A stretch of DNA of 64,000 bases, taken from positions 5,466-69,465 of the forward strand of contig CAZGAV010000010.1 of NCBI GenBank assembly GCA_964523575.1, in the 5' to 3' direction. A program made the translations under genes and the position numbers. Source of the stretch: an uncultured Ignavibacteriales bacterium. GTDB taxonomy: Bacteria; Zixibacteria; MSB-5A5; GN15; JAAZOE01. Under the pieces are notes generated by a model, which was not told the origin of the DNA, searched no databases, and saw nothing but the letters and a program-made list of their open reading frames with translations. Below, in pieces: positions 1 through 64,000 of the stretch; within the stretch, counting starts at the first letter, position 1; each line of letters starts with the position of its first letter.

Positions 1-27
1 CTTGCGAACACGCAATTGCCAGAAGAT

Positions 28-101
28 TGTCGCTCTACGGTTGTCGCATGCGTTGCAACATACTGTCGCACACCGCAACGCTATGCGACACTTTTGCGAC
101 A
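28..101. promoter_or_regulatory. Cluster of five TGTCGC(A)/TGCGACA motifs; candidate enhancer (UAS) for the downstream sigma-54 promoter
   Basis: TGTCGC at 28-33, TGTCGCA at 42-48 and 64-70, and inverted TGCGACA at 84-90 and 95-101 (the last two form a direct repeat with a 4-nt spacer). The cluster lies roughly 180-260 bp upstream of the -24/-12 element at 278-293, the usual distance for enhancer-binding-protein sites. The binding protein is unknown. Confidence 0.35.
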
Positions 102-277
102 CCTCATTATGTCCATAGATTAGGTGAAAAGCTTTTTGAAATCAGCCGCTGAAAAATCTAAGGAAGATAAAAAGCAAATCTTTCTCATATCACCGGGGGA
201 ACAGGCTTGTGCCTCTTTATTCTAGCAGTATGAAAGGCCAGCTGGAATCGGTCTAATTTGCTCATTGGCAGACTATT

Positions 278-293
278 TGGCATAACACTTGCA
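278..293 (+). promoter_or_regulatory. sigma-54 (RpoN) -24/-12 promoter
   Basis: TGGCATaacacTTGCA matches consensus TGGCAC-N5-TTGCW with a single mismatch (T for C at the end of the -24 hexamer). GG and GC are correctly spaced. It sits 26 bp upstream of ATG 319, and a sigma-54 activator gene lies in the same cluster. Confidence 0.6.
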
Positions 294-318
294 AAGAGAA
301 CGCTCAGAGGTCATAACC

Positions 319-1305
319 ATGAGATATGCGATACCGATATCGAACAGGCGTATAGCGCCGCGATGCACCTTTGCGGAATCACTCCTCCTGCTTGTGGTTT
401 CGCAAAACCGGATCAAATCGCAACAAACGTACAATATGGCCGGCTATGGATTGCTCTCGTTGGCTAAGGCTCTGGCAGAGAACAGGATCGACACGCTTAT
501 CTGCGGTGGAATAAGCCGGGAGAACAGAGCCTACCTCGAGCTGCAAAATATCGATATTATCGACAATGTTGCCTCGACGGTAGATGATATAATCGAGAGC
601 CTGCGGAACGGATTGCTGCATCCGGGATACGGGCTTGGCGGACGTCAGGTGAAATCAACCGTCGGCGATACGAAGGCCGCACTCGCGGCTGGACAAGTTG
701 ACCTGATAGATTGTCTCGCATGTCAAAATCGTGTGTGCCTTCGCGGACAGAACTGCCTTGATTCCAGGCTCGATTTTCCGAAACCGGCGAAAGAAGACCG
801 CCGCATCTGCGAGGCGTCGATGGATATCGCCTGCGAGCGCGAACGAACTCTCTGCCGCCTTTCGGAATTGGTCTATTTCTGTCTCGAGATGAAGTACCGG
901 AAAATCGGTATTGCATTCTGTATCGATTTACTCGAGCCGACTGAAATACTGGTCCGTGTCCTGAGGCGATTTTTTGAAGTTGCACCTGTTTCATGCAAGG
1001 TCGGAGGAATACATCTCGCCGACCCGTATGGCTCCGAATCGTCCGTCGACAAGACGGGGGAAGATCGGTACGATGTCGCCTGTAATCCAATCGGACAGGC
1101 GGAGATTCTCAACCATATGCATACTGACCTGAATGTCATTATCGGTATTTGTATGGGTGCCGATTGTGTCTTCAGCCGATATAGTCAGGCACCGGTGACA
1201 ACTCTTTTTGTGAAGGACAAGTCGCTGGCCAATAATCCCATCGGAGCAGTGTATTCCGATTATTACCTTAAGGAGGCGGCGAGCGCTTCCGTGCAGCGAA
1301 CATGA
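319..1305 (+). CDS. NifX/NifB-C-like FeMo-cluster-binding-fold domain fused to a DUF1847-like Cys-rich metal-binding domain
   Basis: ORF 289-1305 trimmed to ATG 319, which has AGAGG upstream; earlier codons would overlap the -24/-12 promoter. The N-terminal ~105 aa (MRYAIPIS...DTLICGGISRENRAYLELQNIDII) resemble the dinitrogenase FeMo-cofactor-binding fold. The C-terminal part has Cys clusters (DCLACQNRVCLRGQNC, CNPIGQA, ICMGADC) like DUF1847. Families recalled from motifs, not searched. Confidence 0.55.
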   Translation: MRYAIPISNRRIAPRCTFAESLLLLVVSQNRIKSQQTYNMAGYGLLSLAKALAENRIDTLICGGISRENRAYLELQNIDIIDNVASTVDDIIESLRNGLLHPGYGLGGRQVKSTVGDTKAALAAGQVDLIDCLACQNRVCLRGQNCLDSRLDFPKPAKEDRRICEASMDIACERERTLCRLSELVYFCLEMKYRKIGIAFCIDLLEPTEILVRVLRRFFEVAPVSCKVGGIHLADPYGSESSVDKTGEDRYDVACNPIGQAEILNHMHTDLNVIIGICMGADCVFSRYSQAPVTTLFVKDKSLANNPIGAVYSDYYLKEAASASVQRT

Positions 1306-1366
1306 ACTGCGACCGAATTGTCATTGAAGGCGGTTGCTCGAAAAAGTCAACAATAAGGAGGAGACT

Positions 1367-1903
1367 ATGGCCATACCGACTCTCAATGCCGTCGGATTCT
1401 GCGCCCATTATTCTGAACCGGGTGATTGGGCCTTCGATTTTGCCCTGAATGTTTCAAGAGAACATTCGCTGAAGCTGAATGTATTTCATTTTCTCGAAGA
1501 TCCCTATGGCATAACGCCTGATCTGGCCAAAGGCCTCAACCGAGAGGAACGGTCGAAACTGGCGGTCAAGCTGGAAAAGGAACTGAGATTGTATTACGAT
1601 CAACGGGCCGGCGATTATCTTGATGTTGGATTTCGCCTGTGCGAAGACGCCGAATGGACGGAATTGCACCGATGCCTGGTGGTACGCGAGTTCCAGATCC
1701 TCGTGCTGGGATACCCACACCCGATGGCGACCTTCGGCGGTCAGCGTATCGACGAATTCGCAAAGTCCTTTATTTCGCCGGTTGTTCTCGTCGGACCCGA
1801 TCATCCTCTTCAATTCCGGCTTAACAGCCGCGCGGCCATGATTGTCGACAAACTCGGCCTCCATGAAAGCGGCTGGACACTGATCAATAAAGTCTCCGCC
1901 TGA
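1367..1903 (+). CDS. Hypothetical protein, divergent universal-stress-protein-like fold
   Basis: ORF 1334-1903 trimmed to ATG 1367, which follows a strong RBS (AAGGAGGAGACT). The pattern LNVFHFLED ... QILVLGYPHP ... FISPVVLVGP resembles the USP beta-strand/ATP-loop layout. Assignment is weak. Confidence 0.45.
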   Translation: MAIPTLNAVGFCAHYSEPGDWAFDFALNVSREHSLKLNVFHFLEDPYGITPDLAKGLNREERSKLAVKLEKELRLYYDQRAGDYLDVGFRLCEDAEWTELHRCLVVREFQILVLGYPHPMATFGGQRIDEFAKSFISPVVLVGPDHPLQFRLNSRAAMIVDKLGLHESGWTLINKVSA

Positions 1904-2043
1904 AGTCAACTACCGGCCGTCGGACATGGGGAACTCAGCTGACCGGGTTCGTATGATGAGAATTAATTTTCAATCGGGGGTTGTATTTGCAGACTGATCT
2001 TGCATATTATAGGGAAGAATTGACGGACTGGCAGGTACGAGAG

Positions 2044-3354
2044 ATGGAAAAAAAGCTCAGCCAGCTCATTTTCAACAGCATCAGTGACGGTGTTTTCACG
2101 GTCGATCGGAATTGTATTATCATGTCATTCAATAAATCGGCCGAGAAAATCACCGGTTTTATGGCGTCGGAGGCTGTTGGAAAACATTGTTTCGATATTT
2201 TCCGCACCGACCTTTGTCACCGGCAGTGCGCATTAAAGGATACCCTCAAGACTCATAATCAGATCCAGAACGCACGCGTGAAGATCATTACGCGGGACGG
2301 CCGGGAATTGCCGATCAGCGTGACGACGACTATGCTCAAAGACGACCAGGGCGAGATTATCGGCGCCGTCGAATTCTTCCGCGACCTGTCGGAAGTTGAG
2401 CATTTGCGCAAAACCCTCGATCAGAAGCGGGCCCTCGAGGATATCGTCAGTGTCAACCCGAAGATGCATGACTTGATAAATCTGCTGCCCGATGTCGCGG
2501 AATCCGAATGCAGCGTTCTCATCGAAGGTCCCAGCGGCTCCGGCAAGGAGCTTTTCGCTCAGGTTATTCATAACCTCAGTCCGCGTCGGTATGGCCCCTA
2601 TATCAAGATAAATTGCGCCGCACTGCCGGCCAGTCTTCTCGAATCGGAACTGTTCGGCTACGAAAAAGGCGCTTTTACCGATGCCAAGCGCGACAAGCCG
2701 GGGCAATTCAGCCTGGCCAACGGTGGCACCCTCCTGCTCGATGAAATCAGCGAGATGGATATTTCCCTGCAGGTCAAGCTGCTCCGCGTCCTCAATAATG
2801 GCGAATATCGGCCGCTGGGATCGACCAGGACATTTCACACCGATGCACGTATCATCGCCGCCACTAATGCGGATATGGGCGATTTTATCGCTGAGGGGAA
2901 ATTTCGGGAAGATCTTTACTACCGGATAAACGTGGTCAACGTAGCCATTCCTCCATTGCGCGAGCGGCCCGAGGACATTCCGCTTCTCGTGGATCATTTT
3001 CTGGAGGTGTACCGCAAGAAAAGTCACAAAACGATCGAACGGATTTCGCCCAAAGCGTTGTCCGTATTGCGCCGGCATTCATTCCCTGGTAACGTTCGAG
3101 AACTGGAAAACGCGGTCGAACACGCATTTGTCATGTGTCACGGCAACGAGATTCAGGTCGATCATCTTCCCCCGCATATTATAGCGGAGAGTATCCCCGG
3201 CCAGATAACAGCGTCGCGGGAGACCGGTGAGAAGGAGATCATTCAGGAAGCACTGCAGAGATATAACGGCAACAGGTCCCGTGCAGCGATCGAACTGGGT
3301 ATGCATCGATCGACGCTATGGCGGAAAATAAAAACGCTTGGGATAAAAATCTGA
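2044..3354 (+). CDS. sigma-54-dependent transcriptional activator (PAS sensor - AAA+ - Fis-type HTH)
   Basis: PAS region (LIFNSISDGVFTVD...ITGF), Walker A GPSGSGKE, GAFTGA-loop variant YEKGAFTDA, Walker B LLLDEI, and C-terminal HTH SRAAIELGMHRSTLWRKIK. The start is uncertain: ATG 2044 is preferred over TTG 1981, which abuts its putative RBS. Confidence 0.9.
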   Translation: MEKKLSQLIFNSISDGVFTVDRNCIIMSFNKSAEKITGFMASEAVGKHCFDIFRTDLCHRQCALKDTLKTHNQIQNARVKIITRDGRELPISVTTTMLKDDQGEIIGAVEFFRDLSEVEHLRKTLDQKRALEDIVSVNPKMHDLINLLPDVAESECSVLIEGPSGSGKELFAQVIHNLSPRRYGPYIKINCAALPASLLESELFGYEKGAFTDAKRDKPGQFSLANGGTLLLDEISEMDISLQVKLLRVLNNGEYRPLGSTRTFHTDARIIAATNADMGDFIAEGKFREDLYYRINVVNVAIPPLRERPEDIPLLVDHFLEVYRKKSHKTIERISPKALSVLRRHSFPGNVRELENAVEHAFVMCHGNEIQVDHLPPHIIAESIPGQITASRETGEKEIIQEALQRYNGNRSRAAIELGMHRSTLWRKIKTLGIKI

Positions 3355-3394
3355 TTGCGCCGGGGTGCGATGATTACCCGGTTGTGATAATCGT

Positions 3395-3418
3395 CTCGTG
3401 GACTCCACCACGAGTTTT
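3395..3418 (+). terminator. Rho-independent terminator candidate after the activator gene
   Basis: Stem CTCGTGG (3395-3401) / CCACGAG (3408-3414), 6-nt loop, then TTTT (3415-3418). It lies 41 bp after the stop at 3354. Confidence 0.5.
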
Positions 3419-3562
3419 CGGTCAGTTGCGTAAAAGATTGACTGAATATCTTTATAAGTGGCATGATAGAGCATGCAGCGATGCTCCGGCAACGCAATGC
3501 CGGGTTACCGTTTCCCTAAAAGTTCCTTGTCATTTGTGTCATATTTGTGCCCTCTCGCCAAT

Positions 3563-3598
3563 AAACCAGCTGCAAACAGACAAAACCAGCTGCAAACA
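3563..3598 (+). repeat. 16-bp direct repeat AAACCAGCTGCAAACA x2 (20-bp period)
   Basis: Identical copies at 3563-3578 and 3583-3598 in non-coding DNA. Confidence 0.6.
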
Positions 3599-3747
3599 AA
3601 CAAAAAATGGAAATCCCTTGTCCTGTTTTGACTTAAATGCTAATTGACGCCATTTCAATAGGTTACGAAAATCTCTTCCGGAGAATCCCAGCCTCTCCGC
3701 CAGTATCAGAAGATACTTTTTGGCTGTCGCGGGGGCAGAGGCCCCTC

Positions 3748-3820
3748 TTCTGCTGTCGCGTGGATGACCGGAGTTCCTACTTCAAAAGTAAAGTTCTATA
3801 ATTGTCCCAGCTTGCCCGCT
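3748..3820 (+). repeat. 73-bp perfect direct repeat, copy 1
   Basis: TTCTGCTGTCGCGTGGATGACCGGAGTTCCTACTTCAAAAGTAAAGTTCTATAATTGTCCCAGCTTGCCCGCT is identical to 3926-3998. Confidence 0.9.
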
Positions 3821-3925
3821 GCCAGAAGGCAGTTTTCGGCTGTCGCCATTATGACCTGACTATAATCCCAGAGTAACGAGAGTTCTATACTTGTCCCATC
3901 TTCCCCGACACGAATCCATCGTGTT

Positions 3926-3998
3926 TTCTGCTGTCGCGTGGATGACCGGAGTTCCTACTTCAAAAGTAAAGTTCTATAATTGTCCCAGCTTGCCCGCT
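3926..3998 (+). repeat. 73-bp perfect direct repeat, copy 2
   Basis: Identical to 3748-3820; the copies are offset by 178 bp. Confidence 0.9.
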
Positions 3999-4040
3999 CT
4001 TAGAATCACTTGTGAGCGTAGCGAATTAGTGATTCTTAGA
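3998..4040. other. Long imperfect hairpin at the boundary between the repeat array and the GIY-YIG unit
   Basis: Left arm TCTTAGAATCACT (3998-4010) pairs with right arm AGTGATTCTTAGA (4028-4040): 9 bp, one mismatch, then 3 bp, with a 17-nt loop. It lies immediately 5' of the sequence shared by both GIY-YIG copies (CCCTGAGCTTTAGCGA, 4041-4056). Confidence 0.6.
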
Positions 4041-4083
4041 CCCTGAGCTTTAGCGAAGGGCTGATTCTGTCGGGATTGCACTC

Positions 4084-4368
4084 ATGTGGTACATATATAT
4101 CCTGGAATGCCGTGACGGTTCCTATTACACCGGTGTCGCCAAAGACGTAAGAGCGCGGCTGAATAAGCATAATCCCGGCAAGGGCGCGAAATATACGCGG
4201 ATGAAGCGCCCGTGCACCATCATTTATGTCGAGGAACATCCGGATGAAAGCTCGGCACGCCGTCGTGAAATGGAGATCAAGGGCTGGCGGCGCGATAAGA
4301 AAGAAGGATTAATCCGTGGGTTTCCTTCGTCGGCCCTGGATGACCTCCTCAGGATCTCCGGGCAATAG
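4084..4368 (+). CDS. Small GIY-YIG nuclease superfamily protein (UPF0213/YhbQ-like), copy 1
   Basis: 94 aa. MWYIYILECRDGSYYTGVAKDVRARLNKHN...YTR...EIKGWRRDKK carries the GIY-YIG core (YIY...YYTG, R..RL..H, E..IK). 83 of 94 residues are identical to the ORF at 10345-10629. Confidence 0.9.
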   Translation: MWYIYILECRDGSYYTGVAKDVRARLNKHNPGKGAKYTRMKRPCTIIYVEEHPDESSARRREMEIKGWRRDKKEGLIRGFPSSALDDLLRISGQ

Positions 4369-4610
4369 CCCTCCGACGAATCCTACCTCCTCCGCCAGTA
4401 TCGGAAGATACTCTTTGGCTGTCGCGGGGGCAGGGCCCCTTTTCTGCTGTCGCATGGATGATCTCACAATATTCCCAGAGTAACCAAAGTTCGAAACTTG
4501 TCCCAGCCTCCCCGCTGCCAGAAGGCAGTTTTTGGCTGTCGCCATTATGACCTGACTATAATCCCAGAGTAACCAGAGTTCGATATTTGTCCCAGCTTTC
4601 TCCGCCACAT
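4369..4610 (+). repeat. Modular non-coding repeat array B (homologous to array A)
   Basis: Hairpins at 4398-4413 (AGTATC-GGAA-GATACT), ~4427-4439 (GGGGC...GCCCC) and 4516-4527 (TGCC-AGAA-GGCA). Each is followed by a T-run and CTGTCGC (4419-4425, 4447-4453, 4536-4542). The ~59-bp block 4536-4595 is near-identical to 3840-3898. Confidence 0.7.
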
Positions 4611-4646
4611 CATTTTCTAAGGCCACTCTTGACAAAAAAGGTCGCT

Positions 4647-4670
4647 GGACCAATTTAATATGTGGTACAT
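4647..4670 (+). other. Remnant of a GIY-YIG 5' end (GGACCAAT...ATGTGGTACAT) at the left edge of the cassette
   Basis: ATGTGGTACAT at 4660-4670 is identical to the first 11 nt of both GIY-YIG genes (4084-4094, 10345-10355). GGACCAAT at 4647-4654 recurs at 10321-10328, upstream of copy 2. After the 11-mer the reading frame diverges (MWYMSRRQ...). Confidence 0.4.
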
Positions 4671-4772
4671 GAGCCGGCGGCAGACCCGGCTGCGCAACTA
4701 TCTTGCGCCGCGCATCTTCAGCATCATGAATGCCACTCAACGGAAGGCGTCAATAATCTCGATATAAAATCA

Positions 4773-4801
4773 TTGACGTCGGCAATGCCTTTTTGTATAT
4801 T
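4773..4801 (+). promoter_or_regulatory. sigma-70-type promoter for the two-gene cassette
   Basis: -35 TTGACG (4773-4778), 17-nt spacer, -10 TATATT (4796-4801). It lies ~50 bp upstream of ATG 4854, which has an AGGTGA RBS. Confidence 0.55.
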
Positions 4802-4853
4802 ACTCTCAGGGAATAAAATCTCTTCAGGCATTTTCAACGTGGCAGGTGAAATC

Positions 4854-6665
4854 ATGTATAAAAATTCTTATTGGAAGAATAGGGGTAATCCGTGGGAATA
4901 TGATTCGGGTCCTCCGAAAAATCTATGTTGGCCGAGGTTATTTTCGGAGACGCCCAATTATCGCCGGCTTTCTCTGACGGCATTAGGCAGCGAGAAATTC
5001 AGGTGGCATTTCGGCCCGATGTATTTCCGCGGTCGAACGGGGGCCGGCAGAGTTAAAATTGTCATCATCGGTCAAGAAGGCGCGCAGGATGAGTGTCTTG
5101 CACACAGAGCATTTGTTGGCAGCACGGGAAGCAGGCTACAATATCTTCTTAATTTCATGGGGTTGGATTATTCCTATCTTTTCGTAAACACCTTCGTGTA
5201 CCCAATATACGGCCAATACGCCAGTTACTTCAAATGGCTGGCGCAAAATCTGGAGTCGCCGATTGTCCAGCATCGGCATGATATATTCAATTACATTCTG
5301 AAGAAAAACGATGTCCGGTTGGTTGTTGCGGTCGGGAAAGCCGCTGGAGAGTCGGTTATAACATGGGTAGAAAGCCGCGGCGGAACAGGCCCGGATGGTA
5401 CGGGTGATCTTTCAACCTGCAGCGGAAGTTTCCTCGATCCCAAGACCAGGATTGTCGGGGTTCGTCATCCGGGAGGGGCCAAAATCCCCGGAGAAATCGC
5501 CGAAATAAAACAGAGCTTTCAAGACGCCATAGACAAAATTAATACCTGGATTAAGCAAGATTCGGCCTGGTTGCCCCCCGACCCCGGAATGACAAGAGAT
5601 TTGAGTCTCCCATATTCATTCGGTAAAGCCGCCATTCCTTTTCGAGATTTGCCTTTTGGTATAACCTGGAGATTGGGAAAAGGCAGCACAACGAGTAACA
5701 GAAAGGATTCTCAACGATCGATACAATTGTTTTCGGCCAGCGGCAAATATAATAATTCTGGGGATAAAATCGTATACGCCGATTCAGCCCCCGGGACTGC
5801 GGAGGGGTATTCCGAAAAACCCGGTGATGTACCGTACGAACCGCAGGTTGCCGATTACAGGGATTACGATAAGGGGCCCGGCCTGTCGTTTGCACGCTTG
5901 TTCATGGGCGGCAAAAAGGATCTTGCCTGGCCGGATTTTTCGACCTTGGGAGTAAAATCTGACATATCGCTGGGCTATGGCCCGATTTATAGAGGTCGGC
6001 CAGGTAAAGCGACATTTCTCATCCTGGCAGATCAGCAATCTCATGATGATCTTTTTACCGGACGGGCCCTAACCGGTGAGTCCGGGCAGAGATTCCAGGC
6101 GTTTCTGAAAGCGATGGGTATTACCAGATCATATTGTATTCTGCGTATTTTGCCGGTGGACATGTTGGATCTCACTCCAGCCAAACGAAAATCCATAGTC
6201 ACCAATACGGAGATAGTAAAAATCTATGACGCCTTTCTTGACAAGATACTGGCCAAGAAGAAAACCAAATTGATATTAACTTTGGGTGAAATGTCGGCGA
6301 CATTGATTCAAAAATTGCAGACAGCGCCGATAGACGTCATAAATCTCCGCTCATGGCTTCAATCAGGGGCCCTGAGTGACTGGCAGAGTGCCATAAATAG
6401 CATCAAGACAAAGTCATATCCCAAAGATATTACCAATCCGTCATTTACATATAATGGCGGACGATGGCAAATACCAGGCTATGATTTGCCCTACGGGACA
6501 TTGAAATGGCTGGGCAGTTCGGGAGATCGGGCGCGAAGAGCCAAGGATAGTGCCGGGCAATGGTCAGCAGGATATTATAAACTATTCATGCCTCAATGGG
6601 CTTTCTCTCTGGCTCCTCCGCCGCTGTCCAATAGTGAGGCAAATTCCATAGCCAAGCATCCATAG
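4854..6665 (+). CDS. Protein with two tandem uracil-DNA-glycosylase-superfamily-like domains (function unknown)
   Basis: ORF 4662-6665 trimmed to ATG 4854 (AGGTGA 7 nt upstream; earlier codons overlap the promoter). Domain 1: VKIVIIGQEGAQDE..AFVGSTGSRL..LFVNTFVYP...VGVRHPGG mirrors UDG motif A (GxxPG..E...PFvG.aG), the N/F-containing strand and motif B (HPS). Domain 2: FLILADQQSHDDLFTGRALTGESGQRF...YCILRILP is a degenerate second copy. Fold call from motifs only. Confidence 0.55.
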   Translation: MYKNSYWKNRGNPWEYDSGPPKNLCWPRLFSETPNYRRLSLTALGSEKFRWHFGPMYFRGRTGAGRVKIVIIGQEGAQDECLAHRAFVGSTGSRLQYLLNFMGLDYSYLFVNTFVYPIYGQYASYFKWLAQNLESPIVQHRHDIFNYILKKNDVRLVVAVGKAAGESVITWVESRGGTGPDGTGDLSTCSGSFLDPKTRIVGVRHPGGAKIPGEIAEIKQSFQDAIDKINTWIKQDSAWLPPDPGMTRDLSLPYSFGKAAIPFRDLPFGITWRLGKGSTTSNRKDSQRSIQLFSASGKYNNSGDKIVYADSAPGTAEGYSEKPGDVPYEPQVADYRDYDKGPGLSFARLFMGGKKDLAWPDFSTLGVKSDISLGYGPIYRGRPGKATFLILADQQSHDDLFTGRALTGESGQRFQAFLKAMGITRSYCILRILPVDMLDLTPAKRKSIVTNTEIVKIYDAFLDKILAKKKTKLILTLGEMSATLIQKLQTAPIDVINLRSWLQSGALSDWQSAINSIKTKSYPKDITNPSFTYNGGRWQIPGYDLPYGTLKWLGSSGDRARRAKDSAGQWSAGYYKLFMPQWAFSLAPPPLSNSEANSIAKHP

Positions 6666-6678
6666 GAGGTACGCGCAA

Positions 6679-9600
6679 ATGGAGAAAATCAAATTGGGGG
6701 CAAATACCAAATATGCCCTCGAGGGTCGTGTCGTCTCTCTGGATGCAGAGTCGACAGTTTTCGAATCGGGAGTGATATATATTGAGGGTGATACGATTGT
6801 CGACGTGAGGAAGTCGTCGCAATCCCCTCCTCAGGGATTCACCAAGAAAGACATCATCAAAACCGGCGGAACCATCTATCCGGGTTTGATCGAGTTGCAC
6901 AATCATCTCAGTTATAATATCCTGCCTATGTGGGACGTGCCGAAGACGTTTTTCAATCGTGATCAGTGGCGAAGACACCCGGATTACAAGAAAAAAATGA
7001 CCGGTCCTATGCGGATCTTAGGGAAAATCGACGGTTACCTTCAAGCCATTGTCAGATATGTCGAATGCAAATTGTTATTTTCCGGGGTGACGTCGTCTCA
7101 GGGGATAACACTCTCCATCGCGGCCAAAATCCAGAAGTTGTACAAAGGGGTGGTCCGAAATGTCGAGCAGACAATAGATGATGATCTGCCCGGCGCTGAT
7201 ACCAGAATTGCCGATGTAGATGCAAAAGATGCGGCGCATTTTCAAAAGATACTGGAGAAGTGCAAGAACTGCTACTTAATACATCTGGCAGAAGGTGTCA
7301 ACACCAGCGCCAATAAACACTTTAAAGCGCTGCAAGTGTCCCCTGATAACTGGGCCATTACGGATAAACTGGCGGGGATACACTCGGTCGGATTATATCC
7401 CGAAGATTTTAAGGTCATGCGCGATCATAACGGTTCCATTATATGGTCGCCGATGAGTAATTTTCTCCTGTACGGAACAACGGCTGATATAAAATCGGCC
7501 AAGAAAAACGAACTATTGATCGGCATGGGATCCGACTGGTCAGCCAGCGGCAGCAAAAACCTGCTTTGCGAACTCAAAGTGGCTCATTTGTTCAATAAAA
7601 ACAATGGCAATCTATTTACCGACGAACAACTGATACGAACAGTGACAACCGACGCCGCAAAAATCCTGCACTGGGATAAAAAAATAGGAAGTCTCGAGAA
7701 AGGGAAAAAGGCGGATTTGATAGTCCTGAGGGGCAAGAAAGGGGAACCCTGCACCAATCTTATAAACTCCAACGAACATCAAATCATTCTTGTGGTTATC
7801 GATGGATGGCCAAGATTCGGTTACAAGCGCTTTTTGGGTAAATTTGACGTCACATTGGAAAAGGTAAGAATCGGCACCTATACCAGGTATATGAATCTGA
7901 AAAACGAATCGGAGAATATAATAGACATCGACGTTTCATTTAAGGATGCGCAAAAGAAATTGATTAAAGGTATGCGAGACCTTCCTCAGCTTGCCAAACA
8001 ACAGGAGGACTACGACAGCGGCATTTTCGCCGGCACAACCTTTATCTCGGAACACCAATCTGACGTTAGTATATTTTTGGAGCATGAAGACCATGAGGGC
8101 AGCTCTCAGCGACATCATTTTGGTGCGGAATTTTCCTGTGGAGGGCTCTTCGATCAGGGCGCGACCGTCTATTCCGAGATATTGGAGGGCCTGGAGCTCG
8201 ATCCGCCGACCATCGCAGATGACCATCGTTATTTTGACAAACTGGCCAGACAAATGAACCTGCCTGATTACATAGCCGCCGGGCTGCCGGGATACTATGG
8301 AAGAAAAGTCACAATATCAGCTGCCGACAGCGTGTCGCGTAACAAAAGCTATCTAAAGCGGTCGAATTTCGATTCAATTCAATCCTTGGCCACCTTCCGC
8401 ATGACACCGGGATATCTGCACCCAAATGACCGACTGACCATTATCGATCAGGCAATATCCATACTAAAAAATGCCTATGTTCATTTGCCTTTGAAAAGGG
8501 CCAGACATGCGTCCAACCCCCTGAAGCGGCTGGATTTATTGCGCGATGCGGTGCAATATGATGATGATTATAATTCCGAGTTGGAGTTTCACTCCGAGAT
8601 AATCCAGATATTTAATTCATTACGGGATCTGCATACGGTCTACCATTTGCCTGCGCCATTCAATGACAAGGTTGTCTTTGTCCCCTTCATGATTGAGGAA
8701 TGCTACGAAGGCGAAGAACCCAAATACATCATTTCGCGAATAATGAGCGATGATGTTCCCTCGAGTTTTAAGATCGGTGTCGAGGTCACCCATTGGAATA
8801 ATATACCTATCAGGAGGGCTATCGCCTCCAATGGGGATCGCTATGCGGGCAGCAATAAGGCGGCCAGATTTGCAAGAGGTCTGAATTCGATGACCTTCAG
8901 GCACCTGGAGGTCATGCTGCCGCCGGAAGAAGAATCAGTCACCCTTAATTATCGAGACCCCGGGTCTGGTAAGAGGACGAAGGGCATAAAGAGGAGAATC
9001 AGCTTCCCTTGGTTGGTGGGATCGGTCAACTCAGAATACATGCTGAACATGGAAAACGGCTGGCGTGCGGCGCATCAAACGTTGTCCGGCTATGATTATA
9101 ACACTCTTTTGGTTCAGAACACACGAAAGGCCTTTTTTGCCCCCGGCCAATTATATAAGCGCAAGCTTTCTGAGGGCAGCAACAAACGCGAAAATCCTTT
9201 CTATGGATTTGAAGAGACGCGTTTCCCCAATCACTTCCGCTGCAAAAAAGTAACGCATGAGGGAAAATCATACGGTTATATCCGCATTTTCTCCTTTGAC
9301 ACCGACAACCCTTTGGGGTTGGCCGAAGAATTCGCTCGGCTGCTTCACAGGATGCCGCCGACGGGAGTGATTCTGGATGTTCGCAATAATGGAGGCGGCC
9401 ACATCCGGGCGGCCGAGTATATGCTGCAAACTCTTTCGAAAAAATATATCAACACGGAAGCGGCGCAGTTTATCAATTCCGACTTCATTGAATATTTATG
9501 CAGGGTTCATTCCCCTTCGAATATAAATGAGCAGTTGGATTTGTCCAGATGGCGAGATTCCCTGGATGAGTTAAGAAATACCGGGGAAGATTATAGTCAG

Positions 9601-10044
9601 GGATTTCCGCTGACACCGCGGTCCCTGTTGAAACGATTTCGGTCGAATCGAGGTTACAAGCTGGTATTGATCACCGACGCCTTATGCTATAGCGCCACCG
9701 ATATATTTGCTTCAGGATTTCAAGATAATAAACTCGGTACAATACTGGGTATACATGAAAACACCGGTGCGGGTGGCGCCAACGTGTGGACTCATTCGAT
9801 CCTTTACGAGCTGACCCTGGATGTGAATGGGGATTCACAGTATTTCGAACCCCTCCCTTGTGGCGCCAATTTCACTGTAGCCATACGCCGCATGTTGCGG
9901 ACCGGCGACAATCAGGGCCTGCCTTTGGAGGATCTAGGTGTCGAACCGGATTATATCCACCGGATGACAAAAGCCGATTTGCTGGGTAAAGACCATGCAA
10001 ACAGGGATCTTATTGCCAGAGCGTGTGAAATTCTTCGTGAGTGA
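6679..10044 (+). CDS. Fusion protein: N-terminal COG0402-type (nucleobase/nucleoside deaminase-like) amidohydrolase and C-terminal peptidase S41 (tail-specific/tricorn-like) domain
   Basis: RBS TAGGAGGT precedes ATG 6679. Amidohydrolase motifs: PGLIELHNHLSY (HxH), IHLAEG (HxxE), HSVGL, SPMSNFLL, GMGSDWSAS, GSLEKGKKADLIVL. S41 motifs: DLHTVYHLP helper region, GVILDVRNNGGGH, LVLITDALCYSATDIFASGF (Ser nucleophile context), TILGIHENTGAGGANV. 1121 aa, with no signal peptide evident. Confidence 0.75.
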   Translation: MEKIKLGANTKYALEGRVVSLDAESTVFESGVIYIEGDTIVDVRKSSQSPPQGFTKKDIIKTGGTIYPGLIELHNHLSYNILPMWDVPKTFFNRDQWRRHPDYKKKMTGPMRILGKIDGYLQAIVRYVECKLLFSGVTSSQGITLSIAAKIQKLYKGVVRNVEQTIDDDLPGADTRIADVDAKDAAHFQKILEKCKNCYLIHLAEGVNTSANKHFKALQVSPDNWAITDKLAGIHSVGLYPEDFKVMRDHNGSIIWSPMSNFLLYGTTADIKSAKKNELLIGMGSDWSASGSKNLLCELKVAHLFNKNNGNLFTDEQLIRTVTTDAAKILHWDKKIGSLEKGKKADLIVLRGKKGEPCTNLINSNEHQIILVVIDGWPRFGYKRFLGKFDVTLEKVRIGTYTRYMNLKNESENIIDIDVSFKDAQKKLIKGMRDLPQLAKQQEDYDSGIFAGTTFISEHQSDVSIFLEHEDHEGSSQRHHFGAEFSCGGLFDQGATVYSEILEGLELDPPTIADDHRYFDKLARQMNLPDYIAAGLPGYYGRKVTISAADSVSRNKSYLKRSNFDSIQSLATFRMTPGYLHPNDRLTIIDQAISILKNAYVHLPLKRARHASNPLKRLDLLRDAVQYDDDYNSELEFHSEIIQIFNSLRDLHTVYHLPAPFNDKVVFVPFMIEECYEGEEPKYIISRIMSDDVPSSFKIGVEVTHWNNIPIRRAIASNGDRYAGSNKAARFARGLNSMTFRHLEVMLPPEEESVTLNYRDPGSGKRTKGIKRRISFPWLVGSVNSEYMLNMENGWRAAHQTLSGYDYNTLLVQNTRKAFFAPGQLYKRKLSEGSNKRENPFYGFEETRFPNHFRCKKVTHEGKSYGYIRIFSFDTDNPLGLAEEFARLLHRMPPTGVILDVRNNGGGHIRAAEYMLQTLSKKYINTEAAQFINSDFIEYLCRVHSPSNINEQLDLSRWRDSLDELRNTGEDYSQGFPLTPRSLLKRFRSNRGYKLVLITDALCYSATDIFASGFQDNKLGTILGIHENTGAGGANVWTHSILYELTLDVNGDSQYFEPLPCGANFTVAIRRMLRTGDNQGLPLEDLGVEPDYIHRMTKADLLGKDHANRDLIARACEILRE

Positions 10045-10105
10045 CGTTGTCGGTGTAGATATACCAGACCTCGTGAGACATATTGTGTTTTATTGTAATT
10101 CACAA

Positions 10106-10330
10106 ATGGAGGTTCGTTCGTTGAAGCATCAGATTCGATCAGCGAGGGTGAAAAGGCTGGTATCGGAGTTGGCGGAGGCTTTAGGCAGCGATGCCATGGC
10201 GTACCGTGACTTTGAAATCCCGCGCTCGACAATCTATCGGTGGAAGAAAGCCTATGTCGAGAAGGGGGTAGACGGTCTGGTTCAGAGAAAGCCAATCGCC
10301 AGGACCCTGAGCTTTAGCGAGGACCAATCG
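10106..10330 (+). pseudogene. Truncated transposase N-terminal helix-turn-helix remnant
   Basis: ...DFEIPRSTIYRWKKAYVEKGVDGLVQRKP... matches the HTH found at the N-terminus of IS481/IS630/IS3-type transposases. No catalytic domain follows, and the frame runs into the GIY-YIG unit. Confidence 0.45.
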
Positions 10331-10344
10331 ATGCGGAGCATCTT

Positions 10345-10629
10345 ATGTGGTACATATATATCCTGGAATGCCGTGACGGTTCCTATTACACCGGTGTCGC
10401 CAAAGACGTAAGGGCGCGGCTGGATAAACATAATTCCGGCAAAGGGGCGAAATATACGCGGATGAAGCGCCCGTGCACCATCGTCTATGTCGAGGAACAT
10501 CCGGATGAAAGCTCGGCGCGCCGTCGTGAGCTGGAAATAAAAAGCTGGCGGCGCGATAAGAAAGAAGAATTAATCCGCGGGTTTCCTTCGTCGGTCCCGG
10601 ACGGCCTCCCCAGTATCTCCGGGCAATAG
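10345..10629 (+). CDS. Small GIY-YIG nuclease superfamily protein, copy 2
   Basis: 94 aa, with 83/94 identity to copy 1. Shared flanks: CCCTGAGCTTTAGCGA (10305-10320 vs 4041-4056) and the 3' ...ACGAATCC.ACCTCCTCC. Confidence 0.9.
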   Translation: MWYIYILECRDGSYYTGVAKDVRARLDKHNSGKGAKYTRMKRPCTIVYVEEHPDESSARRRELEIKSWRRDKKEELIRGFPSSVPDGLPSISGQ

Positions 10630-10654
10630 TCCATCAACGAATCCAACCTCCTCC

Positions 10655-10674
10655 GGGGGCAGAAGCCCCTTTTT
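10655..10674 (+). terminator. Short GC hairpin plus T-run after GIY-YIG copy 2
   Basis: GGGGGC-AGAA-GCCCC followed by TTTTT. This is the same hairpin type as 3732-3745 and 4427-4439. Confidence 0.45.
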
Positions 10675-10886
10675 GCAGGCGGGGATATTACGAATAATTT
10701 TTAAGAAATATTCTCCGGGGGCCCTTTCAAACCTCTAACTAAATATCTGATAATAGAATAGAGGCAATAAGCCGAGGCCTCTCAATCAGCTTGAGGGGCG
10801 CCCGCGCACCCTTGAACCACCACCGGCCGGAGCGGCCGCCTAATAACGACGGAAACAAAATATTATTTCAACATCGACAAATTCGT

Positions 10887-10915
10887 TTGCGTATTTTGCT
10901 TTGTATGCATAATGT
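10887..10915 (+). promoter_or_regulatory. Possible sigma-70-type promoter of the MarR-efflux operon
   Basis: TTGCGT, 17-nt spacer, TAATGT, ~40 bp upstream of ATG 10952. Moderate match only. Confidence 0.3.
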
Positions 10916-10951
10916 TTGGTTACAAAATGGTTTGATGACGGTGAGGCGTCC

Positions 10952-11413
10952 ATGAAGACTGAGACCCGTCGACAGGATATCGGCGAAATTGTCAACTCCA
11001 TCCGGTTGTTGCAGGGCGTGAGCCGCCGGCAGTCGGGTGAATTTGTCCGCAAATACCGGATTACCGGCCAGCAGCTCGGCGCCCTTCGCATCGTGGCCCT
11101 GTCGCCGGGTATTTCTCTGCGTCAACTCAGCGAACGTCTGTACCTGCACATCAGCACCGTCTCCGGCATCGTTGATCGCCTCGAGAAGAGAGGGTATGCA
11201 GTGCGCGAGCGGAGTCTTGAGGATCGCCGGGTGGTGCACCTGAAAGTTACGGCGGCCGGAAGGAGGGTGATCCGGCGAACGCCGCTGGCCGGGATGGGGT
11301 TTCTGATTCATACCATCGATCAACTTCCGGACGGGCAATTGCGCGATATCCTGAAGGGATTAAGACCGCTACTGGACATGATGAAAATCAAAGGCGGACG
11401 CCGCCGCGATTAA
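10952..11413 (+). CDS. MarR family transcriptional regulator
   Basis: ITGQQLGALRIVALSPGISLRQLSERLYLHISTVSGIVDRLEKRGYAVRERSLEDRRVVHLKVT is a typical MarR winged HTH. The start is trimmed to ATG 10952, which has a GGTGAGG RBS. Confidence 0.85.
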   Translation: MKTETRRQDIGEIVNSIRLLQGVSRRQSGEFVRKYRITGQQLGALRIVALSPGISLRQLSERLYLHISTVSGIVDRLEKRGYAVRERSLEDRRVVHLKVTAAGRRVIRRTPLAGMGFLIHTIDQLPDGQLRDILKGLRPLLDMMKIKGGRRRD

Positions 11414-11432
11414 TGACAATGAAAAATGAAAG

Positions 11433-12410
11433 ATGACTGACAAAATGGCTGAAGAAAATAAAGGAGGGGAACGGCCAGCGATTCCGCCAACCGGGCGCCG
11501 CCGCAAAAAAAGATTCTTTATTCCGGCGCTGATATTATTGATTCTCGCCGCCGCGATATTCCTCTACTGGTACTACTTTCTCCGGGGCTATGTCGCCACC
11601 GATGACGCCGTGATCGACAGCGATCCCGTGACCATCAGTTCGAAAATCCTTGGCCGCATTGTGGCTTTGAACACCGATGAAGGCGATTCGGTGGAGGCTG
11701 GCGAACTCCTGGTGCAGCTTGACGATTCCGACCTTAAAGCCCGGGAGGCTCAGGCTGTGGCCGACCTCGACTATATCCAGCAAAACGTGCGCGTGGCGAG
11801 CATCGCTCTGGGACGCGCCCGTGATGATTTCGGTCGGGATTCCGTCCAATTTTCCGATCATGCGATTACCCGGGAGCAATTCGATCATACCCGAAGCGCC
11901 CTCGAAATGGCGCAGGCTCAGCAGGCCGTCGCGCTCAGTCATGTCAAGGCGTCGCAGGCGCAATTGGCGGTTATCGAGACGGAACTCGCCAACACCAGAA
12001 TAAGCGCTTCCTCCTCCGGAGTCGTGGCCCGTAAATGGGTCGTTCCCGGCGATATCGTCCAGCCCGGCCAGCCGATTTTCACCATGTTCGACCTGAACGA
12101 CGTCTGGGTGACGGCGAATTTCGAAGAAACCAAATTGGCCTCGATCCATCCGGGCGACTCGGTTGAGATTTCGGTGGACGCCATTCCCGGCCGCAAATTC
12201 GCCGGCATGGTCAAATTGATCGGCGCCGCGGCCGCCTCGCAGTTCGCGCTCATTCCGCCCAACAACGCCTCCGGCAACTTCACCAAAATCACCCAGCGGA
12301 TACCGGTCAAGATCCTGTTCTCCGACCTCGACGGCAATGGTACCCTCGGGCAAGTGTCTTTGCTTCCGGGAATGTCGGTCGAAGTGAAAATAAGGCTCAC
12401 GGAGAAGTAG
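11433..12410 (+). CDS. HlyD/EmrA-family membrane fusion (periplasmic adaptor) protein
   Basis: N-terminal TM, then YVATDDAVIDSDPVTISSKILGRIVAL...GDSVEAGELLVQLD (biotinyl-lipoyl-like hairpin), a coiled coil, and a C-terminal beta-barrel (NFTKITQRIPVKI). Confidence 0.85.
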   Translation: MTDKMAEENKGGERPAIPPTGRRRKKRFFIPALILLILAAAIFLYWYYFLRGYVATDDAVIDSDPVTISSKILGRIVALNTDEGDSVEAGELLVQLDDSDLKAREAQAVADLDYIQQNVRVASIALGRARDDFGRDSVQFSDHAITREQFDHTRSALEMAQAQQAVALSHVKASQAQLAVIETELANTRISASSSGVVARKWVVPGDIVQPGQPIFTMFDLNDVWVTANFEETKLASIHPGDSVEISVDAIPGRKFAGMVKLIGAAAASQFALIPPNNASGNFTKITQRIPVKILFSDLDGNGTLGQVSLLPGMSVEVKIRLTEK

Positions 12411-12413
12411 GCC

Positions 12414-14051
12414 ATGACGACTCGCCGGTGGCGCGACATGCGCTCGAAATTGGTTCAGAACTACCCGCAACTGCGACCCGAACATCCGACGTATCGCTGG
12501 TTGGTGCTGGCGGGAGTCATGATTGCGACCTTTATGGCGGTGCTGGACGCCACCATCGTCAATGTCGCCCTGCCGAAACTGATGTCTTCGTTCGGGGTCT
12601 CGGTCGATCGCGTGGAATGGGTTCTCACGGCCTATTTGCTGGTGTTCAGTGTTATGTTGCCGACCTCCGGCTGGCTGGCCGACCACCTCGGATATAAATT
12701 GATATTCACGCTGGGGCTGTTGTTGTTCACGGTCAGTTCGTTCCTGTGCAGTCTGGCCTGGGATTTCAATATCCTGATACTTTTCAGGGTGCTTCAGGGG
12801 GCCGGTTCGGGTATCCTGATGCCGGTCGGGATGGCGATTATCACGCGCGAATTTCCACCCGAGAAGCGGGGCATCGCGCTGGCCTTCTGGTCGATGGCGG
12901 CGTCGGCCTCGGTTTCGCTGGGACCGACTATCGGCGGCTACCTGATCGACCGCTTTTCATGGCATACGATTTTCGACGTCAACGTCCCGGTCGGCATTGT
13001 CGGGATGATCGCCGCCATGATCATTCTTCGGGAGCGTAAAGCCGCCGATTCCCATACCTTCGATCTGGTCGGCTTCATTTCGCTCACGGCTTTTCTGACA
13101 TCGCTTCTGCTGGCCCTGGCCAACGGCAATTCGGCCTGGAACACCGGCGGCTGGACTTCCAATTATATTCTGACCTGTTTCGCTGTGTCGGCGGTGTCGC
13201 TGGTCGTCTTTTTGACCGCGGAGTTCACGGTGTCGCATCCGCTCATCGAGCTTAAACTCTTCAAAAATTTCAACTTCGGGGTATGCAATATCGTGTTGTT
13301 TCTGGTTGGCGTGGGGATGTTCGGCAGTACTTTTCTTCTGCCTATTTATCTCCAGGATTCACTCGGTTACACGCCTTTTCAGGCCGGTCTGGTCTTTCTG
13401 CCGGTCGGCCTTATGCAGGGTATCGTGGCCCCGCTGGCCGGTTGGTTCAGCGACCGTTTCACCCCCAAGATACCGTCGATTCTCGGCCTTCTTTTGATGG
13501 TTGTTACCTTCTACCAATATTCAACGCTGTCATTGTTTTCCGGGAAAGAGGATATAACCTTTCCGCTCATCCTGCGCGGCGTCGCCATCGGGGCCTTGTT
13601 CGCGCCGCTGATGACCATGGCTATCTCGGAAATATCGCATCAGAAGATGGCTCAAGCCTCCGGTTTGCTGAATGTCGTTCGGCAGATCGGCGGAAGTTTC
13701 GGAGTGGCGGTGTTTGGGACGATTCTCGCGCGGCGGACCATATATCATGCGGCGACGTATGGCGAGCAGGCCAGTGCCTATTCCGACAGCTTCCAGCAGA
13801 CGGCCATGAAATTGCAGTCATGGGCGATGCATGCCGCCGGAAGTACGGCGGCTAAAGCTATGGCGCAGGCCAAGGCGATGATCGGGAGCTTTATCGGAAC
13901 GCAGGCGTTTATCCGGGCGGTTGACGACGTGTTTCTCCTGGCCGCCGTGGTTCTCCTGATAGGATTGGTTCCGCTTCTTCTGACTCGGACACGCCATGCC
14001 GCCGCCCGCCCTCGCCCCGGAAAGAAACCCGTTCCGGCGCAAGTCGAATAG
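12414..14051 (+). CDS. MFS transporter, DHA2 (EmrB/QacA, 14-TMS) drug efflux family
   Basis: FMAVLDATIVNVALPKL, LGYKLIFTLGLLLF, RVLQGAGSGILMP and many hydrophobic segments. Lies between the adaptor and TolC genes. Confidence 0.9.
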   Translation: MTTRRWRDMRSKLVQNYPQLRPEHPTYRWLVLAGVMIATFMAVLDATIVNVALPKLMSSFGVSVDRVEWVLTAYLLVFSVMLPTSGWLADHLGYKLIFTLGLLLFTVSSFLCSLAWDFNILILFRVLQGAGSGILMPVGMAIITREFPPEKRGIALAFWSMAASASVSLGPTIGGYLIDRFSWHTIFDVNVPVGIVGMIAAMIILRERKAADSHTFDLVGFISLTAFLTSLLLALANGNSAWNTGGWTSNYILTCFAVSAVSLVVFLTAEFTVSHPLIELKLFKNFNFGVCNIVLFLVGVGMFGSTFLLPIYLQDSLGYTPFQAGLVFLPVGLMQGIVAPLAGWFSDRFTPKIPSILGLLLMVVTFYQYSTLSLFSGKEDITFPLILRGVAIGALFAPLMTMAISEISHQKMAQASGLLNVVRQIGGSFGVAVFGTILARRTIYHAATYGEQASAYSDSFQQTAMKLQSWAMHAAGSTAAKAMAQAKAMIGSFIGTQAFIRAVDDVFLLAAVVLLIGLVPLLLTRTRHAAARPRPGKKPVPAQVE

Positions 14052-14061
14052 GATACCGGAT

Positions 14062-15372
14062 ATGAGAATATCTACAGTTATAGCGGCTTTGATAACCTGG
14101 GGTTGTATGGTCGGTGCAGCCCTCGCTCAGGTCGAATTTTCCGACTCGATCACCGTCGAGCAGGCGATCAAGATGACGCTTGAAAATCACCCGGCGGTTC
14201 GAAAGGCGGAATATGGCATGACCGCCTCGGCGGCACGGGTTGAAGTTAATCGTAGCGCCCGTTACCCGGATATCTCGGTCAAAGGCGATTACACCCGGAT
14301 CGGGCCGGTACCGTCTTTCTCGCTCCCCGGACAGGGCCCCTTGGAACTGGCGCCCTATGATAATTTCGATTTTCATCTGGGTTTGCGGCAGACGCTGTAT
14401 GATTTCGGCCGGACCGACGAGGCCGTAAATCTGGCCGAAACTTCGCGTCAGACGGCGGCGGACAATATCGATCTGGTCAAATTCGACCTCGCCTACCAGA
14501 CCGTTGGCGTCTTTACTAATATTCTGATCCTGCACCAACGATTTGCCGTCCTCGATGAACAACTCCAAACGCTCCGGCAACATCTGGAGATGAGCGTCAA
14601 GCGGATGGAGGTCGGAACCGCGACCGATTTCGATACCCTGACGATTCAGGTCCGCATCGCCGTCGTCGAAAGCGACAGCATCGACGCCGCACATGCTCTG
14701 GAAAGCCGGGAAATCATGCTCCGGCAGTTGACTGGCCTGCCGCCGGAAACGCCAATCAACCTGCGCGGCTCATTCGCGTCCGATAAAGTGGCGCTTGATG
14801 CCGACTCGCTGATGGCGGCCGCGGAAAAACAGCGGCCGGAACTGCTTCTCTCCCATGACCTCGAATCCGGCGCCACTGCCCAATCGCGACTGGCCGCCCT
14901 GGGCGACAAACCGTCTCTGGATTTGAATCTCGTCACCGGATTTAAGAATGGGTATGAGCCCAACCTGAATACATGGCGAGGAAATTATGCGGCCGGACTC
15001 GAATTGAAAATCCCCGTGTTCAACGGCCGCAAAACCAAACATCAAACCGCCGAGGCTGAGGCCGGACTCAATTCGGCCCGGGCGCATACGGCCGATCTCG
15101 AACGGCAGATTCATGCAGAGATTCTTCAGGCTTTAGCGGGCGTCAATTCCAATCTGAAAAAGATTTCCAGCACCGAAACGCAGGTGCGTCAGGCCGAAAA
15201 GGCGGTGTCGATGGCCCGTGTGCGCTATGCCGCCGGTGTGACAACCAACCTGGACCTGCTCGACGCCGAGACGACGCTTTCAGAAGCGAAACTGATCCGC
15301 TTGCGGGCCTTCTACGATTACACAGCCAGCTTGAATGCGCTCGATCGGGCCACCGGCAGAAAGGTGTGGTAG
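14062..15372 (+). CDS. TolC-family outer membrane efflux protein
   Basis: Trimmed to ATG 14062 (signal peptide MRISTVIAALITWGCMVGAALAQ). Shows a two-fold repeat of coiled-coil/beta segments, ending ...YDYTASLNALDRATG, which is typical of OMF proteins. Confidence 0.85.
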   Translation: MRISTVIAALITWGCMVGAALAQVEFSDSITVEQAIKMTLENHPAVRKAEYGMTASAARVEVNRSARYPDISVKGDYTRIGPVPSFSLPGQGPLELAPYDNFDFHLGLRQTLYDFGRTDEAVNLAETSRQTAADNIDLVKFDLAYQTVGVFTNILILHQRFAVLDEQLQTLRQHLEMSVKRMEVGTATDFDTLTIQVRIAVVESDSIDAAHALESREIMLRQLTGLPPETPINLRGSFASDKVALDADSLMAAAEKQRPELLLSHDLESGATAQSRLAALGDKPSLDLNLVTGFKNGYEPNLNTWRGNYAAGLELKIPVFNGRKTKHQTAEAEAGLNSARAHTADLERQIHAEILQALAGVNSNLKKISSTETQVRQAEKAVSMARVRYAAGVTTNLDLLDAETTLSEAKLIRLRAFYDYTASLNALDRATGRKVW

Positions 15373-15460
15373 TGAATAAAAAGCCTATAGTACAGGGCTC
15401 AGGTCACGGGGGAGAGCGCCGACAGTATAAAACATTACCTCCGTAAAAAATAAAAAATGG

Positions 15461-15489
15461 TTGCCAAGGGCCATATTCTGGCTTAGTAT
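15461..15489 (+). promoter_or_regulatory. sigma-70-type promoter candidate for the kinase/receiver/TauE cluster
   Basis: TTGCCA (15461-15466), 17-nt spacer, TAGTAT (15484-15489). Leaves a ~130-nt leader before ATG 15620. Confidence 0.4.
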
Positions 15490-15619
15490 GATTAGATAGC
15501 TTGTCTGTTTTAGCCGAAGACTGACGGAATTGGGCGTACAATAGACGCCCGGCGGAATCTATTTAACTTCCCGACGTTAGGCGGGCGCAGTCTACTGGCA
15601 ACAGAGGACGGAGAGAGCG

Positions 15620-17179
15620 ATGGCGAAGCAGGTAGACGATTCGGAGGATCCGGAGGGTCTCCGGACCATGCGATTCACCGAAGAGCAGGCGCGAAGCGCG
15701 CAGGATGCTCTTACTCATCGACCAAGGATCAGCATCAGACTCCGTATCGCCGCCGGTTTTCTTGTCACCTTCGTTTTTACCTGCTGTGTCACCATCGCGG
15801 CCATGGTCTTCATCTCCAATATCGCCAGCCGCCAGCAACTTCTGGAACGGGCCGGGAATTATGAATTCGAAATCCAGCAGGCCCGCCGGTTCGAAAAAAA
15901 CTGGTTTCTCTACGGCACCAACCTGTACGATGCCCTGAACAATACCCAGAACGCCGAAAACCTGCTGAATAATTCCCAGGATGAGATGGAGAAAATCATG
16001 GGCGGCCGGGCCTATGAGAGGATGAAGAATAATCTCGTTCGATATCGGGAAACGCTTGAGAAGCTGGGCGCTCTGCCCCAGCCGGGTGATTCCACTTCCC
16101 AGAGTCAACGTCTGACGCTGGAGTCGGAATTACGCCATTTCGGCGCCGAAATCGTCACCGAGGCGTCGAATGTCGTCGATCAGGAACGGCTTCGTATCCA
16201 TACATGGCTGCGGACGTCGATGGTCATCGCCGTGGCGGCGCTGGTGGTTATTCTCATTTTCGTGGCCGTCATCGCCTCATTCATTGCGCGCCAGATCATC
16301 CGGCCTTTCGGGCGTTTTGAAACCTACACGCGCCGTATCGCCGCCGGCGACTTCTCCCTGATTACACCCGCCCGCAAATATCGAGATGAATTTACCAATC
16401 TCGCCATCGCCCTCAATCATATGTTGCTGGAAGTCAAAAACCGGGAGGATCAGCTTATCCAGTCGCGGAAGATGGCCGCTATCGGCAACCTGACGGCGGG
16501 CATCGCCCATGAGCTGAACAATCCCCTGAATAATATCAGTATCACGACCGAGGCTTTGATCGACGAATTCGATGACTGGAATCGTGAAGAGAAACTGAAA
16601 ATGCTCAACACGATCGCCTCACAGGTGGAGCGTTCCGGCGCCATCGTCGCCAACCTGCTCGATTTCACCCGGCGGGACGAGTCCTCGTTCGAGGAGATTT
16701 CCATCAACGACGTCCTCAACCGGACAGTGAAGCTGATGGCCAATGAAATCAGTTTGAACAATATCCGCCTCGATCTCGATCTGGGGTCCAATCTGCCGCG
16801 GATGATGGGGAACGTCCACAACCTCCAGCAGGTATTTCTCAATCTGTTTCTCAATGCAATCCAGGCGATGCCCGACGGCGGCGTGCTGTCGGTGAAAAGC
16901 CATGTGGAAAGCGGATCGCTCCGGGTGGACGTCGGCGATACCGGAGTCGGTATCCCGGCCGAAAATCTGGATAAGATATTCGATCCGTTTTTCACGACCA
17001 AGGAAATCGGCACGGGCACCGGCCTGGGCCTGTCGGTGAGCTACGGGATAATCGAGAAGCATCACGGCCGGGTCACGGTGAAAAGCGAAGTCGGCCACGG
17101 AACCGTGTTTTCAATCATACTGCCGTTATCCGGCGCCATGAGCGGAGTCAATGAACATTTGACCGACAGGTCGATATGA
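15620..17179 (+). CDS. Sensor histidine kinase (2 TM, extracytoplasmic sensor, HAMP, HisKA, HATPase_c)
   Basis: H-box [14 protein letters not shown]-box [13 protein letters not shown]1 DTGVGI, G2 [12 protein letters not shown], and a HAMP-like segment after the second TM. Confidence 0.9.
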
Positions 17180-17204
17180 CCGGCAATGCGAAAAGGAGAA
17201 AGGT

Positions 17205-17585
17205 ATGAGCAAGGCGGTTGAGGTTATGGTTCTGGACGATGAACCGATTGTCTGTGAACGACTGCAGGAGTATTTGGAAAAGAAGGGAATGTCGGTGGAA
17301 ACCTTCACCGAATCGCCCAAGGCCCTCGACCGGCTCAAGGAAAAAACCTTCGATGTCATTGTCACCGATATCAGGATGGCCGGGCCGAGCGGGATCGATG
17401 TCCTCGTCGCCGTAAAAAACGAGGCTTATCCATCGGAGGTCATTCTGATCACCGGATACGGTTCCTTTGAGACCTTTCGCGCGGCCGAAGCGGTCGGCGC
17501 CTTCGATTATATAAACAAGCCGTTCAAGGTGGAAGAGGTTTACAAGAAGGTAACGAAAGCGGCGTCGAAGGCCCGCAAGCATTAA
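17205..17585 (+). CDS. Stand-alone response-regulator receiver (CheY-like) protein
   Basis: VMVLDDE, ...FDVIVTDIRM (phospho-Asp), ...ILITGYG, ...DYINKPF. No output domain. Confidence 0.9.
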   Translation: MSKAVEVMVLDDEPIVCERLQEYLEKKGMSVETFTESPKALDRLKEKTFDVIVTDIRMAGPSGIDVLVAVKNEAYPSEVILITGYGSFETFRAAEAVGAFDYINKPFKVEEVYKKVTKAASKARKH

Positions 17586-17647
17586 ACATAGCCGGGTGAT
17601 CCTACGGTAATGCAACCGGCGGCGATGCGGTAATATGAGTCGTATGG

Positions 17648-18043
17648 ATGATGAAGATGAATAAAAAGACAAGAATTCTGGTGCTGGACGACGAAGCCAT
17701 CGTCGGTGAACGCCTCAAGGCCTCGCTGGAGCGGGCCGGATTCGCCGTCGATGCTTTCGCCTCAAGCCATGAGGCCATCGAGAGCCTGCGCGAGGAACAT
17801 TATGATATCCTGGTAACCGATCTCAAGATGAGCGGCCCCGATGGTATGGAGGTATTGAGGGAGGCGCGGCAATCGAATCCGGGCATCAAGGCGGTCGTTA
17901 TCACCGGCTTCGCCACCTCCGAAACCGCCAGGGAAGCGATGCAAAGCGGGGCCGTGTCGTTTATCGCCAAGCCGTTCAAGATCAGTGAATTGAAAAGCCT
18001 TTTAAGCGAACTTGCGAGACCGAAAGATGATGCCGGAGAATAA
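17648..18043 (+). CDS. Stand-alone response-regulator receiver protein
   Basis: ILVLDDE, YDILVTDLKMSGPDG, VVITGFA, FIAKPFKISELKSLL. Alternative starts at 17651 and 17657. Confidence 0.9.
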   Translation: MMKMNKKTRILVLDDEAIVGERLKASLERAGFAVDAFASSHEAIESLREEHYDILVTDLKMSGPDGMEVLREARQSNPGIKAVVITGFATSETAREAMQSGAVSFIAKPFKISELKSLLSELARPKDDAGE

Positions 18044-18140
18044 TGGCAATAATATCCGGGACTGTAAAATATCAGAAGTCCCGGCGCACAGGGAAACGAC
18101 AACTTTGGATCATGACAATTATTGGGAGTGAGTAAGACGA

Positions 18141-19073
18141 ATGCCTGACTTATATATCTATCTGCCGGTCGCCAATGTCAGCGTTCATATCCTGGTGCTT
18201 CTCGGCCTCGGCCTGATAGTCGGCTTTCTCTCCGGGTTATTCGGGGTGGGAGGCGGCTTTCTGCTGACGCCGCTATTGATGATGATCGGGATTCCGCCGA
18301 CTGTCGCCGCCGCCTCGGACGCCAACCAGATCGTGGCCGCTTCCACCTCGGGCACGCTGGCCCACTGGCGGCTGGGCAACGTCGATTTCAAGATGGGACT
18401 GCTGCTGGTGATAGGGGGGATTATCGGCGGGACGCTGGGCGTCCAGCTCATCAAAATTCTCCGGGCGGCCGGTAATGCCGACTTCGTCATCAAAATCACC
18501 TATGTGATCATGCTCGGCGTTATCGGGACTTACATGTTTCAGGAAAGCCTCAGAAACCTGCGGCCGCGACCGCTCCAAAGCCCCAGAGAGAAAGTGCGCA
18601 AGAAATCATGGTTCGCCGGCTGTTGCGAAGCCCTGCCGCTGGAAGTCCAATTCGAAAAATCAGGCATCAGCCTGTCGGTTTTTATGCCCTTGATTCTGGG
18701 GACGCTGGTCGGTGTGCTTTCGGCCCTGATGGGCGTTGGCGGCGGGTTTATCATGGTTCCGGTGATGGTGTACATGTTGCGTATGCCGATGCATGTCGTC
18801 GTCGGGACAAGCCTCTTTCAGGTATTATTCACCTGCATCAACGTCACCTTCATGCAGTCGTATTACAATCATACGGTTGATCTCGTGCTGGCTATATTCC
18901 TGCTCGTCGGATCCACGACCGGGGCTCAGTTCGGGGCGCGGATCAGCAGCCGCCTCAAGGCCGACCAATTGAAAATTATTCTGGCGTCGATCGTCCTTCT
19001 GGTCATGATCAAAATGGCGGTCGGACTGATATTGCCCCCGAGCACTTTACTATCCTATCAGGGAGGTCATTGA
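18141..19073 (+). CDS. TauE/SafE (DUF81) family anion-exporter-like permease, paralog 1
   Basis: Two halves each carry the G(V/M)GGGF(L/I)(L/M)(T/V)P motif (FGVGGGFLLTPLL and MGVGGGFIMVPVM). Multi-TM. Confidence 0.85.
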   Translation: MPDLYIYLPVANVSVHILVLLGLGLIVGFLSGLFGVGGGFLLTPLLMMIGIPPTVAAASDANQIVAASTSGTLAHWRLGNVDFKMGLLLVIGGIIGGTLGVQLIKILRAAGNADFVIKITYVIMLGVIGTYMFQESLRNLRPRPLQSPREKVRKKSWFAGCCEALPLEVQFEKSGISLSVFMPLILGTLVGVLSALMGVGGGFIMVPVMVYMLRMPMHVVVGTSLFQVLFTCINVTFMQSYYNHTVDLVLAIFLLVGSTTGAQFGARISSRLKADQLKIILASIVLLVMIKMAVGLILPPSTLLSYQGGH

Positions 19074-19250
19074 TGATCCGGCAGGTGCCGTCGATCCGAA
19101 CCGGTAGATTTAGACGCCAGGCAGCCTTTACGCCGCTCAGGGACTTCCGGGAAACGGGAAGATTCCCGATCGTCTCGGCCGGGGCATGGATAATTGCCCG
19201 GCGCGACGGACTTTTTTATTATTCAACCATTGGGAGCCGATGATCAAGCC

Positions 19251-20183
19251 ATGTTTCATCTTTACGTTCATCTTCCGATTGCCAACGCCAGCGTGCAGAT
19301 GTTTCTTTTGCTCGGGCTGGGTTTGTCGGTTGGTTTTCTTTCCGGCCTGTTCGGTGTGGGCGGGGGCTTTTTATTGACTCCGCTGTTAATGATGATAGGG
19401 ATCGCACCCACCGTCGCGGCCGCTTCCGATGCCAACCAGATTGTCGCCTCCACCACGTCAGGCACGTTTGCCCACTGGCGATTGGGAAATGTTGATTTCA
19501 AAATGGGCCTGATCCTGGTGACCGGCGGGATTATCGGCGGGACGCTCGGCGTCCAGTTGGTCAAATTGCTGAGAGCGGCCGGCGAAGCCGGAGCGGTCAT
19601 AAAGGTCACGTACGTGATCATGCTCGGAATCGTCGGCTCCTACATGTTCCTGGAAAGTCTTAAAAACCTGCGGCACCAACAGCCCCCGGATACGGATGTG
19701 AGACGCCGGAAGAAATCATGGTTCGCCGTTTGCAGCGAAGCCCTTCCGTTGCCGGCCCGATTCGAAAAGTCGGGAATAACCATCTCGGTTTTTGTCCCGA
19801 TAATCCTGGGTTCGCTGGTCGGTATGCTTTCGGCGCTGCTGGGTGTCGGCGGCGGGTTCATCATGGTCCCGGTGATGATCTATTTGCTGCGGATGCCGAT
19901 GCACGTCGTTGTGGGTACGAATCTTTTTCAGGAAGTGTTCACCTGCATCAATGTCACTTTCATGCAGGCATACTACAATCATACGGTCGATCTTGTTCTG
20001 GCCCTGTTCTTGCTGGTCGGTTCCTCAACCGGGGCTCAGTTGGGGGCGCGGATCAGCAACCGGCTGAAATCCGACCAATTGAAAATTATTCTGGCCTCGA
20101 TTGTGCTGATCGTCATGGTGAAAATCGCCCTCGGGCTGTTGCTGCATCCCAATGCAATGCTTTCGTATGGGGGGGGTGAATGA
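19251..20183 (+). CDS. TauE/SafE (DUF81) family permease, paralog 2 (tandem duplicate)
   Basis: Trimmed to ATG 19251 so that MFHLYVHLPIANASV aligns with MPDLYIYLPVANVSV of paralog 1. The two are collinear and highly similar over their full length. Confidence 0.85.
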   Translation: MFHLYVHLPIANASVQMFLLLGLGLSVGFLSGLFGVGGGFLLTPLLMMIGIAPTVAAASDANQIVASTTSGTFAHWRLGNVDFKMGLILVTGGIIGGTLGVQLVKLLRAAGEAGAVIKVTYVIMLGIVGSYMFLESLKNLRHQQPPDTDVRRRKKSWFAVCSEALPLPARFEKSGITISVFVPIILGSLVGMLSALLGVGGGFIMVPVMIYLLRMPMHVVVGTNLFQEVFTCINVTFMQAYYNHTVDLVLALFLLVGSSTGAQLGARISNRLKSDQLKIILASIVLIVMVKIALGLLLHPNAMLSYGGGE

Positions 20184-20965
20184 TGTTCAGCTTATTTCGG
20201 CTGATCGGGCTCGTCTGCCTGCTCTTTCCGGCGCTTACGGCCGCCGTGGAGACCGCTTCCAATGACTCGCTGGTATCGTTGACACTGACGCCCGACCAAA
20301 TCCATGTCGGTACGTTTTATCGCGGAGCCACGGTGGATGCTTCGGCGCAAGTGCCCGAATGTGACGGGGCCATTGTGATCATGGCATCGGAAGGCGAGGG
20401 CGAGACCCTGAACAGAAAGGGGCGCGTGGTCGGCATCTGGCTGAATGTGGCCCAGGTAACAGTCCGCGATGTGCCCGATGTATATCTTCTGGGGGCGTCG
20501 GATAAATTGGAAAATATCTGTTCGCCCGAGGTTCGACAAGAATTGGGACTGGGCGTGGATTACCTGCGACAGCAGTTGAAATTCACCTGTGACAAGCCGC
20601 TGACCGGGACCGAATTCGATGAATTCCTGAGGCTGAAAAGCAAAAGCGGCACGTATAATATGGATATAAAAGCCGAATTGACGCCGGCCGGGCCGGGAAT
20701 GCAGGAATTTTCAGCAATCCTGCCTGTTCCGGCCACCATACCTCCCGGGAAATACGAAGTTTTGCTCTATTGCTTCCGGGGAGGCGAACCGGTTATGCGA
20801 GGGACGGCGACGCTCCTCATAGAACAGGTCGGATTCGCGCGATTGATGTCGGATCTGGCTCACAAGCGGGCGGCCCTTTATGGCGGGCTGGCGATAGTCA
20901 TCGCGATGGTCGTCGGTGTCGGCATGGGGATAGTGTTCAATTCGATGCGCGGAGCCGGCCACTAA
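20180..20965 (+). CDS. Membrane-anchored protein, possibly TIGR02186/Alph_Pro_TM-like TauE partner
   Basis: ATGA start/stop overlap with the TauE paralog. N-terminal signal/TM (FRLIGLVCLLFPALTAAV) and C-terminal TM (LYGGLAIVIAMVVGVGMGIVF). The size (~260 aa) and the adjacency to DUF81 recall the alphaproteobacterial TIGR02186 family. Not verified. Confidence 0.4.
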   Translation: MMFSLFRLIGLVCLLFPALTAAVETASNDSLVSLTLTPDQIHVGTFYRGATVDASAQVPECDGAIVIMASEGEGETLNRKGRVVGIWLNVAQVTVRDVPDVYLLGASDKLENICSPEVRQELGLGVDYLRQQLKFTCDKPLTGTEFDEFLRLKSKSGTYNMDIKAELTPAGPGMQEFSAILPVPATIPPGKYEVLLYCFRGGEPVMRGTATLLIEQVGFARLMSDLAHKRAALYGGLAIVIAMVVGVGMGIVFNSMRGAGH

Positions 20966-20993
20966 TTCGGCGAAAGATTTCGTCGGGAGAGAA

Positions 20994-21380
20994 ATGAATA
21001 ACAGGCTGGATATACTTATTGTCGATGATGAGGCCATCGTCTGTACGCGCCTGAAACCGGCGCTGGAGAAAGATGGCCATCGCGTGGAGACTTTCACCGA
21101 GAGCACTCGGGCTAAAAAGCGTCTCGAGGAAAGTCGGTTCGATATCGTCGTGACGGATATCAAAATGCCCGATGTCGACGGTATGGAGCTGTTTCGATTT
21201 ATCAGGGAAAAATGGCCGACGACCAGGGTGATAATTATTTCGGGCTTTGCCACGGTCGAGATAACAAGGGAGGCGTTCCAGGCGGGGGCCAGCGATGTGA
21301 TCGCCAAACCGTTCAAGATCAGCCAGCTCAAGGCTCTGGTCACCCGGGTGGCGTCGGAAATATTGGACGCCCGCGAATGA
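20994..21380 (+). CDS. Stand-alone response-regulator receiver protein
   Basis: ILIVDDE, FDIVVTDIKMPDVDG, IIISGFA, VIAKPFKISQLKALV. Confidence 0.9.
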   Translation: MNNRLDILIVDDEAIVCTRLKPALEKDGHRVETFTESTRAKKRLEESRFDIVVTDIKMPDVDGMELFRFIREKWPTTRVIIISGFATVEITREAFQAGASDVIAKPFKISQLKALVTRVASEILDARE

Positions 21381-21411
21381 GCCGGCGTAATGACACGAAT
21401 GAGGTAACGGC

Positions 21412-22230
21412 ATGGCTATCATAACCATATCACGGGGCACCATGAGCGGCGGCAAGAAGCTGGCCGAAATGCTGGCCGAGAAATTGAATTACCGATGTGT
21501 GAGCCGGGAGATCGTCATCAAGGCCGCCGACGATTATGGCGCACCCGAGAGCAAGCTTTTCGAAGCCGTCCGAAAATCGCCCTCCATATTTCAAAAGCTT
21601 TCATTCGAAAGGGAACGGTATCTGGCCTATATTCAGGCCAGCCTGTGCGAATACGCCCGGGATGATAATATGATCTATCATGGGCACGCCGGACATTTCC
21701 TTCTGAAAGGGATTTCGCATGTCTTACGCGTCCGCCTTGTCGCCGATATGGCCTATCGCACCGAGGCCGCCATGGAACAATTGAATCTATCGGAGAAGGA
21801 CGCCGTCAGACATATCGAGCGGGTTGACAAAGAGCGTGTCAAGTGGACGAGCTTCCTTTACGGCAAAGACTGGGAATCGCCCGAGTTGTACGACATCGTG
21901 TTCAATCTGGAACACGCCGGACTCGACTTTGTTTGCGAAATGTGCTCTCATGCGGTAGCCCAGCCGCAATTTCAGGTGACGCCGGAATCGGCCCGGGCGA
22001 TGAAAAACCTCCTGACCGCCAGCAAGGTGCGGGCGGCCCTGGCCGGGATTTCCTATCTTCGCCTGGACCATCTGGAAGTTATGGCCGAGGGAGGCGAAGT
22101 GACTATCCGGGGCAGGGTCAAATCGCAGGAACAGATGGATGCCGTCCTCGAAGCGGCCCGCGCCATACCGGGAGTCGAAACCGTCGAGAACTTGGTGCAA
22201 ATCGATTATCGCAGTTTCGGAGTTCAATAA
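21412..22230 (+). CDS. Cytidylate-kinase-like (P-loop NMP kinase family 2) protein with C-terminal BON domain
   Basis: N-terminus MAIITISRGTMSGGKKLAEMLAEKLNY is typical of Cytidylate_kin2-type proteins. The C-terminus VTIRGRVKSQEQMDAVLEAARAIPGVETVENLVQI is BON-like. Confidence 0.65.
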   Translation: MAIITISRGTMSGGKKLAEMLAEKLNYRCVSREIVIKAADDYGAPESKLFEAVRKSPSIFQKLSFERERYLAYIQASLCEYARDDNMIYHGHAGHFLLKGISHVLRVRLVADMAYRTEAAMEQLNLSEKDAVRHIERVDKERVKWTSFLYGKDWESPELYDIVFNLEHAGLDFVCEMCSHAVAQPQFQVTPESARAMKNLLTASKVRAALAGISYLRLDHLEVMAEGGEVTIRGRVKSQEQMDAVLEAARAIPGVETVENLVQIDYRSFGVQ

Positions 22231-22251
22231 AAAAACCGTGAGGGGCGCCTT

Positions 22252-24819
22252 GTGGTATTTCGCAGAATTGCCAAATTCTTCCGCCGTTCCCGCCCCGGTG
22301 ATCTGAGCCGTTTCCGGGAATTGTTCGAGAGATTTCAGCAAATTCTCAAAAGCAACAACCGCATCCTGGAAATCATCTCGGAACTCGACGACAAGCTCGG
22401 CGGCGAATATATCTTCGATATCAACTACCTCAGGGACGCCGTCGATCAGCTTTCCGAGGCCGTCTATTTCGTCAGCTCTAATCTCAACGTCATGGCCGAT
22501 AATCGTTACCGGGAGCTTTTTTCGCGGCAGACAGCCATCCATGAAGAGCTAAAAAATATCGTCGAGGAATACCATCCGCAGGTCCCGGATAGCTTTGTCG
22601 TGGATTACGCCGACGTCGATGCCGATATGGCGGAATTTGCGGGCGGTAAGAATGCCAATCTGGGAGAAATTAGAAATCATCTCGAGATGCTCACTCCGGA
22701 AGGCTTTGTGATTTCGACCGTCGCCTATCGGCGTTTCATGGATGACAACGAGCTGGGGCCGGAGATCGAGAAGTTGCGCCGGAAATATGCCGGAGAAGAT
22801 CGAAATGCCGCCGGGCAATACGATCAGGCCATCGCCGACCTTTTCGAACGGATATCAATACCGGAGGATATTGTCAGGGCTGTCGAGGGGCAGATCGCCC
22901 GTCTTCGAAAACTGGCGCCCGACAGACTCAATTTTGCCGTTCGATCCAGCGCTCTTGGGGAAGATTCATCGGGACAGAGTTTCGCCGGACAGTTCGTCTC
23001 CGTCTTGAATTGCCGGGATGACGGCATCCTCGACGCCTATAAAAAAGTGGTGGCCAGCCGATTCAAGCACAGCGTCTTCGCCTATGCCGGGGAGGATGCG
23101 TCCCGGGATGATCGGCAGCCGATGGCGGTCGGCGTCCAACGGATGATCGACGCCGATGCGGCCGGTGTGGCTTATTCGGTCGAGCCTTCTGGCGAAGCTC
23201 CCGAATGTCTGTCGATTTCGGCCGGTTTCGGACTGGGCGTCAGCGTCGTGGGAGGAACCTCCGATACCGATTATTTCACGGTATCCCGGCTGGACCCGAC
23301 CAGGATTGTCTCGCGCCGTATCGGGCGGAAGCTGACGCAAATGATACCGTCCGACCTCGAAGGGGTCCTCTCGGCCACGGTGCCGGAGGAACTTCAGGAA
23401 ACGCCCAGTCTTGACGACGAGCAGGTGGCCCGGCTGGCCGAGATGGTTCTTATGCTGGAGCGATATTTCAAACGGCCGGTTGACGTCGAATGGTGTTTTG
23501 ACCGGGGCGGCCGGCTTTATGTCCTCCAATGCCGTCCCCTTAAAGTGGCGGCCCGGGGGCCCAAACGTCCATTCAACCGCACCATCGACCTGGCCGACAC
23601 GCCGATTGTGATGAAAAATCGGGGACAGGTGGCCCAGCGCGGCATCGCGGCGGGCAGGGTGCGGCAAATTCATGAGGAAGACGATGCCGCTGATTTTCCG
23701 GTAGGGGCGATAGCCGTCACCCAATATACAACCCCGCGGCTGGCTTCGATCGTCCGCAAAGCCGCCGCCATCGTCACCGATGTCGGCAGTCCCAGCGGTC
23801 ATATGGCCACGGTGGCCCGTGAATTCGGGGTACCGATGATCGTCAATGCCGTCGATGCCACGAAACTTCTGATCGACGGCGCCGAGATCACCATCGACGC
23901 CGAGGAAAATGTCATTTACCGGGGAATCATCAAGGAATTGCTGGATTACAAGACCGAAGCCGAAGATGTGTACCGGGATCTCAAGGAATATCATATCCTC
24001 CGGCAATTACTCCGAAGGATTTCGCCGCTGAACCTGATTGATCCCAACAGTCCCGACTTCACCGCCCGGAACTGCCGTACCTACCATGACATCGCGCGTT
24101 TCTGTCATGAAATGGCGGTCAAAATCCTGATAAATCTCAATATCTCCTCGCGCCTTTTCCGGGGCGTCGAATCGCGGGAACTCCAGCTCCCCATCCCGCT
24201 GGGCCTGCACGTCATCGACCTCGGTGGCGGAGTCATGCCCGACGCCGGAAGCCGTAAAATCACTTCGGTCGAGATGGTTCAATCCCTTCCGATGAGGGCC
24301 TTTCTCGATGGCCTGGTGTCTCCGGGGGCATGGAGCACCCATCCGGTTCAATTGGGATTCGGCGACCTTGTTTCAAGCCTGACCAGATTTTCCATGTCCG
24401 ACCGGGCGACGCACTACCAGGGACAAAATCTGGCCGTTATCACCGACCATTATGCCAATATCAGTCTTCGCCTGGGGTATCATTTCAATGTCATCGACAC
24501 CTACGTCTCCGAAAATGTAGATGACAACTATATCTATTTCCGCTTTGTCGGAGGCGTTACTGAAACCGAACGGCGGCATCTCCGGGCGATTTTGATAAAG
24601 GAAATCCTTGAGAAGCTCCATTTCAGAGCCACGCTCAAAGGCGATCTGGTCGTGGCGCGGCTGAAAAAATTAGAAGATAAAAAGGTTCTGGAAGTCCTGT
24701 ATGACATCGGCCGACTGGTCGGTTTCACCCGCCAGTTAGACACCCAGATGGACAGCAAGGGATCGGTGGCGGAAAGCCTGCGGGTGTTCTTTGGTCATCC
24801 ACAGGGGCGGCAGGACTAA
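22252..24819 (+). CDS. PEP/pyruvate-binding (PPDK_N ATP-grasp) plus PEP-utilising swivel-His domain protein with a non-TIM C-terminal region
   Basis: GTG start with a GAGGGG RBS. FAGGKNANLGE (PpsA-like nucleotide-binding start), DVEWCFDRGGRLYVLQCRPL (end of PPDK_N), and AAIVTDVGSPSGHMATVAREFGVPMIV (phospho-His swivel). The last ~290 aa lack PEP-utilizers_C motifs that I can recognise. Confidence 0.8.
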   Translation: MVFRRIAKFFRRSRPGDLSRFRELFERFQQILKSNNRILEIISELDDKLGGEYIFDINYLRDAVDQLSEAVYFVSSNLNVMADNRYRELFSRQTAIHEELKNIVEEYHPQVPDSFVVDYADVDADMAEFAGGKNANLGEIRNHLEMLTPEGFVISTVAYRRFMDDNELGPEIEKLRRKYAGEDRNAAGQYDQAIADLFERISIPEDIVRAVEGQIARLRKLAPDRLNFAVRSSALGEDSSGQSFAGQFVSVLNCRDDGILDAYKKVVASRFKHSVFAYAGEDASRDDRQPMAVGVQRMIDADAAGVAYSVEPSGEAPECLSISAGFGLGVSVVGGTSDTDYFTVSRLDPTRIVSRRIGRKLTQMIPSDLEGVLSATVPEELQETPSLDDEQVARLAEMVLMLERYFKRPVDVEWCFDRGGRLYVLQCRPLKVAARGPKRPFNRTIDLADTPIVMKNRGQVAQRGIAAGRVRQIHEEDDAADFPVGAIAVTQYTTPRLASIVRKAAAIVTDVGSPSGHMATVAREFGVPMIVNAVDATKLLIDGAEITIDAEENVIYRGIIKELLDYKTEAEDVYRDLKEYHILRQLLRRISPLNLIDPNSPDFTARNCRTYHDIARFCHEMAVKILINLNISSRLFRGVESRELQLPIPLGLHVIDLGGGVMPDAGSRKITSVEMVQSLPMRAFLDGLVSPGAWSTHPVQLGFGDLVSSLTRFSMSDRATHYQGQNLAVITDHYANISLRLGYHFNVIDTYVSENVDDNYIYFRFVGGVTETERRHLRAILIKEILEKLHFRATLKGDLVVARLKKLEDKKVLEVLYDIGRLVGFTRQLDTQMDSKGSVAESLRVFFGHPQGRQD

Positions 24820-24858
24820 ACCCCAAAAGATCAGATAAATGCCTGTGGAGGTTTGCCT

Positions 24859-25143
24859 ATGCGACTGTTGAAAAATCTGTCCGCGATGTTGTGCGGCCTG
24901 CTTGTCGGCGCCGGTTTGTTTCTCTGGTATCTGGCTCAGGTCAGTGCGGAAAAATCCTCGATGAAGATGTTTCTTTTTATCCCGATGTTCGAATTCCACC
25001 AATTCACCCTGACGGACTACATTATAGCCGCGCTCATCGGTGTGATTGGCGCAGTGGTCGCATACGGGATCGTGGTCTTTATTTTCCGGCTGATCGGGTC
25101 GTACGTCCCTCATGCGGATTCCGGAAACGCGCCAGTCGAGTGA
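24859..25143 (+). CDS. Small two-TM membrane protein (hypothetical)
   Basis: GGAGG RBS 7 nt upstream of ATG 24859. Two hydrophobic helices (LCGLLVGAGLFLWYL and IIAALIGVIGAVVAYGIVVFIF). Confidence 0.45.
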   Translation: MRLLKNLSAMLCGLLVGAGLFLWYLAQVSAEKSSMKMFLFIPMFEFHQFTLTDYIIAALIGVIGAVVAYGIVVFIFRLIGSYVPHADSGNAPVE

Positions 25144-25275
25144 AACCGGCCCATGATGGCCGACGGAGCGGCGACGACAAGATCATAAGGGGAGTGAATT
25201 TCTCGAAATGATCGCCATCCCTGTTATTTATGGGCGATGCTGGTAACCTGTCGAGTTATTTCATTGCGGTCTGAT

Positions 25276-25821
25276 ATGGACGATTTTCAAGATAAAAAAT
25301 ATATGATCATTTTTGACCTCGAAGCCACCTGCTGGGCTCCCGACCGGCATGCCGATCATGAAATGGAGACCATTGAGATTGGCGCAATTAAAGTACGGAT
25401 GGGAAAATTTGAAGTCCTTGATGAATTTGACTCCTATATCAAACCGGTCCGGCATCCGGAGTTGAGTGATTTTTGTATTTCACTGACAACGATAACGCAG
25501 GCCGAGGTGGACAGCTCAGACTTTTTCCCGGCGGTCTTCGACCGATTCGTTTCCTGGACCGGACGGATCGATGAAATCATATTGGCCTCCTGGGGGAATT
25601 ATGATCGACGTCAGTTGATCCAGGACTGCCGGCATCACGAGATCGATTATGTCTTCGGGGATGACCATATCAACCTGAAAGGTCTCTATGCCGAAAGGCG
25701 CCAGGGGAAGAAATTTGGTTTGATACGGGCTCTCAGGTTGGAGGGGCTGAAATTCGAGGGCACTCACCATCGGGCCATTGATGATGCCCGGAATATATTG
25801 AGACTTGTCAGGCGGCTATGA
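25276..25821 (+). CDS. DEDDh 3'-5' exonuclease (ERI-1/KapD-like)
   Basis: ExoI IIFDLEATC, ExoII-like region ASWGNYDRRQL, ExoIII HHRAIDDARN. Trimmed to ATG 25276. Confidence 0.8.
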   Translation: MDDFQDKKYMIIFDLEATCWAPDRHADHEMETIEIGAIKVRMGKFEVLDEFDSYIKPVRHPELSDFCISLTTITQAEVDSSDFFPAVFDRFVSWTGRIDEIILASWGNYDRRQLIQDCRHHEIDYVFGDDHINLKGLYAERRQGKKFGLIRALRLEGLKFEGTHHRAIDDARNILRLVRRL

Positions 25822-26008
25822 CGCCGACGGTTTCCGGCTCAAACAAATAATGTATTCCAAAACTTCATTCTGCGCCTGCAATTCGCGGCGAAAGCGTTCC
25901 TCACGAATCTTGTACAGATTATCTTAGTTGGCGATTTCGGGGAACAAATTAGCCTGGCCGACGTTATCGTTAATGACAACCGGAAATAGCATCTCTGAAT
26001 AGATTGAA

Positions 26009-26037
26009 AAGGGCCTTGAAAAAGGCCCTTTTCTCTT
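26009..26037. terminator. Bidirectional Rho-independent terminator between convergent genes
   Basis: AAGGGCC (26009-26015) / GGCCCTT (26024-26030), flanked by an A-run on the left and a T-rich run (TTCTCTT) on the right. It lies 30 bp beyond the minus-strand gene end at 26067. Confidence 0.65.
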
Positions 26038-26066
26038 ATGGAAATATTCGTCAGGATCGCCCCAAA

Positions 26067-26849
26067 TTAGTCGAAGGGATATATCCGGTGTTCGCTCAAG
26101 TAAGCGATAGCGGTCTTCGAATTGGCCAGACCGCCAACCTCCAAAACGATATTGGGTTGCATCTTGTATTTCCTGATCAATCGCGAAAACTTCGGCCAGT
26201 CGAAATTGCCCCGCCCCGGAACACTCTCCGAATCGGCCTGGCCGTAATTGTCATTGACATGAATATAGGCGATATCATCCCGCAGGATTTCAAACCAGTT
26301 CTCGAGATCGACCTCCGAGAAGACATTGGCGTGGCCGGTATCGAAACATATTTTCAATTGGGGCGACCGGGCAGTATCGAGAAGCCGCCGAAAATTCTCA
26401 GGCGACGGCTCCCAGACATTCTCGATCATGATGGTGAGGGGGGAGCGGTCGAGCACCGAATTCCAGAAAGCGGCTGTTTTTTTGATCCAGTCGCGCTGGT
26501 AACTTGCCTGCTTGATCAGCGGGTTGAACCCCCCGTGAAAAACGGCATACCGGGCGTTTAACGTTTTGGCGGCAGCCAGAGCCTGCTCGATCCGTTCCCG
26601 GCTGACGGCGGCAATGCGGCGGTCGAGGCTGGTCGGATGTAAATCCATGAAAGGTCCGTGGATCGAAATTATCCCTTCGAAATCCCGCAATCGTTTCCGG
26701 TAATCGTCAAGAGTTGGTTCCCAGTCTCCATCCCAATAGGCACTGGAGGCAAAGGTGGCGATTTCCAGGTTATGCCCTCCCTCTCCGGCATAATCCAACA
26801 ACTCTTCAAAATTTTCCGGCTTGTACGGCTGAAGGAATATTTCTGACAT
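26067..26849 (-). CDS. Sugar phosphate isomerase/epimerase (xylose-isomerase-like TIM barrel, AP_endonuc_2 family)
   Basis: IISIHGPF, AVFHGG, IMIENV, ICFDTGHANVF and IAYIHVNDNYG...D form the typical metal-ligand pattern. Trimmed to MSEIFLQPY (26849). Confidence 0.75.
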   Translation of the reverse strand: MSEIFLQPYKPENFEELLDYAGEGGHNLEIATFASSAYWDGDWEPTLDDYRKRLRDFEGIISIHGPFMDLHPTSLDRRIAAVSRERIEQALAAAKTLNARYAVFHGGFNPLIKQASYQRDWIKKTAAFWNSVLDRSPLTIMIENVWEPSPENFRRLLDTARSPQLKICFDTGHANVFSEVDLENWFEILRDDIAYIHVNDNYGQADSESVPGRGNFDWPKFSRLIRKYKMQPNIVLEVGGLANSKTAIAYLSEHRIYPFD

Positions 26850-27025
26850 GATTTTCGGCTCCGCAAAGGGTTTGGCCAACATGATACCGACGCGGGAAGA
26901 TCGTGTCAATGAGAATAATGGCTTCCGGCTTCGCTCCGCCGACGGGGGGTGCCCGTTTGGGGGCCAAAACAGAATTCCTGCCTCATCTCTTGCAGTCCGG
27001 GCCGGAGCATATTATATTTCAAGCC

Positions 27026-29614
27026 ATGAGGACGACAATTCGACATCGGGTCTTTTGCCTGCTTTTATTTTTGTCCCTTCCGATACCTTTTCATCAAGCC
27101 AAGGCCGTGGCCTTGTACAATGATTCCCTTCAGGATCGACTCCAGCGTCAGGACAAAATTGCGGCTGCCGGCGTCCCCAATTTTCAGTTTAATGTTCACA
27201 AAACCGGCAAGATGGCCCTGACTATCACCAACGCCGGCACCTTCGGCACCGGCTCTCTGGGGATAACCATCGTCGATGGTGAAATTGCGCCTTCATGCGA
27301 GTACCCGATAAATTCCAATATCATCTATCTTTTCCAGGGAGCCCTATGGATCGGCGCCGTCGTCGGACGCGACACTCTGGTTTCGGTGGGAGCCGACGGC
27401 TGGTTCAGCATGCGTGAATTTTTCCCCGATGCCGGCGACAAGGGCGCTTTTGTCTCCCGCAGTAACCTCCGTTCGCGGCCGGATTATGATAAAGATGCGA
27501 TTTCCGAACAGGATTTCATCTGCACCTACACCGACACTTTCACCGATCCCGGCCTGACCGGCGAAGATCCCTTCGATAATCGGCCTCATGTCCCGTTAAA
27601 CCTTTCCATCCGTCAGAGTTCCTATGCCTGGAGTTATCAGTACGCCGAGGATTTCGTCCTTTTCGATTACCAGATAACCAATATCGGCGACTTTCCTCTG
27701 AGAGATGTTTATCTGGGCGTTTATGTCGATGGCGTCGCCTATCACAAGTCGATTGAATCGAACGGATTCAAGGACGACGTCTGCGGCTTTCGCCGGACGG
27801 TGGCGACGCCCCAGGATTTCTGCATCGACGAAGATACCGTCAATCTGGCGTGGATTGCCGATAACGACGGCGATCCCGTCGGCGACTCCTGGAATTTCGC
27901 TTCGCCGGTGGCCGTGACCGGGGTCAGAGTGGTGCGTTCGCCGAACAATAACCTTCAATACAGTTTCAACTGGTGGATTTCAAACAGCAATCCCCAGCTG
28001 GATTTCGGTCCGCGCAAAGCCGGCACCGACGAAGACCCGTTTCGCCCTTTCGGCACCAATATTGGAACGCCGACCGGCGACCGGAATAAATACTATATTC
28101 TATCGCATCCGGAATTCGATTATGACCAGTTGTTCACGGCCATTTCGCATACCGATCGGGGTTATCTTCGTCCCCCGCCGGTCGGCCTGGCCGATGATTT
28201 CGCGGATGGTTACGATACCCGCTACCTGCTGTCCTTCGGACCGTTTGAAGTTGAGCCGGGCGATTCATTGCCGATAACCCTGGCCTATGTCGCCGGAGAC
28301 AATTTCCATGTCAATCCCCTTGATTACGCCGAAAATTTCGATCCCTACAACCCGATGGCGTTTTACAGTAAGCTCGATTTCACCGACTTCGGTAACAACG
28401 CCCGCTGGGCCAGCTGGATCTTCGACAATCCCGGCCTCGATACCGACGGCAACGGCGATTCCGGGAAATACTGCTGGAGTTATATCTGGACCGACACCAC
28501 CCTGTTCAATCCCGACAGTAGCGGCCCGGCCGACAGCGTCCATATCGATTCCTTCAAGGTCTTTTATGCCGGCGACGGTGTGCCTGATTTCAAGGGCGCT
28601 TCGCCGCCCCCGCCCCCAATTATCCGAAGCATCCCCAGTTACTCCACCGTTACCCTGCGCTGGAATGGGGAGCAGGCCGAGAACGCCTATGACGTTTTTT
28701 CGGGAATCAAGGATTTTGAGGGGTACCGGGTCTATATGGGGGAAGATAACCGCCAGTCGGATTTCATCCAGTTGGCCACCTATGATATCGACAACTATAT
28801 CATCTACCTGTTTGACCGGGTTCCCACCAGTCAGTCCGATGTCTATGAAGTGACCTGGCATCAGGTGGGGCCGCCGATCACACGGGACAGCCTGCTGAAA
28901 CAGTACGGGGAGGATTTCGATCCCTATCAGTATTACGACGAATTTCATTATTTCTACGATAATGACCGGCAGGAATTCTTCTTTATCCGGCCCCAGGGAT
29001 GGAATGAATCGGACTTGAGCGATCCCCTCAAAATTCATAAGGTTTATCCCGGCGCCTCCGCCGACGATCCCTCCGATACGACCGCCGAGGGGTACATGCG
29101 CTACTATGAATACGAATATGTGATCGACAACCTGCGCCCCTCCCAGCCCTACTATTTCAGCGTTACCACCTTCGATTTTGGTTCGACGGGTTCGCTTCTG
29201 GGAGCTCTGGAGTCATCGCCGCTGGTCAATGCCGTCCGCGAATATCCGCTGGTGGCGGCCGATTCGGTCGAACAACAGGGATTGAAAGTTTACGTCTACC
29301 CCAATCCCTATCGAATCGACGCCGGTTACGCCCGCGACGGATATGAAAACCGCGACCGGGCCCGGTCGGCGGAATGGACGCGCCGGGTGCATTTCGCCAA
29401 CCTGCCCAATGTCTGCACCATAAGGATTTTTACCCTCAGCGGCGATCTGGTGCAGGAAATCAATCACGACTATCCCGGAGGGGCTCCCGGCTCCCAGCAT
29501 GAGGAATGGAGCCTCATCAGCCGCAATACGCAGGCGGTGACGACCGGCATTTATATCTGGTCGGTGCGGTCGGATATGGGCGAACAGCTCGGGAAACTGG
29601 TCATTATCAAATGA
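27026..29614 (+). CDS. Secreted protein of unknown function with FlgD-Ig/T9SS-type C-terminal sorting domain
   Basis: Trimmed to ATG 27026 (signal peptide MRTTIRHRVFCLLLFLSLPIPFHQAKA). The C-terminus VYVYPNPYRID...CTIRIFTLSGDLV...GIYIWSVRS...KLVIIK resembles TIGR04183-like CTDs. The body has no family I can name. Confidence 0.7.
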   Translation: MRTTIRHRVFCLLLFLSLPIPFHQAKAVALYNDSLQDRLQRQDKIAAAGVPNFQFNVHKTGKMALTITNAGTFGTGSLGITIVDGEIAPSCEYPINSNIIYLFQGALWIGAVVGRDTLVSVGADGWFSMREFFPDAGDKGAFVSRSNLRSRPDYDKDAISEQDFICTYTDTFTDPGLTGEDPFDNRPHVPLNLSIRQSSYAWSYQYAEDFVLFDYQITNIGDFPLRDVYLGVYVDGVAYHKSIESNGFKDDVCGFRRTVATPQDFCIDEDTVNLAWIADNDGDPVGDSWNFASPVAVTGVRVVRSPNNNLQYSFNWWISNSNPQLDFGPRKAGTDEDPFRPFGTNIGTPTGDRNKYYILSHPEFDYDQLFTAISHTDRGYLRPPPVGLADDFADGYDTRYLLSFGPFEVEPGDSLPITLAYVAGDNFHVNPLDYAENFDPYNPMAFYSKLDFTDFGNNARWASWIFDNPGLDTDGNGDSGKYCWSYIWTDTTLFNPDSSGPADSVHIDSFKVFYAGDGVPDFKGASPPPPPIIRSIPSYSTVTLRWNGEQAENAYDVFSGIKDFEGYRVYMGEDNRQSDFIQLATYDIDNYIIYLFDRVPTSQSDVYEVTWHQVGPPITRDSLLKQYGEDFDPYQYYDEFHYFYDNDRQEFFFIRPQGWNESDLSDPLKIHKVYPGASADDPSDTTAEGYMRYYEYEYVIDNLRPSQPYYFSVTTFDFGSTGSLLGALESSPLVNAVREYPLVAADSVEQQGLKVYVYPNPYRIDAGYARDGYENRDRARSAEWTRRVHFANLPNVCTIRIFTLSGDLVQEINHDYPGGAPGSQHEEWSLISRNTQAVTTGIYIWSVRSDMGEQLGKLVIIK

Positions 29615-29653
29615 CCTATTAAATGGCGGAAAGGGGCCGGTTTTCAAAAGCCC

Positions 29654-29681
29654 TTGACTTTGGAAAATTTCCCCGTATATA
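29654..29681 (+). promoter_or_regulatory. sigma-70-type promoter of guaB
   Basis: TTGACT (29654-29659), 16-nt spacer, TATATA (29676-29681), ~95 bp upstream of ATG 29776. Confidence 0.5.
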
Positions 29682-29775
29682 TTTTAGCCCAAATATAAAC
29701 AGGCCCGGGTTATAGAGGCTGTTTTGGCCGGTACCTTACTTAATTATCGAAGAACCTGTATCGTGAAGGTTGAAC

Positions 29776-31278
29776 ATGGCGCATTTTATCAAAGAACCAA
29801 GTCGAACATTCAGTGAATATTTACTTATTCCCGATTTGACCAAACGCAATTGCATCCCGTCCAGCGTTGCCCTGCGGACGCCGATCGTGAAATTCAAAAA
29901 AGGCGAAGAATCGAAAACGCAGATCAGCGTGCCCCTGGTGTCGGCCATCATGCAGGCGGTTTCGGATAATAATCTGGCCGTCACCCTGGCCGAATCCGGC
30001 GGCCTGTCATTTATTTTCGGCTCCCAGCCGATCGAGGATCAAGCGGCGATGGTGGCCAAGGTCAAGAAATATAAGGCCGGTTTCGTGGTTAGCGATTCCA
30101 ACCTCGAATTCAACGCCACCCTGAAAGACGTCCGCGATCTGACCAGGAAAACCGGCCATTCGACCATCGCCATCACCGAGGACGGGTCGCTTTCCGGTAA
30201 ATTCATGGGACTGATGACCCGCAAAGACTACAGTTTACGCCGCCACGAACTCGAGGAAAAGGTGGCCGATTTGATGACGCCGGTGGAAGGGTTGACGGTC
30301 GGCAACGCCAAATTGACCCTCGAAGAAACTAACGAAATTATCTGGCGCAATAAACTCGACTGTCTGCCGATTCTGGATCCCCGCGGGCGGCTGAAATACC
30401 TCGTCTTCCGGCGCGATATCGAGGCTCACAACATGAACCCAAACGAGTCGGTGGACCGCGATTTGCGGCTCCTCGCCGGGGCCGGGATCAACTCCCGCGA
30501 TTACGAAGAACGGGTGCCGGCGCTGATCGAGGCCGGCGCGGACGTTCTCTGCGTCGATTCCTCGGACGGTTTCAGCGAATGGCAACGCGATACCATCCGG
30601 TTCGTTAAGAAAAAATACGGCGACGAAGTCAGCGTCGGCGGCGGAAACGTGGTCGATGAAGACGGTTTCATGTATCTGGTCGAATCCGGGGCCGATTTCG
30701 TCAAGATCGGTATCGGCGGCGGTTCGATCTGCATCACCCGCGAACAAAAGGGCATCGGGCGGGGGCAGGCCTCGGCCTTGATAGATATCGCCCGAGCCCG
30801 CGAAGCTTATTTCAAGAAAACCGGCGTCTATATCCCAATCTGCTCCGACGGCGGTATTGTCCACGACTATCATATCACTCTGGCGCTGGCAATGGGCGCC
30901 GATTTCGTCATGATGGGCCGATATTTCGCTCGCTTCGACGAAAGCCCCGGCAAAAAGATCAAACGGGCCGGCAACTATTACAAAGAATATTGGGCCGAGG
31001 GCTCCAACCGCGCCCGCAACTGGCAAAGATACGATATGGGCGACAAGCAGGAACTGGTTTTCGAAGAGGGCGTTGACAGTTACGTCGCTTATGCCGGGCC
31101 GCTGAAGGAAAACATGGAGCGGACGCTGAGTAAAATCAAATCGACCATGTGCAATTGCGGGGCGTTGTCACTCAGGGAATTCCGCAAAAAGGCCCGCCTG
31201 ACGCTGGTTTCATCGACCAGCCTGGTCGAGGGCAAAGTCCACGACGTCATTCTCAAGAAAGATGAAGATTATCCGTAA
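29776..31278 (+). CDS. guaB: Inosine-5'-monophosphate dehydrogenase (long Tritrichomonas/Borrelia-type GuaB)
   Basis: [19 protein letters not shown]..., [13 protein letters not shown] pair region, [14 protein letters not shown], catalytic loop [45 protein letters not shown]. Collinear with my recollection of the T. foetus IMPDH sequence. Confidence 0.92.
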
Positions 31279-31307
31279 GACATGGTTTTGATGCAATCGA
31301 TTTTCGA

Positions 31308-31336
31308 AACGGCGCCCCTTGGGCGCCGTTTTTATT
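31308..31336 (+). terminator. Rho-independent terminator of guaB
   Basis: AACGGCGCCC (31308-31317) / GGGCGCCGTT (31321-31330), followed by TTTATTT. Confidence 0.7.
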
Positions 31337-32267
31337 TAGCCAGTTCCATCAGGTGCAACTCGACCGATTCGGCCAGGGCGGACAGATTGTAGCCGCCTTC
31401 CAGTATTGAAACGATTTTCCCGCCGCAATGGCGGTCGGCGCATTCTTTGGTCAGGCGCGTAATCTCCCCATAAACGGCGGTGGTCAAATTGGTGCTGGAC
31501 ATCGGGTCGGCCTTATGCCCGTCGAACCCGGCCGAAATCAAAATGAACTGCGGCTTATAATCGTCGAGGGTCGGTATGACTTGATGATGGAAGGCGTCGA
31601 GAAGAAGATCGTCTCCCGCCCCCGATCCCAGGGGGATATTGAGGTTATAGCCGGAGCCTTTGCCGGTGCCATAGACGGTTTCCTGCCCGGTTCCGGGAAA
31701 ATGAGGATACTGATGGAGGCTGATATAAAGCACCTTATCGTCCTCCAGGAACATCCGTTCGGTGCCGTTGCCGTGATGGATATCCCAGTCGATTATGGCC
31801 ACCCGCTCGAGTCCGCCGGCGTCGATCAGGTCGGCGGCGGCGATGGCGATATTATTGAATATGCAGAATCCCATCGCCCGGGCCGGTTCGGCATGATGGC
31901 CGGGAGGTCGAACGGCGCAGAAGCCGGCCGAAAATTTCCCCGACAGAACATCCCGGGCCGCCTGCACACTGCAACCGGCGGCATAAAGGGCCGCCTGCGG
32001 CGTCGCCGGGGTGGCGATGGTATCGCCCCAGTCGAGGACGAAGGCGTCTTCGATTTTCAGGTTGAGGATATCGTCGATGTAATTGGGATCATGGACCCTT
32101 TCCAGCCAGTACCTTTCGGCCGGGATGGCGTCGACGAAAGTGATCGAGGCGGCGACAGGGGAGGCTTTGATCTTCTCTATTATGGCCAGAACTCTTGCGG
32201 GCCGTTCAATATGGCCATAACCCAGCAAATGTTCCGCGAAAAGGCGATGGTAGTAAAAACCGATCAT
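31332..32267 (-). CDS. Histone deacetylase-family amidohydrolase (AcuC/acetylpolyamine-type)
   Basis: RPPGHHAEPARAMGFCIFNN, IIDWDIHHGNGT, SAGFDGHKADP and EGGYNL are the canonical HDAC zinc/active-site motifs. Confidence 0.88.
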   Translation of the reverse strand: MIGFYYHRLFAEHLLGYGHIERPARVLAIIEKIKASPVAASITFVDAIPAERYWLERVHDPNYIDDILNLKIEDAFVLDWGDTIATPATPQAALYAAGCSVQAARDVLSGKFSAGFCAVRPPGHHAEPARAMGFCIFNNIAIAAADLIDAGGLERVAIIDWDIHHGNGTERMFLEDDKVLYISLHQYPHFPGTGQETVYGTGKGSGYNLNIPLGSGAGDDLLLDAFHHQVIPTLDDYKPQFILISAGFDGHKADPMSSTNLTTAVYGEITRLTKECADRHCGGKIVSILEGGYNLSALAESVELHLMELAK

Positions 32268-32578
32268 AGGACCCTCGATAATCAGCTTATGATGCGGAAA
32301 CCGCCACAGTTTCCATTTCCCATTCAGCCAAGATCAGTTAATCTCCCTTCGACGGCAACAACAATCTCACCGATCCCGCCCTTGTCTGGAAAATCCCGAT
32401 CGGTTATTGCAGAATGTTGCACATAGGGTTGTTGAGATGCGATCGGACCGAATCTCAACTTGTAAACACAATCCGTTGTCTTATAATTACTTATATTGGC
32501 AGCTAAAACCTAATACGGCAAATCGATAATGGATTGGTTGAATTCAAGGTCGCCTGTCCAAAATCAATCATAAAAAAC

Positions 32579-32607
32579 TTGACAAAGATTGCTTCGTACA
32601 CTAATAT
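32579..32607 (+). promoter_or_regulatory. Near-consensus sigma-70 promoter of the MarR/racemase operon
   Basis: TTGACA (32579-32584), 17-nt spacer, TAATAT (32602-32607). Confidence 0.6.
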
Positions 32608-32619
32608 TTCGTGTACGAA
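32593..32619. promoter_or_regulatory. Inverted repeat operator overlapping the -10 box (probable MarR autoregulation site)
   Basis: TTCGTACAC (32593-32601) and GTGTACGAA (32611-32619) form perfect 9-bp arms with a 9-nt spacer containing the -10 hexamer. Confidence 0.5.
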
Positions 32620-32637
32620 ATATCTTTGAAGGTGAAT

Positions 32638-33135
32638 ATGGTCGAGAACGAAATAACTCTGAATGTGCTTATGACGCTGAGGCGGATAATGAGGGCGGTA
32701 TCGCTTAATTCCAAAAAACTGGAAAAGAATTACAATCTTACCGGACCGCAATTGATTTTGCTGAACGAGATCGCCAAATCGGGTGAAGTGGCCATCGGCG
32801 CTCTGGCTATGACTGTTAACCTGAGCAATCCCACTACCAGCGGAATCGTGGATCGTCTTGAAAAACGGGCACTGGTGGTGCGGACAAGGGGTTCGGATGA
32901 CCGCCGCAAAGTCTTTGTCGGAATCACCGAAACCGGCCGAAAAACCCTCGGAAGTGCGCCGCCGCCTCTGCAAGCGCAGTTTATCGGACAATTCGGGCAG
33001 TTGAAACCCGAAGAACAGAGGAATATCCTGTCGGCCTTGGAGAAAGTGGCCTTGATGATCAACGCCGAACATCTGGAAGTGGCCCCGGTATTATCGGGCC
33101 AGTCGTTGGATGAAAGTGAAAAGAACTCAATTTAA
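32638..33135 (+). CDS. MarR family transcriptional regulator
   Basis: LTGPQLILLNEIAKSGEVAIGALAMTVNLSNPTTSGIVDRLEKRALVVRTRGSDDRRKVFVGIT. ATG 32638 follows an AAGGTG RBS; the GTG at 32611 lies inside the operator. Confidence 0.85.
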   Translation: MVENEITLNVLMTLRRIMRAVSLNSKKLEKNYNLTGPQLILLNEIAKSGEVAIGALAMTVNLSNPTTSGIVDRLEKRALVVRTRGSDDRRKVFVGITETGRKTLGSAPPPLQAQFIGQFGQLKPEEQRNILSALEKVALMINAEHLEVAPVLSGQSLDESEKNSI

Positions 33136-33143
33136 GGGAGTAA

Positions 33144-33644
33144 ATGATGGGAAATGAAGGAGGAAAAACCGAGCCGTTAACAATAGAGAAAGACCACCCG
33201 AAAATCAGGATGCATATCCTGCGGCGCATCGATGAATTTCCCGAATGGCTGACAATCGACAACCTGGCGGAATTCGTTCATGAAAATATAAAACCTTATG
33301 AGGACACGCTGGCCGACACCAAACGGGCGGTCGGAATCGCAATTGATCCCGACAGCCCCAAGGGCGCCTTTATCCTCGTCGCCGAGGCCGATCGGAAGCC
33401 GGTCGGAGCCTTGATTATGCATCGGACGGGCATGAAAGGCTATATCCCGGAGAATATCCTCCTGATGGTCTGTGTCCATCCGTCGGCCCGCGGTTTGGGT
33501 GTCGGCGGTCTGTTGATCCGAACCGGCCTTGAGACTGCCGACGGCGATGTCAAGCTCCATGTCGAGTATGACAACCCGGCCAAGCAGGTCTATGAAAAGA
33601 TCGGATTCACGACCAAGTACGCCGAAATGAGGTTTTACAAATGA
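33144..33644 (+). CDS. GNAT family N-acetyltransferase
   Basis: Acetyl-CoA motif A VHPSARGLGVGGLLI and C-terminal AKQVYEKIGF. AAGGGAG RBS. Confidence 0.75.
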   Translation: MMGNEGGKTEPLTIEKDHPKIRMHILRRIDEFPEWLTIDNLAEFVHENIKPYEDTLADTKRAVGIAIDPDSPKGAFILVAEADRKPVGALIMHRTGMKGYIPENILLMVCVHPSARGLGVGGLLIRTGLETADGDVKLHVEYDNPAKQVYEKIGFTTKYAEMRFYK

Positions 33645-34801
33645 ACCGCTTACTGATAAACCTGGAAGCCCTGAAACGTAACATCGCCGCCATCAACCGG
33701 CTGATGGCCAAACACGACGCTTCGTGGACGGTCGTGACCAAGGTGTTATGCGGGCACTCGGAAACGATCAAGGCCCTGCAGCTGCTGGGAATCCGGTCCA
33801 TCGGCGATTCGCGCCTCGATAACCTTCGGGATATCGAACGGCTGGTGCCCGATTTTGAAGCCTGGTATCTGCGTATCCCCGACTTCACTTCGATCCCCGA
33901 GGTCGTTACCTATTCGGATGTCAGCCTCAACAGTGAAATGGCCATAATCAAGGCGCTCAACGAGGAGGCCAAGCGGCAGGATAAGGTCCATCGCATCATC
34001 CTCATGATCGAACTCGGCGACCTGCGGGAAGGCATTCTGCCGGGGTCGCTGATCAAATTTTACGAGGAAATATTCAAACTTTCCAATATCGACCTGCTGG
34101 GTATCGGCGCCAACCTCGGATGCATGGCCGGAGTGATTCCCACCGTGGACCAGTTCATGCAGCTGGTACTCTATCGCGAATTGCTGGAATTGAAATTCAA
34201 GCATCGCCTGCCGATGATTTCAGCCGGCTCGACGGTGGTCTTGCCGCTGGTAATGGACGGCCAACTGCCCCGGGCCATCAATCATTTCCGGATCGGCGAG
34301 GCGATTTTTCTGGGAACGAATTTGATTCAGGGGGGCATCCTGCCCGAACTGAACAACGAGGTCATGTTATTGGAGGCCGAAATCGCCGAAATCAAGGAGA
34401 AAGCGCTGGTGCCGATCGGCGAGACCGGATCGGCCACGGCTCCGTTCGAAACGGAGACCGAAGACGAATCCTCGCCCGGCCAGCGCGGCTATCGGGCCCT
34501 GGTCAGTATCGGGCATCTCGATACCGATATCGGCGGCCTGACGCCAGTCAATGACAGTTATAAAATTGCCGGAGCCTCGAGCGATATCACTGCCATCAAC
34601 ATCGGCGAGGAAACCGGCGGCCTCAAGGTCGGCGATGTCATCAAGTTCAAGGTCAGTTATTCGGCGCTGTTGAGACTGATGAATGATAAATATATCGCCA
34701 AGGAAATTGTGCCGTCTCCTGATCAACTCCAATCGTCGCTCAATATCGATCGATACGAAGTATTGCCGGCCATTGCGCAAGTCGAGCAGGAGGAGGATTA
34801 G
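33641..34801 (+). CDS. Fold-type III PLP enzyme, alanine-racemase-N-domain family (ornithine/lysine racemase or YhfX-like)
   Basis: ATGA overlap with the GNAT gene. WTVVTKVLCGH (PLP-Lys context), MIELGDLREG, GIGANLGC and SAGSTV are typical of the broad amino-acid racemase family. Confidence 0.7.
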   Translation: MNRLLINLEALKRNIAAINRLMAKHDASWTVVTKVLCGHSETIKALQLLGIRSIGDSRLDNLRDIERLVPDFEAWYLRIPDFTSIPEVVTYSDVSLNSEMAIIKALNEEAKRQDKVHRIILMIELGDLREGILPGSLIKFYEEIFKLSNIDLLGIGANLGCMAGVIPTVDQFMQLVLYRELLELKFKHRLPMISAGSTVVLPLVMDGQLPRAINHFRIGEAIFLGTNLIQGGILPELNNEVMLLEAEIAEIKEKALVPIGETGSATAPFETETEDESSPGQRGYRALVSIGHLDTDIGGLTPVNDSYKIAGASSDITAINIGEETGGLKVGDVIKFKVSYSALLRLMNDKYIAKEIVPSPDQLQSSLNIDRYEVLPAIAQVEQEED

Positions 34802-34903
34802 TCATCCGTTTTTTTAACGCCCGGCCCATACTCGAATCGAAATTTCAAAGCCGCTCTTTGCCGATGAGCGCATCAATGGCTTCATCCGCCGTGGGGTTCC
34901 CGA

Positions 34904-36751
34904 ATGTCTGATCAATTAATCCTGTGGATAATCGTCATCGGCTACGTGTTGTTTGTCTTTATCAAGGGCGTCGTAAAAGTTCGGCAGGTCGGCAGTACCG
35001 ATGATTTCCTGGTGGCCGGAAGAAACGTCGGCTGGTTTCTGCTCTTTGCCACCATGGGCGCCACCGTTATCGGCGGCGGCTATTCGATCGGCGCTATCGG
35101 CAAAACCTATGAATGGGGCATCCTGATGCTCCTGGTTTCGACCGGGGGGTATTTCCATTTTATTTTCTCGGGGCTGGTGGTGGCGCCTCAATTTCGCAAA
35201 GCCGAACTATACACCGTCGCCGGGTTCTTCGGATATCGATTCGGTGAACGGCCCCGGTTTGTGATGCTGATACTCTCTCTGCTCTTCTCGGTGTTCATCA
35301 TCGCCGCCCAGATGGCGGCCTTCGGCACCGTGCTGACGGCCATCATGCCCCAGTATTCCAACTCGGTCGAGGTCCTTCGCTGGTCTATTATTATCGGCGG
35401 ATCGATGGTCGTGATTTACAGCACCGCCGGCGGACTTCTGGCCGTGATTCAAACCGACGTCTATCAATTCATCATCCTCTTTCTTGGTTTTGTCGTGACC
35501 CTGTTCTTCTGCGTTCCCGACATCGTCGGCTCCTATAATTCCGATACCGGCAAATTCGTGCCGACCAGATTCGGTTCAATCGATTTTATTAATTCCCGGC
35601 ACCTCGCCGACCGCATCCTGAGCGACGACGATTCGGTCTCGACCTATATCCGCACTCATATGAACCCCGACCGGCGGGCTTTTTTGAGTACGGCCGCATC
35701 CGATTCGGCTTCCGCGGCCGCTTTGACCGACAGCCTCAAGGCCGGGCTCAATACTGTCCTCGAGGACGAAAAGCTCTATCAGCCGGCCCGCTTCGCCGAT
35801 GTCAACCTCAGTCCCCAGACGCTGGAATACATCAAAGGCGACTATACCGGCGAGAGAGGCCGGCGGCGCCTTAATCTATCGCTTTTGCAGGACGCCTATC
35901 GCGAAGAGATCACCAAAAATCGCACCATCCCGGCCAATTTTTTCAAGCTTGAGGGGGGCAAGGGCTGGTTGTTTCTGATCACGACCTTTCTCGCTTTTCT
36001 ACTGGGGGAAACTTTCGCTCCCGGATACGCCACCCGGTACTGCATCGGCAAGGACGCCCGAAATACCCGGCTCGGTATCGCCGGCGTCGGATTTTTCCTG
36101 GCCTTCACATTTCCGGTCATCCTCTTTTTTATTGCTCTCTACGCCCGGATACATTTTCCCGATATCGACGCTCAGCAGGCTCTGCCGATGGTCGTCAAGC
36201 AGTTGCATAATCCGCTCATCGGCGGGTTGATGATCGGCGCTCTGCTGATGGCCGTCATGTCCTCGGCCGATTCGGCCCTCAATTCCTCGACCGCCATTTT
36301 CGTCAAGGATCTCTTCGAACATCAATTGGGCTGGCATGATAAAGACGACAAAAAAATGCTGACGCTGGCCCGGATATGTTCGGCCTTTTTGGGGGTCGCG
36401 GCCATTTTGATCGCCGTCCTCTGGTCCGACATAATCGGCCTCCTGCTGTTCACCTATCACCTGTGGGCTCCGGCGGTAATCCTGCCGGTCGTGGTCGGTG
36501 CTCTCACGAAAAGGAAGAACAAACGTCTGACTCAAAATATCTTCATCACCATGCTGTGCGCCATCGGTTTCAGCATGAGCTATCGTCTCCTGCTGTTTCT
36601 CAAAAACACCCTCGACACCGCCATCCTGCCGGATCAGGTTTACAAGATTATGGGTCAATTCGACACCTCCGTTTTCGGGGTACTGGTCTCCTGCATCGTC
36701 TTCCTGGGTTTGACGTTGTATGGGAAATACAGAAAACGGGAAACGGCCTGA
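34904..36751 (+). CDS. Sodium:solute symporter family (SSF) transporter with a large hydrophilic insertion
   Basis: DFLVAGRNVGWF, GGGYSIGAIG, AGGLLAVIQTDVYQF and ~13 TM segments. A ~130-aa polar insert spans roughly nt 35546-35940. Confidence 0.88.
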   Translation: MSDQLILWIIVIGYVLFVFIKGVVKVRQVGSTDDFLVAGRNVGWFLLFATMGATVIGGGYSIGAIGKTYEWGILMLLVSTGGYFHFIFSGLVVAPQFRKAELYTVAGFFGYRFGERPRFVMLILSLLFSVFIIAAQMAAFGTVLTAIMPQYSNSVEVLRWSIIIGGSMVVIYSTAGGLLAVIQTDVYQFIILFLGFVVTLFFCVPDIVGSYNSDTGKFVPTRFGSIDFINSRHLADRILSDDDSVSTYIRTHMNPDRRAFLSTAASDSASAAALTDSLKAGLNTVLEDEKLYQPARFADVNLSPQTLEYIKGDYTGERGRRRLNLSLLQDAYREEITKNRTIPANFFKLEGGKGWLFLITTFLAFLLGETFAPGYATRYCIGKDARNTRLGIAGVGFFLAFTFPVILFFIALYARIHFPDIDAQQALPMVVKQLHNPLIGGLMIGALLMAVMSSADSALNSSTAIFVKDLFEHQLGWHDKDDKKMLTLARICSAFLGVAAILIAVLWSDIIGLLLFTYHLWAPAVILPVVVGALTKRKNKRLTQNIFITMLCAIGFSMSYRLLLFLKNTLDTAILPDQVYKIMGQFDTSVFGVLVSCIVFLGLTLYGKYRKRETA

Positions 36752-36821
36752 GGATTCAGGTATGAAAATTAAAATCATTTCCGCAGCCGAAGGCGGCCAC
36801 ATTGAATAGGATGCAGGCATC

Positions 36822-37970
36822 ATGAACGATGATCTGAATGCCATCAGACACCGGCTTCATTCGCAGGCCGAACTCTCTGAGCACGAAAGCGCCACGGCCG
36901 CGCTGATCGGCGATTACCTGAAACAGCAATCGCCGGATAAATTAATCATCGGGCTGGGCGGTCATGGGCTGGCCGCGATCTATGAGGGGAAGAAGCCGGG
37001 TCCGAGGATATTGATTCGGTGCGAACTTGACGGCCTGCCGATCACCGAAACGACGGCGCTTGATTATGCCTCGAAAAACCGCGGCGCGGCCCATAAATGC
37101 GGCCATGACGGTCATATGACCATCCTGCTCGGCCTGTCGAGGCTTTTCAAAAAAGTCCGACCTGCCAATGGATCGGTGGTTTTGCTTTTTCAGCCGTCCG
37201 AAGAAAACGGCCGGGGGGCCGGTCGTGTTATCGATGACCCGCAGTTTCGCGAAATCACTCCCGACTATGTTTTCGCTCTTCATAACCTGCCCGGTTTTGA
37301 GCGCCATCAGATTATCGTCCGTGAGGGGGTCTTTGCCTCGGCCTCGAAGGGATTGATAATCAAACTGCATGGCGCCACCTCGCACGCCGCCGAGCCCCAG
37401 AAGGGCCGAAGCCCGGCCCCGGCGGCGGCGGCCCTGATTCAAAATCTCAGTAGCGCCGTGCAATATCATACGGCCCTTGAGGCGGCGGCCAAGGTCACGA
37501 TCATTCATGCCCGCGTCGGGGAGATCGCCTTTGGAACCTCTCCGGGCGAGGGCGAGGTGATGGCCACCCTGCGGGCGCATGACGAAGAGGTCATGGAAAA
37601 ATTATCAAAGCAATGCGCGGCGTTGGCCGAGCATATCGCCGGGACCTATGAACTGAAATATGAACTACAATGGGTCGAACCGTTCCCCTCGACGGTGAAT
37701 GACGGCAATTGCGTCGAGTTAATAATCGAATGCGCGGATGAGCTGGCTCTCGATGTCCATAAGCCGGCGACGCCGTTTCCCTGGTCGGAGGATTTCGGCC
37801 ATTTCACCGCGCTTTGTCCCGGGGCCATGTTCGGTCTCGGGTCCGGATTGAATCATCCCGCCCTTCATCATCCGGATTATGATTTCCCGGATGACCTGAT
37901 CGAAACCGGCGTGAAGATGTTCAAGGATATCATCGACAAGCTGATTGATGGTTACGATTGCCAAAAATGA
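36822..37970 (+). CDS. M20D family amidohydrolase (aminoacylase/hippuricase-like)
   Basis: IRHRLHSQAELSEHE, IRCELDGLPI, AHKCGHDGHM, LLFQPSEE and HNLP match the Ama/HipO/HyuC motif order. Confidence 0.88.
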   Translation: MNDDLNAIRHRLHSQAELSEHESATAALIGDYLKQQSPDKLIIGLGGHGLAAIYEGKKPGPRILIRCELDGLPITETTALDYASKNRGAAHKCGHDGHMTILLGLSRLFKKVRPANGSVVLLFQPSEENGRGAGRVIDDPQFREITPDYVFALHNLPGFERHQIIVREGVFASASKGLIIKLHGATSHAAEPQKGRSPAPAAAALIQNLSSAVQYHTALEAAAKVTIIHARVGEIAFGTSPGEGEVMATLRAHDEEVMEKLSKQCAALAEHIAGTYELKYELQWVEPFPSTVNDGNCVELIIECADELALDVHKPATPFPWSEDFGHFTALCPGAMFGLGSGLNHPALHHPDYDFPDDLIETGVKMFKDIIDKLIDGYDCQK

Positions 37971-37992
37971 CTGATGGAGGAAGCTAAGACAG

Positions 37993-39159
37993 ATGCGTCA
38001 CTCTTCATACATAGAATTGAGCCGTTCGGCTCTGCATAAGAATATCAAATTCCTCCGGGAGTATATCGGACCCGGAGTGGAATATTCGGCGGTCATCAAG
38101 GGCAACGCCTACGGCCACGGTATCAGACAGTTTGTGCCTCTGGCCGAGCAATGCGGGGTGCGCCGTTTCTCCGTCTTCAGTTCCGACGAAGCCCTGCTGG
38201 CTTCGGCGAGTACCGAAGCCGAAAGCGACATCTGTATCATGGGGGCCATCGACAACGGCGATATCGAATGGGCCGTCGAAAACGATATTTCATTCTGGAT
38301 TTTCGAAATCGACCGCCTTCAAGCGGCCATCAAAGCCTCGAAAAAAGTCGGGAAACCCGCCCGGATTCATCTCGAATTGGAGACCGGCCTCAATCGCACC
38401 GGATTACAGGACGGCCAATTATCGGAAGCAGTCGAGATCATCAAGGTCAATGCCGACCGCCTGAAGATCGAAGGCGTTTGCACTCATTATGCCGGAGCCG
38501 AAAGCGAAAGCAATTACCTGCGTATTCAGAAGCAGATCGAGGCCTTCAAGCTTCAATGTGATTCACTTCGGGGGCAATTACCGGCTCTCGGCCGACGCCA
38601 TTCGGCCTGCTCGGCCGCGGCCCTGATCTATCCTGAAACCCGGCAGGATATGGTCCGCATCGGGATTGCTCAATACGGTTTCTGGCCCAGCGGCGAAACC
38701 CGGATGCACTTCGTGCTGGAAAACGCCGGGAACGGAAAGAAACAGTTTCATGATCCCCTGAAACGGGTCATGACCTGGAAATCGAGAGTGATGAACATCA
38801 AGGAAGTCGGCGCCGGACAATTCGTCGGGTATGGGACGTCTTATATGACGACCGAAAAACAGAAAATCGCAGCCATCCCAATCGGCTATCACCATGGTTT
38901 CGCTCGCAGTCTGAGCAACCTCGGTCATGTGCTGATTCGCGGCCGCCGGGCGCTGGTGGTCGGGCTGGTCAATATGCACCTGATTATGGTCGATGTCACC
39001 CGGCTGCCGGATTTGCAGAAAGGAGAGGAGGTGGTTCTGATCGGCAAACAGAAAAAAGCCGAGATTACCGTCGGTTCCTTCTCCGATCTGACGCGTTTTC
39101 AAAATTACGAAGTGCTCGCCCGTCTGCCCTACAATATTCCCCGGATCATCGTCGACTGA
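37993..39159 (+). CDS. alr: Alanine racemase
   Basis: AVIKGNAYGHG (PLP-Lys), HLELETGLNRTG, THYAGAE, VGYGTSY, IPIGYHHGF and the C-terminal YEVLARLPYNIPRIIV. Confidence 0.88.
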   Translation: MRHSSYIELSRSALHKNIKFLREYIGPGVEYSAVIKGNAYGHGIRQFVPLAEQCGVRRFSVFSSDEALLASASTEAESDICIMGAIDNGDIEWAVENDISFWIFEIDRLQAAIKASKKVGKPARIHLELETGLNRTGLQDGQLSEAVEIIKVNADRLKIEGVCTHYAGAESESNYLRIQKQIEAFKLQCDSLRGQLPALGRRHSACSAAALIYPETRQDMVRIGIAQYGFWPSGETRMHFVLENAGNGKKQFHDPLKRVMTWKSRVMNIKEVGAGQFVGYGTSYMTTEKQKIAAIPIGYHHGFARSLSNLGHVLIRGRRALVVGLVNMHLIMVDVTRLPDLQKGEEVVLIGKQKKAEITVGSFSDLTRFQNYEVLARLPYNIPRIIVD

Positions 39160-39265
39160 CCTCATAAGGCAGTCGCTCCCTCGGTTGCAGGGAAAGGATC
39201 CGAGACCGCGATGATTCGCGGTGCGAGCGCCCTGATATTAATGATAAATACTATGGAGGTATGTT

Positions 39266-40777
39266 ATGTATGCAAGCAAACTTTTTTTGGGTCTATATAA
39301 TGATCGTCAGGAACATCCGGAACGCACCCATGCCACCTTCGAGAGAGTCGAGGAGGTATTGAGACTGGTTCTGGAAAATAAGGCTTCCGATATTATTGAA
39401 CAATGCTCCGCCGGGGTCGAGAATCGGCGGGCGGATCTAACCAAAGATCAGGCCGACCGGATCGCGGCCCTTATCGAGCGGCGATGCAGTATCGAGCAGG
39501 TAGAAGCCATCTCCGATCTTTTGATCGAAAGCGAAATATCGACGGCCGAGGCGATTGAAATTCATGAAACCTATAAAATCCCGGTGTCTCGCCTGGAAAA
39601 GGATATTATTCCCGTCCGCGGCGGATCGGCCTGGATTGTCGATAACAGGGGCAAAACCTATCTCGATATGGATTCCAATTACAGCGCTACCAACCTGGGT
39701 ATGAATAACCCGGAAATTGCCCAGGGCCTGTATAATCAGGCGATGCAGTTGATTTCCATGAAGGAAGACCGGGTGCATATTCCCCGGGCCCGGTTTTTAA
39801 AAAACATCCATTCGATGATGCCCGAGGGGCTGGGACATTTTTACTGGCAGAATTCCGGGGGCGAAGCGGTTGACAAAGCACTGAAAATCGCCAAAGCCTA
39901 TACCCAGAATAAGGGCGTCGTGGCCTTCAAGGGCGGTTTCCACGGCCGCACCCACGGAGCGGTGGCTGTGACCCATAACCTCAAATACCGTCAGCCGTTT
40001 TTCCTGGATAAAGAAGACTGGGTGCATTTCGTCGATTTCAACGACGCCGGGGCGGTTGAGAAATTATTTGAAAGCGGCGAAGCCCGCACCGTCATTCTGG
40101 AACTGATTCAGGGCGAAGAAGCCGGCAATCGTCCCGCCGATAAAGAATTTCCGGCGCAACTGCGGAAAATCTGCGATGACTATGGCGGCGTCATGATTGT
40201 CGATGAAATACAAACGGGATTCGGGCGCACGGCGGCAAAGGAAGGTCAGTGGTTCGCCTGCATGCGCTATGGGGTGACGCCGGATATTATAACCATCGGC
40301 AAAAGTTTCGGCGGTGGCTACCCGGTGACGGCGGTGGTGACCAATTCCAAAATCAGCGCCGCCATGAAACCCGGCTACGACGGCAGTACCTTCGGCGGTA
40401 ATCCCATGGCTATGGTGGCGGCGTTAATCGCCACCCGGCAGATGCGTGAGAAGAATATCACCCGCAATGTCGTGGAACGGTCGTCTCAGTTCGAAAAGGG
40501 GATGGCGGCTCTCAAAGAAAAACATCCTGAAATCGGCGGGGTGCGGACAACCGGATTGATGCTCGCCTTCGAACTGCCCTCGCCCGAGAAAGTGACCGAG
40601 TTTGAAACAGCCATGATCAAAAACGGCGTCAAGACTTCGCTTTCATCGGGATCGTTCGTTCGTTTTCTGCCGCCGCTGATCGTCACCAGAAACGATATAA
40701 CGGTTTTGCTCGATGCCATCGACAAGTCGGTCGCGGAAATTACCGGTAAGACGCCGGTGGCCGAAAAGGCCGAATAA
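39266..40777 (+). CDS. Class-III (acetylornithine/ornithine-type) PLP aminotransferase with a ~110-aa N-terminal extension
   Basis: NSGGEAVDKALKIA, FHGRTHGA, MIVDEIQTGFGRT, ITIGKSFGGGYP (PLP-Lys) and GSTFGGNP. The first ~110 aa are helical and acidic with no family I can name. Confidence 0.85.
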   Translation: MYASKLFLGLYNDRQEHPERTHATFERVEEVLRLVLENKASDIIEQCSAGVENRRADLTKDQADRIAALIERRCSIEQVEAISDLLIESEISTAEAIEIHETYKIPVSRLEKDIIPVRGGSAWIVDNRGKTYLDMDSNYSATNLGMNNPEIAQGLYNQAMQLISMKEDRVHIPRARFLKNIHSMMPEGLGHFYWQNSGGEAVDKALKIAKAYTQNKGVVAFKGGFHGRTHGAVAVTHNLKYRQPFFLDKEDWVHFVDFNDAGAVEKLFESGEARTVILELIQGEEAGNRPADKEFPAQLRKICDDYGGVMIVDEIQTGFGRTAAKEGQWFACMRYGVTPDIITIGKSFGGGYPVTAVVTNSKISAAMKPGYDGSTFGGNPMAMVAALIATRQMREKNITRNVVERSSQFEKGMAALKEKHPEIGGVRTTGLMLAFELPSPEKVTEFETAMIKNGVKTSLSSGSFVRFLPPLIVTRNDITVLLDAIDKSVAEITGKTPVAEKAE

Positions 40778-40788
40778 TAAATACCGCT

Positions 40789-41985
40789 CTATCGGTCGGA
40801 CGGCAAGAACTGCTGAAGGACGTCGAGATATTTATAGCCGCTACCGGTAATAAAAATAACTACCTGGTCGCTCGGTTTGACAAAACCCATCTCGACCAGT
40901 TTCAGCAAACAGGCCAATGAAGCGCCGCCTTCGGGCGATGAGAAAATACCCTCCTTCGAAGCCAGTTGACGGGTTTGTTCCATCAGTTCCTCATCGGTAA
41001 CCGACAGGGCCAGCCCGCCGCTGGCCCGGATGGCCTGAAGCATCAAAAAATCGCCGATGGCGCCGGGGACACGCAAACCGGCGGCGACGGTATGCGGATT
41101 GGAAAATTCCTCCGCATGATCGGCTCCATTTTCGAAGGCGCGGGGAATAGGCGCACAACCTTCGGCCTGAACCGCAATCATTTTTGGACGAGGGCCGCTG
41201 ATCCAGCCCATTTTTTCCATTTCGTCGAAGGCTTTCCACATCCCGATCAAACCGGTGCCGCCGCCGGTGGGATAGATGATCACATCGGGGAGACGATAAT
41301 CGAATTGTTCGGCCAGTTCGTACCCCATGGTCTTCTTGCCTTCGATCCGATACGGTTCTTTCAGGGTGGCAATCGAGAACCAGCCTTCGTCTTTGGTCCT
41401 TTGCGCCGCCCGCAGACCGCAATCTTTGATTGTCCCCTCGACCAGTTCAATCTGCGCACCATGATAAACGCCATCCACCAGAAACGGCGCCGGGACATCC
41501 TTGGGCATGATAATCAAACATTCCAAACCGGCTCGGGCGGCATAGGCCGCCAGAGCCGAACCGGCATTGCCGGCGGTGGGAATAATCAGTTTTTTGATGC
41601 CCAGTTCTCTGGCCCGCGAGACAGCCATGCCCAGTCCGCGGGCTTTGAATGATCCGGTCGGATTGACGCTTTCATCCTTGAAATACAGATTTGGAAAACC
41701 GATAGCCCGGCCGATTTGAACCGACGGCAAAAGCGGCGTGCCGCCTTCACCCAGCGTTACGATATTGGCTTCGTCTTTAACCGGCAGGAGTTCGCGGTAT
41801 TTCCACATGGAAAGCGTCCGCGTCCGGAGCGTAGCGGGATTCACCAGTTGTCCGGCCTTGCCATAATCATAATCGACCAATAGCGGCGCGCCGCATTGGC
41901 AGAGCGTCATGATGGAATCGATATCGTATTCGGCCCGGCATTTGGGGCAGTACAAATTCCTGACGGTGGTGTTGGTGGTCGGCAT
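40789..41985 (-). CDS. thrC: Threonine synthase (short form with N-terminal Zn-ribbon)
   Basis: CPKCRAEYD...CQCG, NPTGSFKARGLGMAVS (PLP-Lys), TAGNAGSALAAYAA, YPTGGGTG. Confidence 0.8.
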   Translation of the reverse strand: MPTTNTTVRNLYCPKCRAEYDIDSIMTLCQCGAPLLVDYDYGKAGQLVNPATLRTRTLSMWKYRELLPVKDEANIVTLGEGGTPLLPSVQIGRAIGFPNLYFKDESVNPTGSFKARGLGMAVSRARELGIKKLIIPTAGNAGSALAAYAARAGLECLIIMPKDVPAPFLVDGVYHGAQIELVEGTIKDCGLRAAQRTKDEGWFSIATLKEPYRIEGKKTMGYELAEQFDYRLPDVIIYPTGGGTGLIGMWKAFDEMEKMGWISGPRPKMIAVQAEGCAPIPRAFENGADHAEEFSNPHTVAAGLRVPGAIGDFLMLQAIRASGGLALSVTDEELMEQTRQLASKEGIFSSPEGGASLACLLKLVEMGFVKPSDQVVIFITGSGYKYLDVLQQFLPSDR

Positions 41986-42032
41986 TTATTTATCTCCCTG
42001 TCGGCGGCTGTTTATCATCCGCCGATGATTAA

Positions 42033-43202
42033 TCAGATCACAACCAGTTTTTCCTGAGGCGGCGCCAAAAAGCGCGCGCCGTTTTTTTCCAGGACAGCGT
42101 CCTCTTCCAGTCCGACACAGCCGATTCCCGGAAGCATGATTTCCAATTCGAGGGTAAAGACATTGCCTTCTTCCAGAGGCTGAAACGGCGTCGATCCGTA
42201 TCGTTCCCACTTAGGGCCAATAACGGCCCCGCCGTCATGGGCCCGACGCCCCAGTTGGTGCCCGAGAGCGTGCTGGTATTCCGGATAACTGCGTTCGGCA
42301 AGCCTTTGCCGCGCCAGAGCGTCCACTTCCCAGGCGGTCATTCCGGGACGGCAGAAGGCGGCCGTTTCGATAATGATATCCCTGACCAGATCAAAGGCCG
42401 CCGCAAGTTCCTCCGGCGGTTCAGTTTCACCCGGTTTAAGAAAATAACAGAGGCGCTGGAGATCGGAACAGTATTCATCGAGCCGAAGACCGAAATCGAC
42501 ATGGAGGAGATCACCCGGTCCAAGGACCGCCCCGGTCGGCTGACCATGGCCGGGCGATGATTTATCGCCGGCGTTGACGATCGTTGCAAAGGAATTGGTC
42601 CCGCCGGTCGCCGATATGCCATTGTCGATAATCTCTGCAATTTCCCGCTCGGTCATGCCGGTGGAAATCCGGGCCAAAGAATCCTCCCAGATATCGCAGG
42701 TTTTCTGCGCCGCGCGAGCCAGCAATTCGATTTCGACCGGAAGTTTGCGGCTCCGGAGTCGGGCGCAAATATCTTCGGCCGACACCAGGCGTTCGGCGTA
42801 GGGCGTACCCTCAAGGTATTCCAGCAATTGCAGATACATGCCATGAGTCAGACCATCGGCGGCCGGATTGTCGATCGAGAAATCGACGGCGATTTGACGC
42901 GGGTCGAACTTCTCGATCAATTGCCTGAATTGCTCGCGGGCGCCTCCGATGAAAGTATGAACTTCGGTGAAACGACCGCTTCCGGCAAATAGATCGCGGT
43001 CGAAATTTCCCACCAAGGCAACGGCCTGCTTATTTCGGGAATAAAGAAAAAAGGACTCCCAGGTGGCGTCCTCGCCGACCACCAGGGGCAGGACCGGGTC
43101 GGCCATCATCATCGTCTCCCGGACAAAAACCAGCCAGAGGTCGATGTCCAGTTCGTTAAGGAGACCATAAGCCTGATCGATTTTTTGCCTGATTATATCC
43201 AT
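42033..43202 (-). CDS. M24 family metallopeptidase (Xaa-Pro aminopeptidase/creatinase-like)
   Basis: HVDFGLRLDEYCSDLQR, HALGHQLGRRAHDGG, FTLELEIM and GLEEDAV are the pita-bread metal ligands. The start is ambiguous (43202 preferred; 43271 or 43415 possible), and no clear RBS is present. Confidence 0.8.
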   Translation of the reverse strand: MDIIRQKIDQAYGLLNELDIDLWLVFVRETMMMADPVLPLVVGEDATWESFFLYSRNKQAVALVGNFDRDLFAGSGRFTEVHTFIGGAREQFRQLIEKFDPRQIAVDFSIDNPAADGLTHGMYLQLLEYLEGTPYAERLVSAEDICARLRSRKLPVEIELLARAAQKTCDIWEDSLARISTGMTEREIAEIIDNGISATGGTNSFATIVNAGDKSSPGHGQPTGAVLGPGDLLHVDFGLRLDEYCSDLQRLCYFLKPGETEPPEELAAAFDLVRDIIIETAAFCRPGMTAWEVDALARQRLAERSYPEYQHALGHQLGRRAHDGGAVIGPKWERYGSTPFQPLEEGNVFTLELEIMLPGIGCVGLEEDAVLEKNGARFLAPPQEKLVVI

Positions 43203-43427
43203 AAGGCCAAAATAATCGCAGTCAACGTCGAGGACAACGACTAAATGACCAATTGTCAAGCTTTTGGCCATTGACCACGGGCTGTTCAATTTTTGCCCAG
43301 TGATGGCCGGCGGGATCGCGATGCCCGGTCGGCAAAAACCGGCCGTTTCCGGCCGCCAAGTGTTTAGAAAACATGAAGATAATCCGATATAAAGATTAAT
43401 CTCTGGTCGATTCAAAGATTCTATTAA

Positions 43428-46400
43428 ATGATGCGGACAACAATAGTAATAACAATGCTTCTCATGCTTGCCGCCGCAGTAGCGCCGGCGACAGGTTATT
43501 ATGTGTCGCCCGATGGCGATGATGCCAACGATGGCCTGACTCCCGGCGCCGCCTGGAAGGACATCGATAACGGCGATGTCAAAGGTCTTCTGGCGCCGGG
43601 CGACGTCGTCAATATCCTGCCGGGACTATATTCCACCACCGCAACTATCATGCTGAGCACCTCCGGCACCGAAACGCTTCCGATTACTTATCGAGGACCG
43701 GACAGCGGCGGAGTCATCGTCGATATGGGCGGGATCTCGGATGAAATCATCCAGATCGACGGCCATCATGTCAATCTGATCGGCCTGACCCTGACCAATT
43801 GCGGCCGCCACGCCATCCGCATCTACGGCGATACCTGTCTGGTCACCGAATGCTTTCTCCATGACTATGGTCTTCAGGGTATCGATGTTAACGGCGACGG
43901 CAATTTGATACAGAAAAATATCATGTATAACGCCGGCCAATGCGGTATTACCAACCGCTCCGGGGCCACCGGCAACAAATTTTATGGCAATACCATTTAC
44001 AATTGCGGCTATCAGGGTATCTGGATCGATTACACTGTCTATTCCTGCCGGGCTTTCAATAATGACATCGTCTTGTGCGACGAAGGTATTTCGGGGGCAT
44101 CATGGAATAAGTGCGGCTTTAACAACATCTGGAATTGCGCTTCCGGCAGCTACGTCGGTGGCGTTTATGATTCGGCCGGCGGTCTCGCAGTCGATCCTTT
44201 ATTCATGAATGCGGCGGGGGCCGACTTCAACCTGCAATCAGGTTCTCCGGTCATCAACAAGGGCATCGATCTCGGCTATTCATATTATGGCTATGGGCCC
44301 GATCTGGGGGCTTTGGAATACCTTCCGGAAATTCAACGAACCTATTGGGTTTCGCCGACAGGCAATGATCTGGCCGATGGATTTTCCGCAGCCACCGCCT
44401 GGAAATCTATTGATAATGGCGAGAAAAGGGGGATCCTGGTACCGGGCGATACTATCAATATCCTCCCGGGATTATATCAGCCGGCGGCGACGCTGGAAAT
44501 GATATCGAGCGGTTCGCCGACAGCGTCCATTGTTTATCGCAAAATCGGCAAGGCTTCGGCCAAAATCGACGGTCGCGCCACCATCAACACGCTGATATTG
44601 ATCGAGGGAGATTATGTCGAGATCCATGGTCTGGAATTGACCAACAACAAAGATCACGGAATTCATATCAAGGGTGACCACGGTCTAATTACCGGCTGTT
44701 ATATTCACGACATCGAAAATTTTGGAATCCGGCTCGAAGGCGATTCTATTCTGGTATTGAAAAATGTCATCGCTTTCACGCGCGACGACGGGATCCGAAA
44801 CGAAGACGCCTCTTACTATTGCCGCTACTACGGCAACACCATTTATGGTTGCACCAATGACGGCATGGAGCTCAAGAAGGGATCTTCCCGGGCTTTCAAC
44901 AACATCGTGGCCCAAAATGCGGTCGGTATCAAAGCCTCATCGACCGATATTTGCGCTTTCAACAATGTCTGGGGCAATCCGGGCGGCAATTACAGCGGGA
45001 CCGTCGATTCCGCCGGCGGTATTTCGGTCCTGCCGAAATTCGTCAATTCCGCCGCCGGACGTTATGACCTTCTGGCTTCCGCCTCCGAAATTGACGCCGG
45101 GCTGGACCTTGGTTATCCCTACAACGGGGCCGCCCCGGATATCGGCGCCTTTGAAAAATACAATGTCTATTATGTCAACCCCAGTGGTGACGATCTTCTT
45201 AGCGGCCGCACGCCCGACAGCGCCTGGGCCTACATCGATAACGGCGATTCTCTGTTATTTCCCGGCGACACCGTCTATGTTATGCCCGGCGCCTATACCA
45301 ACCGAGTCATAATTACGGACAGCGGTCTCGTTGATGACAGAATTGCCTATGTCGGCGTCAGGGATTCCTGCCTGATCGAAACGTCCGAAGCCGCCAACGC
45401 CGTCAGTCTTTTATCCGAATACATCCTCTGGTCGGGTATCAGCGTTCACAACGCCATATCCGACAACATGTATATCAACGGCGGCAACAATCGAATTGAG
45501 GCCGCCACCTTCGGGAGCGGAGGATCCTACGGCATTGATATCGCCGTCGGGCAAAACAATAACATCGTCCATAGTGTTTTTTCGAAAAACGCCCTGGCCA
45601 ATATCCACATTCACGACGACTATAATGCCATCTACAACTGTTCTTTTCTCGACTCCGCCGGCTATGGAATCGACGCTCAGGGGTATCAGCACCAGACCAT
45701 AACCAACTGCATCTTTCAAGGGACAAACGGCGAAGACGTGGCCGTGATTACCAATGCAACCTCATCGTTGACCTATTGCCTTTTCTATAATAACCTGGCT
45801 TCCGCCAGCGGCGGCATCGGCATGGGAACGGGATGTTTCGTGGCCGACCCGTTATTCATAGACCCTGCCGGCGGTAATTTCAGATTGCAGTCGCATTCCC
45901 CGGCCATTGACGCCGGGGTGTATGTTGGATTGCCGTTTGAGGGGTCGGCTCCCGATCGCGGCGCCTATGAAACCGGAATTCTCGATCAGTTGACGATTTC
46001 GCCCGTGTATGAATCGCTGAACGCCGATTCCCAGTATCGATTTGAAACCCTCGGATGGGACAGCGTTGGCTATCCGGCCGATCCCGGACATATAACCTGG
46101 TCGCATACCTTCGCCACCGGTAATATAAATGGCGCCGGTCTTTTTCAGCCGCAGATGATCGGAACAGGTGAAATTATCGCTGAATCGGATATCAATCTCA
46201 TCTCCGCGGCCTCGCCGACCATGACGGTGATTCCGGGCGCTTTGGATAATTTTGTTATAACCCCCAGCCGCGATACGATCTCGGCCGATGACACCAGACT
46301 TTTCACCGTCGCCGGATACGATCAGTGGGGCAATGAGGTGATCGAAACCGGATTACTGAACTGGCAGGTGATGAACAATATCGGCGTCATAGACGGCGAC

Positions 46401-49400
46401 GGACTATTCGACGCCCAGCATGCCGGCATTGGTTTCATTCGGGTTTCCAGTGAACTTGGACCGACCGAAATATCCGATACCATCATCGTCATCCCGGGTG
46501 AGATCGCCGCTATCGACGTCACTCCGGCCACAATTATTGTCGTCGAGGATTCTTCATATCAGTATTCGGCCTCCGGGATCGATGCCGATCTCAATCTGGT
46601 CAGGGACCTGACCGATTCGGTCACCTGGGCGACCACCGACCCCGGCGGCAATATCAGTCCATCCGGGCTCTATACGGCCGGCAACAGCCCGTCGCCGCCT
46701 GTGTATTCGGTCACAGCGACCTACCAGGGGCTCATGAGTGATTCCGGTCAGGTATCAGTCATCAGCAATGGTTTGATCAATTATGTCCGGATCGAATGGC
46801 AGAACGGCACGCCATTCACTGACACCGTCCTGACCACCGATATCGACTCGACCCGGCTTTATTGCCGCGGATATACATCGGGCGACGTTTTACTGGGTGA
46901 TGTTTCCGTGATCTGGTCGGTTAGCGGCGGCGATTCCATCGGCGTCTTTTATCCGTCCGCCGGAGTGACCAGTACTCTGGAACTGCGTCGGCCGGGAACC
47001 GGTCGGCCGGTCGCCACCTACTCGGCTTTGATCTCCGATACCGGCGGTACTATTGGGTGCGCGGCCGGAATTCCGGATGTCATCGATGTCTCGCCCGATT
47101 CGGCTGTCATATCCGCCGACAGCAGTATGCAGTTTACCATGATTCTCTTCGATTCCGACGGCAATGTCACCACCGCCGGTGAAACTCCCGGCTGGCAGGT
47201 CATCGGCGGTATAGGAATCGTCTCGCCTGAGGGGAATTTTATCCCCTCGCAAATCGGGACCGGATACATCGTCGGATATGCGGGCGAGACCGCTGATACG
47301 GTCGGACCGATAACGGTGACGGCCGGATCCCTTGACCACATAACCGTGATTCCCGATTCGGCTTTGATTTCAAGCGATTCCGTTCTTCAATTCGCCGTCA
47401 CCGGTTATGATGCCGAAGATAATCTCTGCGATCCCGGCGCTGTCACATGGTCGGTGACGTCGCCGCTTGGAGTCATCGATTCCACCGGATTGTTCAATCC
47501 CACAATTGTCGGTTTGGCCCGGATAGTCGCCTCGTCCAGCCTGGGTCCGGTCGATACCTCCGCCTATTTGGAAGTGACCCCCGGCCGCCTGAATGCTCTG
47601 CAGATTATCCCCGATTCGGCCACGCTCACCACCGACAGCACTCTGATCTTTACCGCTGCCGGGCGGGATGCCGACGGCAACCCGACCTCGACCGGCACGA
47701 TTGTCTGGTCGGTCACCGGCGGCATCGGCGATATCAATTCCTCCGGTCAGTTTACGCCTTTGACTATCGGAAGCGGCCGCATCGTGGCCCTCAGCAATAT
47801 CGACGGCGTCTGCGATACCACCGCTGAAGTGCAGGTCAATCCGGGCTTGCTGGATATAATGGTCATCACGCCCGACTCGGCTCGATTACAGATCGGCGAT
47901 ACGCTTGATTTCGCGGCCACCGGGTATGACGCTCGGTACAACATTACCGACGTCGGTAACTTGACCTGGTCGGTGCTGGGCGTGATAGGCCAAATCGATA
48001 ATAACGGCCGCTTTGTGGCCCAATCCCGCGGCGAGGGCAATATTAAAGTTGTCAGCGACATTAATTATGTGGAGGCGATCTCGGGCGCCGTCGTGGTCGA
48101 GGCTCTTCAACTAACGGCCATCCCGCTTGGCAACAGCTATATCCGGCCCCGCGAATCATCGGTTCCGGTTCTCGCCTTCCGAATCGACAATTACTATATA
48201 GAAAATAAATCGCTCACGGGCTTGACGATTCGGGACATCAGCCGGGGGGATGGCAGTACCGAAGAAATGGCGGCCAATCTTGACCGAGTCTATCTCTATA
48301 TCGACCGGGATGATGATTCCACCCTTTCTCCCGGCGACAGCCTGGCGGCGTCGGCCGCCTATTCCACGGGAATAACCGATTTGACTTTCCCCGGAATCGT
48401 GGTACCCGGAGGGTCGGGACTCAATTTCATAATCACCGCCGACGTCAGCCTTTATCCGCATGACGGCGATTCGATCGATGTTTATTTTGCCACCGACAGC
48501 GATCTGCAAACCAAAGAAATCCTCTCGATCATCGGACAACCGTCCATAAATTCCGTCGGCTACGGCATTATCAACGGCCTGATCGCGGAACAGATAACCG
48601 TCAGCGCCTCGGGCTCCGACATCATCCATCCCGCGGAGACTTTATATAATTGCTTGACGCTCGATATCCCCCGAGACGGGTATGCCTCCGATATCCTGGA
48701 AGTCATGAGTATCGCCAATGCCGGCACCGCCGGACCCGCTGATATCGACTCCCTCGTGCTCTATGCCGATGACGGCAATAATGTATGGGGCGGTCCGGAC
48801 GAAGAAAACCGCCTGGGACGACCGGCCTTCACCGGCAATCGCTGGACTATCAGCGGCCTGGACCTGCCTCTGGTATCGCCTCTGACCCGGTTGTACATCG
48901 CCGCGACGCCGTCGGAATATCCGGAAAACGGATCGACCATTGCTTTGTACATCCCCGTCAACGGTCTCGAAATGTCATCCGATAATGACGGCCCTTATGA
49001 TTTCCCGACCATAGCCGTCGATACGCTTGTCATCGAAACCGACGAAAAAGTTACCATCACCACAGGCGATATTCCTTTCCGCGAACTGATTCCGGGACAA
49101 CTCACCGGGCCTTTGACCGGTTTCGAACTGACCAACCGGTACAACAATGAACTGGCCCTCGACAGCCTGACCTGCCGGGTGTTGACTTATGATCCCCAGG
49201 GAGCCACTCAGGAACAACTCGACAGCCAGATTGACAGCCTGCTCTTGTATATCAATCGCGACGGCGATTACTCGCATCTGGGAGCCGCCGATTCTTTGAT
49301 CTCGACGACAGTGCCGGTCGGGGGACAGGTCGTGTTCATAACCGAAAATTTGATCATTCCCCCGGACGGCGGCCGGCTGAGTTTGTCGGTGGCGGCGTTT

Positions 49401-52400
49401 CTTGACCATGAAAACAGTCGCAACGGCAACACTTTGAATATATCCATAGACAGCGCCGACGATCTTAATTTCGATCAACCGGCCGCGGTCGAGGCCGAAT
49501 GGCCTTTGACCAATGACGCCGATTTCAGAATCAACGCCTTCCCGGCCTCGCGAGTGATTATCAATCCGATTGAAGTGAGCACCCTGTTCGGGGGACAGAG
49601 CAACCGTCCGGTCATGGATTTCATCCTTCCCGGCAATGGTTACGCCGCCGATATTCTGGATGGTTTCAGCCTTCACAACTCCGGCACGCTGAATGAATTC
49701 GAGGCTCTCTTATCGGTCAAATTATGGGCCGACAACGGCGATGGCGTTTTTACCACCGGCGATAATATGTTGGGGCGTCTGGTCCCGGGACCCGCCGTCT
49801 GGACCATAAGTAATTTGAATTATGCCGTCGCCTCGTCCGGCGCTCGATTCTTTGTAACCGTCGATGTCATTGCCGATCAGAGCGAGGCGGGGACATTGCT
49901 GTTCAAAATTCCCGTCAGGGGAATCACTTATCGGTCGTCGATGAACGGTCCCGATGATGCTGAAGTCGGCAATCCCGAGGCCCATTTGGTTTTCCCGTCC
50001 AACCGGATTTTCGCCATCTCTATCCCGGCCTCCGGCGATAAAGACCTGACGCCCAAAAGCGTCCGCAATATGGCTTTGTCCTTTGCTCTCTACAACGGTT
50101 ATGTCGGTCAGGATCAAACGCTCGAGGCGATCAATTTCACTAATATCTCGCACAGCGCTTCGGGGGCGCCCTTCGCCGATCATGAGTTCGGCCAGGTCTC
50201 CTTATATATGGATACCGACAGCAGTCGGACTTTCAACGGCGACAGCCTGATCGCGGCCGGAGTATTCAAAAACGGCCGTCTGCAGGTCAGCGGCCTCGAC
50301 GTTACCCTCCCGCCGGAAGCGCTAAAATATTTCTTCGTCGTTATTGATGTCCCGCTGGATTTGATTGACGCCGACAGCCTGGCCCTTTCCATCGCGGCGG
50401 CGGCCGATATCATGTTTGCCGAACCGGTCAGTATCGGTGGCGATCTGCCGTTGATCAGCGGCAGTCACCTGATCGTGAACGGATCGGTGCGGCGTCAGTA
50501 TGTCGCGGTCGAAACCCCGCCCCGGTCGGTCAGTCCCGGCGACAGCGCCGTCACGCTGCTCACTTTCAAGCCGGCCGTCAACGGAAATCTGAGCGATACT
50601 CTTCAGGCGATCACTCTGGAAAATACCGGAGCCGCCGATCCGGGGGATTTCCACACTCTTCAATTATGGCTCGATACCAACGACGATAATCTCTGGCAGG
50701 CCGGAGATTCCCTGCTTGGACCTTTTACGGATCACACCGGTTTCTGGATGGCAGAGGGCATTTCCGGCGTCATCGAAACCCCGCCGCCGACTATGTTCGT
50801 GACCTGCAATATTGCCGATACCACGGCCGTCAACGCCTCCTTCCGGGCCCGGATACCGCTGAACGGATGCGATTACTCATCCGCCAACGACGGCCCGCTT
50901 GATTCGGTGCTGACCGCCTCCAACGCCGTCACCGTTTCCGGATCGGGGCTGGCTGTCTCGGCCGGTTCGATGGACCCGACCTGTTCGGTCGGTCAGACGA
51001 TTATGGTGCGCCTGAATGTCACCAATCGATCAGATATGACGATGACCGGTGTTTCGGGGGAAATCGTCGGCGATTACGATACCACGGTTGTACGGCCGGA
51101 CAGCAATTTCTCCGGCCCGGTCAGCCTGGGACCGCAGGCTTCGACCGAATTCACCTACTTCTTTACGGCTCTCAGCCCGGCCCTGGTTTCATGGCACCTG
51201 CGCGCCGCCGATCCCGGTGTGCCCGATACTTCGGCGAGTATCGAGACCGCCCCGGTGATGATTCAGGCTGCGCCCGGCAATGTCAAAATAAATTTCGTCA
51301 ATTCCATACCGACGGCGGTCATCAAGGGACAGGCCAACGTCTTCCCGCTGAGTTTCGGCTATGCGCATCCCGATTCCGGGTCGATGTTCGCTTCCCTGAG
51401 GCTTGACAGCCTGCAACTGACCGTCGAAAACGGCGCCGGAATACCGATTGAGGCCAGTTCGGTATTCAGCCGGATTCTGCTCGTCACCGGCTATACCAAT
51501 CTGTCGGCGCTGGAAACGATTCCCAACCAATCGCAAGTATGGTTGGTCTTCGATGAACCGGTCATCGTCGCGCCCGGCCAGACCCAGCATTATTCGCTTC
51601 TGGTCGATATCGACCCGAATACCGCCGCCGGAAGTTTTGCTCTGGCCATCGCAGGTGCCGGTTCGATCCCGATCACCGATTACAATACCGAACTGGCGGC
51701 GACTTTCGACCCCACGGTCGTGTTCCCGATGAAAACGGCCTCATGCCGTATCGATAATCCTTCGGAATATATGTTCATCTCGTATGAATCGGTGGCTCCC
51801 GCGACAGCCAATTACGGCCAGCAGAATGTGCCCCTGATCCGGCTCGATATCCGCCATCCCGGCGCCGCCGGAAGCTCTCAAATTCAGTTTACTTCGCTGG
51901 CGGTGCGGTTTATCGATGCTTTCGCCGCGGCTCTGCCGATCGGCGATATGTTCGAACGGTTGTCGATTCGACGGCAGTCAACCATTATCGGCACTGTCTC
52001 CTCGATCAATTTCGACTCTCTGGAAACAGTTATCGATCTGGCCCTGCCGGTAACGCTCAGCGCCGGCGAAACGGCGGCCCTGACAATCGAGGCCTCCGTC
52101 AATGAAATGACCGCCGGTGATGGGTTCAGTTTATATATCCCCGATAGTACCGTCTTCATGGTGCGCGACCTCAGTTCCGGATCGTTGCTGGAGGTGACCA
52201 CCGACACCTTATTGCTATCGGCCGGTGTTTCCGCCTTTCCGCTTATGTCCGACTGGGTTACTCTTAAAAATCAGGCGACCGCGCCCGAGATTTGCTTCCA
52301 GTCGAATCTCCCCGACATCGTCATCGGCGGCGCCGATTCGACGGTGCTTCTCCAGATGACTTTCGATTATCCGGCGGGCGAGGATTATTCTCCGATCCGC

Positions 52401-53588
52401 ATCAGGGAGGCCCGGCTGGCCGTGCTTGATACCTTGGAAAGATCGCTGGGCCCGGATATGCTCTTTGATCGCATCGGCTATGCCGCCACTGGAGGATTTG
52501 GCGGCTATCAAGCTTATGTCGAGTTGGAAAACGGCCTGGCCGTTTTCCGCTTCGGAGCCTATGGGATTCTCCTTGAACCGGGGCAAAGCGTGTCGATTGC
52601 CTTTTTCGGCGATATTAAATCCGATGCCCCCTATGATCATTTCCTGATCCGCGTGCCGGAAGCCGACGATATTCGGCTGACCGATGTCAGCGATACCGGT
52701 TACAGCCCAGGATTGGCATCCGGGACAGGATGCGATGGAAATCTGCCTTATGAGACCGGTGTGGCTCATATATTCCTGCCGGCCGGTAGGCCGGGGTTGA
52801 CGCCGCATGAATCACCGGTCATTACCGCCTTTCTGGGGCAAAAACAAGCGCCGATCTTCGAATGCAATATCAGCTATACCAGCGCCGCTCCTCAGGGCGA
52901 CATCCGGCTCAGCGCCGTCGGAGGGCGCGTCTTGAAGCGAACCAAAGAAGGCCTGCAGGCTGTCAATGCCGGAGATATTTTTGATTCCCTCCAGATAAAA
53001 ATCAATGATCAAGTCGTTTCCGAAAATGCCCTTTTCAGCGCCGATACGCTGACGATTTCGTTTGATAACGGTCATATCATCTCCCGGGGTGATGGCTTTA
53101 TTTTCAGCCTTTCCGGCGATATCAGGCCCGACGCTCCCTTGGGCAATTACCTCATCACTTTTACCGATTCGACCTTCATGACCATGACCGACCGCGAACT
53201 GGCCACGCCCGTCTATCCGACCCTGACCGGGACCTTGTATCCTCTGTATTCGGCGGAAATTTCCTTATCGGCGGCGGAGTTGAACGGGTCCTTCCGGTGC
53301 TTCCCAAATCCCTTCTATCCCTCGCGGGGCGAAGTCACTCATATCGCCTATACCCTCGACGCCTCGGCCGAAGTCGATATCGAAATCTTCACCATTACCG
53401 GCGAGGCGGTCACGACGGTGGTGCAAGGTACATTCAAGGAAGCCGGGAGTCATCAGGAGGATATCTGGTCCGGATATAATGATATCAGCCGTCCGGTGGT
53501 TCCGGGAACCTATTTCTGCCGCATTCGAGCCCGGTACGATTCCGGCGCGGCGGATGAACTCAAAATCAAGATTGCCGTGTTGCGATGA
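43428..53588 (+). CDS. Giant (3386 aa) secreted surface protein: 3 parallel beta-helix modules, Big_2-like Ig repeats, ~2000 aa of degenerate repeats, FlgD-Ig/T9SS-type C-terminal sorting domain
   Basis: Signal peptide MMRTTIVITMLLMLAAAVAPATG. Three modules start YYVSPDGDD / TYWVSPTGND / VYYVNPSGDD and end D..F.L...SP.I..G (NosD/CASH/pectate-lyase-like). Ig repeats have the form ..PDSA.I..DS.LQF...G.D..GN. The C-terminus is FRCFPNPFYPSRGE...YFCRIRA...KIAVLR. The frame is uninterrupted. Confidence 0.85.
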   Translation: MMRTTIVITMLLMLAAAVAPATGYYVSPDGDDANDGLTPGAAWKDIDNGDVKGLLAPGDVVNILPGLYSTTATIMLSTSGTETLPITYRGPDSGGVIVDMGGISDEIIQIDGHHVNLIGLTLTNCGRHAIRIYGDTCLVTECFLHDYGLQGIDVNGDGNLIQKNIMYNAGQCGITNRSGATGNKFYGNTIYNCGYQGIWIDYTVYSCRAFNNDIVLCDEGISGASWNKCGFNNIWNCASGSYVGGVYDSAGGLAVDPLFMNAAGADFNLQSGSPVINKGIDLGYSYYGYGPDLGALEYLPEIQRTYWVSPTGNDLADGFSAATAWKSIDNGEKRGILVPGDTINILPGLYQPAATLEMISSGSPTASIVYRKIGKASAKIDGRATINTLILIEGDYVEIHGLELTNNKDHGIHIKGDHGLITGCYIHDIENFGIRLEGDSILVLKNVIAFTRDDGIRNEDASYYCRYYGNTIYGCTNDGMELKKGSSRAFNNIVAQNAVGIKASSTDICAFNNVWGNPGGNYSGTVDSAGGISVLPKFVNSAAGRYDLLASASEIDAGLDLGYPYNGAAPDIGAFEKYNVYYVNPSGDDLLSGRTPDSAWAYIDNGDSLLFPGDTVYVMPGAYTNRVIITDSGLVDDRIAYVGVRDSCLIETSEAANAVSLLSEYILWSGISVHNAISDNMYINGGNNRIEAATFGSGGSYGIDIAVGQNNNIVHSVFSKNALANIHIHDDYNAIYNCSFLDSAGYGIDAQGYQHQTITNCIFQGTNGEDVAVITNATSSLTYCLFYNNLASASGGIGMGTGCFVADPLFIDPAGGNFRLQSHSPAIDAGVYVGLPFEGSAPDRGAYETGILDQLTISPVYESLNADSQYRFETLGWDSVGYPADPGHITWSHTFATGNINGAGLFQPQMIGTGEIIAESDINLISAASPTMTVIPGALDNFVITPSRDTISADDTRLFTVAGYDQWGNEVIETGLLNWQVMNNIGVIDGDGLFDAQHAGIGFIRVSSELGPTEISDTIIVIPGEIAAIDVTPATIIVVEDSSYQYSASGIDADLNLVRDLTDSVTWATTDPGGNISPSGLYTAGNSPSPPVYSVTATYQGLMSDSGQVSVISNGLINYVRIEWQNGTPFTDTVLTTDIDSTRLYCRGYTSGDVLLGDVSVIWSVSGGDSIGVFYPSAGVTSTLELRRPGTGRPVATYSALISDTGGTIGCAAGIPDVIDVSPDSAVISADSSMQFTMILFDSDGNVTTAGETPGWQVIGGIGIVSPEGNFIPSQIGTGYIVGYAGETADTVGPITVTAGSLDHITVIPDSALISSDSVLQFAVTGYDAEDNLCDPGAVTWSVTSPLGVIDSTGLFNPTIVGLARIVASSSLGPVDTSAYLEVTPGRLNALQIIPDSATLTTDSTLIFTAAGRDADGNPTSTGTIVWSVTGGIGDINSSGQFTPLTIGSGRIVALSNIDGVCDTTAEVQVNPGLLDIMVITPDSARLQIGDTLDFAATGYDARYNITDVGNLTWSVLGVIGQIDNNGRFVAQSRGEGNIKVVSDINYVEAISGAVVVEALQLTAIPLGNSYIRPRESSVPVLAFRIDNYYIENKSLTGLTIRDISRGDGSTEEMAANLDRVYLYIDRDDDSTLSPGDSLAASAAYSTGITDLTFPGIVVPGGSGLNFIITADVSLYPHDGDSIDVYFATDSDLQTKEILSIIGQPSINSVGYGIINGLIAEQITVSASGSDIIHPAETLYNCLTLDIPRDGYASDILEVMSIANAGTAGPADIDSLVLYADDGNNVWGGPDEENRLGRPAFTGNRWTISGLDLPLVSPLTRLYIAATPSEYPENGSTIALYIPVNGLEMSSDNDGPYDFPTIAVDTLVIETDEKVTITTGDIPFRELIPGQLTGPLTGFELTNRYNNELALDSLTCRVLTYDPQGATQEQLDSQIDSLLLYINRDGDYSHLGAADSLISTTVPVGGQVVFITENLIIPPDGGRLSLSVAAFLDHENSRNGNTLNISIDSADDLNFDQPAAVEAEWPLTNDADFRINAFPASRVIINPIEVSTLFGGQSNRPVMDFILPGNGYAADILDGFSLHNSGTLNEFEALLSVKLWADNGDGVFTTGDNMLGRLVPGPAVWTISNLNYAVASSGARFFVTVDVIADQSEAGTLLFKIPVRGITYRSSMNGPDDAEVGNPEAHLVFPSNRIFAISIPASGDKDLTPKSVRNMALSFALYNGYVGQDQTLEAINFTNISHSASGAPFADHEFGQVSLYMDTDSSRTFNGDSLIAAGVFKNGRLQVSGLDVTLPPEALKYFFVVIDVPLDLIDADSLALSIAAAADIMFAEPVSIGGDLPLISGSHLIVNGSVRRQYVAVETPPRSVSPGDSAVTLLTFKPAVNGNLSDTLQAITLENTGAADPGDFHTLQLWLDTNDDNLWQAGDSLLGPFTDHTGFWMAEGISGVIETPPPTMFVTCNIADTTAVNASFRARIPLNGCDYSSANDGPLDSVLTASNAVTVSGSGLAVSAGSMDPTCSVGQTIMVRLNVTNRSDMTMTGVSGEIVGDYDTTVVRPDSNFSGPVSLGPQASTEFTYFFTALSPALVSWHLRAADPGVPDTSASIETAPVMIQAAPGNVKINFVNSIPTAVIKGQANVFPLSFGYAHPDSGSMFASLRLDSLQLTVENGAGIPIEASSVFSRILLVTGYTNLSALETIPNQSQVWLVFDEPVIVAPGQTQHYSLLVDIDPNTAAGSFALAIAGAGSIPITDYNTELAATFDPTVVFPMKTASCRIDNPSEYMFISYESVAPATANYGQQNVPLIRLDIRHPGAAGSSQIQFTSLAVRFIDAFAAALPIGDMFERLSIRRQSTIIGTVSSINFDSLETVIDLALPVTLSAGETAALTIEASVNEMTAGDGFSLYIPDSTVFMVRDLSSGSLLEVTTDTLLLSAGVSAFPLMSDWVTLKNQATAPEICFQSNLPDIVIGGADSTVLLQMTFDYPAGEDYSPIRIREARLAVLDTLERSLGPDMLFDRIGYAATGGFGGYQAYVELENGLAVFRFGAYGILLEPGQSVSIAFFGDIKSDAPYDHFLIRVPEADDIRLTDVSDTGYSPGLASGTGCDGNLPYETGVAHIFLPAGRPGLTPHESPVITAFLGQKQAPIFECNISYTSAAPQGDIRLSAVGGRVLKRTKEGLQAVNAGDIFDSLQIKINDQVVSENALFSADTLTISFDNGHIISRGDGFIFSLSGDIRPDAPLGNYLITFTDSTFMTMTDRELATPVYPTLTGTLYPLYSAEISLSAAELNGSFRCFPNPFYPSRGEVTHIAYTLDASAEVDIEIFTITGEAVTTVVQGTFKEAGSHQEDIWSGYNDISRPVVPGTYFCRIRARYDSGAADELKIKIAVLR

Positions 53589-55612
53589 AGCGAGCCGTTC
53601 TGTACATATTGAGCCTGAGCCTGCTGGTGCTGATGTCGCCGCTATCGGCCTCCGATCAGGGCGGCACCGAATCGCCCTTCAGTTTCGGCGCCGGGGCGCG
53701 GGAATTGGCGCTTGGAGGCGCCGGTTTGGCCGAATGCAATGGCGACATGGCTCCTTTCTGGAATGCTTCGCGGCTGGCCCGGGCCGGACAATATTCACTG
53801 AGCGCCTTCCACAGCAATCTCTATGAATCCGACGTCGCCTATCAATACCTCGGCCTGGCTGTCCCGACCATGGATTTCGGTTCCTTCGGGCTGGGTATTT
53901 TCCGACTGGGAATCAAGGGCATCCGGAAAAGAGACGAGGGCGACCTCTACCTCGGCGATATCGACGACAACCGGCTGGCCGTCAATCTGGCTTATGCCCG
54001 GACGATTTCCGATTACGACTTCGGCCTGGTCATCATGATGGAGCATCATTCGCTCGATGATTACTCCGCCACTTCCTCGCCCGGCTTCAATCTTTCCGCC
54101 GGCCGTCGTTTTGAACTGAATAACGGACGGTTCCGATATATTTCGGCGGCCGTCAATTTCCGCAACCTGATCAAGCCCCATATGAATCTGGTGGAAGAAA
54201 ACATCGGTTATCCCGGGGCTCTTGATCTCGGATTGACTTCCGGTATCATGCCCAATCCCCGATGGAACCAGACACTGAATCTCTCCCTCCGGCTGACCAA
54301 GGTCGAAAATCTGGATCCCGATCTTAGCGCCGGGATTGAATATGATATCGAAAAACTGCTCTGGATTCGCGGCGGTATCCATGATCGCAAATTGTCGATG
54401 GGCGCCGGGATCAAAATCAAGTCCGTCGCCTTCGATTATGCTTTAGTCGATCGCGATCTGGGCAGTCTTCATATGTTTACTCTGACGACTTCCTTCGGTA
54501 TGCCCATCAAGGAAAAACGGCAGGAACGCCTCCGCCGCCGCGAGGCCGAATTCGACGATCTGATGCGTGACCGGCTGATGTCGCTTAATCGTGAAAAAGT
54601 CTCTCAGATGACCGCCGAGGGGAGGCAGTTGCTGGAAGAAGGAAAGCTGGTCGAGGCCGCCGGCGCTTTTGACCGGGCGCTCTTCCTGGCCCGCGCCAGC
54701 AGTCTTGACTCGACCGCCATAATCGATCTGGCTCAGGAAACGCAATCCCGGCTCCGGGAAGTTTCGCGGACTGAGCGTTACCAGCAATTCCTCGATTCCG
54801 CCGGGGTCAAATTAACCAATGGGGATTTTCTGGCGGCCCGTTATTTCGCCTCCCTGGCCCTGACCGAGAAGCCTGATGCTCCGGAAGCGAAGGCGGTATG
54901 GAATCGGGCCGATGAAACTATCCGGCAATTGGAATCGCGGGAAGAGACCATCAAGAATCAACTTTGGGCCGCCGACTCCTTGCTCAGTTACGGGCAGATC
55001 GATCAGGCTCTGACCCTGCTGTCGGCGCTGGAGGAGTATGCTCCCGGTGATATCAATGTCGGCAAGGCCCGGCGCAAAGCGGTTTTTGAACGATGGCGCA
55101 CCATGGCCTCAAACGCCTATTCCACCACCCAATTCGACCTCGCCTTGTCGGCGCTCGATTCGGCTCTGAGCCTGTTTCCGGGGCATGAATGGTGTCTTGA
55201 TTTGAAAAAACGGATTCAAAGGGAATCGACCCTGACCGAACAAAAAACGGCACCGGCGCCGATGGCTTCGATCGCGGAACCTCTCAGCCCCGAACTGGAA
55301 AAAGAGGTGGCCGCCGCCTATACGACCGGGCGCGATCTCTTTACCCGGGGCGAATTGCCCGATGCGATAAAATTCTGGGAGAAAGTCGAACGCATGGCGC
55401 CCGATTACCTTTCGGTGCGCAGTTATCTGGTCAACGCCTACCGGTTCGTCGGCATCGATCTCTACAGCCGCAGTCTTTACGATCAGGCAGTGGAGGTATG
55501 GAAAAAGGCGGTCCGCCTCGAACCGGATAATGAAGAAATCAACGGTTATATCCGGCGGACCGAAACCGAAATCAGGAAATTACAAGAGTTGTCCTATGAG
55601 CATGGGAAATAA
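53585..55612 (+). CDS. Outer-membrane beta-barrel-like protein (PorV/PorQ/UPF0164-like N-terminus) with C-terminal coiled-coil/TPR region
   Basis: ATGA overlap with the giant gene. Signal peptide MKRAVLYILSLSLLVLMSPLSA. GAGARELALGGAGLA...FWNASRLA and alternating beta-strand patterns run to ~aa 300. TPR-like helices follow (AIKFWEKVERMAPDY...AVEVWKKAVRLEPDN). The family call is tentative. Confidence 0.5.
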   Translation: MKRAVLYILSLSLLVLMSPLSASDQGGTESPFSFGAGARELALGGAGLAECNGDMAPFWNASRLARAGQYSLSAFHSNLYESDVAYQYLGLAVPTMDFGSFGLGIFRLGIKGIRKRDEGDLYLGDIDDNRLAVNLAYARTISDYDFGLVIMMEHHSLDDYSATSSPGFNLSAGRRFELNNGRFRYISAAVNFRNLIKPHMNLVEENIGYPGALDLGLTSGIMPNPRWNQTLNLSLRLTKVENLDPDLSAGIEYDIEKLLWIRGGIHDRKLSMGAGIKIKSVAFDYALVDRDLGSLHMFTLTTSFGMPIKEKRQERLRRREAEFDDLMRDRLMSLNREKVSQMTAEGRQLLEEGKLVEAAGAFDRALFLARASSLDSTAIIDLAQETQSRLREVSRTERYQQFLDSAGVKLTNGDFLAARYFASLALTEKPDAPEAKAVWNRADETIRQLESREETIKNQLWAADSLLSYGQIDQALTLLSALEEYAPGDINVGKARRKAVFERWRTMASNAYSTTQFDLALSALDSALSLFPGHEWCLDLKKRIQRESTLTEQKTAPAPMASIAEPLSPELEKEVAAAYTTGRDLFTRGELPDAIKFWEKVERMAPDYLSVRSYLVNAYRFVGIDLYSRSLYDQAVEVWKKAVRLEPDNEEINGYIRRTETEIRKLQELSYEHGK

Positions 55613-55613
55613 A

Positions 55614-57209
55614 ATGCAGGAGACCAATTGGCCGGAAGCCCGGGACTATCGAAAGTCGATCCGGTGGGAATTTTCGATCTATGTTTCAGGCATGATCATC
55701 ATCCTGATGCTGGTCACCGGCTTTGTCATTACCGACCAGTATGTCAGGCGGGTAACCAATAATATCGTCGATAAACTGCTGGTGCAGGCCCGCTCCTACT
55801 CCGGCCCGGCCGGCAAATTGATAATCGCCGCCGACGCGCCGGACGCCTTGCTTCTGAGCAACATCTGCAAAAAGCTCTCGATCGACAATCCCGACGTGTA
55901 CTGGTCGGGCATCGCCGGACAGGATGATATTTATCTGGCTCACACTGACATCAAAAATGTCATCGCCGGCGCCCGGATGGAACCGGTGACCTCGGTTCAA
56001 TTCGGAGAAATATTGAGGCCGGGCGAGGCCTTCGACCTGGCCGGAGACACCCTGTTCATTCTATCTCCGATCATTGAAAATGGAATCCCGGTCGGCAAAC
56101 TCAAAGTCGCCGCCTCGACGCGGCAGATCGTTGAGGCCCGTAACGCCTCCATAATGACGGTGGCCTCCATCACGGCCCTGGTGATGCTCCTCGGGATTCC
56201 CCTGACCATGATCATCCTCCATCGGAAACTGCGCCCGGTGGCCGAAATGACCGACTATCTCAAAAGCATCGACGTCGATAACATTGCCATCGACATCCCC
56301 TTGCAGAAAAACAACGAGTTCGGATATCTGGCCCAAACGCTGAGAGTCATGGGGGCCAAATTGAATCAGGCGCGTGACGATTTGATCGAAAAGGAACGTA
56401 TCGCCCGCGAACTTGAAATCGCGCACGAAATCCAGGCCAACATGCTTCCCCGCGGTTGTCCCGCCGACGATCAGATGGAATTCTCGGTCGAATATCGAAG
56501 CGCCCGCGAGGTCGGCGGCGATTATTATGATTTTATGGAAATCGATGACAAACGCATCGGCTTTCTGGTGGCCGACGTTTCCGGGAAATCGTTGCCGGGA
56601 ATGCTGGTCATGTTGCTAACCCGGGATATCGTCAAGCGGGAGGCCCGAAGAACACCCGATCCGGCCGGATTGCTTCGAAGCGTCAACCGGGAACTGCTCC
56701 CCAATATCAAAAGGGGGATGTTTGTCACAATGTTTGTGGGGGTGCTCAACCGGATTACCGGCGTTTTCACTTTCGCATCCGCCGGTCATAACCCCCTGAT
56801 TCGCCTGGGCGCCGGAACTGGTGATCCCGAATTGCTAAAAACCAAAGGCTTTCCTCTGGGCTTGATGGAGGCCGAACAGTTCGATGAACGCCTCGAGCGA
56901 GGCGTTATTCAACTTGAACCGGGGGACTGGCTGGTTCAATACACCGACGGCATCAATGAAGCTCGCAATGCCGAAAATGTCGAATACGGCATGGATCGTT
57001 TTATCAGAAATCTTGAAACCGATCGCAACCTGACCGCGGGAAGTCTGGTCAAAGATGTCATCGAAAGACATTCCGAATTTGTCGGAACCGCCCCTCAGTT
57101 CGATGATATCACCCTTCTGGTGATGAAGTGGAAGGGCGTTTTGGCCGATACCAAGAACAGACCCCAGCGCGACGAGGTCCGGGTCGATCAAGAGGAAATT
57201 ACCAGATGA
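55614..57209 (+). CDS. Membrane-bound HAMP-PP2C (SpoIIE/RsbU-type) serine phosphatase
   Basis: Trimmed to ATG 55614, 1 nt after the previous stop. Two TM segments and a HAMP-like linker, then EIAHEIQANMLP, GGDYYDF, VADVSGKSLPG, SAGHNP, YTDGINEA, DDITLLV. Confidence 0.88.
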   Translation: MQETNWPEARDYRKSIRWEFSIYVSGMIIILMLVTGFVITDQYVRRVTNNIVDKLLVQARSYSGPAGKLIIAADAPDALLLSNICKKLSIDNPDVYWSGIAGQDDIYLAHTDIKNVIAGARMEPVTSVQFGEILRPGEAFDLAGDTLFILSPIIENGIPVGKLKVAASTRQIVEARNASIMTVASITALVMLLGIPLTMIILHRKLRPVAEMTDYLKSIDVDNIAIDIPLQKNNEFGYLAQTLRVMGAKLNQARDDLIEKERIARELEIAHEIQANMLPRGCPADDQMEFSVEYRSAREVGGDYYDFMEIDDKRIGFLVADVSGKSLPGMLVMLLTRDIVKREARRTPDPAGLLRSVNRELLPNIKRGMFVTMFVGVLNRITGVFTFASAGHNPLIRLGAGTGDPELLKTKGFPLGLMEAEQFDERLERGVIQLEPGDWLVQYTDGINEARNAENVEYGMDRFIRNLETDRNLTAGSLVKDVIERHSEFVGTAPQFDDITLLVMKWKGVLADTKNRPQRDEVRVDQEEITR

Positions 57210-57958
57210 TAATCTTCCCCGCCAGTCTTTCCGCCGATGAGATCGACCGTTTCTACGACGAAACGGCCCGGTCGCTTCAGTCGAAAACCGCGGAGGCTGT
57301 CGAAATCGATTGTTCCCGAATCGGACGGGTGACGTCCAGCCATATCAATATCTTGTGGCAGGCTCGTATCCAATGCACCGCCGTCGGTTCGGAACTCTCA
57401 TTGATATCGCCCTCGGCCGATCTCATCCGCGTGCTTCGGGCGCTCGATTTATATGAGGTTTTTATTCCCCAGCCGGGCCGGCAGGCGGAGACCGAATTCC
57501 TTCCTGGAAAAACCGGCCCCCTCGACTCGGGACAAGCTTTCGATCTCAGCTTCAAACCCGACGCTCGGAGTATCGACTCCGCCCTGACCGCCTTCCGCGA
57601 TTTCCTTGAGCAAATCAAGGTCGTCGGAACCCCGGCCTTCGAACTCGAAACCGCCTTCTATGAAGTCGCGACCAATATTCGCATCCACGGCCAATTGGGG
57701 AACGAAGATACGGTCGAATTCACGGCCGAATGTCTGCCCGACCGGCTGTCGATGCGATTTATTGACCCCGGACGTCCGTTCAATTATGAGGCCCTGCAAA
57801 GTGATTTCGATCCCGGGCAGGCTATGGCGGAAGGCCGTAAAAGAGGTTTCGGCCTGGTCATGATATCTCGATTGACCGACAATGTCCGGTATGAACGCCG
57901 GGATAAGAGATATAATGTCCTGACGGTGGAAAAAAGCTGGAGTCGGGCCGATGGATAA
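57206..57958 (+). CDS. Fusion of STAS-like (anti-anti-sigma) domain and RsbW/SpoIIAB-type Ser kinase (HATPase_c_2) domain
   Basis: ATGA overlap with the phosphatase gene. The N-terminal ~85 aa are STAS-like (VEIDCSRIGRVTSSHINILW...LIRVLRALDL). The C-terminus has FYEVATNIRIHG (N-box), FIDPGRPF (G1) and GFGLVMISRLTDNV (G2). Confidence 0.65.
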   Translation: MIIFPASLSADEIDRFYDETARSLQSKTAEAVEIDCSRIGRVTSSHINILWQARIQCTAVGSELSLISPSADLIRVLRALDLYEVFIPQPGRQAETEFLPGKTGPLDSGQAFDLSFKPDARSIDSALTAFRDFLEQIKVVGTPAFELETAFYEVATNIRIHGQLGNEDTVEFTAECLPDRLSMRFIDPGRPFNYEALQSDFDPGQAMAEGRKRGFGLVMISRLTDNVRYERRDKRYNVLTVEKSWSRADG

Positions 57959-58304
57959 ACACTCATTCGATATTAAGAAACTGAACGATTTCACCATCAT
58001 GGTCGATCCCGGAGGCCGGCTGGATAACAATAACGCCCAGGCTATGGTGGAAACCCTGCTGACGGCCCGGTCCGAGGGTTACATGCATGTCATCATCGAC
58101 ATGAATCGTCTCGAATTTTTATCCTCGGCCGGCGTCGGTTCCATACTGGGGACGGTCGAACACTTCCGGGCCGAAGGCGGCGATATCGTGCTGTGCAACG
58201 CTTCCCCCGAAATCGTCCATGTCTTTCGGGTTCTTGACCTGATCGATTACCTGACCGTCAAGGCGAGCGCCGAAGAAGCCGTCAAATTCTGCGAAACCGG
58301 GTGA
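57951..58304 (+). CDS. STAS-domain anti-sigma-factor antagonist (SpoIIAA/RsbV-like)
   Basis: VIIDMNRLEFLSSAGVGSILG (phosphorylatable Ser context) and ...VHVFRVLDLIDYL. Overlaps the upstream gene by 8 nt. Confidence 0.85.
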   Translation: MDKHSFDIKKLNDFTIMVDPGGRLDNNNAQAMVETLLTARSEGYMHVIIDMNRLEFLSSAGVGSILGTVEHFRAEGGDIVLCNASPEIVHVFRVLDLIDYLTVKASAEEAVKFCETG

Positions 58305-59968
58305 TGAGATTGAAAACGACCGCATCAGAAGAAAAAGATAGCCAATATCTGGCCTGGTCGGATCGCCAGAAGTATGACAAACAGGTTCTGGCTCTCAACG
58401 CCCTGACCGATCTGGCCCGGAAATTTTCCAATAAGCCCGATTTCCATAATCTTGTCGATACCGTCGTTCTGACCCTGGCCGGGCAGTTTTCGGCTACCGG
58501 CGCTTTTGCCCGGCTGGTTCAGCCGGGGGCCTCATCCTCCCGCCAGATGATTTATGCCACCGGAAAATTCAAGAACGAAAGCCTCCTGGAACAACTGGAA
58601 TTCACCGAAGAACACACCCGTTACTTTCTTGAAAACAGCCATCCCCGGGAAGTCGATGAACTGTCACTATCGGGGCCGTCGGCCAATCTCGGATTCATCT
58701 TATCGGAATGCGGCGTCGCGCTCATTGCCCCCCTGCTTCATGATCGCCGCCTGATCGGCCTTTTCGGGTTGGGGGAGAAGGTCACGAAAAAGCCTTTTGA
58801 ATCTTCCGAAAGGGACCTGCTGATGACCATTGTCAATACCATCACGCCCCTGATCGTCAATGCCTATCTGTTCCATGAAATTTCCGAGGTCAATGACTGG
58901 TATTTGCAGATTCTGGATAACGTCAAACAGGGCGTTTTCGTCTTTGATGATATTTACCGCCTTAAAAAAGTCAACGTTCCCGGATACAATATCCTCAAGA
59001 CCTTTCGGCCGCATCTCAAACATATCGAATCGCTTTATAATATCCCCCTCAAGGCCCTTTTCCCGGATACGATTTATCCCGGCTGGGCTCGTCAGCTGGT
59101 CAGGGTCGGAGCCGGGGGCGAGAGTATGCTCTGGGAAAAAATGAAAGCCAAACAGGGAGAGAACGAATGCATTTACAATGTCCGGGTCGGAGCCATCGCT
59201 CATGAGGCCGGGCAGGGCCGCGATTTCATTATCACCGTCGATGATGTGACGGCGCAGGAGGAGAACGACCAGCGTTTATTCGACCTGGAAAAATTCGCCG
59301 AGAAGGGGATGATGGCTTCCTCGATCTCCCATGAACTGAATAATTACCTTGGGATGCTTCTGGGAGGAGTCGAACTGTCTCAGATCGCCATCAGCCGCGG
59401 AAAAACCGACAAGCTCAGTGAAACCCTCGAAAAACTCAAAGCCAATATCGGCAAAATGGAACGTTTTACGACCGGCCTCATGGACTACGCCCGGCTCAAT
59501 ACCCTCAAGAAACAAGCCAGCCTCAATACCGTCGTGACCGATGTGCTGTCATTTGCCGCCATCCAGAAACGATTCAAGAACATCACCATCGCCACCGACC
59601 TCGATGGTAATCTGCCCGATTACGATATGGACGCCGATCAAATCGCCCAACTTCTTCTGAATCTTCTCAACAACGCCGCCGATGCCATCCGGGACGGCGG
59701 CAGGAAGGCCGGTCATATCAAAGTCGGCACCCACCGCGAAAACGAAAACGTCTGCCTGACGGTTTCCGATAACGGGGCCGGCATCAAACCGGAAGTCAAA
59801 GAACGTCTTTTCAAATTCCATCTCACGACCAAACCGGGCGGCCACGGTTATGGCCTGGTGACCTGCAACAAAATTATCCGCAATCATCAGGGGCAGGTCG
59901 AAATCGAATCCGAACTCGGCGCCGGCACCACCTTTACCATCGCCTTCCCCATCACCACCGGCGAATGA
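58304..59968 (+). CDS. Cytoplasmic GAF(-PAS-like) sensor histidine kinase
   Basis: TGATG stop/start overlap (a GTG at 58301 is also possible). GAF-like region (LIAPLLHDRRLIGLFGLGEK), H-box MMASSISHELNNYL, N-box LLNLLNNAADA, G1 DNGAGI, G2 GHGYGLVTC. Confidence 0.88.
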   Translation: MRLKTTASEEKDSQYLAWSDRQKYDKQVLALNALTDLARKFSNKPDFHNLVDTVVLTLAGQFSATGAFARLVQPGASSSRQMIYATGKFKNESLLEQLEFTEEHTRYFLENSHPREVDELSLSGPSANLGFILSECGVALIAPLLHDRRLIGLFGLGEKVTKKPFESSERDLLMTIVNTITPLIVNAYLFHEISEVNDWYLQILDNVKQGVFVFDDIYRLKKVNVPGYNILKTFRPHLKHIESLYNIPLKALFPDTIYPGWARQLVRVGAGGESMLWEKMKAKQGENECIYNVRVGAIAHEAGQGRDFIITVDDVTAQEENDQRLFDLEKFAEKGMMASSISHELNNYLGMLLGGVELSQIAISRGKTDKLSETLEKLKANIGKMERFTTGLMDYARLNTLKKQASLNTVVTDVLSFAAIQKRFKNITIATDLDGNLPDYDMDADQIAQLLLNLLNNAADAIRDGGRKAGHIKVGTHRENENVCLTVSDNGAGIKPEVKERLFKFHLTTKPGGHGYGLVTCNKIIRNHQGQVEIESELGAGTTFTIAFPITTGE

Positions 59969-60084
59969 TCTCGGCGGCATTTTCGCCTTTCATTCCACGA
60001 CGTCTGTCTGGTCCGCGAGACTGCGGAAATTTACCTCGTTTATAAATTTGTGATAGCGGTCGTGATGCGCCGGCCAATATTTTA

Positions 60085-60113
60085 TTGACAGTCCCCAAAG
60101 GCCTTCGTATACT
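60085..60113 (+). promoter_or_regulatory. Near-consensus sigma-70 promoter with no downstream ORF
   Basis: TTGACA (60085-60090), 17-nt spacer, TATACT (60108-60113). Confidence 0.5.
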
Positions 60114-60119
60114 GAAAAT

Positions 60120-60270
60120 ACAGGTGAGAAACACCGGCTGGACCTGTAACGACCGGGATATGACCTGTCCCGGCAAGACATAGCGGGAAGAGGTGATAAG
60201 GCTGTAAATATCCATTTCGGCGGCGCCAAATGGCTGGGAAGGCAAAAGGGCGTCGCCGGCTTCACGTTTT
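60120..60270 (+). ncRNA. Candidate ~150-nt structured non-coding transcript (class unknown)
   Basis: Begins just after the promoter above. The 5' end GTGAG/CCGGC (60124-60138) can pair with GCCGG/TTCAC (60255-60265), followed by GTTTT. An internal hairpin is CCGGGA (60153-60158) / TCCCGG (60168-60173). No convincing ORF on either strand. I could not match it to SRP, 6S, tmRNA, RNase P or a common riboswitch by eye. Confidence 0.25.
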
Positions 60271-60483
60271 GAGGCATCAAATATCGTGAAAACAACTTCA
60301 GGGGATAATTATTAACGGATGCCGGAAGGCGTTAGGGTTTTAGTCGTCTCGGAGATCATGCCTTCGATGCACAAGACCCTGCGACGGCCTGATTCGGGCG
60401 CCCTCCTCGATCGTGATAATAAACCTGAAAATAAATAAAAGGGGCTGGGAACGCCTGCATAAGGGGAAGGGGGCACCGCAGGC

Positions 60484-60517
60484 ACCAAAATGGCCGACGC
60501 CGCAAGGCGTCGGCCAT
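60484..60517 (-). terminator. Rho-independent terminator of the C1 peptidase gene
   Basis: 12-bp stem ATGGCCGACGCC / GGCGTCGGCCAT (60490-60517) with a GCAA loop. On the minus strand it is followed by TTTTGG. It lies 34 bp after the gene end at 60551. Confidence 0.7.
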
Positions 60518-60550
60518 GAAAAAGCATTACATTTTATTGCGCCGTACCGA

Positions 60551-61957
60551 TCACGGACAAGCCGGCTGGGGGCCGCTTTTGAAAACATAATTAATCAGGT
60601 AAACGGCGTCGGCGACATTGGCGACGGCGTCGCAGTTGGCGTCGCCGGCCAGGTCAACCGGATGAGGATCGGGTCCTCCGTTGAATACGAAATTGATCAT
60701 GTAGGAAGCGTCGCCGACGTTGACATCGGCGTCGGCATTGGCGTCACCCGGCAAATATTTATCGACTGCGATTGTGTACGCCTTTTCGGCATAGCGATCA
60801 TAATTATCGCTCACGGCGGCCACGAAGCTGATTGAATTTTCCACTAAGGGCGTGCCCGAAATGACGCCGTCGGACGAAAACGACAGACCTGTCCCTTCAA
60901 GGCTTCCGTCGCGATCGCTCCAGGTTATGACGCCGGAGCCGCCGACAGCCGTCAACTGCTGCATATACGGCACTCCCAGGCTGCACGAGGGGAGGCTCTC
61001 GGTGGCAATGGTCAGGACCCCCGGATAATTGATATAACTGGCGCCGTATCCGATTTTGCTGACGCCGTATTCAATCCGCATATAACCGCCGTCCTCACCC
61101 CACCAGGTTCCCCAGGAATTGCGCATAATCCACACCCCGGCCGTGCCCTGATTGTCATCCCAGCCGACCAGCACGACGCCGTGATTAACCGTGCCGGAAG
61201 CATCATAATTGAAAATTCCGCCATGATATGCCTGCATGGCTGAACTGGAAACGACCGCTACCGAGATCGGACCGTAATCGAGAATGGCCTGTTTCATGGC
61301 GTTCACGCTCGGAATGCTGCTGGAGGTGCCGATATAGGCCCAATTCTGGATCCGGTAGGCATGGGGATAGGGACAGCCGCAGGGCAGATCGGAGGCGGCA
61401 TAGGGGAAATCGGATTCCATCACGGCCCCGGTTTCGTTGCAGGCGTCGTTTTTCCATTGATGATAATGATGCGCCCACCAGCCGCCGGTACAGTCCCAGC
61501 CCTCGGTATTGCAGCTCACCAGCCATTGTTCCGATAAGTTGACCGTGATCCCGTCCTTCAATTTGATATTGCATTCCAGGGGACCGACCGTGGCAAAGGC
61601 CCAGCAGCTGCCGCATCCGCCCTGATTGCGCACCGGCGGCAAACCGCCGTTGTCCCGCCAGTCGAAAGCGACGGGGAGACTTTTGTCCGGCGTGCAGGGA
61701 TCGAAAACCGCACCCTTCTCCCAGTCGGCCGGCGGTTTGAGACCGCATAATTCATTGATCGAATATTGGGTGGCCGGGTTTTCCGAAACGGTGAAAGTCC
61801 AGCCTTCGGCGCGTCCCTGTTCCTGAAGACTGGTGATATCGTTAGCCGTCAACTGACCCAGCGCCGGGACGGCGTTCAATGCGAAAATAAGAACCACGGC
61901 CGCAAATACTATGGCCGGCGAAAACGACGCGGTCGCATGTCGGAAACGGTGCGTCAT
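60551..61957 (-). CDS. Secreted papain-family (C1A) cysteine peptidase with C-terminal dockerin-type repeats
   Basis: Signal peptide. QGGCGSCWAFA (catalytic Cys), VNHGVVLVGWD (His), NSWGTWWGEDGY (Asn/Trp). The C-terminus has a duplicated Ca-binding segment GDANADADVNVGDASYMINFVF / GDANCDAVANVADAVYLINYVF. Confidence 0.88.
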   Translation of the reverse strand: MTHRFRHATASFSPAIVFAAVVLIFALNAVPALGQLTANDITSLQEQGRAEGWTFTVSENPATQYSINELCGLKPPADWEKGAVFDPCTPDKSLPVAFDWRDNGGLPPVRNQGGCGSCWAFATVGPLECNIKLKDGITVNLSEQWLVSCNTEGWDCTGGWWAHHYHQWKNDACNETGAVMESDFPYAASDLPCGCPYPHAYRIQNWAYIGTSSSIPSVNAMKQAILDYGPISVAVVSSSAMQAYHGGIFNYDASGTVNHGVVLVGWDDNQGTAGVWIMRNSWGTWWGEDGGYMRIEYGVSKIGYGASYINYPGVLTIATESLPSCSLGVPYMQQLTAVGGSGVITWSDRDGSLEGTGLSFSSDGVISGTPLVENSISFVAAVSDNYDRYAEKAYTIAVDKYLPGDANADADVNVGDASYMINFVFNGGPDPHPVDLAGDANCDAVANVADAVYLINYVFKSGPQPACP

Positions 61958-62184
61958 AATGGACTCCTCTCCATCCGGTGAGCGATGTGAAGCTTATCTG
62001 GAATGATGGCAATACAGAGCAAGGAATATCGCCTTTCGATCAGTTGACACAAGCGAGTAGCGCGATCGCCTTTTGGGGCGATCATTTAATAATATAAGCC
62101 CAAGTTTAAAATTTGTCCACAATAAACACCAGACCGGCTCGGTATAATCCTTTGCTTTAGCCTCAGGGAATGCCGGCGGATATC

Positions 62185-62344
62185 TGCGACGCCCCTTTCC
62201 GCCATCAGCCCCCGGCCGAAATCGCGCTTTCCGCAAATTCGTGCGACTCCTGCAACGCCCCTTGTCGCATTTTGCATAATATGTGTAAGCCATTACAACA
62301 CAGCGCAATACGAGACGACATTTTCGCGTGCGACATCGGTCGCA
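62185..62344. promoter_or_regulatory. Second cluster of TGCGAC/GTCGCA motifs, including the inverted repeat TGCGAC-N4-GTCGCA
   Basis: TGCGAC at 62185-62190 and 62242-62247, TGTCGCA at 62263-62269, and the inverted pair TGCGAC ATCG GTCGCA at 62329-62344. This is the same hexamer core as the cluster at 28-101. Confidence 0.3.
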
Positions 62345-62454
62345 ATAAAAGATGGCGTAATGGACTGTTTGAAACCCGACGCTCCGGGTGAATAATTGAC
62401 GTATGTCGTTGTCGTATAGCGGCTTTTATATTTTTATAGTATTCGCGAACTAAA

Positions 62455-62470
62455 CGGCACATAAGTTGTT
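62455..62470 (+). promoter_or_regulatory. Weak sigma-54-like -24/-12 element
   Basis: cGGCACataagTTGtt has GG and TTG at consensus spacing, but the -12 GC is replaced by GT. It lies ~110-270 bp downstream of the motif cluster above. Confidence 0.2.
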
Positions 62471-62481
62471 TACATAGAAAG

Positions 62482-62697
62482 ATAATATGCAGGTTTCCCA
62501 GCCCCCTGTATAAAGAAGTGGCTTTTGGCCCTTCGGGGAGGTTCTCCACCATTCTCGTTGTAGGCCGGGAGCTGCTGAGGTTCACACCTCCTTCCCCTTG
62601 GACACGTGTGTGATTTGATGCCGTCACACACGGGGAAACCGCCGGGTCGTACCAAATTTCGTACGAAAGCCTCCTCGGCCCGGCGGTTATTTTTTTG
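62482..62697 (+). ncRNA. Candidate ~215-nt structured orphan RNA ending in a strong intrinsic terminator (class unknown)
   Basis: Several stable hairpins: GAGGT/ACCTC around 62577-62591, the 9-bp CGTGTGTGA/TCACACACG at ~62605-62632, and TCGTAC/GTACGA at 62647-62666. The terminator is at 62637-62697. No plus-strand gene lies downstream. The 5' end is not defined. Confidence 0.35.
62637..62697 (+). terminator. Strong Rho-independent terminator (long branched stem plus T7)
   Basis: AACCGCCGGG (62637-62646) pairs with CCCGGCGGTT (62679-62688) and encloses an inner hairpin. It is followed by ATTTTTTT (62689-62697). Confidence 0.7.
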
Positions 62698-62853
62698 CCC
62701 CAAACAGCATGCATCAAATTCGACAAAATATGGACAAACGCGCCTTATGACGCCACGACTTGTCCTGAATCACATTTAACAGGAAATCAGTTGTTGTTCC
62801 GGAGCCGTCCGTGGCCCGGAGAGGTTCGGCCCGGGCCACCGGGGTCTTACACG

Positions 62854-64000
62854 CTATTTTCTTTTCTTCATCGTCAGGGGCAAAGCCGGGTCAGTGGCGG
62901 CGTTGATCTTGGCGGCGTAGCCGCGCCGGGCCTCGATATCATCGTCGGAAACAAAGCGGACATCCAGCAATCCGGGACAATGATACCCGGTCCGCATATA
63001 ATTGATTTCGGCCAGCGCCAGACTCCAGCCGTTCAGCCAGGTCTGCAATTCCTCTTTCTGGCGCTCGACGCCGTCGAAATGGATCAGGATATCGATGTCG
63101 CTGGAGGGGGTGGCCGAGGCGTTCTTGATACCGCCGATCAGGTAAATCCCCCTGACTCCGGATTTTTCCGGATCGATTTCGGAAGCGATCTTTTCGGCCA
63201 TCTGCATCCGCCACCGCCAGTAATCGGCCACCCGGCGCACGCCCGGCCGTTCGGTGTTGACATTGGGCGTCTCGACCTCATCGCCCGGTTTGGTCAGAAT
63301 CGCCAGGGCCTCATCGAGATCGGCGTTCATCAATAACCGCATGACAAAACCGGAGGTGCTCAAAGGCACGTCGATCAGTCGGATCGTGTCGGATAGATGA
63401 GCGAATTCCGGAAGAACGTCCTTGAGGATATTCTGCCGTTTGGTCAAAAAGTATTCATTGAAGATAACCCGTTCGTCATCGGGATAAAGCGGCAGGTAGC
63501 GGATATTGGCTTCGACCAGATCCTGGAAGAAATGAGTGCCGAAAGACAGGTCGGGAACATAATTGTCTTTCTTACGCGCGATTTCGATCAGGGCCGCAGT
63601 GTTGTTGATATCGGAATAAGTGACGCTGACGCCGAGTTTGATATCGCCCCGACTGCCCCATCGCCCCGGCCCCATCAGAATAAATTTCCGCTTGGGCAAA
63701 AGTTTATTAAGGCGGCTGACGGCCCGTCCGACCTCCATCATCTCATTCGCCGAACCCAATTCGCCGTAGGCTTTGGGATCGACATAGACAATATGCGTGA
63801 TATCCGGCACGATGCCGTTCGAGACATATTTATGGGCCGTGAAGATAATCTGTTCCTTGGGCAGGTCTTTCGGGATGGGCGGGGCGCTGTCCAGAGTCGA
63901 ATAACTCTGCGGCCGGCATTGCAGTAAATACAGGTCCTTGCCGTCGGATGCGAATTCGACATCGATCGGGGTGCCGATCGTCTTTTCCAGCGTGTGCAGG
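62854..64000 (-). CDS. Partial (5' end off-window) protein: PEP/pyruvate-binding PPDK_N domain fused to a C-terminal nucleotidyltransferase-fold domain
   Basis: The frame stays open upstream of the GTG at 63810 all the way to the window edge. My translation of 63811-63999 gives LHTLEKTIGTPIDVEFASDGKDLYLLQCRPQS, the signature end of PPDK_N. The C-terminus has GIYLIGGIKNASATPSSDIDILIHFDG (the NTase G[SG]...DxD motif). Confidence 0.8.
   Translation of the reverse strand, partial: LHTLEKTIGTPIDVEFASDGKDLYLLQCRPQSYSTLDSAPPIPKDLPKEQIIFTAHKYVSNGIVPDITHIVYVDPKAYGELGSANEMMEVGRAVSRLNKLLPKRKFILMGPGRWGSRGDIKLGVSVTYSDINNTAALIEIARKKDNYVPDLSFGTHFFQDLVEANIRYLPLYPDDERVIFNEYFLTKRQNILKDVLPEFAHLSDTIRLIDVPLSTSGFVMRLLMNADLDEALAILTKPGDEVETPNVNTERPGVRRVADYWRWRMQMAEKIASEIDPEKSGVRGIYLIGGIKNASATPSSDIDILIHFDGVERQKEELQTWLNGWSLALAEINYMRTGYHCPGLLDVRFVSDDDIEARRGYAAKINAATDPALPLTMKKRK

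Follow-up and report, generated by a model that had tools for sequence, protein, structure and literature searches.

A stretch of 64 kb of DNA (the window, meaning the whole stretch that was analysed) carries a series of small hairpins, each followed by a T-run and CTGTCGC, around a GIY-YIG gene. This poses the question of what such an array is, and why its stems stay paired while their sequence varies. A sequence-only reading had offered stacked terminators, a family of hairpin RNAs, a protein-binding array or miniature mobile elements. What it observed is confirmed, and its interpretation is partly supported. We propose that the region is probably a recombination and insertion hotspot on serine-tRNA 3' ends with stacked terminators, and not a hairpin-RNA family. 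The array is an unusual variant of known things and no new RNA family.

Layout of the array

The window contains 18 copies of CTGTCGC against 6.6 expected over its whole 64 kb. Seven of the 18 lie in the array (3724, 3753, 3840, 3931, 4419, 4447 and 4536), and a hairpin of 5-6 bp with a T-rich run stands before each of them. A further block, AGTTCnAnAnTTGTCCCAGC, occurs five times (3792, 3881, 3970, 4488 and 4577; 0.16 expected by chance) and is absent from the remainder of the window. Seven modules and five blocks had been described, and they are present, far above chance. Direct comparison also bore out the perfect 73-bp duplication of 3748-3820 at 3926-3998, which has no mismatch and ends precisely at these coordinates. 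The proposed layout stood in part: the succession of hairpin, T-run and CTGTCGC is real, but the true repeat is a unit of 87-91 nt, which runs from CTGTCGC through a body and a degenerate tRNA T-arm/acceptor to a hairpin and T-run. A second class of short modules (28-29 nt; CTGTCGC-G-hairpin-T-run) accompanies it. The features, with units labelled by letter or number, are the following.

3525..3682, + strand: the "leader", a conserved non-coding arm adjoining the tRNA fragment, with TGTGCC repeats, direct repeats AAACCAGCTGCAAACA (two copies, 3563-3602) and a promoter-like site, TTGACG (3644-3649), 17 nt, GAAAAT (3667-3672), ending 7 nt before GGAGA
3683..3702, + strand: displaced 3' end of a tRNA-Ser(GGA) gene, with T-loop GAAT, T-stem CCCAG, acceptor CCTCTCC, discriminator G and CCA
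3702..3723, + strand: hairpin AGTATC-AGAA-GATACT with T-run, terminator-like module 1
3724..3752, + strand: short module CTGTCGC-G-GGGGC-AGAG-GCCCC-TCTTCTG
3753..3839, + strand: unit b, type I body with CTACTTCAA (nhmmer unit profile, E=3.5e-22; alignment), degenerate tRNA T-arm/acceptor AGTTCTATAATTGTCCCAGCTTGCCCGC, then hairpin CTGCC-AGAA-GGCAG and T-run
3840..3930, + strand: unit c, type II body with TGACTATAATCCCAGAGTAAC, hairpin ACACG-AATCCAT-CGTGT and T-run (unit profile, alignment)
3931..3997, + strand: unit d, a perfect copy of unit b as far as the pseudo-acceptor end, where the GIY-YIG cassette starts
3998..4083, + strand: 5' part of the GIY-YIG cassette, an inverted repeat forming a 13-bp hairpin (3998-4010 / 4028-4040, loop GAGCGTAGCGAATT), and the motif CCCTGAGCTTTAGCGAAGGG (4041-4060)
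4084..4368, + strand: GIY-YIG gene copy 1, 94 aa, UPF0213 type (Pfam PF01541, E=4e-21)
4377..4397, + strand: second tRNA 3' fragment, CGAATCCTACCTCCTCCGCCA, of tRNA-Ser(TGA) type
4397..4446, + strand: hairpin AGTATC-GGAA-GATACT, T-run and CTGTCGC, then a short module with GGGGC-AGG-GCCCC and T-run, paralogous to 3677-3744 at 85% identity
4447..4535, + strand: unit 8, type II, hairpin CTGCC-AGAA-GGCAG (unit profile, alignment)
4536..4607, + strand: unit 9, type II, stopping at the pseudo-acceptor end, which is the end of the array (unit profile)
10345..10629, + strand: GIY-YIG gene copy 2, 91% nucleotide identity to copy 1 over 10342-10641
10638..10674, + strand: tRNA 3' fragment CGAATCCAACCTCCTCCG, then hairpin GGGGC-AGAA-GCCCC and T-run, without the 32-nt module

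The block 3677-3930 is paralogous to 4372-4610. Behind GIY-YIG copy 1 stand 32 nt (~4393-4424), comprising hairpin AGTATC/GATACT, T-run and CTGTCG, which are missing behind copy 2; the alignment of the two downstream regions picks up again at the GGGGC/GCCCC hairpin. A module had been described as cleanly absent after copy 2, and the presence/absence between the copies is indeed clean.

Serine-tRNA tails and terminator-like hairpins

Positions 3683-3702 are the final 20 nt of a tRNA-Ser(GGA) gene and span its T-loop through CCA. A tRNA-Ser profile matches there, and 3683-3700 agree at 18/18 nt with the 3' terminus of an intact tRNA-Ser(GGA) that ARAGORN calls in a related locus (L009); in the window ARAGORN calls zero tRNA genes. 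The L009 tRNA is followed by a hairpin, a T-run, CTGTCGC and then a unit. For the second fragment, the 3' end of an intact tRNA-Ser(TGA) in L015 matches the window exactly over CGAATCCTACCTCCTCCG. Positions 56-87 of the tRNA-Ser profile align to two units, the T-loop-like AGTTCGAAACTTGTCCCAGCCTCCCCG of unit 8 is the nearest of the units to a real tRNA, and some units match the tRNA end exactly over 16-17 nt, L005_1 and L024_2 reading TCCCAGCCTCTCCGCC. The conserved blocks, previously read as promoter elements, are not primarily that but degenerate copies of the tRNA-Ser T-arm and acceptor end, present in every 87-91-nt unit, and each hairpin with its T-run occupies the position of a tRNA terminator.

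This tRNA origin, which the earlier note had overlooked, explains most of the architecture. What looked like a covarying mini-hairpin family would thereby gain a concrete origin in tRNA-Ser tails and terminators at an integration hotspot, a useful caution for searches that pick out structured repeats. The idea that the units are entire tRNA-Ser genes in decay was considered and rejected: the length is similar, but the tRNA-Ser profile matches the 3' third only.

Covariation of the stems was assessed in 14 modules from the window and its relatives, picked for their 4-nt loops. All pair cells are standard (83/83, 100%) and 24 cells are changed on both sides, which 0/500 shuffles equal; slid controls are 29-55% paired. 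The earlier claim that selection acts on stem structure and not on stem sequence is borne out by this result. Module 1 has a compensated variant, AGTAGC/GCTACT, in L024 and L005. The short module of 3724..3752 recurs in L024, L005 (there GTGGC/GCCAC) and L003, and homologues of the unit c hairpin read CATG..CATG and CACAA..TTGTG in L003 and L005. A T-run follows nearly every stem, on the + strand only, and a G-T pair at the stem base (7/13) is tolerable only as RNA from the + strand.

Could such a pattern arise by selection-free decay of one local duplication, with hairpin-templated (quasi-palindrome) correction at replication mimicking compensation? Perfect and near-perfect local duplicates do exist, and L003 contains 17-nt slippage duplicates. 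However, five of the six stem pairs show double changes, with the closing C-G pair and the loop conserved, and the family with both its unit subtypes is common to genomes with ~55% protein identity. Decay is already disfavoured, and we give it next to no weight. Another possibility is a DNA-level binding platform for a recombinase, nucleoid protein or regulator, in which the hairpins would be palindromic operator-like sites. The sequence motifs conserved without RNA structure would suit such a platform, and GGCTGTCGCC is itself a small palindrome. Yet palindromic protein sites keep their sequence, whereas here the sequence varies freely and the pairing is kept; the T-runs are confined to one strand, the stem-base G-T pair functions only as RNA, and no candidate binding protein is linked. 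This makes a platform very improbable.

Stacked terminators come closest of the four original readings. The hairpins are G+C-containing stem-loops directly before a T-run on the transcribed strand, as in intrinsic terminators, and they directly follow a tRNA 3' end, real or degenerate, upstream of a co-directional gene. Their stems are short (5-6 bp), their dG of ~ -5 to -11 kcal/mol is weak for terminators, and two modules pass a stricter terminator scan. As putative intrinsic terminators, the modules would stop read-through into co-directional downstream genes. The sources of read-through in view are a strong tRNA promoter and the outward promoter-like site in the leader, and selection on read-through would hold the stems paired as their sequences drift.

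The reading as a hairpin-RNA family fared less well. RNAalifold on 14 units yielded no consensus structure on the + strand and mere pieces of the variable hairpin on the - strand, so that no conserved RNA structure is seen in the unit body, and whole-array folding gave z = -1.3 and -1.1. The suggested Rfam check returned no match at the gathering threshold over the 64 kb; relaxed to E<=10, it gave nothing but noise over 3400-4800.

The T-loop-like segment of the units is expanded by 5 nt. The expansion is conserved and has the look of a -10 box (TATAnT), for which a terminator role alone does not account. Each unit might instead be a mini-gene, in which the expanded T-loop serves as -10 promoter for an RNA of 30-35 nt. 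This would be a genome-encoded small RNA resembling tRNA 3' fragments and consisting of the pyrimidine-rich tRNA-Ser acceptor strand, the terminator hairpin and a U-tail; the acceptor strand, CCUCUCC, is the complement of ribosome-binding sites of GGAGG type. Conservation within the units is highest in AGTTCTATAnTTGTCCCAGC, with A2 and T6 of the hexamer in ~12/14 units. The hairpins keep structure but not sequence next to a U-run, as in Hfq-type small RNAs, and the -35/-10 geometry of the leader, conserved in six genomes, would start transcription at the GGAGA of the fragment. On the other hand, the box has neither a -35 nor an extended -10, conservation of the acceptor strand, the supposed seed, falls below that of the box, no structure besides the hairpin is conserved, and Rfam gives no match. 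Neither promoter type is enriched upstream of window genes, and the RNAs would be unusually short, with terminators of 5-6 bp. We therefore regard mini-genes as quite improbable. Upstream of 40 crudely called window genes, TAnnTTTG was found 0 times; the sigma-54 and Bacteroidetes-type promoter readings of the motifs were rejected for their wrong spacing and for this absence.

Leader arm and GIY-YIG cassette beside the tRNA tails

The leader is kept at 70-84% in L024, L003 and L002, and L005 has a leader with other upstream repeats. Homology between the window and L024 starts at 3525; the flank upstream of the leader is unlike between the two, while the MarR side is common to both. Among strain variants, L026 and L024 differ at 11/75 nt upstream of GGAGAATCCCAGC and at 1/1079 nt downstream (p=5e-13), so that identity is 85% on the upstream side of the junction and 99.9% on the downstream side. 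In a second comparison, L002, with leader and fragment, was set against L009, with a UPF0014 gene and the intact tRNA. Their downstream flanks show 2 differences in ~146 nt, whereas upstream they have no relation to each other; nor is the leader related to the flank natively upstream of the L009 tRNA-Ser. These comparisons show that the ~160-nt leader arm evolves separately from the downstream DNA and that, in a relative, it replaces the tRNA gene body and the native upstream flank.

Integration at a tRNA gene leaves attR/attL fragments, in which a tRNA 3' part is abutted by non-tRNA DNA, as at 3683-3700 with the leader upstream. Among the relatives, occupied and empty sites are seen in L002 vs L009 and a sharp change in relatedness in L026 vs L024. 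We propose that a tRNA-Ser-specific integrative element contributed the leader as its right (P) arm, with the junction within the T-loop. Leader and fragment would then be attR, with 3683..3702 as its core, and the intact tRNA and the integrase would lie leftward, beyond the window. Neither an intact tRNA-Ser nor an integrase was found in the window, whose start is only 3.7 kb from the junction, and the attR reading therefore rests on the relatives. The genes adjacent to leaders are ordinary (a sigma-54 activator in the window, a nos cluster in L005), and a search of IMG/VR for a viral origin of the junction gave no match. The leader as a native tRNA-Ser promoter followed by an internal gene deletion was rejected on the unrelated native flank of L009 and the break in L026/L024 divergence at the junction; we retain it as a remote option. 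Under that option, pairing would be conceivable between UCUCC and the GGAGA that precedes the fragment.

GIY-YIG copy 1 has PDB matches 1zg2 and 1ywl, both UPF0213, and copy 2 is preceded by a truncated helix-turn-helix transposase-like ORF. In ten of eleven loci, a UPF0213-type gene lies directly 3' of a tRNA gene, fragment or pseudo-end: six times behind an intact tRNA (Ser x4, Pro, Tyr) and at four further loci behind a fragment or pseudo-end. A copy running from T-loop to 3' end comes straight after the stop codon in 6/11 loci. The UPF0213 genes of this clade thus adjoin tRNA (fragment) 3' ends, often bracketed by copies from T-loop position C56 to CCA. The cassette hairpin and motif have the same arrangement directly 3' of intact tRNA genes in L015, L019, L023, L029, L030 and L031, and at the UPF0014-tRNA-Ser(GGA) locus the cassette is absent in L009 and present in L019/L020. 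We consider the GIY-YIG cassette a likely separate occupant of the same slot, joined exactly at the pseudo-tRNA tail end of unit d. It would bring a tail of tRNA-Ser(TGA) type together with an array belonging to that tail, 4377-4607.

Homing endonucleases offer a comparison: the gene has the GIY-YIG catalytic domain and is present or absent at a conserved locus, but the 94-aa protein is a single domain with no appended DNA-binding domain, and searches of NCBIfam and PHROGs gave no match. To our knowledge, UPF0213 is a widespread GIY-YIG family with solved structures and no known role. Its genes in this clade lie right after a tRNA (Ser, Pro, Tyr), preceded by the conserved hairpin and motif, which offers a testable lead on it.

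Profile searches found no detectable similarity of the unit body to the leader, the remaining tRNA or the GIY-YIG gene. Units as older scars of the leader element found no support, since the leader-proximal profile matches no unit body. Nor are they deletion derivatives of the GIY-YIG gene, because the unit profile misses the gene even at E<=10; the C-terminal tail of the gene is conserved as protein. TGGATGACC is equally far from the tail in the GIY-YIG gene and in the units.

The unit family and its likeness to known systems

Three related MAGs, with the labels Zixibacteria, Ignavibacteriales and FCB group, carry 87-91-nt units in tandem, in most cases with no GIY-YIG gene; the units were found in L002/L009, L003, L004 (six near-identical 87-nt copies), L005 and L024. 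Two subtypes (I and II) are common to several genomes. The units thus make up a tandem-array family that related FCB/Zixibacteria-like genomes have in common. The array had been described as wrapped around the GIY-YIG gene, an unnecessary association, since the same units occur without the gene in L002/L009, L003, L004 and L005. Four of six metagenome pattern matches (L007, L008, L010 and L011) were dismissed as isolated chance matches with no array.

The unit motifs CTGTCGC, ATGAC(C) and, above all, AGTTCTATAnTTGTCCCAGC are conserved between genomes whose proteins are just ~52-58% identical. This conservation is too high for neutral relics, suggesting that the units function beyond termination or move horizontally. 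In four strain-level variants the array is identical, which argues against fast turnover. We infer both the origin of the units and the reason for their motif conservation. The tandem units may have arisen once as a tRNA 3' end with terminator and ~45 nt of flank, and later been amplified, shuffled and homogenised via recombination between the repeated tRNA-end cores. The route could be unequal crossing-over or gene conversion, possibly assisted by a T-loop-specific recombinase or nuclease-made breaks. The 178-bp repeats at E. coli tyrT would be a parallel case of such amplification.

Alternatively, units and GIY-YIG gene could be cassettes of an integron-like system whose anchor is the tRNA-Ser tail. 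A T-loop-specific recombinase, or the UPF0213 nuclease by break-and-copy homing, would insert, excise and shuffle the cassettes, each of which would come with a tRNA-tail copy and a hairpin of its own; the 87-91-nt units would be mini-cassettes of a non-autonomous kind. Several observations fit. Leader, GIY-YIG cassette and units all join at the same T-loop/tail place; the same hairpin types sit on different units in the window and L024, as if swapped at the cores; and one MAG has identical hairpin modules at two of its loci (L003, L004), the L004 array being an orphan without tRNA or leader. The tails flanking one cassette can differ in tRNA-Ser type (window, L022), and the GIY-YIG cassette is present or absent at the orthologous locus (L019 vs L009). 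SegB, a phage GIY-YIG endonuclease, cuts in tRNA regions and drives tandem amplification via short homologies (PMC13096335). However, the arrays have no linked recombinase (L003 has a tyrosine recombinase, which is Xer-like and 2 kb off), the 94-aa protein lacks a DNA-binding domain, and an 89-bp element is too short for a duplex DNA circle. The short modules lack the tRNA core, UPF0213 genes occupy fixed contexts in other bacteria, and the identity of the arrays in four strain variants also speaks against mobile cassettes. We judge this alternative unlikely. The broader idea is similarly doubtful, namely that tRNA tails, above all of tRNA-Ser, anchor a cassette system of FCB/Zixibacteria-like genomes with the expanded T-loop as recognition site or promoter. 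Minimal cassettes would in that case enter immediately 3' of the tRNA with a replacement tail and hairpin.

We found no report of such tRNA-Ser-tail arrays in the searchable literature. Among known systems, CRISPR arrays differ clearly: here the variable parts are 14-17-nt palindromes, the repeats are 60-75 nt and degenerate, and no cas genes were seen among the neighbouring ORFs. REP/BIME elements and MITEs are likewise short intergenic repeats with hairpin potential at several loci. In contrast to them, the hairpin sequence here is variable, no RAYT-type gene is present, and the copies have a single orientation beside tRNA tails. They are tandem and co-oriented, not dispersed as in MITEs; no terminal inverted repeats or target duplications were found, and an inverted-repeat search detects only the GIY-YIG cassette hairpin. 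Integron cassette arrays and CALINs share the co-oriented short modules between repeated recombination-site-like sequences, with small genes among them. Unlike these, the units lack the attC architecture (R''/L''/L'/R' palindrome, GTTRRRY) and show no unit-wide dyad symmetry, a tRNA tail serves as the repeated site, and no IntI was found in the part of the window examined.

SegB in the T-even phage tRNA cluster is likewise a free-standing GIY-YIG gene among or next to tRNA genes, whereas the gene here is chromosomal and encodes a single-domain UPF0213 member of 94 aa. Fragments of tRNA genes from tRNA-targeting integrative elements are widespread (PMC9897764), including attR/attL fragments (Reiter 1989 and Williams 2002, as cited in PMC9897764). 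The locus resembles them in its 3' piece identical to a tRNA tail, the T-loop junction, the adjoining foreign DNA and the occupied and empty sites among relatives. It departs from ordinary single integrations in the tandem array of further degenerate tails that follows the fragment.

The closest analogue is the set of 178-bp repeats at E. coli tyrT-tyrV (rttR / rtT RNA, tpr). In E. coli K-12, AATCCTTCCCCCACCACCA recurs three times after tyrV, and each repeat ends in a 19-nt tRNA-Tyr tail. Transcription at E. coli tyrT ends within the repeats. Both systems consist of tandem repeats directly 3' of a tRNA, co-directional with it, each with a tRNA 3' end from the T-loop, and the L009 array follows an intact tRNA-Ser. 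Unlike the 178-nt tRNA-Tyr repeats, the units here measure 87-91 nt and belong to tRNA-Ser, their tails are degenerate with a 5-nt T-loop expansion, and each ends in an intrinsic-terminator-like hairpin. Moreover, the array of the window follows a displaced fragment, not an intact tRNA, and the family spans genera. RtT RNA (Rfam RF00391) gave no match at the gathering threshold or at E<=10, which makes the array an analogue, not a member, of the rtT repeats. Taken together, we propose that these arrays are a second, phylogenetically distant case of an old, unexplained phenomenon of E. coli tyrT, here cross-genus, with a conservation pattern that argues for function.

Architecture and tRNA-Ser origin of the array

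The array (~3677-4610, + strand) is built from units of 87-91 nt, in which CTGTCGC is followed by a ~45-nt body, a conserved block, the pyrimidine-rich stretch CYTCYCCGC(C), a 5-6-bp hairpin and a T-run. Interspersed are short modules of 28-29 nt (CTGTCGC-G-hairpin-T-run). The sequence-only reading described these components correctly. CTGTCGC occurs in seven copies here (3724-4542; the 64-kb window has 18 copies of the motif against 6.6 expected by chance), and the block AGTTCnAnAnTTGTCCCAGC recurs five times, confined to the array (0.16 expected). The 73-bp duplicate is perfect, with exact boundaries, and the 32-nt module after GIY-YIG copy 1 (4084-4368) is missing after copy 2 (10345-10629). 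Segment 4372-4610 is paralogous to block 3677-3930.

A scan of public genomes and metagenomes for the unit recovered its architecture from three MAGs, which carry the labels Zixibacteria, Ignavibacteriales and FCB group, and from the metagenome contig L009. Two public JGI metagenome contigs match the window identically and stop precisely at a CTGTCGC boundary, L001 beginning at 3840 and L006 ending at 3846. Short-read assemblies are thus broken up by the repeats, and copy counts taken from MAGs may reflect collapsed arrays. At the MAG locus L003 (3760-3924), a GGGC/GCCC hairpin has CTGTCGC as its loop, and there is a tandem duplication of the 17-nt mini-module CTGTCGCCCCTTTTGGG; GGCTGTCGCC forms a small palindrome in its own right.

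L009 holds an intact tRNA-Ser(GGA) gene (ARAGORN) with the 3' end ...CTGGGTTCGAATCCCAGCCTCTCCG, followed by hairpin, T-run, CTGTCGC and unit. Because window positions 3683-3700 (GAATCCCAGCCTCTCCGC) are identical to this tail, with CCA next, the conserved block and pyrimidine run are, judged by this match, a degenerate T-arm and acceptor strand of tRNA-Ser. The tRNA sequence GTTCGAA-----TCCCAGCCTCTCCG aligns with GTTCGAAACTTGTCCCAGCCTCCCCG of unit 8, positions 56-87 of a tRNA-Ser profile align to two units, and some units of relatives retain 16-17 nt identical to the tRNA tail. With this origin, the blocks are not primarily the promoter elements suggested by their -10-like and -7-like motifs. 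The remainder of the unit resembles none of the three sequences it was compared with (tRNA, leader and GIY-YIG gene).

Hairpins as putative terminators

The hairpins had been proposed to be selected for structure, and this holds. Across 14 modules, drawn from five genomes and all with 4-nt loops, a hand-picked set that somewhat inflates the figure, standard pairs fill 83 of 83 pair cells, with both-sided changes in five of the six stem pairs (24 cells). None of 500 shuffles reached this pairing, and slid registers were 29-55% paired. Compensated variants include AGTATC/GATACT and AGTAGC/GCTACT, GGGGC/GCCCC and GTGGC/GCCAC, and CACG/CGTG, CATG/CATG and CACAA/TTGTG. The closing C-G pair hardly varies, nor does the loop A(G/A)A(A/G), which suggests common descent with true compensation.

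Several features fit putative intrinsic terminators, and the earlier suggestion of stacked terminators is supported: the T-run lies 3' of the hairpin on the + strand, the G-T pair at the base of the stem is consistent with RNA of that sense, and each hairpin sits directly 3' of a tRNA tail and 5' of a co-directional gene. With dG ~ -5 to -11 kcal/mol, the stems fall on the weak side for terminators, and this may explain the stacking. On both strands of the unit, no conserved structure besides the hairpin was found.

Proposed integration at the tRNA tail and the UPF0213 cassette

The array is preceded by a non-coding leader of ~160-180 nt (3525-3682), which is conserved in the relatives L024, L003 and L002, including its TGTGCC repeats, A/C-rich direct repeats and a TTGACN-17-NANAAT site ending 7 nt before GGAGA; in L005 the upstream repeats differ. 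L002 (leader plus fragment) and L009 (UPF0014 gene plus intact tRNA) have downstream flanks in common (2 differences in ~146 nt) and unrelated upstream sequences. Between the strain variants L026 and L024, 11 of 75 nt differ on the upstream side of the junction and 1 of 1079 nt on its downstream side (p=5e-13), and the window shares its MarR side with L024 but not the flank left of 3525. These comparisons all point to the sequence upstream of the first tRNA fragment behaving like the arm of an integrative element, i.e. attR. Integration is well documented to leave such tRNA fragments (PMC9897764, citing Reiter 1989, Williams 2002). As the window contains neither an intact tRNA nor an integrase, we infer this step from the relatives. 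The window-type leader has AAACCAGnnnCAAAC repeats. Another type carries direct repeats AACTTAACGCAACTTGA and abuts a GGA-type tail in L005 and, in L022, a tail of the TGA type; two leader types suggest at least two families of tRNA-Ser-targeting elements.

The GIY-YIG protein is a single-domain UPF0213 member. Eleven distinct genes of the family were examined, and six have an intact tRNA immediately upstream:

L015, L029: tRNA-Ser(TGA)
L019: tRNA-Ser(GGA)
L023: tRNA-Ser(CGA)
L030: tRNA-Pro(TGG)
L031: tRNA-Tyr

Four others (window copy 1, L022, L021 and L024) follow a tRNA fragment or pseudo-tail. In L021 (~2330-2400), where ARAGORN called no tRNA, a tRNA-Pro-like 3' fragment (GGTCGAGGGTTCAAATCCCTCCGCCCCGACCA) directly precedes the cassette, with direct repeats ATCAAATCGTTTCAAATCGTTTCAAATCG upstream. 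In all the genes, a hairpin and a CCCTGAG...CGAAGGG motif separate tail and start codon. In the window (3998-4060) and the six loci listed, a long hairpin with GAGCGnAGCGAnTT in its loop comes directly after the tRNA 3' end, without a T-run, and next to it stand one to three copies of (C)CCTGAG-N4-9-CGAAGGG. The arrangement suggests an element that is transcribed together with the tRNA and acts in processing or regulation.

In 6/11 genes a tRNA copy, from C56 to the 3' end, lies a few nt past the stop codon; the bracketing copies in L023 read CGAATCCCCCCCTCTCCGCCA ... CGAATCCCCCCTCTCCGCCA. At the orthologous UPF0014-tRNA-Ser(GGA) locus the cassette is absent in L009 and present in L019. The window cassette starts at the exact end of the pseudo-tail of unit d, whose sequence matches unit b perfectly as far as this end, and copy 1 is followed by a tRNA-Ser(TGA)-type tail identical to that of L015, with its own array (4377-4607). 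Two tRNA-Ser-tail arrays are therefore joined through the cassette, and the GIY-YIG gene is, by these junctions, a putative second occupant of the tRNA-tail slot. In the other genomes the arrays as a rule have no GIY-YIG gene, so the units do not depend on it, and the idea of an array centred on this gene is not supported. Among the by-products of the analysis, the most interesting is this recurrent UPF0213 cassette linked to tRNA tails.

At the gene ends of the window (4355-4384), L019 and L015, the last codons, stop and next bases read GGGCAATAGCCCTCCGA-CGAATCC. By eye, this is colinear with the variable arm, T-stem and T-loop of L009 tRNA-Ser(GGA) (GGGGTCAAAAGCCCCTCCTGGGTTCGAATCC) with the T-stem 5' strand deleted; a tRNA-Ser profile search gave the colinearity no support. 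The sequence encoding the conserved C-terminal ...SGQ* may thus derive from a tRNA.

The GIY-YIG copies (4081-4380 and 10342-10641; 91% nt identity) bracket a 6.2-kb segment that is absent from L024, where array, GIY-YIG and MarR follow directly. It may have been inserted or deleted via recombination between the copies, and contains:

4662-6665: two-domain UDG-superfamily protein
6679-10044: 1121-aa amidohydrolase + peptidase S41 fusion
9995-10300: truncated HTH transposase-like ORF

ATGTGGTACAT, the 11 nt that open the GIY-YIG ORF (M-W-Y-I/M), recurs at 4660-4670, ~55 nt past the array end, at the nominal start of ORF 4662-6665 and within inverted repeat I1. In appearance this is the truncated 5' end of a third GIY-YIG copy or a junction left by rearrangement. 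Other window repeats are unrelated to the array: a ~1.1-kb tandem duplication (18160-18896 vs 19270-20006, 76-79% identity), a ~830-nt period within 43.5-46 kb (43533-45972), recurring ...KPF segments and the repeat region 17495-21317. The duplication, ~830-nt repeats and ...KPF segments are probably paralogous genes or domains.

Proposed amplification of the array and known precedents

The array probably arose by duplication of a segment of tRNA tail, terminator and flank, followed by amplification and shuffling through recombination between the repeated tails. The six L004 copies are a mosaic of variants, L003 and L004, two loci of one MAG, have identical hairpin modules, and window and L024 pair hairpin types with different units, all of which points to unequal exchange and gene conversion. 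GIY-YIG breaks promote such amplification in the case of phage SegB (PMC13096335). By analogy, breaks made by the tRNA-associated nuclease could promote recombination, cutting by UPF0213 being putative.

The units do not look like neutral scars, because CTGTCGC, ATGAC(C) and above all AGTTCTATAnTTGTCCCAGC are ~75-90% conserved among genomes with ~52-58% identity in the proteins they share, two subtypes are common to several genomes, and the T-loop-like part has a conserved 5-nt expansion reading TATAnT. Either the units would have a sequence-level function, be it as promoter for a very short tail-derived RNA or as a site that a recombinase or nuclease recognises, or horizontal spread would account for the pattern.

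Taken together, structure-selected hairpins and putative stacked terminators remain from the sequence-only reading, and promoter blocks and a GIY-YIG-centred array do not. We consider it fairly likely that the locus is an integration hotspot carrying an array of tRNA-Ser-tail repeats and terminators. No report of a tRNA-Ser-tail array or a tRNA-tail-linked UPF0213 cassette was found in the searchable literature. The closest verified precedent is E. coli K-12 tyrT-tyrV, with 178-nt tandem repeats each ending in a 19-nt tRNA-Tyr tail from the T-loop. Each tyrT repeat (L028, 1286600-1287330, minus strand) also holds a T-loop-like piece, CCAACGAATCCGC, and AAGGTTCGACT, which resemble the C(A/G)ACGAATCC junction 3' of the GIY-YIG genes studied here. 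The array is akin to such known tyrT-like repeats and to attR fragments.

Follow-up and report, generated by a model that had tools for sequence, protein, structure and literature searches.

The window analyzed here (the whole 64,000-nucleotide stretch of DNA) contains a two-gene operon that is horizontally acquired in this host. The first gene encodes a tandem protein of the uracil-DNA glycosylase (UDG) superfamily, and the second fuses a COG0402-type amidohydrolase to an S41 serine peptidase. Together the two genes make up a self-contained module, capable of horizontal transfer and found again in many bacterial phyla. It appears to be undescribed, and may act on DNA bases that are unusual or carry adducts.

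The operon and its surroundings

Gene 1 (4854-6665, forward strand) encodes 603 amino acids. Its start is placed at ATG 4854 rather than at GTG 4662, because every homologue in the family alignment begins there; a ribosome-binding site (RBS), AGGTGA, lies at 4844-4849. The tight spacing claimed in the original prediction is confirmed: just 13 nt separate gene 1 from gene 2 (6679-10044, forward strand; 1121 residues). The gene 2 RBS read from the sequence, AGGAGG at 6664-6669, overlaps the gene 1 TAG stop codon (6663-6665), which suggests translational coupling. The sigma-70-like promoter candidate (TTGACG-17-TATATT, forward strand, 4773-4801) is indeed present, with 10 of 12 matches, and is well placed for the operon, with the start of gene 1 lying 53 nt downstream. 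However, the region holds 12 such sites against 11.3 expected from shuffled sequence; the count is at chance level, so it is position alone that argues for this candidate.

The cassette is AT-richer than its surroundings, as was predicted, although the contrast first drawn by hand (37-40% against 60% GC) was overstated. It has 47.8% GC against 54.7 ± 1.0% in non-overlapping 5.2-kb windows, and is itself the 5.2-kb window of lowest GC; its GC3 is 50-54%, against 62-72% in adjoining genes. Rows of 60 nt at or below 40% GC make up 17% of the cassette rows, and neighboring genes have 52-58% GC. The lower GC of the cassette fits recent transfer into this host.

Two GIY-YIG units flank the cassette as direct repeats on the forward strand: left, 4039-4394 (gene 4084-4368; GC 53.7%, GC3 63%); and right, 10303-10655 (gene 10345-10629). 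Their placement was correctly described, but "near-identical" was too strong, as they share 88% identity over 357 aligned nt (91% ungapped over 300 nt). Each encodes a 94-residue GIY-YIG protein (Pfam E=4e-21 and 9e-22) that is a minimal domain without a DNA-binding extension, and the window holds these two copies only. Between the gene 2 stop codon and the right unit lies the predicted transposase remnant (approximately 10167-10350, forward strand), an IS630/IS481-type helix-turn-helix (HTH) fragment. Its matches are weak (Pfam HTH_28 E=1.8e-6; NCBIfam IS630 23.5 bits against a cutoff of 100) and cover just 50-60 or so residues of the N-terminal HTH. The fragment is probably the scar of an acquisition event.

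An AT-richer cassette bracketed by direct repeats, with a transposase fragment at its right edge, recalls a single mobile element spanning all of 4041-10674, in which the GIY-YIG genes would be functional parts, serving in mobility or as nuclease partners of the system; homing endonucleases include GIY-YIG domains. This is nonetheless very improbable. The degree of identity between the two copies and the lack of a DNA-binding extension both count against it, and the units match the host, not the cassette, in GC and GC3. Neither an empty site nor a second insertion was recovered, metagenome contigs from the same population having the same arrangement. Moreover, a GIY-YIG gene occurs within 10 kb of the pair at none of 82 other loci, and at no other locus does a transposase fragment adjoin it. 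The GIY-YIG units are thus local bystanders outside the conserved module, and neither they nor the transposase fragment stand as parts of the system.

Gene 1: a tandem UDG protein

The proposal of two UDG-superfamily folds in tandem is well borne out. Pfam UDG matches two stretches of gene 1. The sole solved structure matched by sequence is PDB 5gn2 (Blr0248; E=1.6e-18), and 5gn2 is also the top Foldseek match (E=4e-11) for the gene 1 AF2 model (pLDDT 78, pTM 0.80). The two halves align to one another (hhalign probability 99.2%, E=1.6e-19, 27% identity over 216 columns). Judged from its sequence, gene 1 is an internal duplication of a BdiUng/Blr0248-type UDG unit, in effect a fused pseudo-dimer.

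The N-half (4854-5813, forward strand; residues 1-320) has a complete BdiUng-like base pocket. Motif A reads GQEGAQDE (Q74, E75, A77, and E80); the other pocket residues are F87, G89, F110, N112, and His205 (in HPGG). The 5gn2 alignment and the published work (PMC5449639) map these onto BdiUng Q56, D57, A59, E62, L69, G71, M92, N94, and H168. All are invariant in 121 sequences except position 75, where 114 have Glu and 7 have Asp. Most of the family therefore has Glu in place of the BdiUng catalytic Asp, in GQEGA rather than GQDPA, so the predicted glycosylase activity is not guaranteed. The C-half (5814-6662, forward strand; residues 321-603) is a second UDG unit with a different pocket (ADQQSHDD; D393, Q394, D399, R404, R431, and P434), equally conserved in the 121 sequences, that has no motif-B histidine.

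The family is small and unusually uniform, with 45-69% identity across phyla. Its proteins are mostly basic (pI 6.0-9.7, median approximately 8.9, in 15 sampled), and the gene 1 and gene 2 proteins both lack signal peptides and are predicted to be cytosolic. In a distant tandem-UDG subfamily, the protein carries fused helix-hairpin-helix (HhH) DNA-binding motifs, and one locus of this subfamily has a gene for a SprT-like protein (DNA-protein-crosslink protease family) 18 nt downstream.

Gene 2: an amidohydrolase-peptidase fusion

The predicted fusion in gene 2 is likewise upheld, by Pfam, PDB profiles, and Foldseek. Three segments follow one another on the forward strand: the COG0402-type amidohydrolase (6679-8007; residues 1-443; Pfam Amidohydro_1 E=6e-16); a mostly disordered linker, by prediction (8008-8373; residues 444-565); and a CPAF-like S41 serine peptidase (8374-10044; residues 566-1121; Pfam Peptidase_S41 E=2.6e-15). 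The AF2 model (pTM 0.49) gives no confident inter-domain geometry.

The amidohydrolase is of the metal-dependent type that includes nucleobase deaminases (cytosine deaminase among them) and TRZ/ATZ triazine hydrolases. It has the complete catalytic set HxH (H74, H76), HxxE (H202, E205), H235, and D286; all of these, together with S1005 of the peptidase, are invariant in 121 sequences. Profile and structural matches in the PDB are to AtzA/TrzN and to MTA/SAH, 8-oxoguanine/isocytosine, and guanine deaminases. NCBIfam deaminase matches all score far below their equivalog cutoffs (at most 74 bits against 320-780), which precludes assigning a substrate. A family-specific insert (residues ~76-175) follows the HxH strand.

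The linker has pLDDT below 50 at residues 445-517 and 537-561, and holds just 4 of the 169 near-invariant gene 2 positions. Homologues without the S41 part align to approximately residue 540, and so retain its first part. The S41 domain contains D900-x-R-x-NGGG, a candidate nucleophile S1005 (in YSATD), a PDZ insert, and the invariant residues H638, H652, and E1084. It matches NCBIfam CPAF (E=1.7e-13), and its top Foldseek match is mature CPAF (3dor; E=5.5e-21, TM(target) 0.65).

Conservation of the pair

Among 82 loci drawn from at least eight phyla, 77 have a gene 2 homologue in the flank, which confirms that the two genes are conserved as neighbors. The homologue is directly downstream on the same strand at 58 of 73 loci, with a median gap of approximately 54 nt. 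Most lineages fuse the amidohydrolase and the S41 peptidase; Actinobacteria encode them in two overlapping genes, and Acidobacteria-type loci lack the S41 part. Identities of gene 1 and gene 2 co-vary over loci (Spearman rho 0.56). Homologues of gene 2 also adjoin single-domain BdiUng-type UDGs (motif GQDPATNE; 5gn2 E=5.5e-39) in three further contexts, with different gene orders.

Could the two simply be functionally unrelated neighbors, a repair glycosylase beside a peptide-catabolism enzyme? Each protein's family can function alone. The synteny data already contradict this reading, to which we give almost no credence: adjacency recurs in otherwise unrelated neighborhoods across those phyla, and it survives changes in gene order, gene fission, and a swap to single-domain UDGs. 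The RBS that overlaps the gene 1 stop codon points the same way here.

The neighborhood comparison found no third gene conserved with the pair, whether transporter, regulator, or further catabolic gene; the heterogeneous neighbors do not form a consistent salvage or peptide-catabolism operon. Conserved adjacency, the UDG fold of gene 1, operon context, and windowed composition were the four points named beforehand on which the finding could fail; all were examined, and none went against it. The searchable literature yielded no description of the pair, in keeping with the original prediction that no such system had been described.

The prediction of a mobile-looking, AT-richer island is partly right: the cassette is compositionally foreign in this host, but its AT-richness is local and not a property of the family. 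In a comparison of 60 loci, the AT content of the pair does not exceed that of the flanking DNA (mean +1.4% GC). In about ten species of Ilumatobacteraceae (Acidimicrobiia), it occupies a conserved chromosomal position and has ameliorated to host GC.

Possible functions

Tentatively, the three activities may act in sequence on an amino- or N-substituted DNA base; both this order and the kind of substrate are pure inference. The base in question would bear an exocyclic amino group or an N-linked substituent, for example an amine or aminoacyl decoration, or the peptide left over from a DNA-protein crosslink. The S41 domain would trim the peptide part. The amidohydrolase would then swap the ring -NH2 or -NHR for =O by hydrolysis. 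The reaction that defines COG0402 is of this kind: C to U, 5hmC to 5hmU, G to xanthine, N6-alkyl-A to hypoxanthine. Finally, the gene 1 N-half would excise the oxo-base, leaving ordinary base-excision repair to finish, and the C-half may hold the substrate or the partner enzyme.

The BdiUng pocket of the N-half and the complete catalytic set of gene 2 argue for such deaminate-then-excise chemistry. Deamination turns C, 5hmC, and G into uracil, 5-hydroxymethyluracil, and xanthine, respectively, and this is the product class of COG0402. BdiUng excises these three bases from single-stranded DNA, and its small Ala "gate" (A77 in gene 1) admits 5-substituted and purine bases (PMC5449639). The mostly basic gene 1 proteins, together with the HhH fusions and SprT-like neighbor of the distant subfamily, count for DNA as the substrate. 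Several points count against the proposal: the S41 domain is dispensable in some lineages; Glu replaces the catalytic Asp, within GQEGA; the gene 2 model leaves the inter-domain geometry uncertain; and DNA-repair neighbors are few (one RecJ/UvrD context, and dnaE2 in a single lineage's synteny), with the SprT-like gene beside a distant paralogue only. Moreover, every characterized COG0402 enzyme, to our knowledge, acts on free bases, nucleosides, nucleotides, or small heterocycles.

That family knowledge raises the alternative, which we consider unlikely, that the pair breaks down or detoxifies a small molecule. This would be a nucleobase or nucleoside derivative in free form, perhaps with a peptide attached, such as a peptidyl-nucleoside antibiotic or a modified nucleoside released when RNA or DNA is turned over. 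Here the peptidase would remove the peptide, the amidohydrolase would deaminate the base, and gene 1 would act on a nucleoside or nucleotide by cleaving its N-glycosidic bond, or would free a base from DNA for the deaminase to destroy. The enzymes that top the structural matches, AtzA/TrzN and the deaminases, fit such a role, as do the cytosolic location predicted for both proteins and the carriers, which are heterotrophs chiefly from soil and sediment. Two contexts contain genes of purine or nucleoside catabolism: xanthine dehydrogenase and a CDA-type deaminase directly upstream (locus L003), and a nucleoside hydrolase and Bmp transporter protein 5-7 kb away (L093). However, the pair is conserved with no transporter, regulator, or further catabolic gene; distant paralogues of gene 1 are fused to DNA-binding motifs; and no UDG-fold enzyme is known to us with a substrate other than DNA. 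Nor does "excise, then deaminate" fit the known substrates of BdiUng (PMC5449639), because the BdiUng-type pocket takes oxo-bases without an amino group.

The original prediction also named a defence-like system as a candidate. In that case the pair would recognize and destroy modified phage DNA, deaminating or de-decorating non-canonical amino- or amino-acid-decorated bases and then excising them, by analogy with the Brig1/Brig2/Dag glycosylases or with APOBEC-UNG; alternatively, gene 1 would be a sensor, and gene 2 a deaminase/protease effector. Precedents exist for both folds. RADAR RdrB is an amidohydrolase-fold deaminase in defence. The distribution of the pair is patchy and transfer-shaped, and the subclade of the studied cassette has approximately 48-53% GC in hosts of 40-54% GC. 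In this host the cassette is AT-richer and adjoins a transposase scar, and TIR, caspase, or toxin-antitoxin neighbors occur at a few loci (L048, L005, and L093). UDG-fold glycosylases, for their part, are proven defence enzymes (PMC11078745; bioRxiv 10.1101/2025.10.29.685425).

The broader survey did not bear this out, and we regard an anti-phage function as improbable. PADLOC models gave no defence match for either protein or for the window's neighbors, just generic AAA+/HTH matches. No copy of the pair was found in 2.9 million viral contigs, 50,697 phage genomes, or 72,556 plasmids. The 125 immediate neighbors at other loci are heterogeneous, response regulators being commonest, with no defence family represented more than three times; no consistent defence-island context was seen across loci. 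Sequence uniformity, together with synteny and amelioration in the Acidimicrobiia, is atypical of arms-race genes, and the GC comparison over 60 loci also weighs against immunity. Because the family is uniform, syntenic, and ameliorated, without defence matches or phage or plasmid copies, we consider a housekeeping or repair role likelier than immunity.

Comparison with known systems

By sequence and fold, the closest relative of gene 1 is BdiUng (Blr0248; PDB 5gn2; Chembazhi et al. 2017, PMC5449639). The N-half shares its pocket residues, including the Ala gate, and the two units in one gene 1 chain correspond to the BdiUng homodimer; the single-domain UDG partners of gene 2 homologues are bona fide members of the BdiUng family. 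Gene 1 differs in its tandem fusion, in motif A (Glu for Asp and Gly for Pro), in having Phe for Met92, and in the remodeled pocket of its second unit, which has no motif-B histidine. It differs too in its obligate pairing with an amidohydrolase/S41 gene, which PMC5449639 does not mention.

Gene 2 shares with the COG0402 enzymes (AtzA, TrzN, and the guanine, 8-oxoguanine/isocytosine, and MTA/SAH deaminases) a TIM-barrel with the full HxH/HxxE/H/D set, implying a hydrolysis that replaces an exocyclic group of an N-heteroaromatic ring. It is set apart by its sub-cutoff scores, its insert, its protease fusion, and its DNA-glycosylase-like partner. The C-domain resembles CPAF and other S41 peptidases (tricorn, Ctp/Prc) in the D-x-R-x-NGGG and Ser motifs and the PDZ insert. 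Unlike these, it is predicted to be cytosolic, is fused behind an amidohydrolase, and does not have the Lys of the Ctp Ser-Lys dyad; from its sequence, the presumed partners of the Ser are H638 or H652, and E1084.

The anti-phage DNA glycosylases Brig1, Brig2, and Dag1/2, of the UDG fold or another, remove modified bases, and in this they resemble the class of gene 1; like the cassette, they are horizontally mobile, often in AT-rich acquired regions. They consist of one gene each and are enriched close to mobile elements and defence loci, whereas the pair (compared with Brig1 and Brig2 by description) has two genes, three predicted activities, and no detected defence association.

Two further likenesses are functional analogies only, in folds unrelated to the gene 2 domains. 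In vertebrate immunity, the CDA-fold AID/APOBEC deaminase makes an oxo-base, which the UDG enzyme UNG removes. Similarly, the zinc metalloprotease SPRTN/Wss1 trims a DNA protein adduct before downstream repair.

A tandem glycosylase fold

Gene 1 (4854-6665) encodes a protein of 603 residues with two uracil-DNA glycosylase (UDG) folds in tandem, as the original prediction proposed. Pfam identifies the UDG superfamily (PF03167) in two stretches, and structural comparison agrees. An AlphaFold (AF2) model that draws on 15 homologues has reasonable confidence (pLDDT 78, pTM 0.80), and its top 30 Foldseek matches in the PDB are all UDGs: 5gn2 is the best, followed by UdgX and the family-4 UDGs. The 5gn2 structure is that of Blr0248, or BdiUng, from Bradyrhizobium diazoefficiens. 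This is also the only solved protein matched by the gene 1 sequence in a phmmer search of the PDB (E=1.6e-18), with gene 1 residues 45-178 aligned to BdiUng residues 28-156.

The N-half (residues 1-320) and C-half (321-603) are homologous by profile-profile comparison (hhalign probability 99.2%, E=1.6e-19), which makes gene 1 an internal duplication of one BdiUng-like unit. The two units pack confidently in the AF2 model. Because BdiUng is a homodimer (PMC5449639), gene 1 looks like such a dimer fused in a single chain.

The published BdiUng pocket comprises Q56, D57, P58, A59, E62, L69, G71, M92, N94, and H168 (PMC5449639). Transferred through the phmmer alignment, its equivalents in the N-half are Q74, E75, G76, A77, E80, F87, G89, F110, N112, and H205, all invariant or nearly so in 121 family members. 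Position 75 is Glu in 114 of the 121 and Asp in the other 7, which argues that the function of this acid is kept. A small "gate" Ala in BdiUng admits 5-hydroxymethyluracil and xanthine besides uracil (PMC5449639). The C-half pocket reads ADQQSHDD plus R431 and has no histidine. Across the same 121 sequences this set is as invariant as that of the N-half, which makes it a second, different site rather than a decayed copy. Gene 1 proteins have no signal peptide, and most of the 15 sampled are basic (pI 6.0-9.7, median about 8.9).

An amidohydrolase tethered to a protease

Gene 2 (6679-10044) encodes 1121 residues. Matches to Pfam, NCBIfam, PDB profiles, and known folds all uphold the predicted fusion of a COG0402-type amidohydrolase to an S41 peptidase. 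The amidohydrolase occupies the first 443 or so residues (Pfam Amidohydro_1, 59 bits; cutoff, 25). Its best matches, by NCBIfam, PDB profile search, and fold, lie in the branch of TRZ/ATZ, guanine-deaminase, 8-oxoguanine/isocytosine-deaminase, and MTA/SAH-deaminase enzymes, with AtzA, TrzN, and guanine deaminase among the fold matches. The HxH, HxxE, His, and Asp residues by which this branch is defined (H74, H76, H202, E205, H235, and D286) do not vary across 121 homologues. None of the substrate-specific (equivalog) cutoffs in NCBIfam is approached (the best scores are 73.6 bits versus 540 for TRZ/ATZ, and 71 versus 375 for guanine deaminase), so the substrate cannot be read from family models.

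A linker predicted to be disordered (residues 445-561) leads to the S41 peptidase, which accounts for the C-terminal 555 residues (Pfam Peptidase_S41, 56.8 bits; cutoff, 24). The closest fold is that of chlamydial CPAF (E=5.5e-21). Invariant features include the NGGG motif, D900/N904/G906/G907, and the nucleophile motif at S1005 (YSATD), along with H638, H652, and E1084, which are candidates for the His/Glu catalytic partners known from CPAF and tricorn. The position that holds Lys in the Ser-Lys dyad of Ctp/Prc-type proteases has none (sequence TGAGGAN). In the predicted model of the full protein (pTM 0.49) the inter-domain geometry is not reliable.

Conservation of the pair

Full-length relatives of gene 1 number in the hundreds, at 45-69% identity. 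A scan of one genome per species, covering 185,579 species, found at least 143 stretches matching gene 1. Carriers are foremost the Acidimicrobiia, and also occur in the Bacteroidota, Planctomycetota, Campylobacterales, Gammaproteobacteria, Chloroflexota, Acidobacteriota, and Gemmatimonadota; nearly all are uncultured, one exception being Pseudozobellia thermophila DSM 19858. The family is small: only 535 related clusters emerged when 1.84 billion cluster representatives were searched exhaustively.

The two genes are conserved as neighbours well beyond the window, with a gene 2 homologue in the flank at 77 of 82 loci. Where its position could be scored, it immediately follows gene 1 on the same strand in 58 of 73 cases (median gap about 54 nt); elsewhere it is convergent or upstream. 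Moreover, the identities of gene 1 and gene 2 co-vary across loci (rho 0.56). These comparisons contradict the view that the two are merely coincidental neighbours, a reading to which we give almost no credence. Clustering of every ORF in the 82 loci revealed no third conserved gene, only antisense artefacts and synteny confined to the Ilumatobacteraceae.

The S41 part is fused to the amidohydrolase in most lineages. In many Actinobacteria it is a separate gene, such that an amidohydrolase of about 520 aa and an S41 protein of about 620 aa are encoded with overlapping stop and start codons. At Acidobacteria-type and some other loci it is missing altogether. (Loci listed with gene 2 split or S41 missing are L024, L037, L041, L042, L044, L051, L052, L064, L069, and L070; and L018, L020-L022, L027, L049, L071, L074, L078, and L081.)

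Searching with gene 2 retrieved three further contigs, in which an amidohydrolase::S41 homologue (42-45% identity) lies beside a single-domain, BdiUng-type UDG of 312-319 aa (L095:10644-11588, L096:5828-6766, and L097:3935-4894). Gene order differs among the three, and L097 comes from a bin assigned to the Hermodarchaeia (Asgard archaea). Motif A in the single-domain partners is GQDPATNE or GQDPSTDE, and one of these proteins matches BdiUng over nearly its full length (E=5.5e-39). The association is thus between the BdiUng class and the hydrolase/protease, and the tandem protein represents one architecture. A helix-hairpin-helix motif suspected by eye in the N-termini of the single-domain proteins gained no support from Pfam.

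On one Chloroflexi-like metagenome contig (L092:8001-10347), an intact gene 1 is followed by an rve_3 transposase fragment in the place of gene 2. This arrangement suggests that the partner was lost through insertion.

The cassette in the window

All features listed in the original prediction were found, where it placed them or a few bases away. Gene 1 and gene 2 are co-directional and 13 nt apart, with the stop codon of gene 1 overlapped by an AGGAGG site. Alignment of the family fixes the gene 1 start as the ATG at 4854, with AGGTGA upstream, and rules out the GTG at 4662. The promoter proposed for the operon (4773-4801) is present and well placed, matching the consensus at 10 of 12 positions, although such sites are no more numerous in this region than in shuffled sequence. 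A search for sigma-54 promoters found none upstream of the operon and fewer matches in the window than expected by chance, and Rfam and tRNA scans of the flanks gave no match.

Direct repeats flank the pair, each encoding a GIY-YIG protein of 94 aa (Pfam E about 1e-21): a left unit (4039-4394) and a right unit (10303-10655), the sole two copies in the window. Described as near-identical, they are clearly related but more diverged than that, with 88% identity over 357 aligned bases (91% over 300 without gaps). A transposase remnant was correctly placed at the right edge. It is a short N-terminal helix-turn-helix fragment of IS630/IS481 type (10167-10350), situated between the gene 2 stop codon and the right GIY-YIG unit, which it abuts, and inside an ORF (9995-10411) that overlaps the gene 2 end. 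The fragment is probably the scar of an acquisition event.

Cassette GC content is 47.8%, the minimum in the window, versus 54.7 +/- 1.0% in other 5.2-kb windows of the 64 kb; GC3 is 50-54% in the cassette and 62-72% in neighbouring genes. The AT-richness first noted is real, but the contrast is smaller than a hand count had indicated. Comparison across 60 loci reveals no excess of AT in the pair relative to its flanks (mean difference +1.4% GC). Within the subclade to which the window's pair belongs, its GC content remains at about 48-53% in hosts of 40% and 54% GC alike, whereas in Actinobacteria it matches the host (64-72%). Such a distribution points to recent transfers within one clade and to prolonged residence in another, and the cassette seen here has arrived recently.

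By contrast, both GIY-YIG units resemble the host in GC and GC3, and no GIY-YIG gene lies near the pair at any of the 82 other loci. These units are bystanders. The idea of a composite mobile element bounded by them has not survived: the repeats are too diverged, the transposase is represented only by its helix-turn-helix fragment, and the flanks recur at 0 of 82 loci. With the comparative data against it, we judge such an element highly improbable. A search with the exact GIY-YIG proteins for an empty site or alternative context returned only short contigs from the same population, identical in arrangement.

Several other features of the window were recorded. The left GIY-YIG unit splits an array of direct repeats of about 89 nt (3677-4007 and 4372-4608). 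The repeat units are 67-100% alike, each ending in a small GC hairpin and then a T run, and the blocks share 83% identity over 235 nt. The repeats match nothing in Rfam, show no sign of folding into a structure, and are absent beside the right GIY-YIG copy and elsewhere in the window. Just upstream of the array, the end of an unassigned 109-aa ORF (3318-3647) contains 2.2 copies of a 20-nt tandem repeat (AAACCAGCTGCAAACAAACA, 3563-3605). A near-consensus sigma-54 element (TGGCATAACACTTGCA, 278-293, one mismatch) at the start of ORF 289-1305 lies about 1.7 kb upstream of a sigma-54 activator gene (1981-3354) and is unrelated to the cassette. Finally, a PorV/PorQ-family gene (53585-55612) comes directly after a 3386-aa ORF (43428-53588), an arrangement that hints at a host in, or borrowing from, the type IX secretion-bearing FCB group. 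For the IMP dehydrogenase, used as a marker of the host, the nearest named matches are 65-67% identical and come from Bacillota.

A possible route for base processing

In the reactions of COG0402 enzymes, oxygen takes the place of an amino, alkylamino, or chloro group that is exocyclic to an N-heteroaromatic ring. With bases, this chemistry converts cytosine to uracil, 5-hydroxymethylcytosine to 5-hydroxymethyluracil, guanine to xanthine, and N6-substituted adenine to hypoxanthine. BdiUng excises uracil, 5-hydroxymethyluracil, and xanthine from single-stranded DNA (PMC5449639). Since these substrates are COG0402 product bases, and since the N-half keeps the BdiUng pocket, the product class of one enzyme would be the substrate class of the other. 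A PDZ-bearing protease on a flexible linker makes sense if the base substituent is, or ends in, a peptide.

This suggests a tentative model of sequential processing, which we favor with less than even confidence. The S41 protease would trim the peptide; the amidohydrolase would hydrolytically remove the N-linked remnant from the base; the gene 1 glycosylase would excise the resulting oxo-base; and ordinary base-excision repair would follow. Targets would be DNA-protein or DNA-peptide crosslinks, or other bulky adducts at exocyclic amines. The weak point is the second step, as we know of no enzyme from this amidohydrolase branch that acts on a base within DNA. These functions we infer from family knowledge and synteny.

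A stronger claim would be that of an unrecognised DNA repair (or DNA-targeting) pathway with three parts acting jointly: an amidohydrolase that strips an amino, alkylamino, or peptidyl substituent from a base in DNA; a tethered CPAF-like protease that trims the crosslinked protein; and a BdiUng-class glycosylase that excises the uracil-, xanthine-, or hypoxanthine-type base. That all three hold together seems to us unlikely.

A distant tandem-UDG subfamily, about 30% identical, bears on the substrate. Its members (P0292, P0295, and P0296; L088:1180-5801, L089:3293-7886, and L091:6486-10145) have a lipoprotein-like signal sequence together with helix-hairpin-helix or lamin-tail domains, and are apparently secreted. 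A metagenome scan with a five-sequence alignment found four loci, none of the four with a gene 2 homologue. A SprT-like/DUF2786/DUF7168 gene lies 18 nt downstream of the tandem-UDG gene in L088; the L089 copy has a convergent NADAR-HAD gene and, upstream, a transposase. SprT-like proteins belong to a crosslink-protease family. Both the helix-hairpin-helix fusion and the SprT-like neighbour favour the view that the glycosylase-like partner acts on DNA.

Genomic neighbours and competing explanations

An anti-phage system directed against modified DNA would be chemically as coherent as sequential processing, and has precedents in Brig1, Brig2, and Dag. Contextual support, however, is lacking. Gene 1, gene 2, and the GIY-YIG proteins have no match at E<=0.1 in PADLOC v2.0 (including RADAR RdrB), and the window neighbours give only generic AAA+ and HTH matches to defence models. 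The 125 immediate neighbours at other loci, considered without a control set, are heterogeneous: response regulators are commonest, no defence family recurs, and TIR, caspase, AbiEi, and helicase matches are few (two of the three TIR proteins share one locus). Relatives of gene 1 are absent from 2.9 million viral contigs, 50,697 phage genomes, and 72,556 plasmids. We therefore regard the anti-phage explanation as doubtful. A housekeeping role is more likely than immunity, given how uniform the family is, how stably it is positioned in the Ilumatobacteraceae, and that no defence signal is seen.

Other neighbours are occasional: xanthine dehydrogenase and a CDA-type deaminase; nucleoside hydrolase and Bmp; RecJ, a PD-(D/E)XK nuclease, and a UvrD-type helicase, convergent and just downstream in L095; and dnaE2 within the Ilumatobacteraceae synteny. 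These recur too rarely to decide function. Two purine-catabolism contexts, along with the known activities of amidohydrolases, fit a small-molecule pathway acting on a nucleobase, nucleoside, or peptidyl-nucleoside. For such a pathway, the UDG-fold protein would have to work on something other than DNA, or else free a base that pockets of the BdiUng type are not known to accept, and we think the pathway improbable.

Relation to known systems

Every domain can be recognised as belonging to a known superfamily. Literature searches turned up no account of the tandem protein, of the amidohydrolase::S41 fusion, or of the two as a pair. The biochemistry of BdiUng-type glycosylases dates from 2017; their gene context was not discussed, nor was a physiological role found (PMC5449639). 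That the class, single or fused in tandem, nearly always has a deaminase-type amidohydrolase with a tethered protease encoded next to it offers a testable lead to that role. Environmental bacteria widely carry this compact module, and its presence in at least one cultured strain, P. thermophila DSM 19858, makes experiments feasible.

In bacteria, crosslink proteolysis and the steps downstream are poorly understood. The sequential model, if true, would reveal a new way in which bacteria clear N-adducted bases or DNA-peptide crosslinks, and would extend amidohydrolase chemistry to DNA substrates; an amidohydrolase acting on a base in DNA would be the first case for the deaminase branch of its superfamily. 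The chance that the module is a new DNA-processing pathway is low but real in our estimation, and such a pathway would give the orphan BdiUng class a physiological role. Should the function instead be immunity, the module would add a multi-enzyme form to the glycosylase defences discovered recently.

BdiUng itself provides the closest comparison. The N-half retains the equivalents of H168, the catalytic or leaving-group His, and of pocket residues Q56, A59, E62, G71, and N94 (H205, Q74, A77, E80, G89, and N112, respectively), whereas the C-half has R431 in the Asn position and no His. Motif A, which in BdiUng reads GQDPA and includes the catalytic Asp (D57), is GQEGA in the N-half and ADQQS in the C-half. 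This mismatch with the literal motif places gene 1 in a tandem sister subfamily of the BdiUng class, rather than among BdiUng orthologues.

Follow-up and report, generated by a model that had tools for sequence, protein, structure and literature searches.

Profile comparisons and structure prediction show that the gene at positions 4854–6665 of the 64-kb stretch of DNA analyzed here (the window) encodes a putative covalently fused pseudo-dimer, or pseudo-heterodimer, of a BdiUng-class, UDG-fold glycosylase, because the chain holds two homologous UDG-fold modules that are both closest to BdiUng, an enzyme that works as a homodimer. Comparison across genomes shows this gene to be the predicted first cistron of an ancient, conserved cassette, whose second component is a putative metal-dependent amidohydrolase.

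BdiUng (Blr0248) of Bradyrhizobium diazoefficiens (PDB 5GN2/5GN3/5GNW/5GRK) was described as a "new class" of UDG (Chembazhi et al., NAR 2017; PMC5449639). It is an obligate homodimer held together by an extended C-terminal beta-hairpin, with both active sites on the same face, and it excises U, 5-hmU, and xanthine with a preference for ssDNA (PMC5449639). The enzyme is insensitive to Ugi, its residue A59 sets the breadth of its substrates, and its minimal substrate is pNUNN, i.e. an oligonucleotide (PMC5449639). Its activity in vitro is weak (enzyme in excess), and it failed to complement the loss of ung in E. coli (PMC5449639).

Two UDG-fold modules in a single chain

The mechanically called open reading frame (4662–6665, + strand) starts at a GTG and spans 667 aa. 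Initiation at ATG 4854 gives 603 aa, the length of nearly all homologues, and an AGGTGA ribosome-binding site lies 5' of this ATG. A promoter-like site ~50 nt 5' of the ATG falls within the longer reading frame and therefore favors ATG 4854 as the start; given homologue length, ribosome-binding site, and this internal promoter-like site, we rejected the 667-aa frame as a real gene. Rfam searches returned no RNA or riboswitch upstream of the gene (positions 3300–5000, E up to 1) and no match at gathering score across the entire window. The homologous family comprises proteins of ~600 aa that are 47–70% identical and occur in at least nine phyla. The gene and its parts are as follows.

4773–4801, + strand: promoter-like TTGACG-17-TATATT (10/12 consensus matches, consensus match only)
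4854–6665, + strand: tandem BdiUng-type UDG-fold gene (603 aa, stop codon 6663–6665)
4854–5738, + strand: module 1 (aa 1–295), the putatively catalytic UDG module, with N-terminal extension and C-terminal hairpin (secondary-structure order from the AF2 model)
5739–5858, + strand: true inter-module linker (aa 296–335)
5859–6662, + strand: module 2 (aa 336–603), UDG fold without the canonical catalytic residues

The two halves of the protein resemble each other in BLASTP (E 1e-12), and the profile comparison of one half with the other that the earlier note had called for returned a similarity far beyond chance (hhalign probability 99.3%, E 7.8e-21, 215 columns; with half-profiles from an independent sequence set, 98.9%, E 1.6e-17). 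Pfam UDG (PF03167) matches the protein in two stretches, module 1 included, and the best stretch for TIGR00758 (family 4 UDG) lies in half 2. Both half-profiles match 5gn2, with E 1.9e-28 for half 1 and E 1.8e-7 for half 2. For the AF2 model of the whole protein (pLDDT 89.2, pTM 0.90), the top Foldseek match is 5gn2_A (E 9.7e-13); half 2 modeled alone (aa 301–603, pLDDT 91) also matches 5gn2_A best (E 7.3e-15, TM 0.63/0.70), followed by family 4 UDG, UdgX, SMUG1, UNG, and TDG. The UDG-superfamily fold, an alpha/beta/alpha sandwich around a central parallel four-stranded sheet, was thus found for both modules, by profiles and, for module 2, also by AF2/Foldseek. The fold search gave no indication of an unrelated fold, and the proposal of two UDG-superfamily modules on one chain is borne out. 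The pTM of 0.90 indicates that the 603-aa chain would form a single compact body.

An N-type module followed by a C-type module is the order kept in essentially all longer relatives. The probable ancestor is shown to be a ~270-aa homodimeric enzyme that dimerized through its C-terminal beta-hairpin and subsequently underwent tandem duplication. The earlier idea of a pseudo-dimeric arrangement gains strong support from the hairpin-mediated, obligate homodimer of BdiUng, as the hairpin is kept in both modules. To our knowledge, the characterized UDG families are all single-domain enzymes. A linker of ~150 aa rich in G, P, S, and K had been described between the modules; most of it is conserved module sequence, namely the hairpin of module 1 (aa 261–293) and the N-terminal extension of module 2 (aa 336–385, homologous to aa 13–60), and only ~aa 296–335 qualifies as linker (pLDDT blocks of 65–73, variable columns, acidic with pI 4.1). 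Both modules are basic in this protein (pI 9.6 and 9.8).

Active-site layout of the two modules

The residues and segments of module 1 that correspond to the active site and the dimerization hairpin of BdiUng are listed below.

5064–5093, + strand: motif A, IIGQEGAQDE (aa 71–80), from the 5gn2 alignment
5109–5138, + strand: AFVGSTGSRL, by motif position
5181–5204, + strand: FVNTFVYP, with F110 at BdiUng M92 and N112 (nt 5187–5189) at the base-recognizing N94
5460–5477, + strand: VRHPGG, with H205 (nt 5466–5468) at BdiUng H168, the motif-B-equivalent His
5634–5732, + strand: C-terminal hairpin region, IPFRDLPFGITWRLGKG...IQLFS (aa 261–293; predicted strands E281–284 and E289–293)

Alignments show that module 1 keeps a putative active site composed of Q74, E75 (for Asp), A77, E80, F110, N112, and H205. 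Motif A comprises Q74, E75 (nt 5076–5078), G76, A77, and E80, with E75 at the position of BdiUng D57. The proposed check of candidate catalytic residues across homologues (28–29 sequences) found the pocket of module 1 to be invariant or nearly so: G73, Q74, G76, D79, E80, F110, N112, H205, and P206 are invariant, and E75 is at least 90% conserved, being Asp in one homologue (P0109). Module 1 also carries a large insertion (aa 175–198) with GG.CP. Its hairpin region is homologous to aa 539–578 of module 2 and is probably the counterpart of the BdiUng dimerization hairpin, judging from alignment and model. The catalytic layout of UDGs comprises a water-activating motif A loop bearing a carboxylate or amide, an Asn that follows a beta-strand and recognizes the base, and a His or its equivalent in motif B. 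Only in module 1 was this layout found (E75, N112, and H205 at D57, N94, and H168), as the earlier reading had it; the canonical acid, Asn, and His are missing from module 2. The coordinates given there for IIGQEGAQDE were exact; those for VRHPGG, a motif that is indeed present, were ~4 nt off.

In module 2, the corresponding segments are changed.

6018–6095, + strand: motif-A region, LILADQQSHDDLFTGRALTGESGQRF, with A392-D393-Q394-Q395-S396 in place of G-Q-E-G-A (hhalign register)
6135–6155, + strand: CILRILP, with R431 (nt 6144–6146) at the position of the base-recognizing Asn
6339–6356, + strand: INLRSW, with the motif-B His lost and [LM]-K-[AS]-W instead
6468–6587, + strand: C-terminal hairpin region, QIPGYDLPYGTLKWLGSSG...YYKLF (aa 539–578; predicted strands E560–564 and E570–578), aligned with the module-1 hairpin

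This motif-A region had been noted as the start of a second copy, ~3–5 nt away from its true position. Q394 and R431 occupy canonical catalytic positions and the His-bearing segment is deleted, while the backbone-pinching loop R404..G408..G411-Q412 is retained. The earlier note had called this module degenerate, which in the sense of decay needs correction. Alignment columns average 60% identity in module 2 and 70% in module 1; D393, Q394, D399, R404, A405, G411, Q412, R431, and P434 are invariant in homologues, and conservation of K499 and W501 is 90% or higher. As the replacement residues of the pocket are invariant or nearly so, module 2 looks repurposed, and this conservation rules out a decaying duplicate. 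A widespread, conserved fusion with one remodelled site shows, as far as comparative evidence reaches, that the two-module unit is probably functionally essential and that one catalytic site would be enough.

BdiUng is the best match for both modules in sequence and structure. Shared blocks are [DE]YD.GP, GP.YRGR, the motif-A position, R..VG..G.R.Q.FL, SY..N.F.Y, HP, and the C-terminal IP..DLP.G hairpin. The tandem protein further has in common with BdiUng the lack of Fe-S cluster cysteines (a single Cys, C179, is conserved in the tandem family), a two-module functional unit with hairpins in both modules (E281–293 and E560–578), and the same amidohydrolase gene immediately downstream. BdiUng, by contrast, is a 272-aa homodimer with two identical sites, whereas the 603-aa chain has one canonical and one remodelled site; motif A reads GQDPA in BdiUng, GQEGA in module 1 (Asp to Glu, Pro to Gly), and ADQQS in module 2, and M92 is replaced by Phe. 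The insertion at aa 175–198, the PDZ-S41 part of the partner, and an operon link unreported for BdiUng are additional differences. GQEG was correctly placed outside every classical family signature, its nearest relative being the GQDPA of BdiUng. With the carboxylate and the small A77 (equivalent to A59) kept, GQEGA is a variant form of GQDPA and the motif is not lost; ASDPG and GQDPS occur in other single-domain proteins of the wider family.

After BdiUng, the structures that match both modules best are those of family 4 UDG (Thermus thermophilus 1UI0, Sulfolobus tokodaii 4ZBY) and UdgX; their profile matches are weak, and A-D-Q in module 2 resembles their G-E-A and G-E-Q. They differ in being monomeric, single-domain enzymes with neither the N-terminal extension nor the C-terminal hairpin. 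The tandem protein has neither GE[AQ]PG nor a conserved Cys quartet for [4Fe-4S], and its NCBIfam scores are 28–40 bits against cut-offs of 125–250. Instead of the family 1 UNG motifs GQDPY and HPSPLS it carries GQEGA and HPGGA, and its Foldseek matches to UNG are weak (E ~1e-2).

The amidohydrolase partner and its conserved cassette

The gene directly downstream is predicted to be co-transcribed with the tandem UDG gene. This partner, an amidohydrolase with or without the S41 protease, was missed by the earlier reading and is the most informative feature for function.

6679–10044, + strand: partner gene, a 1121-aa amidohydrolase-PDZ/S41 peptidase fusion (13-nt gap, GGAGG ribosome-binding site)
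6679–8238, + strand: amidohydrolase domain (aa 1–520), COG0402 deaminase/chlorohydrolase type
6895–6909, 7279–7296, 7375–7392, and 7525–7542, + strand: amidohydrolase catalytic motifs H74-x-H76, H202-L-A-E205, H235, and D286, respectively, from conservation
8239–10041, + strand: helical/PDZ/S41 peptidase region (aa 521–1121), tricorn/CPAF-like, matching Pfam Peptidase_S41 and NCBIfam CPAF
8632–8646 (H652), 9685–9702 (S1005, in CYSATD), and E1084, + strand: candidate S41 catalytic residues, from conservation only

The catalytic set of COG0402-type amidohydrolases (HxH on strand 1, His plus HxxE on strand 5, His on strand 6, and Asp on strand 8) is complete, with all six residues H74, H76, H202, E205, H235, and D286 invariant in 60 sequences, and Pfam Amidohydro_1 and Amidohydro_3 match the partner. 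Its nearest solved relatives are AtzA (the best PDB match), MTA/SAH deaminase, and guanine deaminase. NCBIfam matches include 8-oxoguanine, MTA/SAH, 5'-deoxyadenosine, and aminofutalosine deaminases, all far below the equivalog cut-offs. The free-base amidohydrolases of COG0402 (8-oxoguanine, guanine, and cytosine/isoguanine deaminases, N2,N2-dimethylguanine hydrolase, and AtzA/AtzB) share the catalytic set and a WSPxSN motif with the partner, which differs from them in a conserved C-terminal extension of ~100 aa, the PDZ-S41 fusion, and its constant coupling to a UDG-fold gene. With a pI of 6.6, this domain is not basic.

The peptidase region resembles tricorn protease and CPAF (S41 subfamily B) in its Pfam S41 and NCBIfam CPAF matches and in the tricorn PDZ_4 domain found in homologues; it differs in being fused to an amidohydrolase and in lacking beta-propeller domains. 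The candidate residues, assigned without structural alignment, are conserved across 40 sequences: S1005 and H652 at 90% or more, and E1084 as well. S41A peptidases use a catalytic Ser and Lys, and S41B peptidases (tricorn, CPAF) a Ser-His(-Glu) mechanism. Where S41A peptidases have their Lys, the sequence is TGAGG, with no Lys, and the candidate residues are consistent with the S41B mechanism.

An amidohydrolase homologue is present in 76 of the 80 tandem-UDG loci, spread over at least nine phyla, and starts within 300 nt downstream on the same strand in 56 of the 80; its orientation relative to the UDG gene varies among loci. The S41 part may be fused, encoded by a separate gene, or absent, as in about a dozen tandem loci and most single-domain cassettes. 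All-against-all BLAST clustering of the open reading frames of 81 loci yielded no other conserved neighbor: the next clusters are found in no more than 12 loci and stem from lineage-specific synteny or antisense frames. The GIY-YIG gene upstream in the window and the sigma-54 activator were dismissed as partners, as neither is conserved across loci. Flanking genes in several loci are metabolic (amidase, MFS transporter, LysR regulators, and glycoside hydrolases).

The coupling extends to single-domain relatives. A single-domain UDG with GQDPA adjoins an amidohydrolase-PDZ-S41 gene, and stand-alone amidohydrolases each have a ~260-aa BdiUng homologue 5' of them. In Bradyrhizobium japonicum, the BdiUng orthologue overlaps by 4 nt with the gene of a 536-aa amidohydrolase, and the Bradyrhizobium amidohydrolase is 43% identical (E 1e-124) to the partner in the window. 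Many proteins are fusions of single UDG modules with the amidohydrolase, in both orders. One tandem UDG is fused to a helix-hairpin-helix (HhH) domain and lies amid ExoIII-like, SprT-like, and SbcCD genes; a 913-aa protein beside it was considered as a divergent partner and rejected for lack of similarity. The distribution of the cassette across genomes is patchy, and the chromosomal gene of Bradyrhizobium is stable (a 237-member cluster at 92% identity). On this comparative evidence, the whole BdiUng class is genetically tied to an orthologous deaminase-type amidohydrolase of ~540 aa, whether by operon structure, translational coupling, or fusion, and a tricorn-like protease is often added in the tandem clade. 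Literature searches for UDG with amidohydrolase and S41, tandem UDG, or two UDG domains found nothing; BdiUng itself turned up in just two papers, and the one describing it does not mention gene neighbors (PMC5449639). An operon of UDG, deaminase-like hydrolase, and protease is apparently new to the literature.

Proposed function and alternatives

The whole is best explained, tentatively and with somewhat less than an even chance of being right, by a DNA base-excision enzyme whose released base the amidohydrolase then processes. Module 1 would flip a damaged or modified base from DNA, probably ssDNA as with BdiUng, and the N-glycosidic bond would be cleaved by Glu75-activated water, G76 and A77 leaving a roomy pocket for purines or 5-substituted pyrimidines. 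Module 2 would take the place of the second protomer as a dimer scaffold that performs no catalysis, and would probably add DNA-backbone contacts or a surface for partner docking. The amidohydrolase would hydrolyze the exocyclic amino or another leaving group of the freed base and so remove a product that is mutagenic or inhibitory, in the way that 8-oxoguanine deaminase deals with 8-oxoG; the protease would be an accessory part.

DNA as the substrate is supported by the HhH fusion among ExoIII-like, SprT-like, and SbcCD genes and by the basic modules. The net charge of module 2 ranges from -7 to +18 across the family, which makes basic charge a weak sign of DNA binding, true of the 603-aa protein and not of the whole family. 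For the second step, the amidohydrolase subfamily offers precedents whose substrates are free bases, damaged or modified: 8-oxoguanine deaminase and N2,N2-dimethylguanine hydrolase (NdmH), the latter acting on a free tRNA-derived base (PMC13054789). Against this explanation, the change of Asp to Glu together with Pro to Gly in motif A could alter or abolish catalysis, and the protease has no place in the scheme. The BdiUng substrates U, hmU, and X have no exocyclic amine, so excision followed by deamination requires a different physiological base. As BdiUng is weak and fails to complement ung, DNA uracil may be a side activity.

The same weakness on DNA could speak for a catabolic or salvage pair rather than genome repair, in which the UDG-fold enzyme would free a base from an oligonucleotide, an RNA fragment, or a (peptidyl-)nucleoside, the amidohydrolase would turn this base into a standard catabolite, and the protease would handle the peptide. 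A deaminase working alongside a nucleosidase is a common pattern in the amidohydrolase subfamily, as with the MTA/SAH, 5'-deoxyadenosine, and aminofutalosine deaminases among its NCBIfam matches. The base on which NdmH acts derives from tRNA (PMC13054789), and metabolic flanking genes and patchy distribution fit as well. We consider such a pair unlikely, however, as BdiUng requires at least a pNUNN oligonucleotide (PMC5449639), HhH fusions and DNA-repair neighbors occur in the related tandem clade, and the cassette comes with no signal peptide and no conserved transporter or further catabolic gene.

The reverse order of events, deamination on the polymer followed by excision, is decidedly unlikely. 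The amidohydrolase would first convert an amino, N-substituted, or peptide-crosslinked base in DNA to U, X, or Hx, with the PDZ-S41 part trimming protein beforehand, and module 1 would then excise the product. U, 5-hmU, and xanthine, the substrates of BdiUng, are indeed the deamination products of C, 5-hmC, and G, and enzymes related to the amidohydrolase displace not only NH3 but also alkylamines (AtzB/NdmH, PMC13054789; AtzA is the best PDB match). Fusion of UDG and amidohydrolase in both orders suggests substrate hand-over, the protease gains a role, and one divergent tandem UDG adjoins a gene for a SprT-like protease. The protease, however, is missing from about a dozen tandem loci and most single-domain cassettes, and an amidohydrolase domain of pI 6.6 is not basic. 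We also know of no COG0402 amidohydrolase that acts on a base within a polynucleotide.

A DNA-lesion machine of this kind has a slim chance: the amidohydrolase would strip an amine or N-linked adduct in DNA, possibly the peptide remnant of a protease-trimmed DNA-protein crosslink, module 1 would excise U, X, or Hx, and the pocket of module 2 would hold the strand or adduct. If true, it would be the first COG0402-type DNA base hydrolase and give the "orphan" BdiUng class a physiological role.

Catalysis by both modules, with module 2 using D393, Q394, D399, R431, and K499 on a second base type, would account for its invariant replacement residues, for the resemblance of A-D-Q to the G-E-[A/Q] of family 4 UDG/UdgX, and for the best TIGR00758 stretch lying there; it is very unlikely, since all three canonical positions changed at once, the His-bearing segment is deleted, and conservation is lower in module 2 than in module 1. 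A defense role is possible for UDG-fold glycosylases, e.g. Brig1, and the compact two- to three-gene cassette is patchy and of variable context, but an anti-phage or conflict system in which glycosylase and amidohydrolase attack foreign (modified) DNA, with the protease as sensor or effector, is highly improbable, given no PADLOC-DB 2.0 match for the UDG, partner, or GIY-YIG protein, no tblastn match among 72,556 plasmids and 50,697 phage records, 47–70% identity across phyla (unusually high for a defense gene), the stable chromosomal gene in Bradyrhizobium, and no conserved defense genes nearby.

Under the preferred explanation, excision from DNA followed by processing of the free base, the cassette points to a pathway that couples base excision to base processing and that current repair schemes do not include. 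The link to the amidohydrolase may account for the poor uracil glycosylase activity of BdiUng on its own. The cassette is accessible in cultured organisms, namely Bradyrhizobium (blr0248 and its downstream gene) and Pseudozobellia thermophila DSM 19858.

Two unequal modules in one protein

Read from its ATG at 4854, the gene encodes 603 aa, a length that matches almost every homologue; a ribosome-binding site (AGGTGA) and a promoter-like element precede this codon. The mechanical ORF (4662..6665, + strand) opens on a GTG and gives 667 aa.

4773-4801, + strand: promoter-like TTGACG-17-TATATT, upstream of ATG 4854
4854-6665, + strand: tandem UDG-fold protein, module 1 at aa 1-295 and module 2 at aa 336-603

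Homology between the halves spans essentially their full length. It was detected by BLASTP (E 1e-12) and by comparison of half-profiles built from 28 homologues (hhalign probability 99.3%, E 7.8e-21, 215 columns, aa 15-278 vs aa 338-558), and recurred with a second, independently sampled sequence set (98.9%, E 1.6e-17). Both halves share an N-terminal [DE]YD.GP...GP.YRGR extension and a C-terminal IP..DLP.G..W.G hairpin. Because these elements belong to the inter-half similarity, the 150-aa linker described in the earlier note is mostly module sequence; the real linker lies at about aa 296-335, where pLDDT dips in the AF2 model.

Pfam UDG matched the protein twice. The only significant PDB match by phmmer was Blr0248 of Bradyrhizobium diazoefficiens (BdiUng, 5GN2; E 1.6e-18, to module 1), and the profiles of modules 1 and 2 matched 5GN2 at E 1.9e-28 and 1.8e-7, respectively. 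AF2 modelled the full-length protein confidently (pLDDT 89.2, pTM 0.90), with secondary-structure elements in the same order in both halves, and Foldseek ranked 5gn2_A first, followed by family 4 UDG, UdgX, and SMUG1. When aa 301-603 were modelled on their own (pLDDT 91), 5gn2_A again came out on top (E 7.3e-15, TM 0.63/0.70, 279 columns), ahead of family 4, UdgX, SMUG1, UNG, and TDG. Thus, neither an unrelated fold nor chance resemblance accounts for the two UDG-like domains noticed earlier, because the fold is that of UDGs in both modules and the halves are related. The motifs quoted at that stage were all found, within a few nucleotides of where they had been placed.

BdiUng is a homodimer, formed mainly via a C-terminal β-hairpin, with both active sites on one face; its pocket comprises Q56, D57, P58, A59, E62, L69, G71, A73, M92, N94, and H168, of which A59 determines broad specificity (PMC5449639). 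Module 1 carries Q74, E75, G76, A77, E80, F87, G89, T91, F110, N112, and H205 at these positions, nearly all invariant across 28-29 homologues (position 75 is Asp in the relative P0109), which bears out the proposed catalytic layout of the first domain. Given this near-invariance, module 1 appears able to catalyse, its carboxylate being longer by one methylene and Gly standing in place of Pro. Module 2 was previously called degenerate, and in part this stands: its motif A reads D393, Q394, Q395, and S396, R431 replaces the Asn, and the His-bearing segment is absent, with [LM]-K-[AS]-W in its place. However, the substituted residues are themselves invariant or nearly so, mean column identity is 60% vs 70% in module 1, and the backbone-pinching loop R..(L/V)(T/V)G..G.R is retained, so decay is the wrong description. 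We take the protein to be a pseudo-heterodimer in one chain, in which a catalytic protomer is joined to a remodelled, non-catalytic protomer under purifying selection.

The tandem protein descends from the BdiUng class and probably works like it, and belongs to neither family 1 nor family 4 UDG. It lacks the literal GQDPA signature of the class, but keeps the carboxylate, small residue, Asn, His, hairpin, and operon partner.

Genomic surroundings and distribution

1981-3354, + strand: 457-aa ORF with PAS-like, AAA+, and HTH features, as read from the translation by eye
3867-3900, 4474-4507, and 4563-4596, + strand: three copies of the 34-nt element CCCAGAGTAACCARAGTTCGAWAYTTGTCCCAGC, none expected by chance
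4084-4368, + strand: free-standing GIY-YIG nuclease-domain protein of 94 aa (Pfam E 4e-21), with the UDG gene next downstream
6679-10044, + strand: 1121-aa partner, amidohydrolase N-terminal and S41 peptidase C-terminal

The partner gene begins 13 nt downstream of the UDG gene and has its own GGAGG site. A homologous amidohydrolase was present in 76 of 80 related loci; in 56 of them it lay on the same strand as the UDG gene and began ≤300 nt downstream, and elsewhere it was upstream or convergent. No other neighbour was conserved across these loci. The S41 part was either fused (~1100-1200 aa), encoded by a separate adjacent gene (~520 + 620 aa), or absent. The amidohydrolase residues H74-x-H76, H202-x-x-E205, H235, and D286 were kept in 60/60 sequences, and the closest relatives were AtzA, MTA/SAH deaminase, guanine deaminase, and 8-oxoguanine deaminase, every score falling far under the equivalog cut-offs. 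The protease part matched CPAF and the tricorn PDZ domain and kept a Ser (S1005), a His (H652), and a Glu without the S41A Lys, which suggests a Ser-His(-Glu) enzyme.

Upstream, the copies of CCCAGAGTAACCARAGTTCGAWAYTTGTCCCAGC flank the small GIY-YIG gene, which is not conserved across related loci, and two of them adjoin terminator-like hairpins (4426-4440 and 4514-4529). A REP/MITE-like repeat would fit, or the GIY-YIG gene may be a mobile cassette. The 457-aa ORF reads as a sigma-54-dependent transcriptional activator because of its PAS-like, AAA+, and HTH features. In Ilumatobacteraceae, ~10 loci (L041-L067) have a DnaE-type DNA polymerase III alpha-like gene (~1000-1150 aa) a few kb downstream, on the strand opposite to the cassette, probably a lineage-specific synteny.

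The tandem protein (~600 aa) forms at least 816 clusters, with 52-69% identity among the best 120. A pattern-limited scan with one genome per species yielded 153 loci from Bacteroidota, Planctomycetota, Chloroflexota, Acidobacteriota, Gemmatimonadota, Actinomycetota, Gammaproteobacteria, Campylobacterales, Syntrophales, and others, nearly all in metagenome-assembled genomes; one belongs to the cultured Pseudozobellia thermophila. When module 2 by itself was searched exhaustively against 1.84 billion representatives, only 281 matched at E up to 1e-3, and the longer matches were nearly all tandem, again in N-type then C-type order. Two variants carry additional domains: P0191 (1148 aa) has a lamin-tail domain at its C-terminus (LTD, E 4e-9), and P0201, a divergent 1033-aa relative, has helix-hairpin-helix (HhH) motifs N-terminal to the tandem UDG (L084 2717-17740, contig NODE_4218, ERZ24794647). 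The P0201 locus is without an amidohydrolase neighbour and forms a DNA-repair neighbourhood of ExoIII-like (Exo_endo_phos), SprT-like/DUF2786, and SbcCD genes.

The amidohydrolase link in single-domain relatives

The link between UDG and amidohydrolase is older than the tandem duplication. P0256, a single-domain GQDPA UDG, is encoded 23 nt downstream of an 1184-aa amidohydrolase-PDZ-S41 gene. Homologues of the amidohydrolase domain number at least 3184, mostly stand-alone (~540 aa); in both stand-alone clusters looked up (four loci), a ~260-aa UDG gene lay 10-20 nt upstream, and the two of these UDGs compared with the PDB matched 5GN2 at 1e-32 and 2.5e-28. At least a dozen clusters have the size of a UDG + amidohydrolase fusion (~800-813 aa), an architecture confirmed in 5/5 scanned with Pfam, and P0270, a complete gene, is the reverse fusion. 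For two single-domain relatives, no partner was found nearby.

BdiUng's own orthologue in Bradyrhizobium japonicum (92% identical) has the same neighbour, a 536-aa amidohydrolase 43% identical to the window partner (E 1e-124), and the 4-nt overlap suggests translational coupling.

L092 6001-8426 (JBIYDZ010000001.1): BdiUng orthologue and amidohydrolase, 4-nt overlap

This neighbour goes unmentioned in the BdiUng paper (PMC5449639), and no other paper describing it was found. On the opposite strand, ~5.6 kb upstream of the orthologue, is a RecQ helicase gene.

In a large single-domain subgroup, ASDPG replaces GQDPA as motif A (L088 5198-5980, L091 5214-5990, N-termini of P0297 and P0333); these are the UDGs upstream of, or fused to, the ~540-aa amidohydrolase, and the class motif is therefore more variable than published. 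Separately, P0256 (aa ~28-65; L085 6001-6954) and P0270 (aa ~580-615; L083 1387-3987) share the motif L.GV...DA..L..AFGI[ST]TIR[EK]LA.N.FF..AQA.L ahead of their single UDG module; it resembles a helix-hairpin-helix element but has no Pfam match.

Possible function of the cassette

The pseudo-dimer anatomy and the cassette are established here; the chemistry proposed for the tandem protein and its partner is inferred. BdiUng acts on U, 5-hmU, and xanthine, prefers ssDNA, and has pNUNN as its minimum substrate; it does not complement an E. coli ung mutant (PMC5449639). DNA is the expected substrate of the tandem protein because BdiUng requires an oligonucleotide, because the HhH domain of P0201 is fused to a tandem UDG amid repair genes, and because both modules are basic in the window protein (not general in the family). 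We tentatively favour a scheme in which module 1 would act on DNA, probably ssDNA, and cut out a damaged or modified base, while module 2 would form the other half of an obligatory two-module scaffold, probably contacting DNA or the partner. The amidohydrolase, co-translated or fused, would then hydrolyse this base once it is free; 8-oxoguanine deaminase and N2,N2-dimethylguanine hydrolase serve as the analogies. Two things weaken the scheme: the substrates known for BdiUng lack a removable amino group, and the protease is given no explanation.

We consider it unlikely that the pair serves salvage or catabolism of oligonucleotides or nucleoside-like compounds. Deamination on the polymer followed by excision, possibly at adducts or crosslinks, appears more doubtful still, and two active sites in one protein would be quite improbable. 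A role in anti-phage defence is hardly credible, given the lack of a PADLOC match, the absence of homologues from plasmid and phage collections, and high sequence conservation.

The natural tandem form, with one apparently active and one remodelled module, seems not to have been described before; nor, apparently, has the class-wide coupling of these UDGs to an amidohydrolase of deaminase type, sometimes accompanied by a tricorn-like protease.
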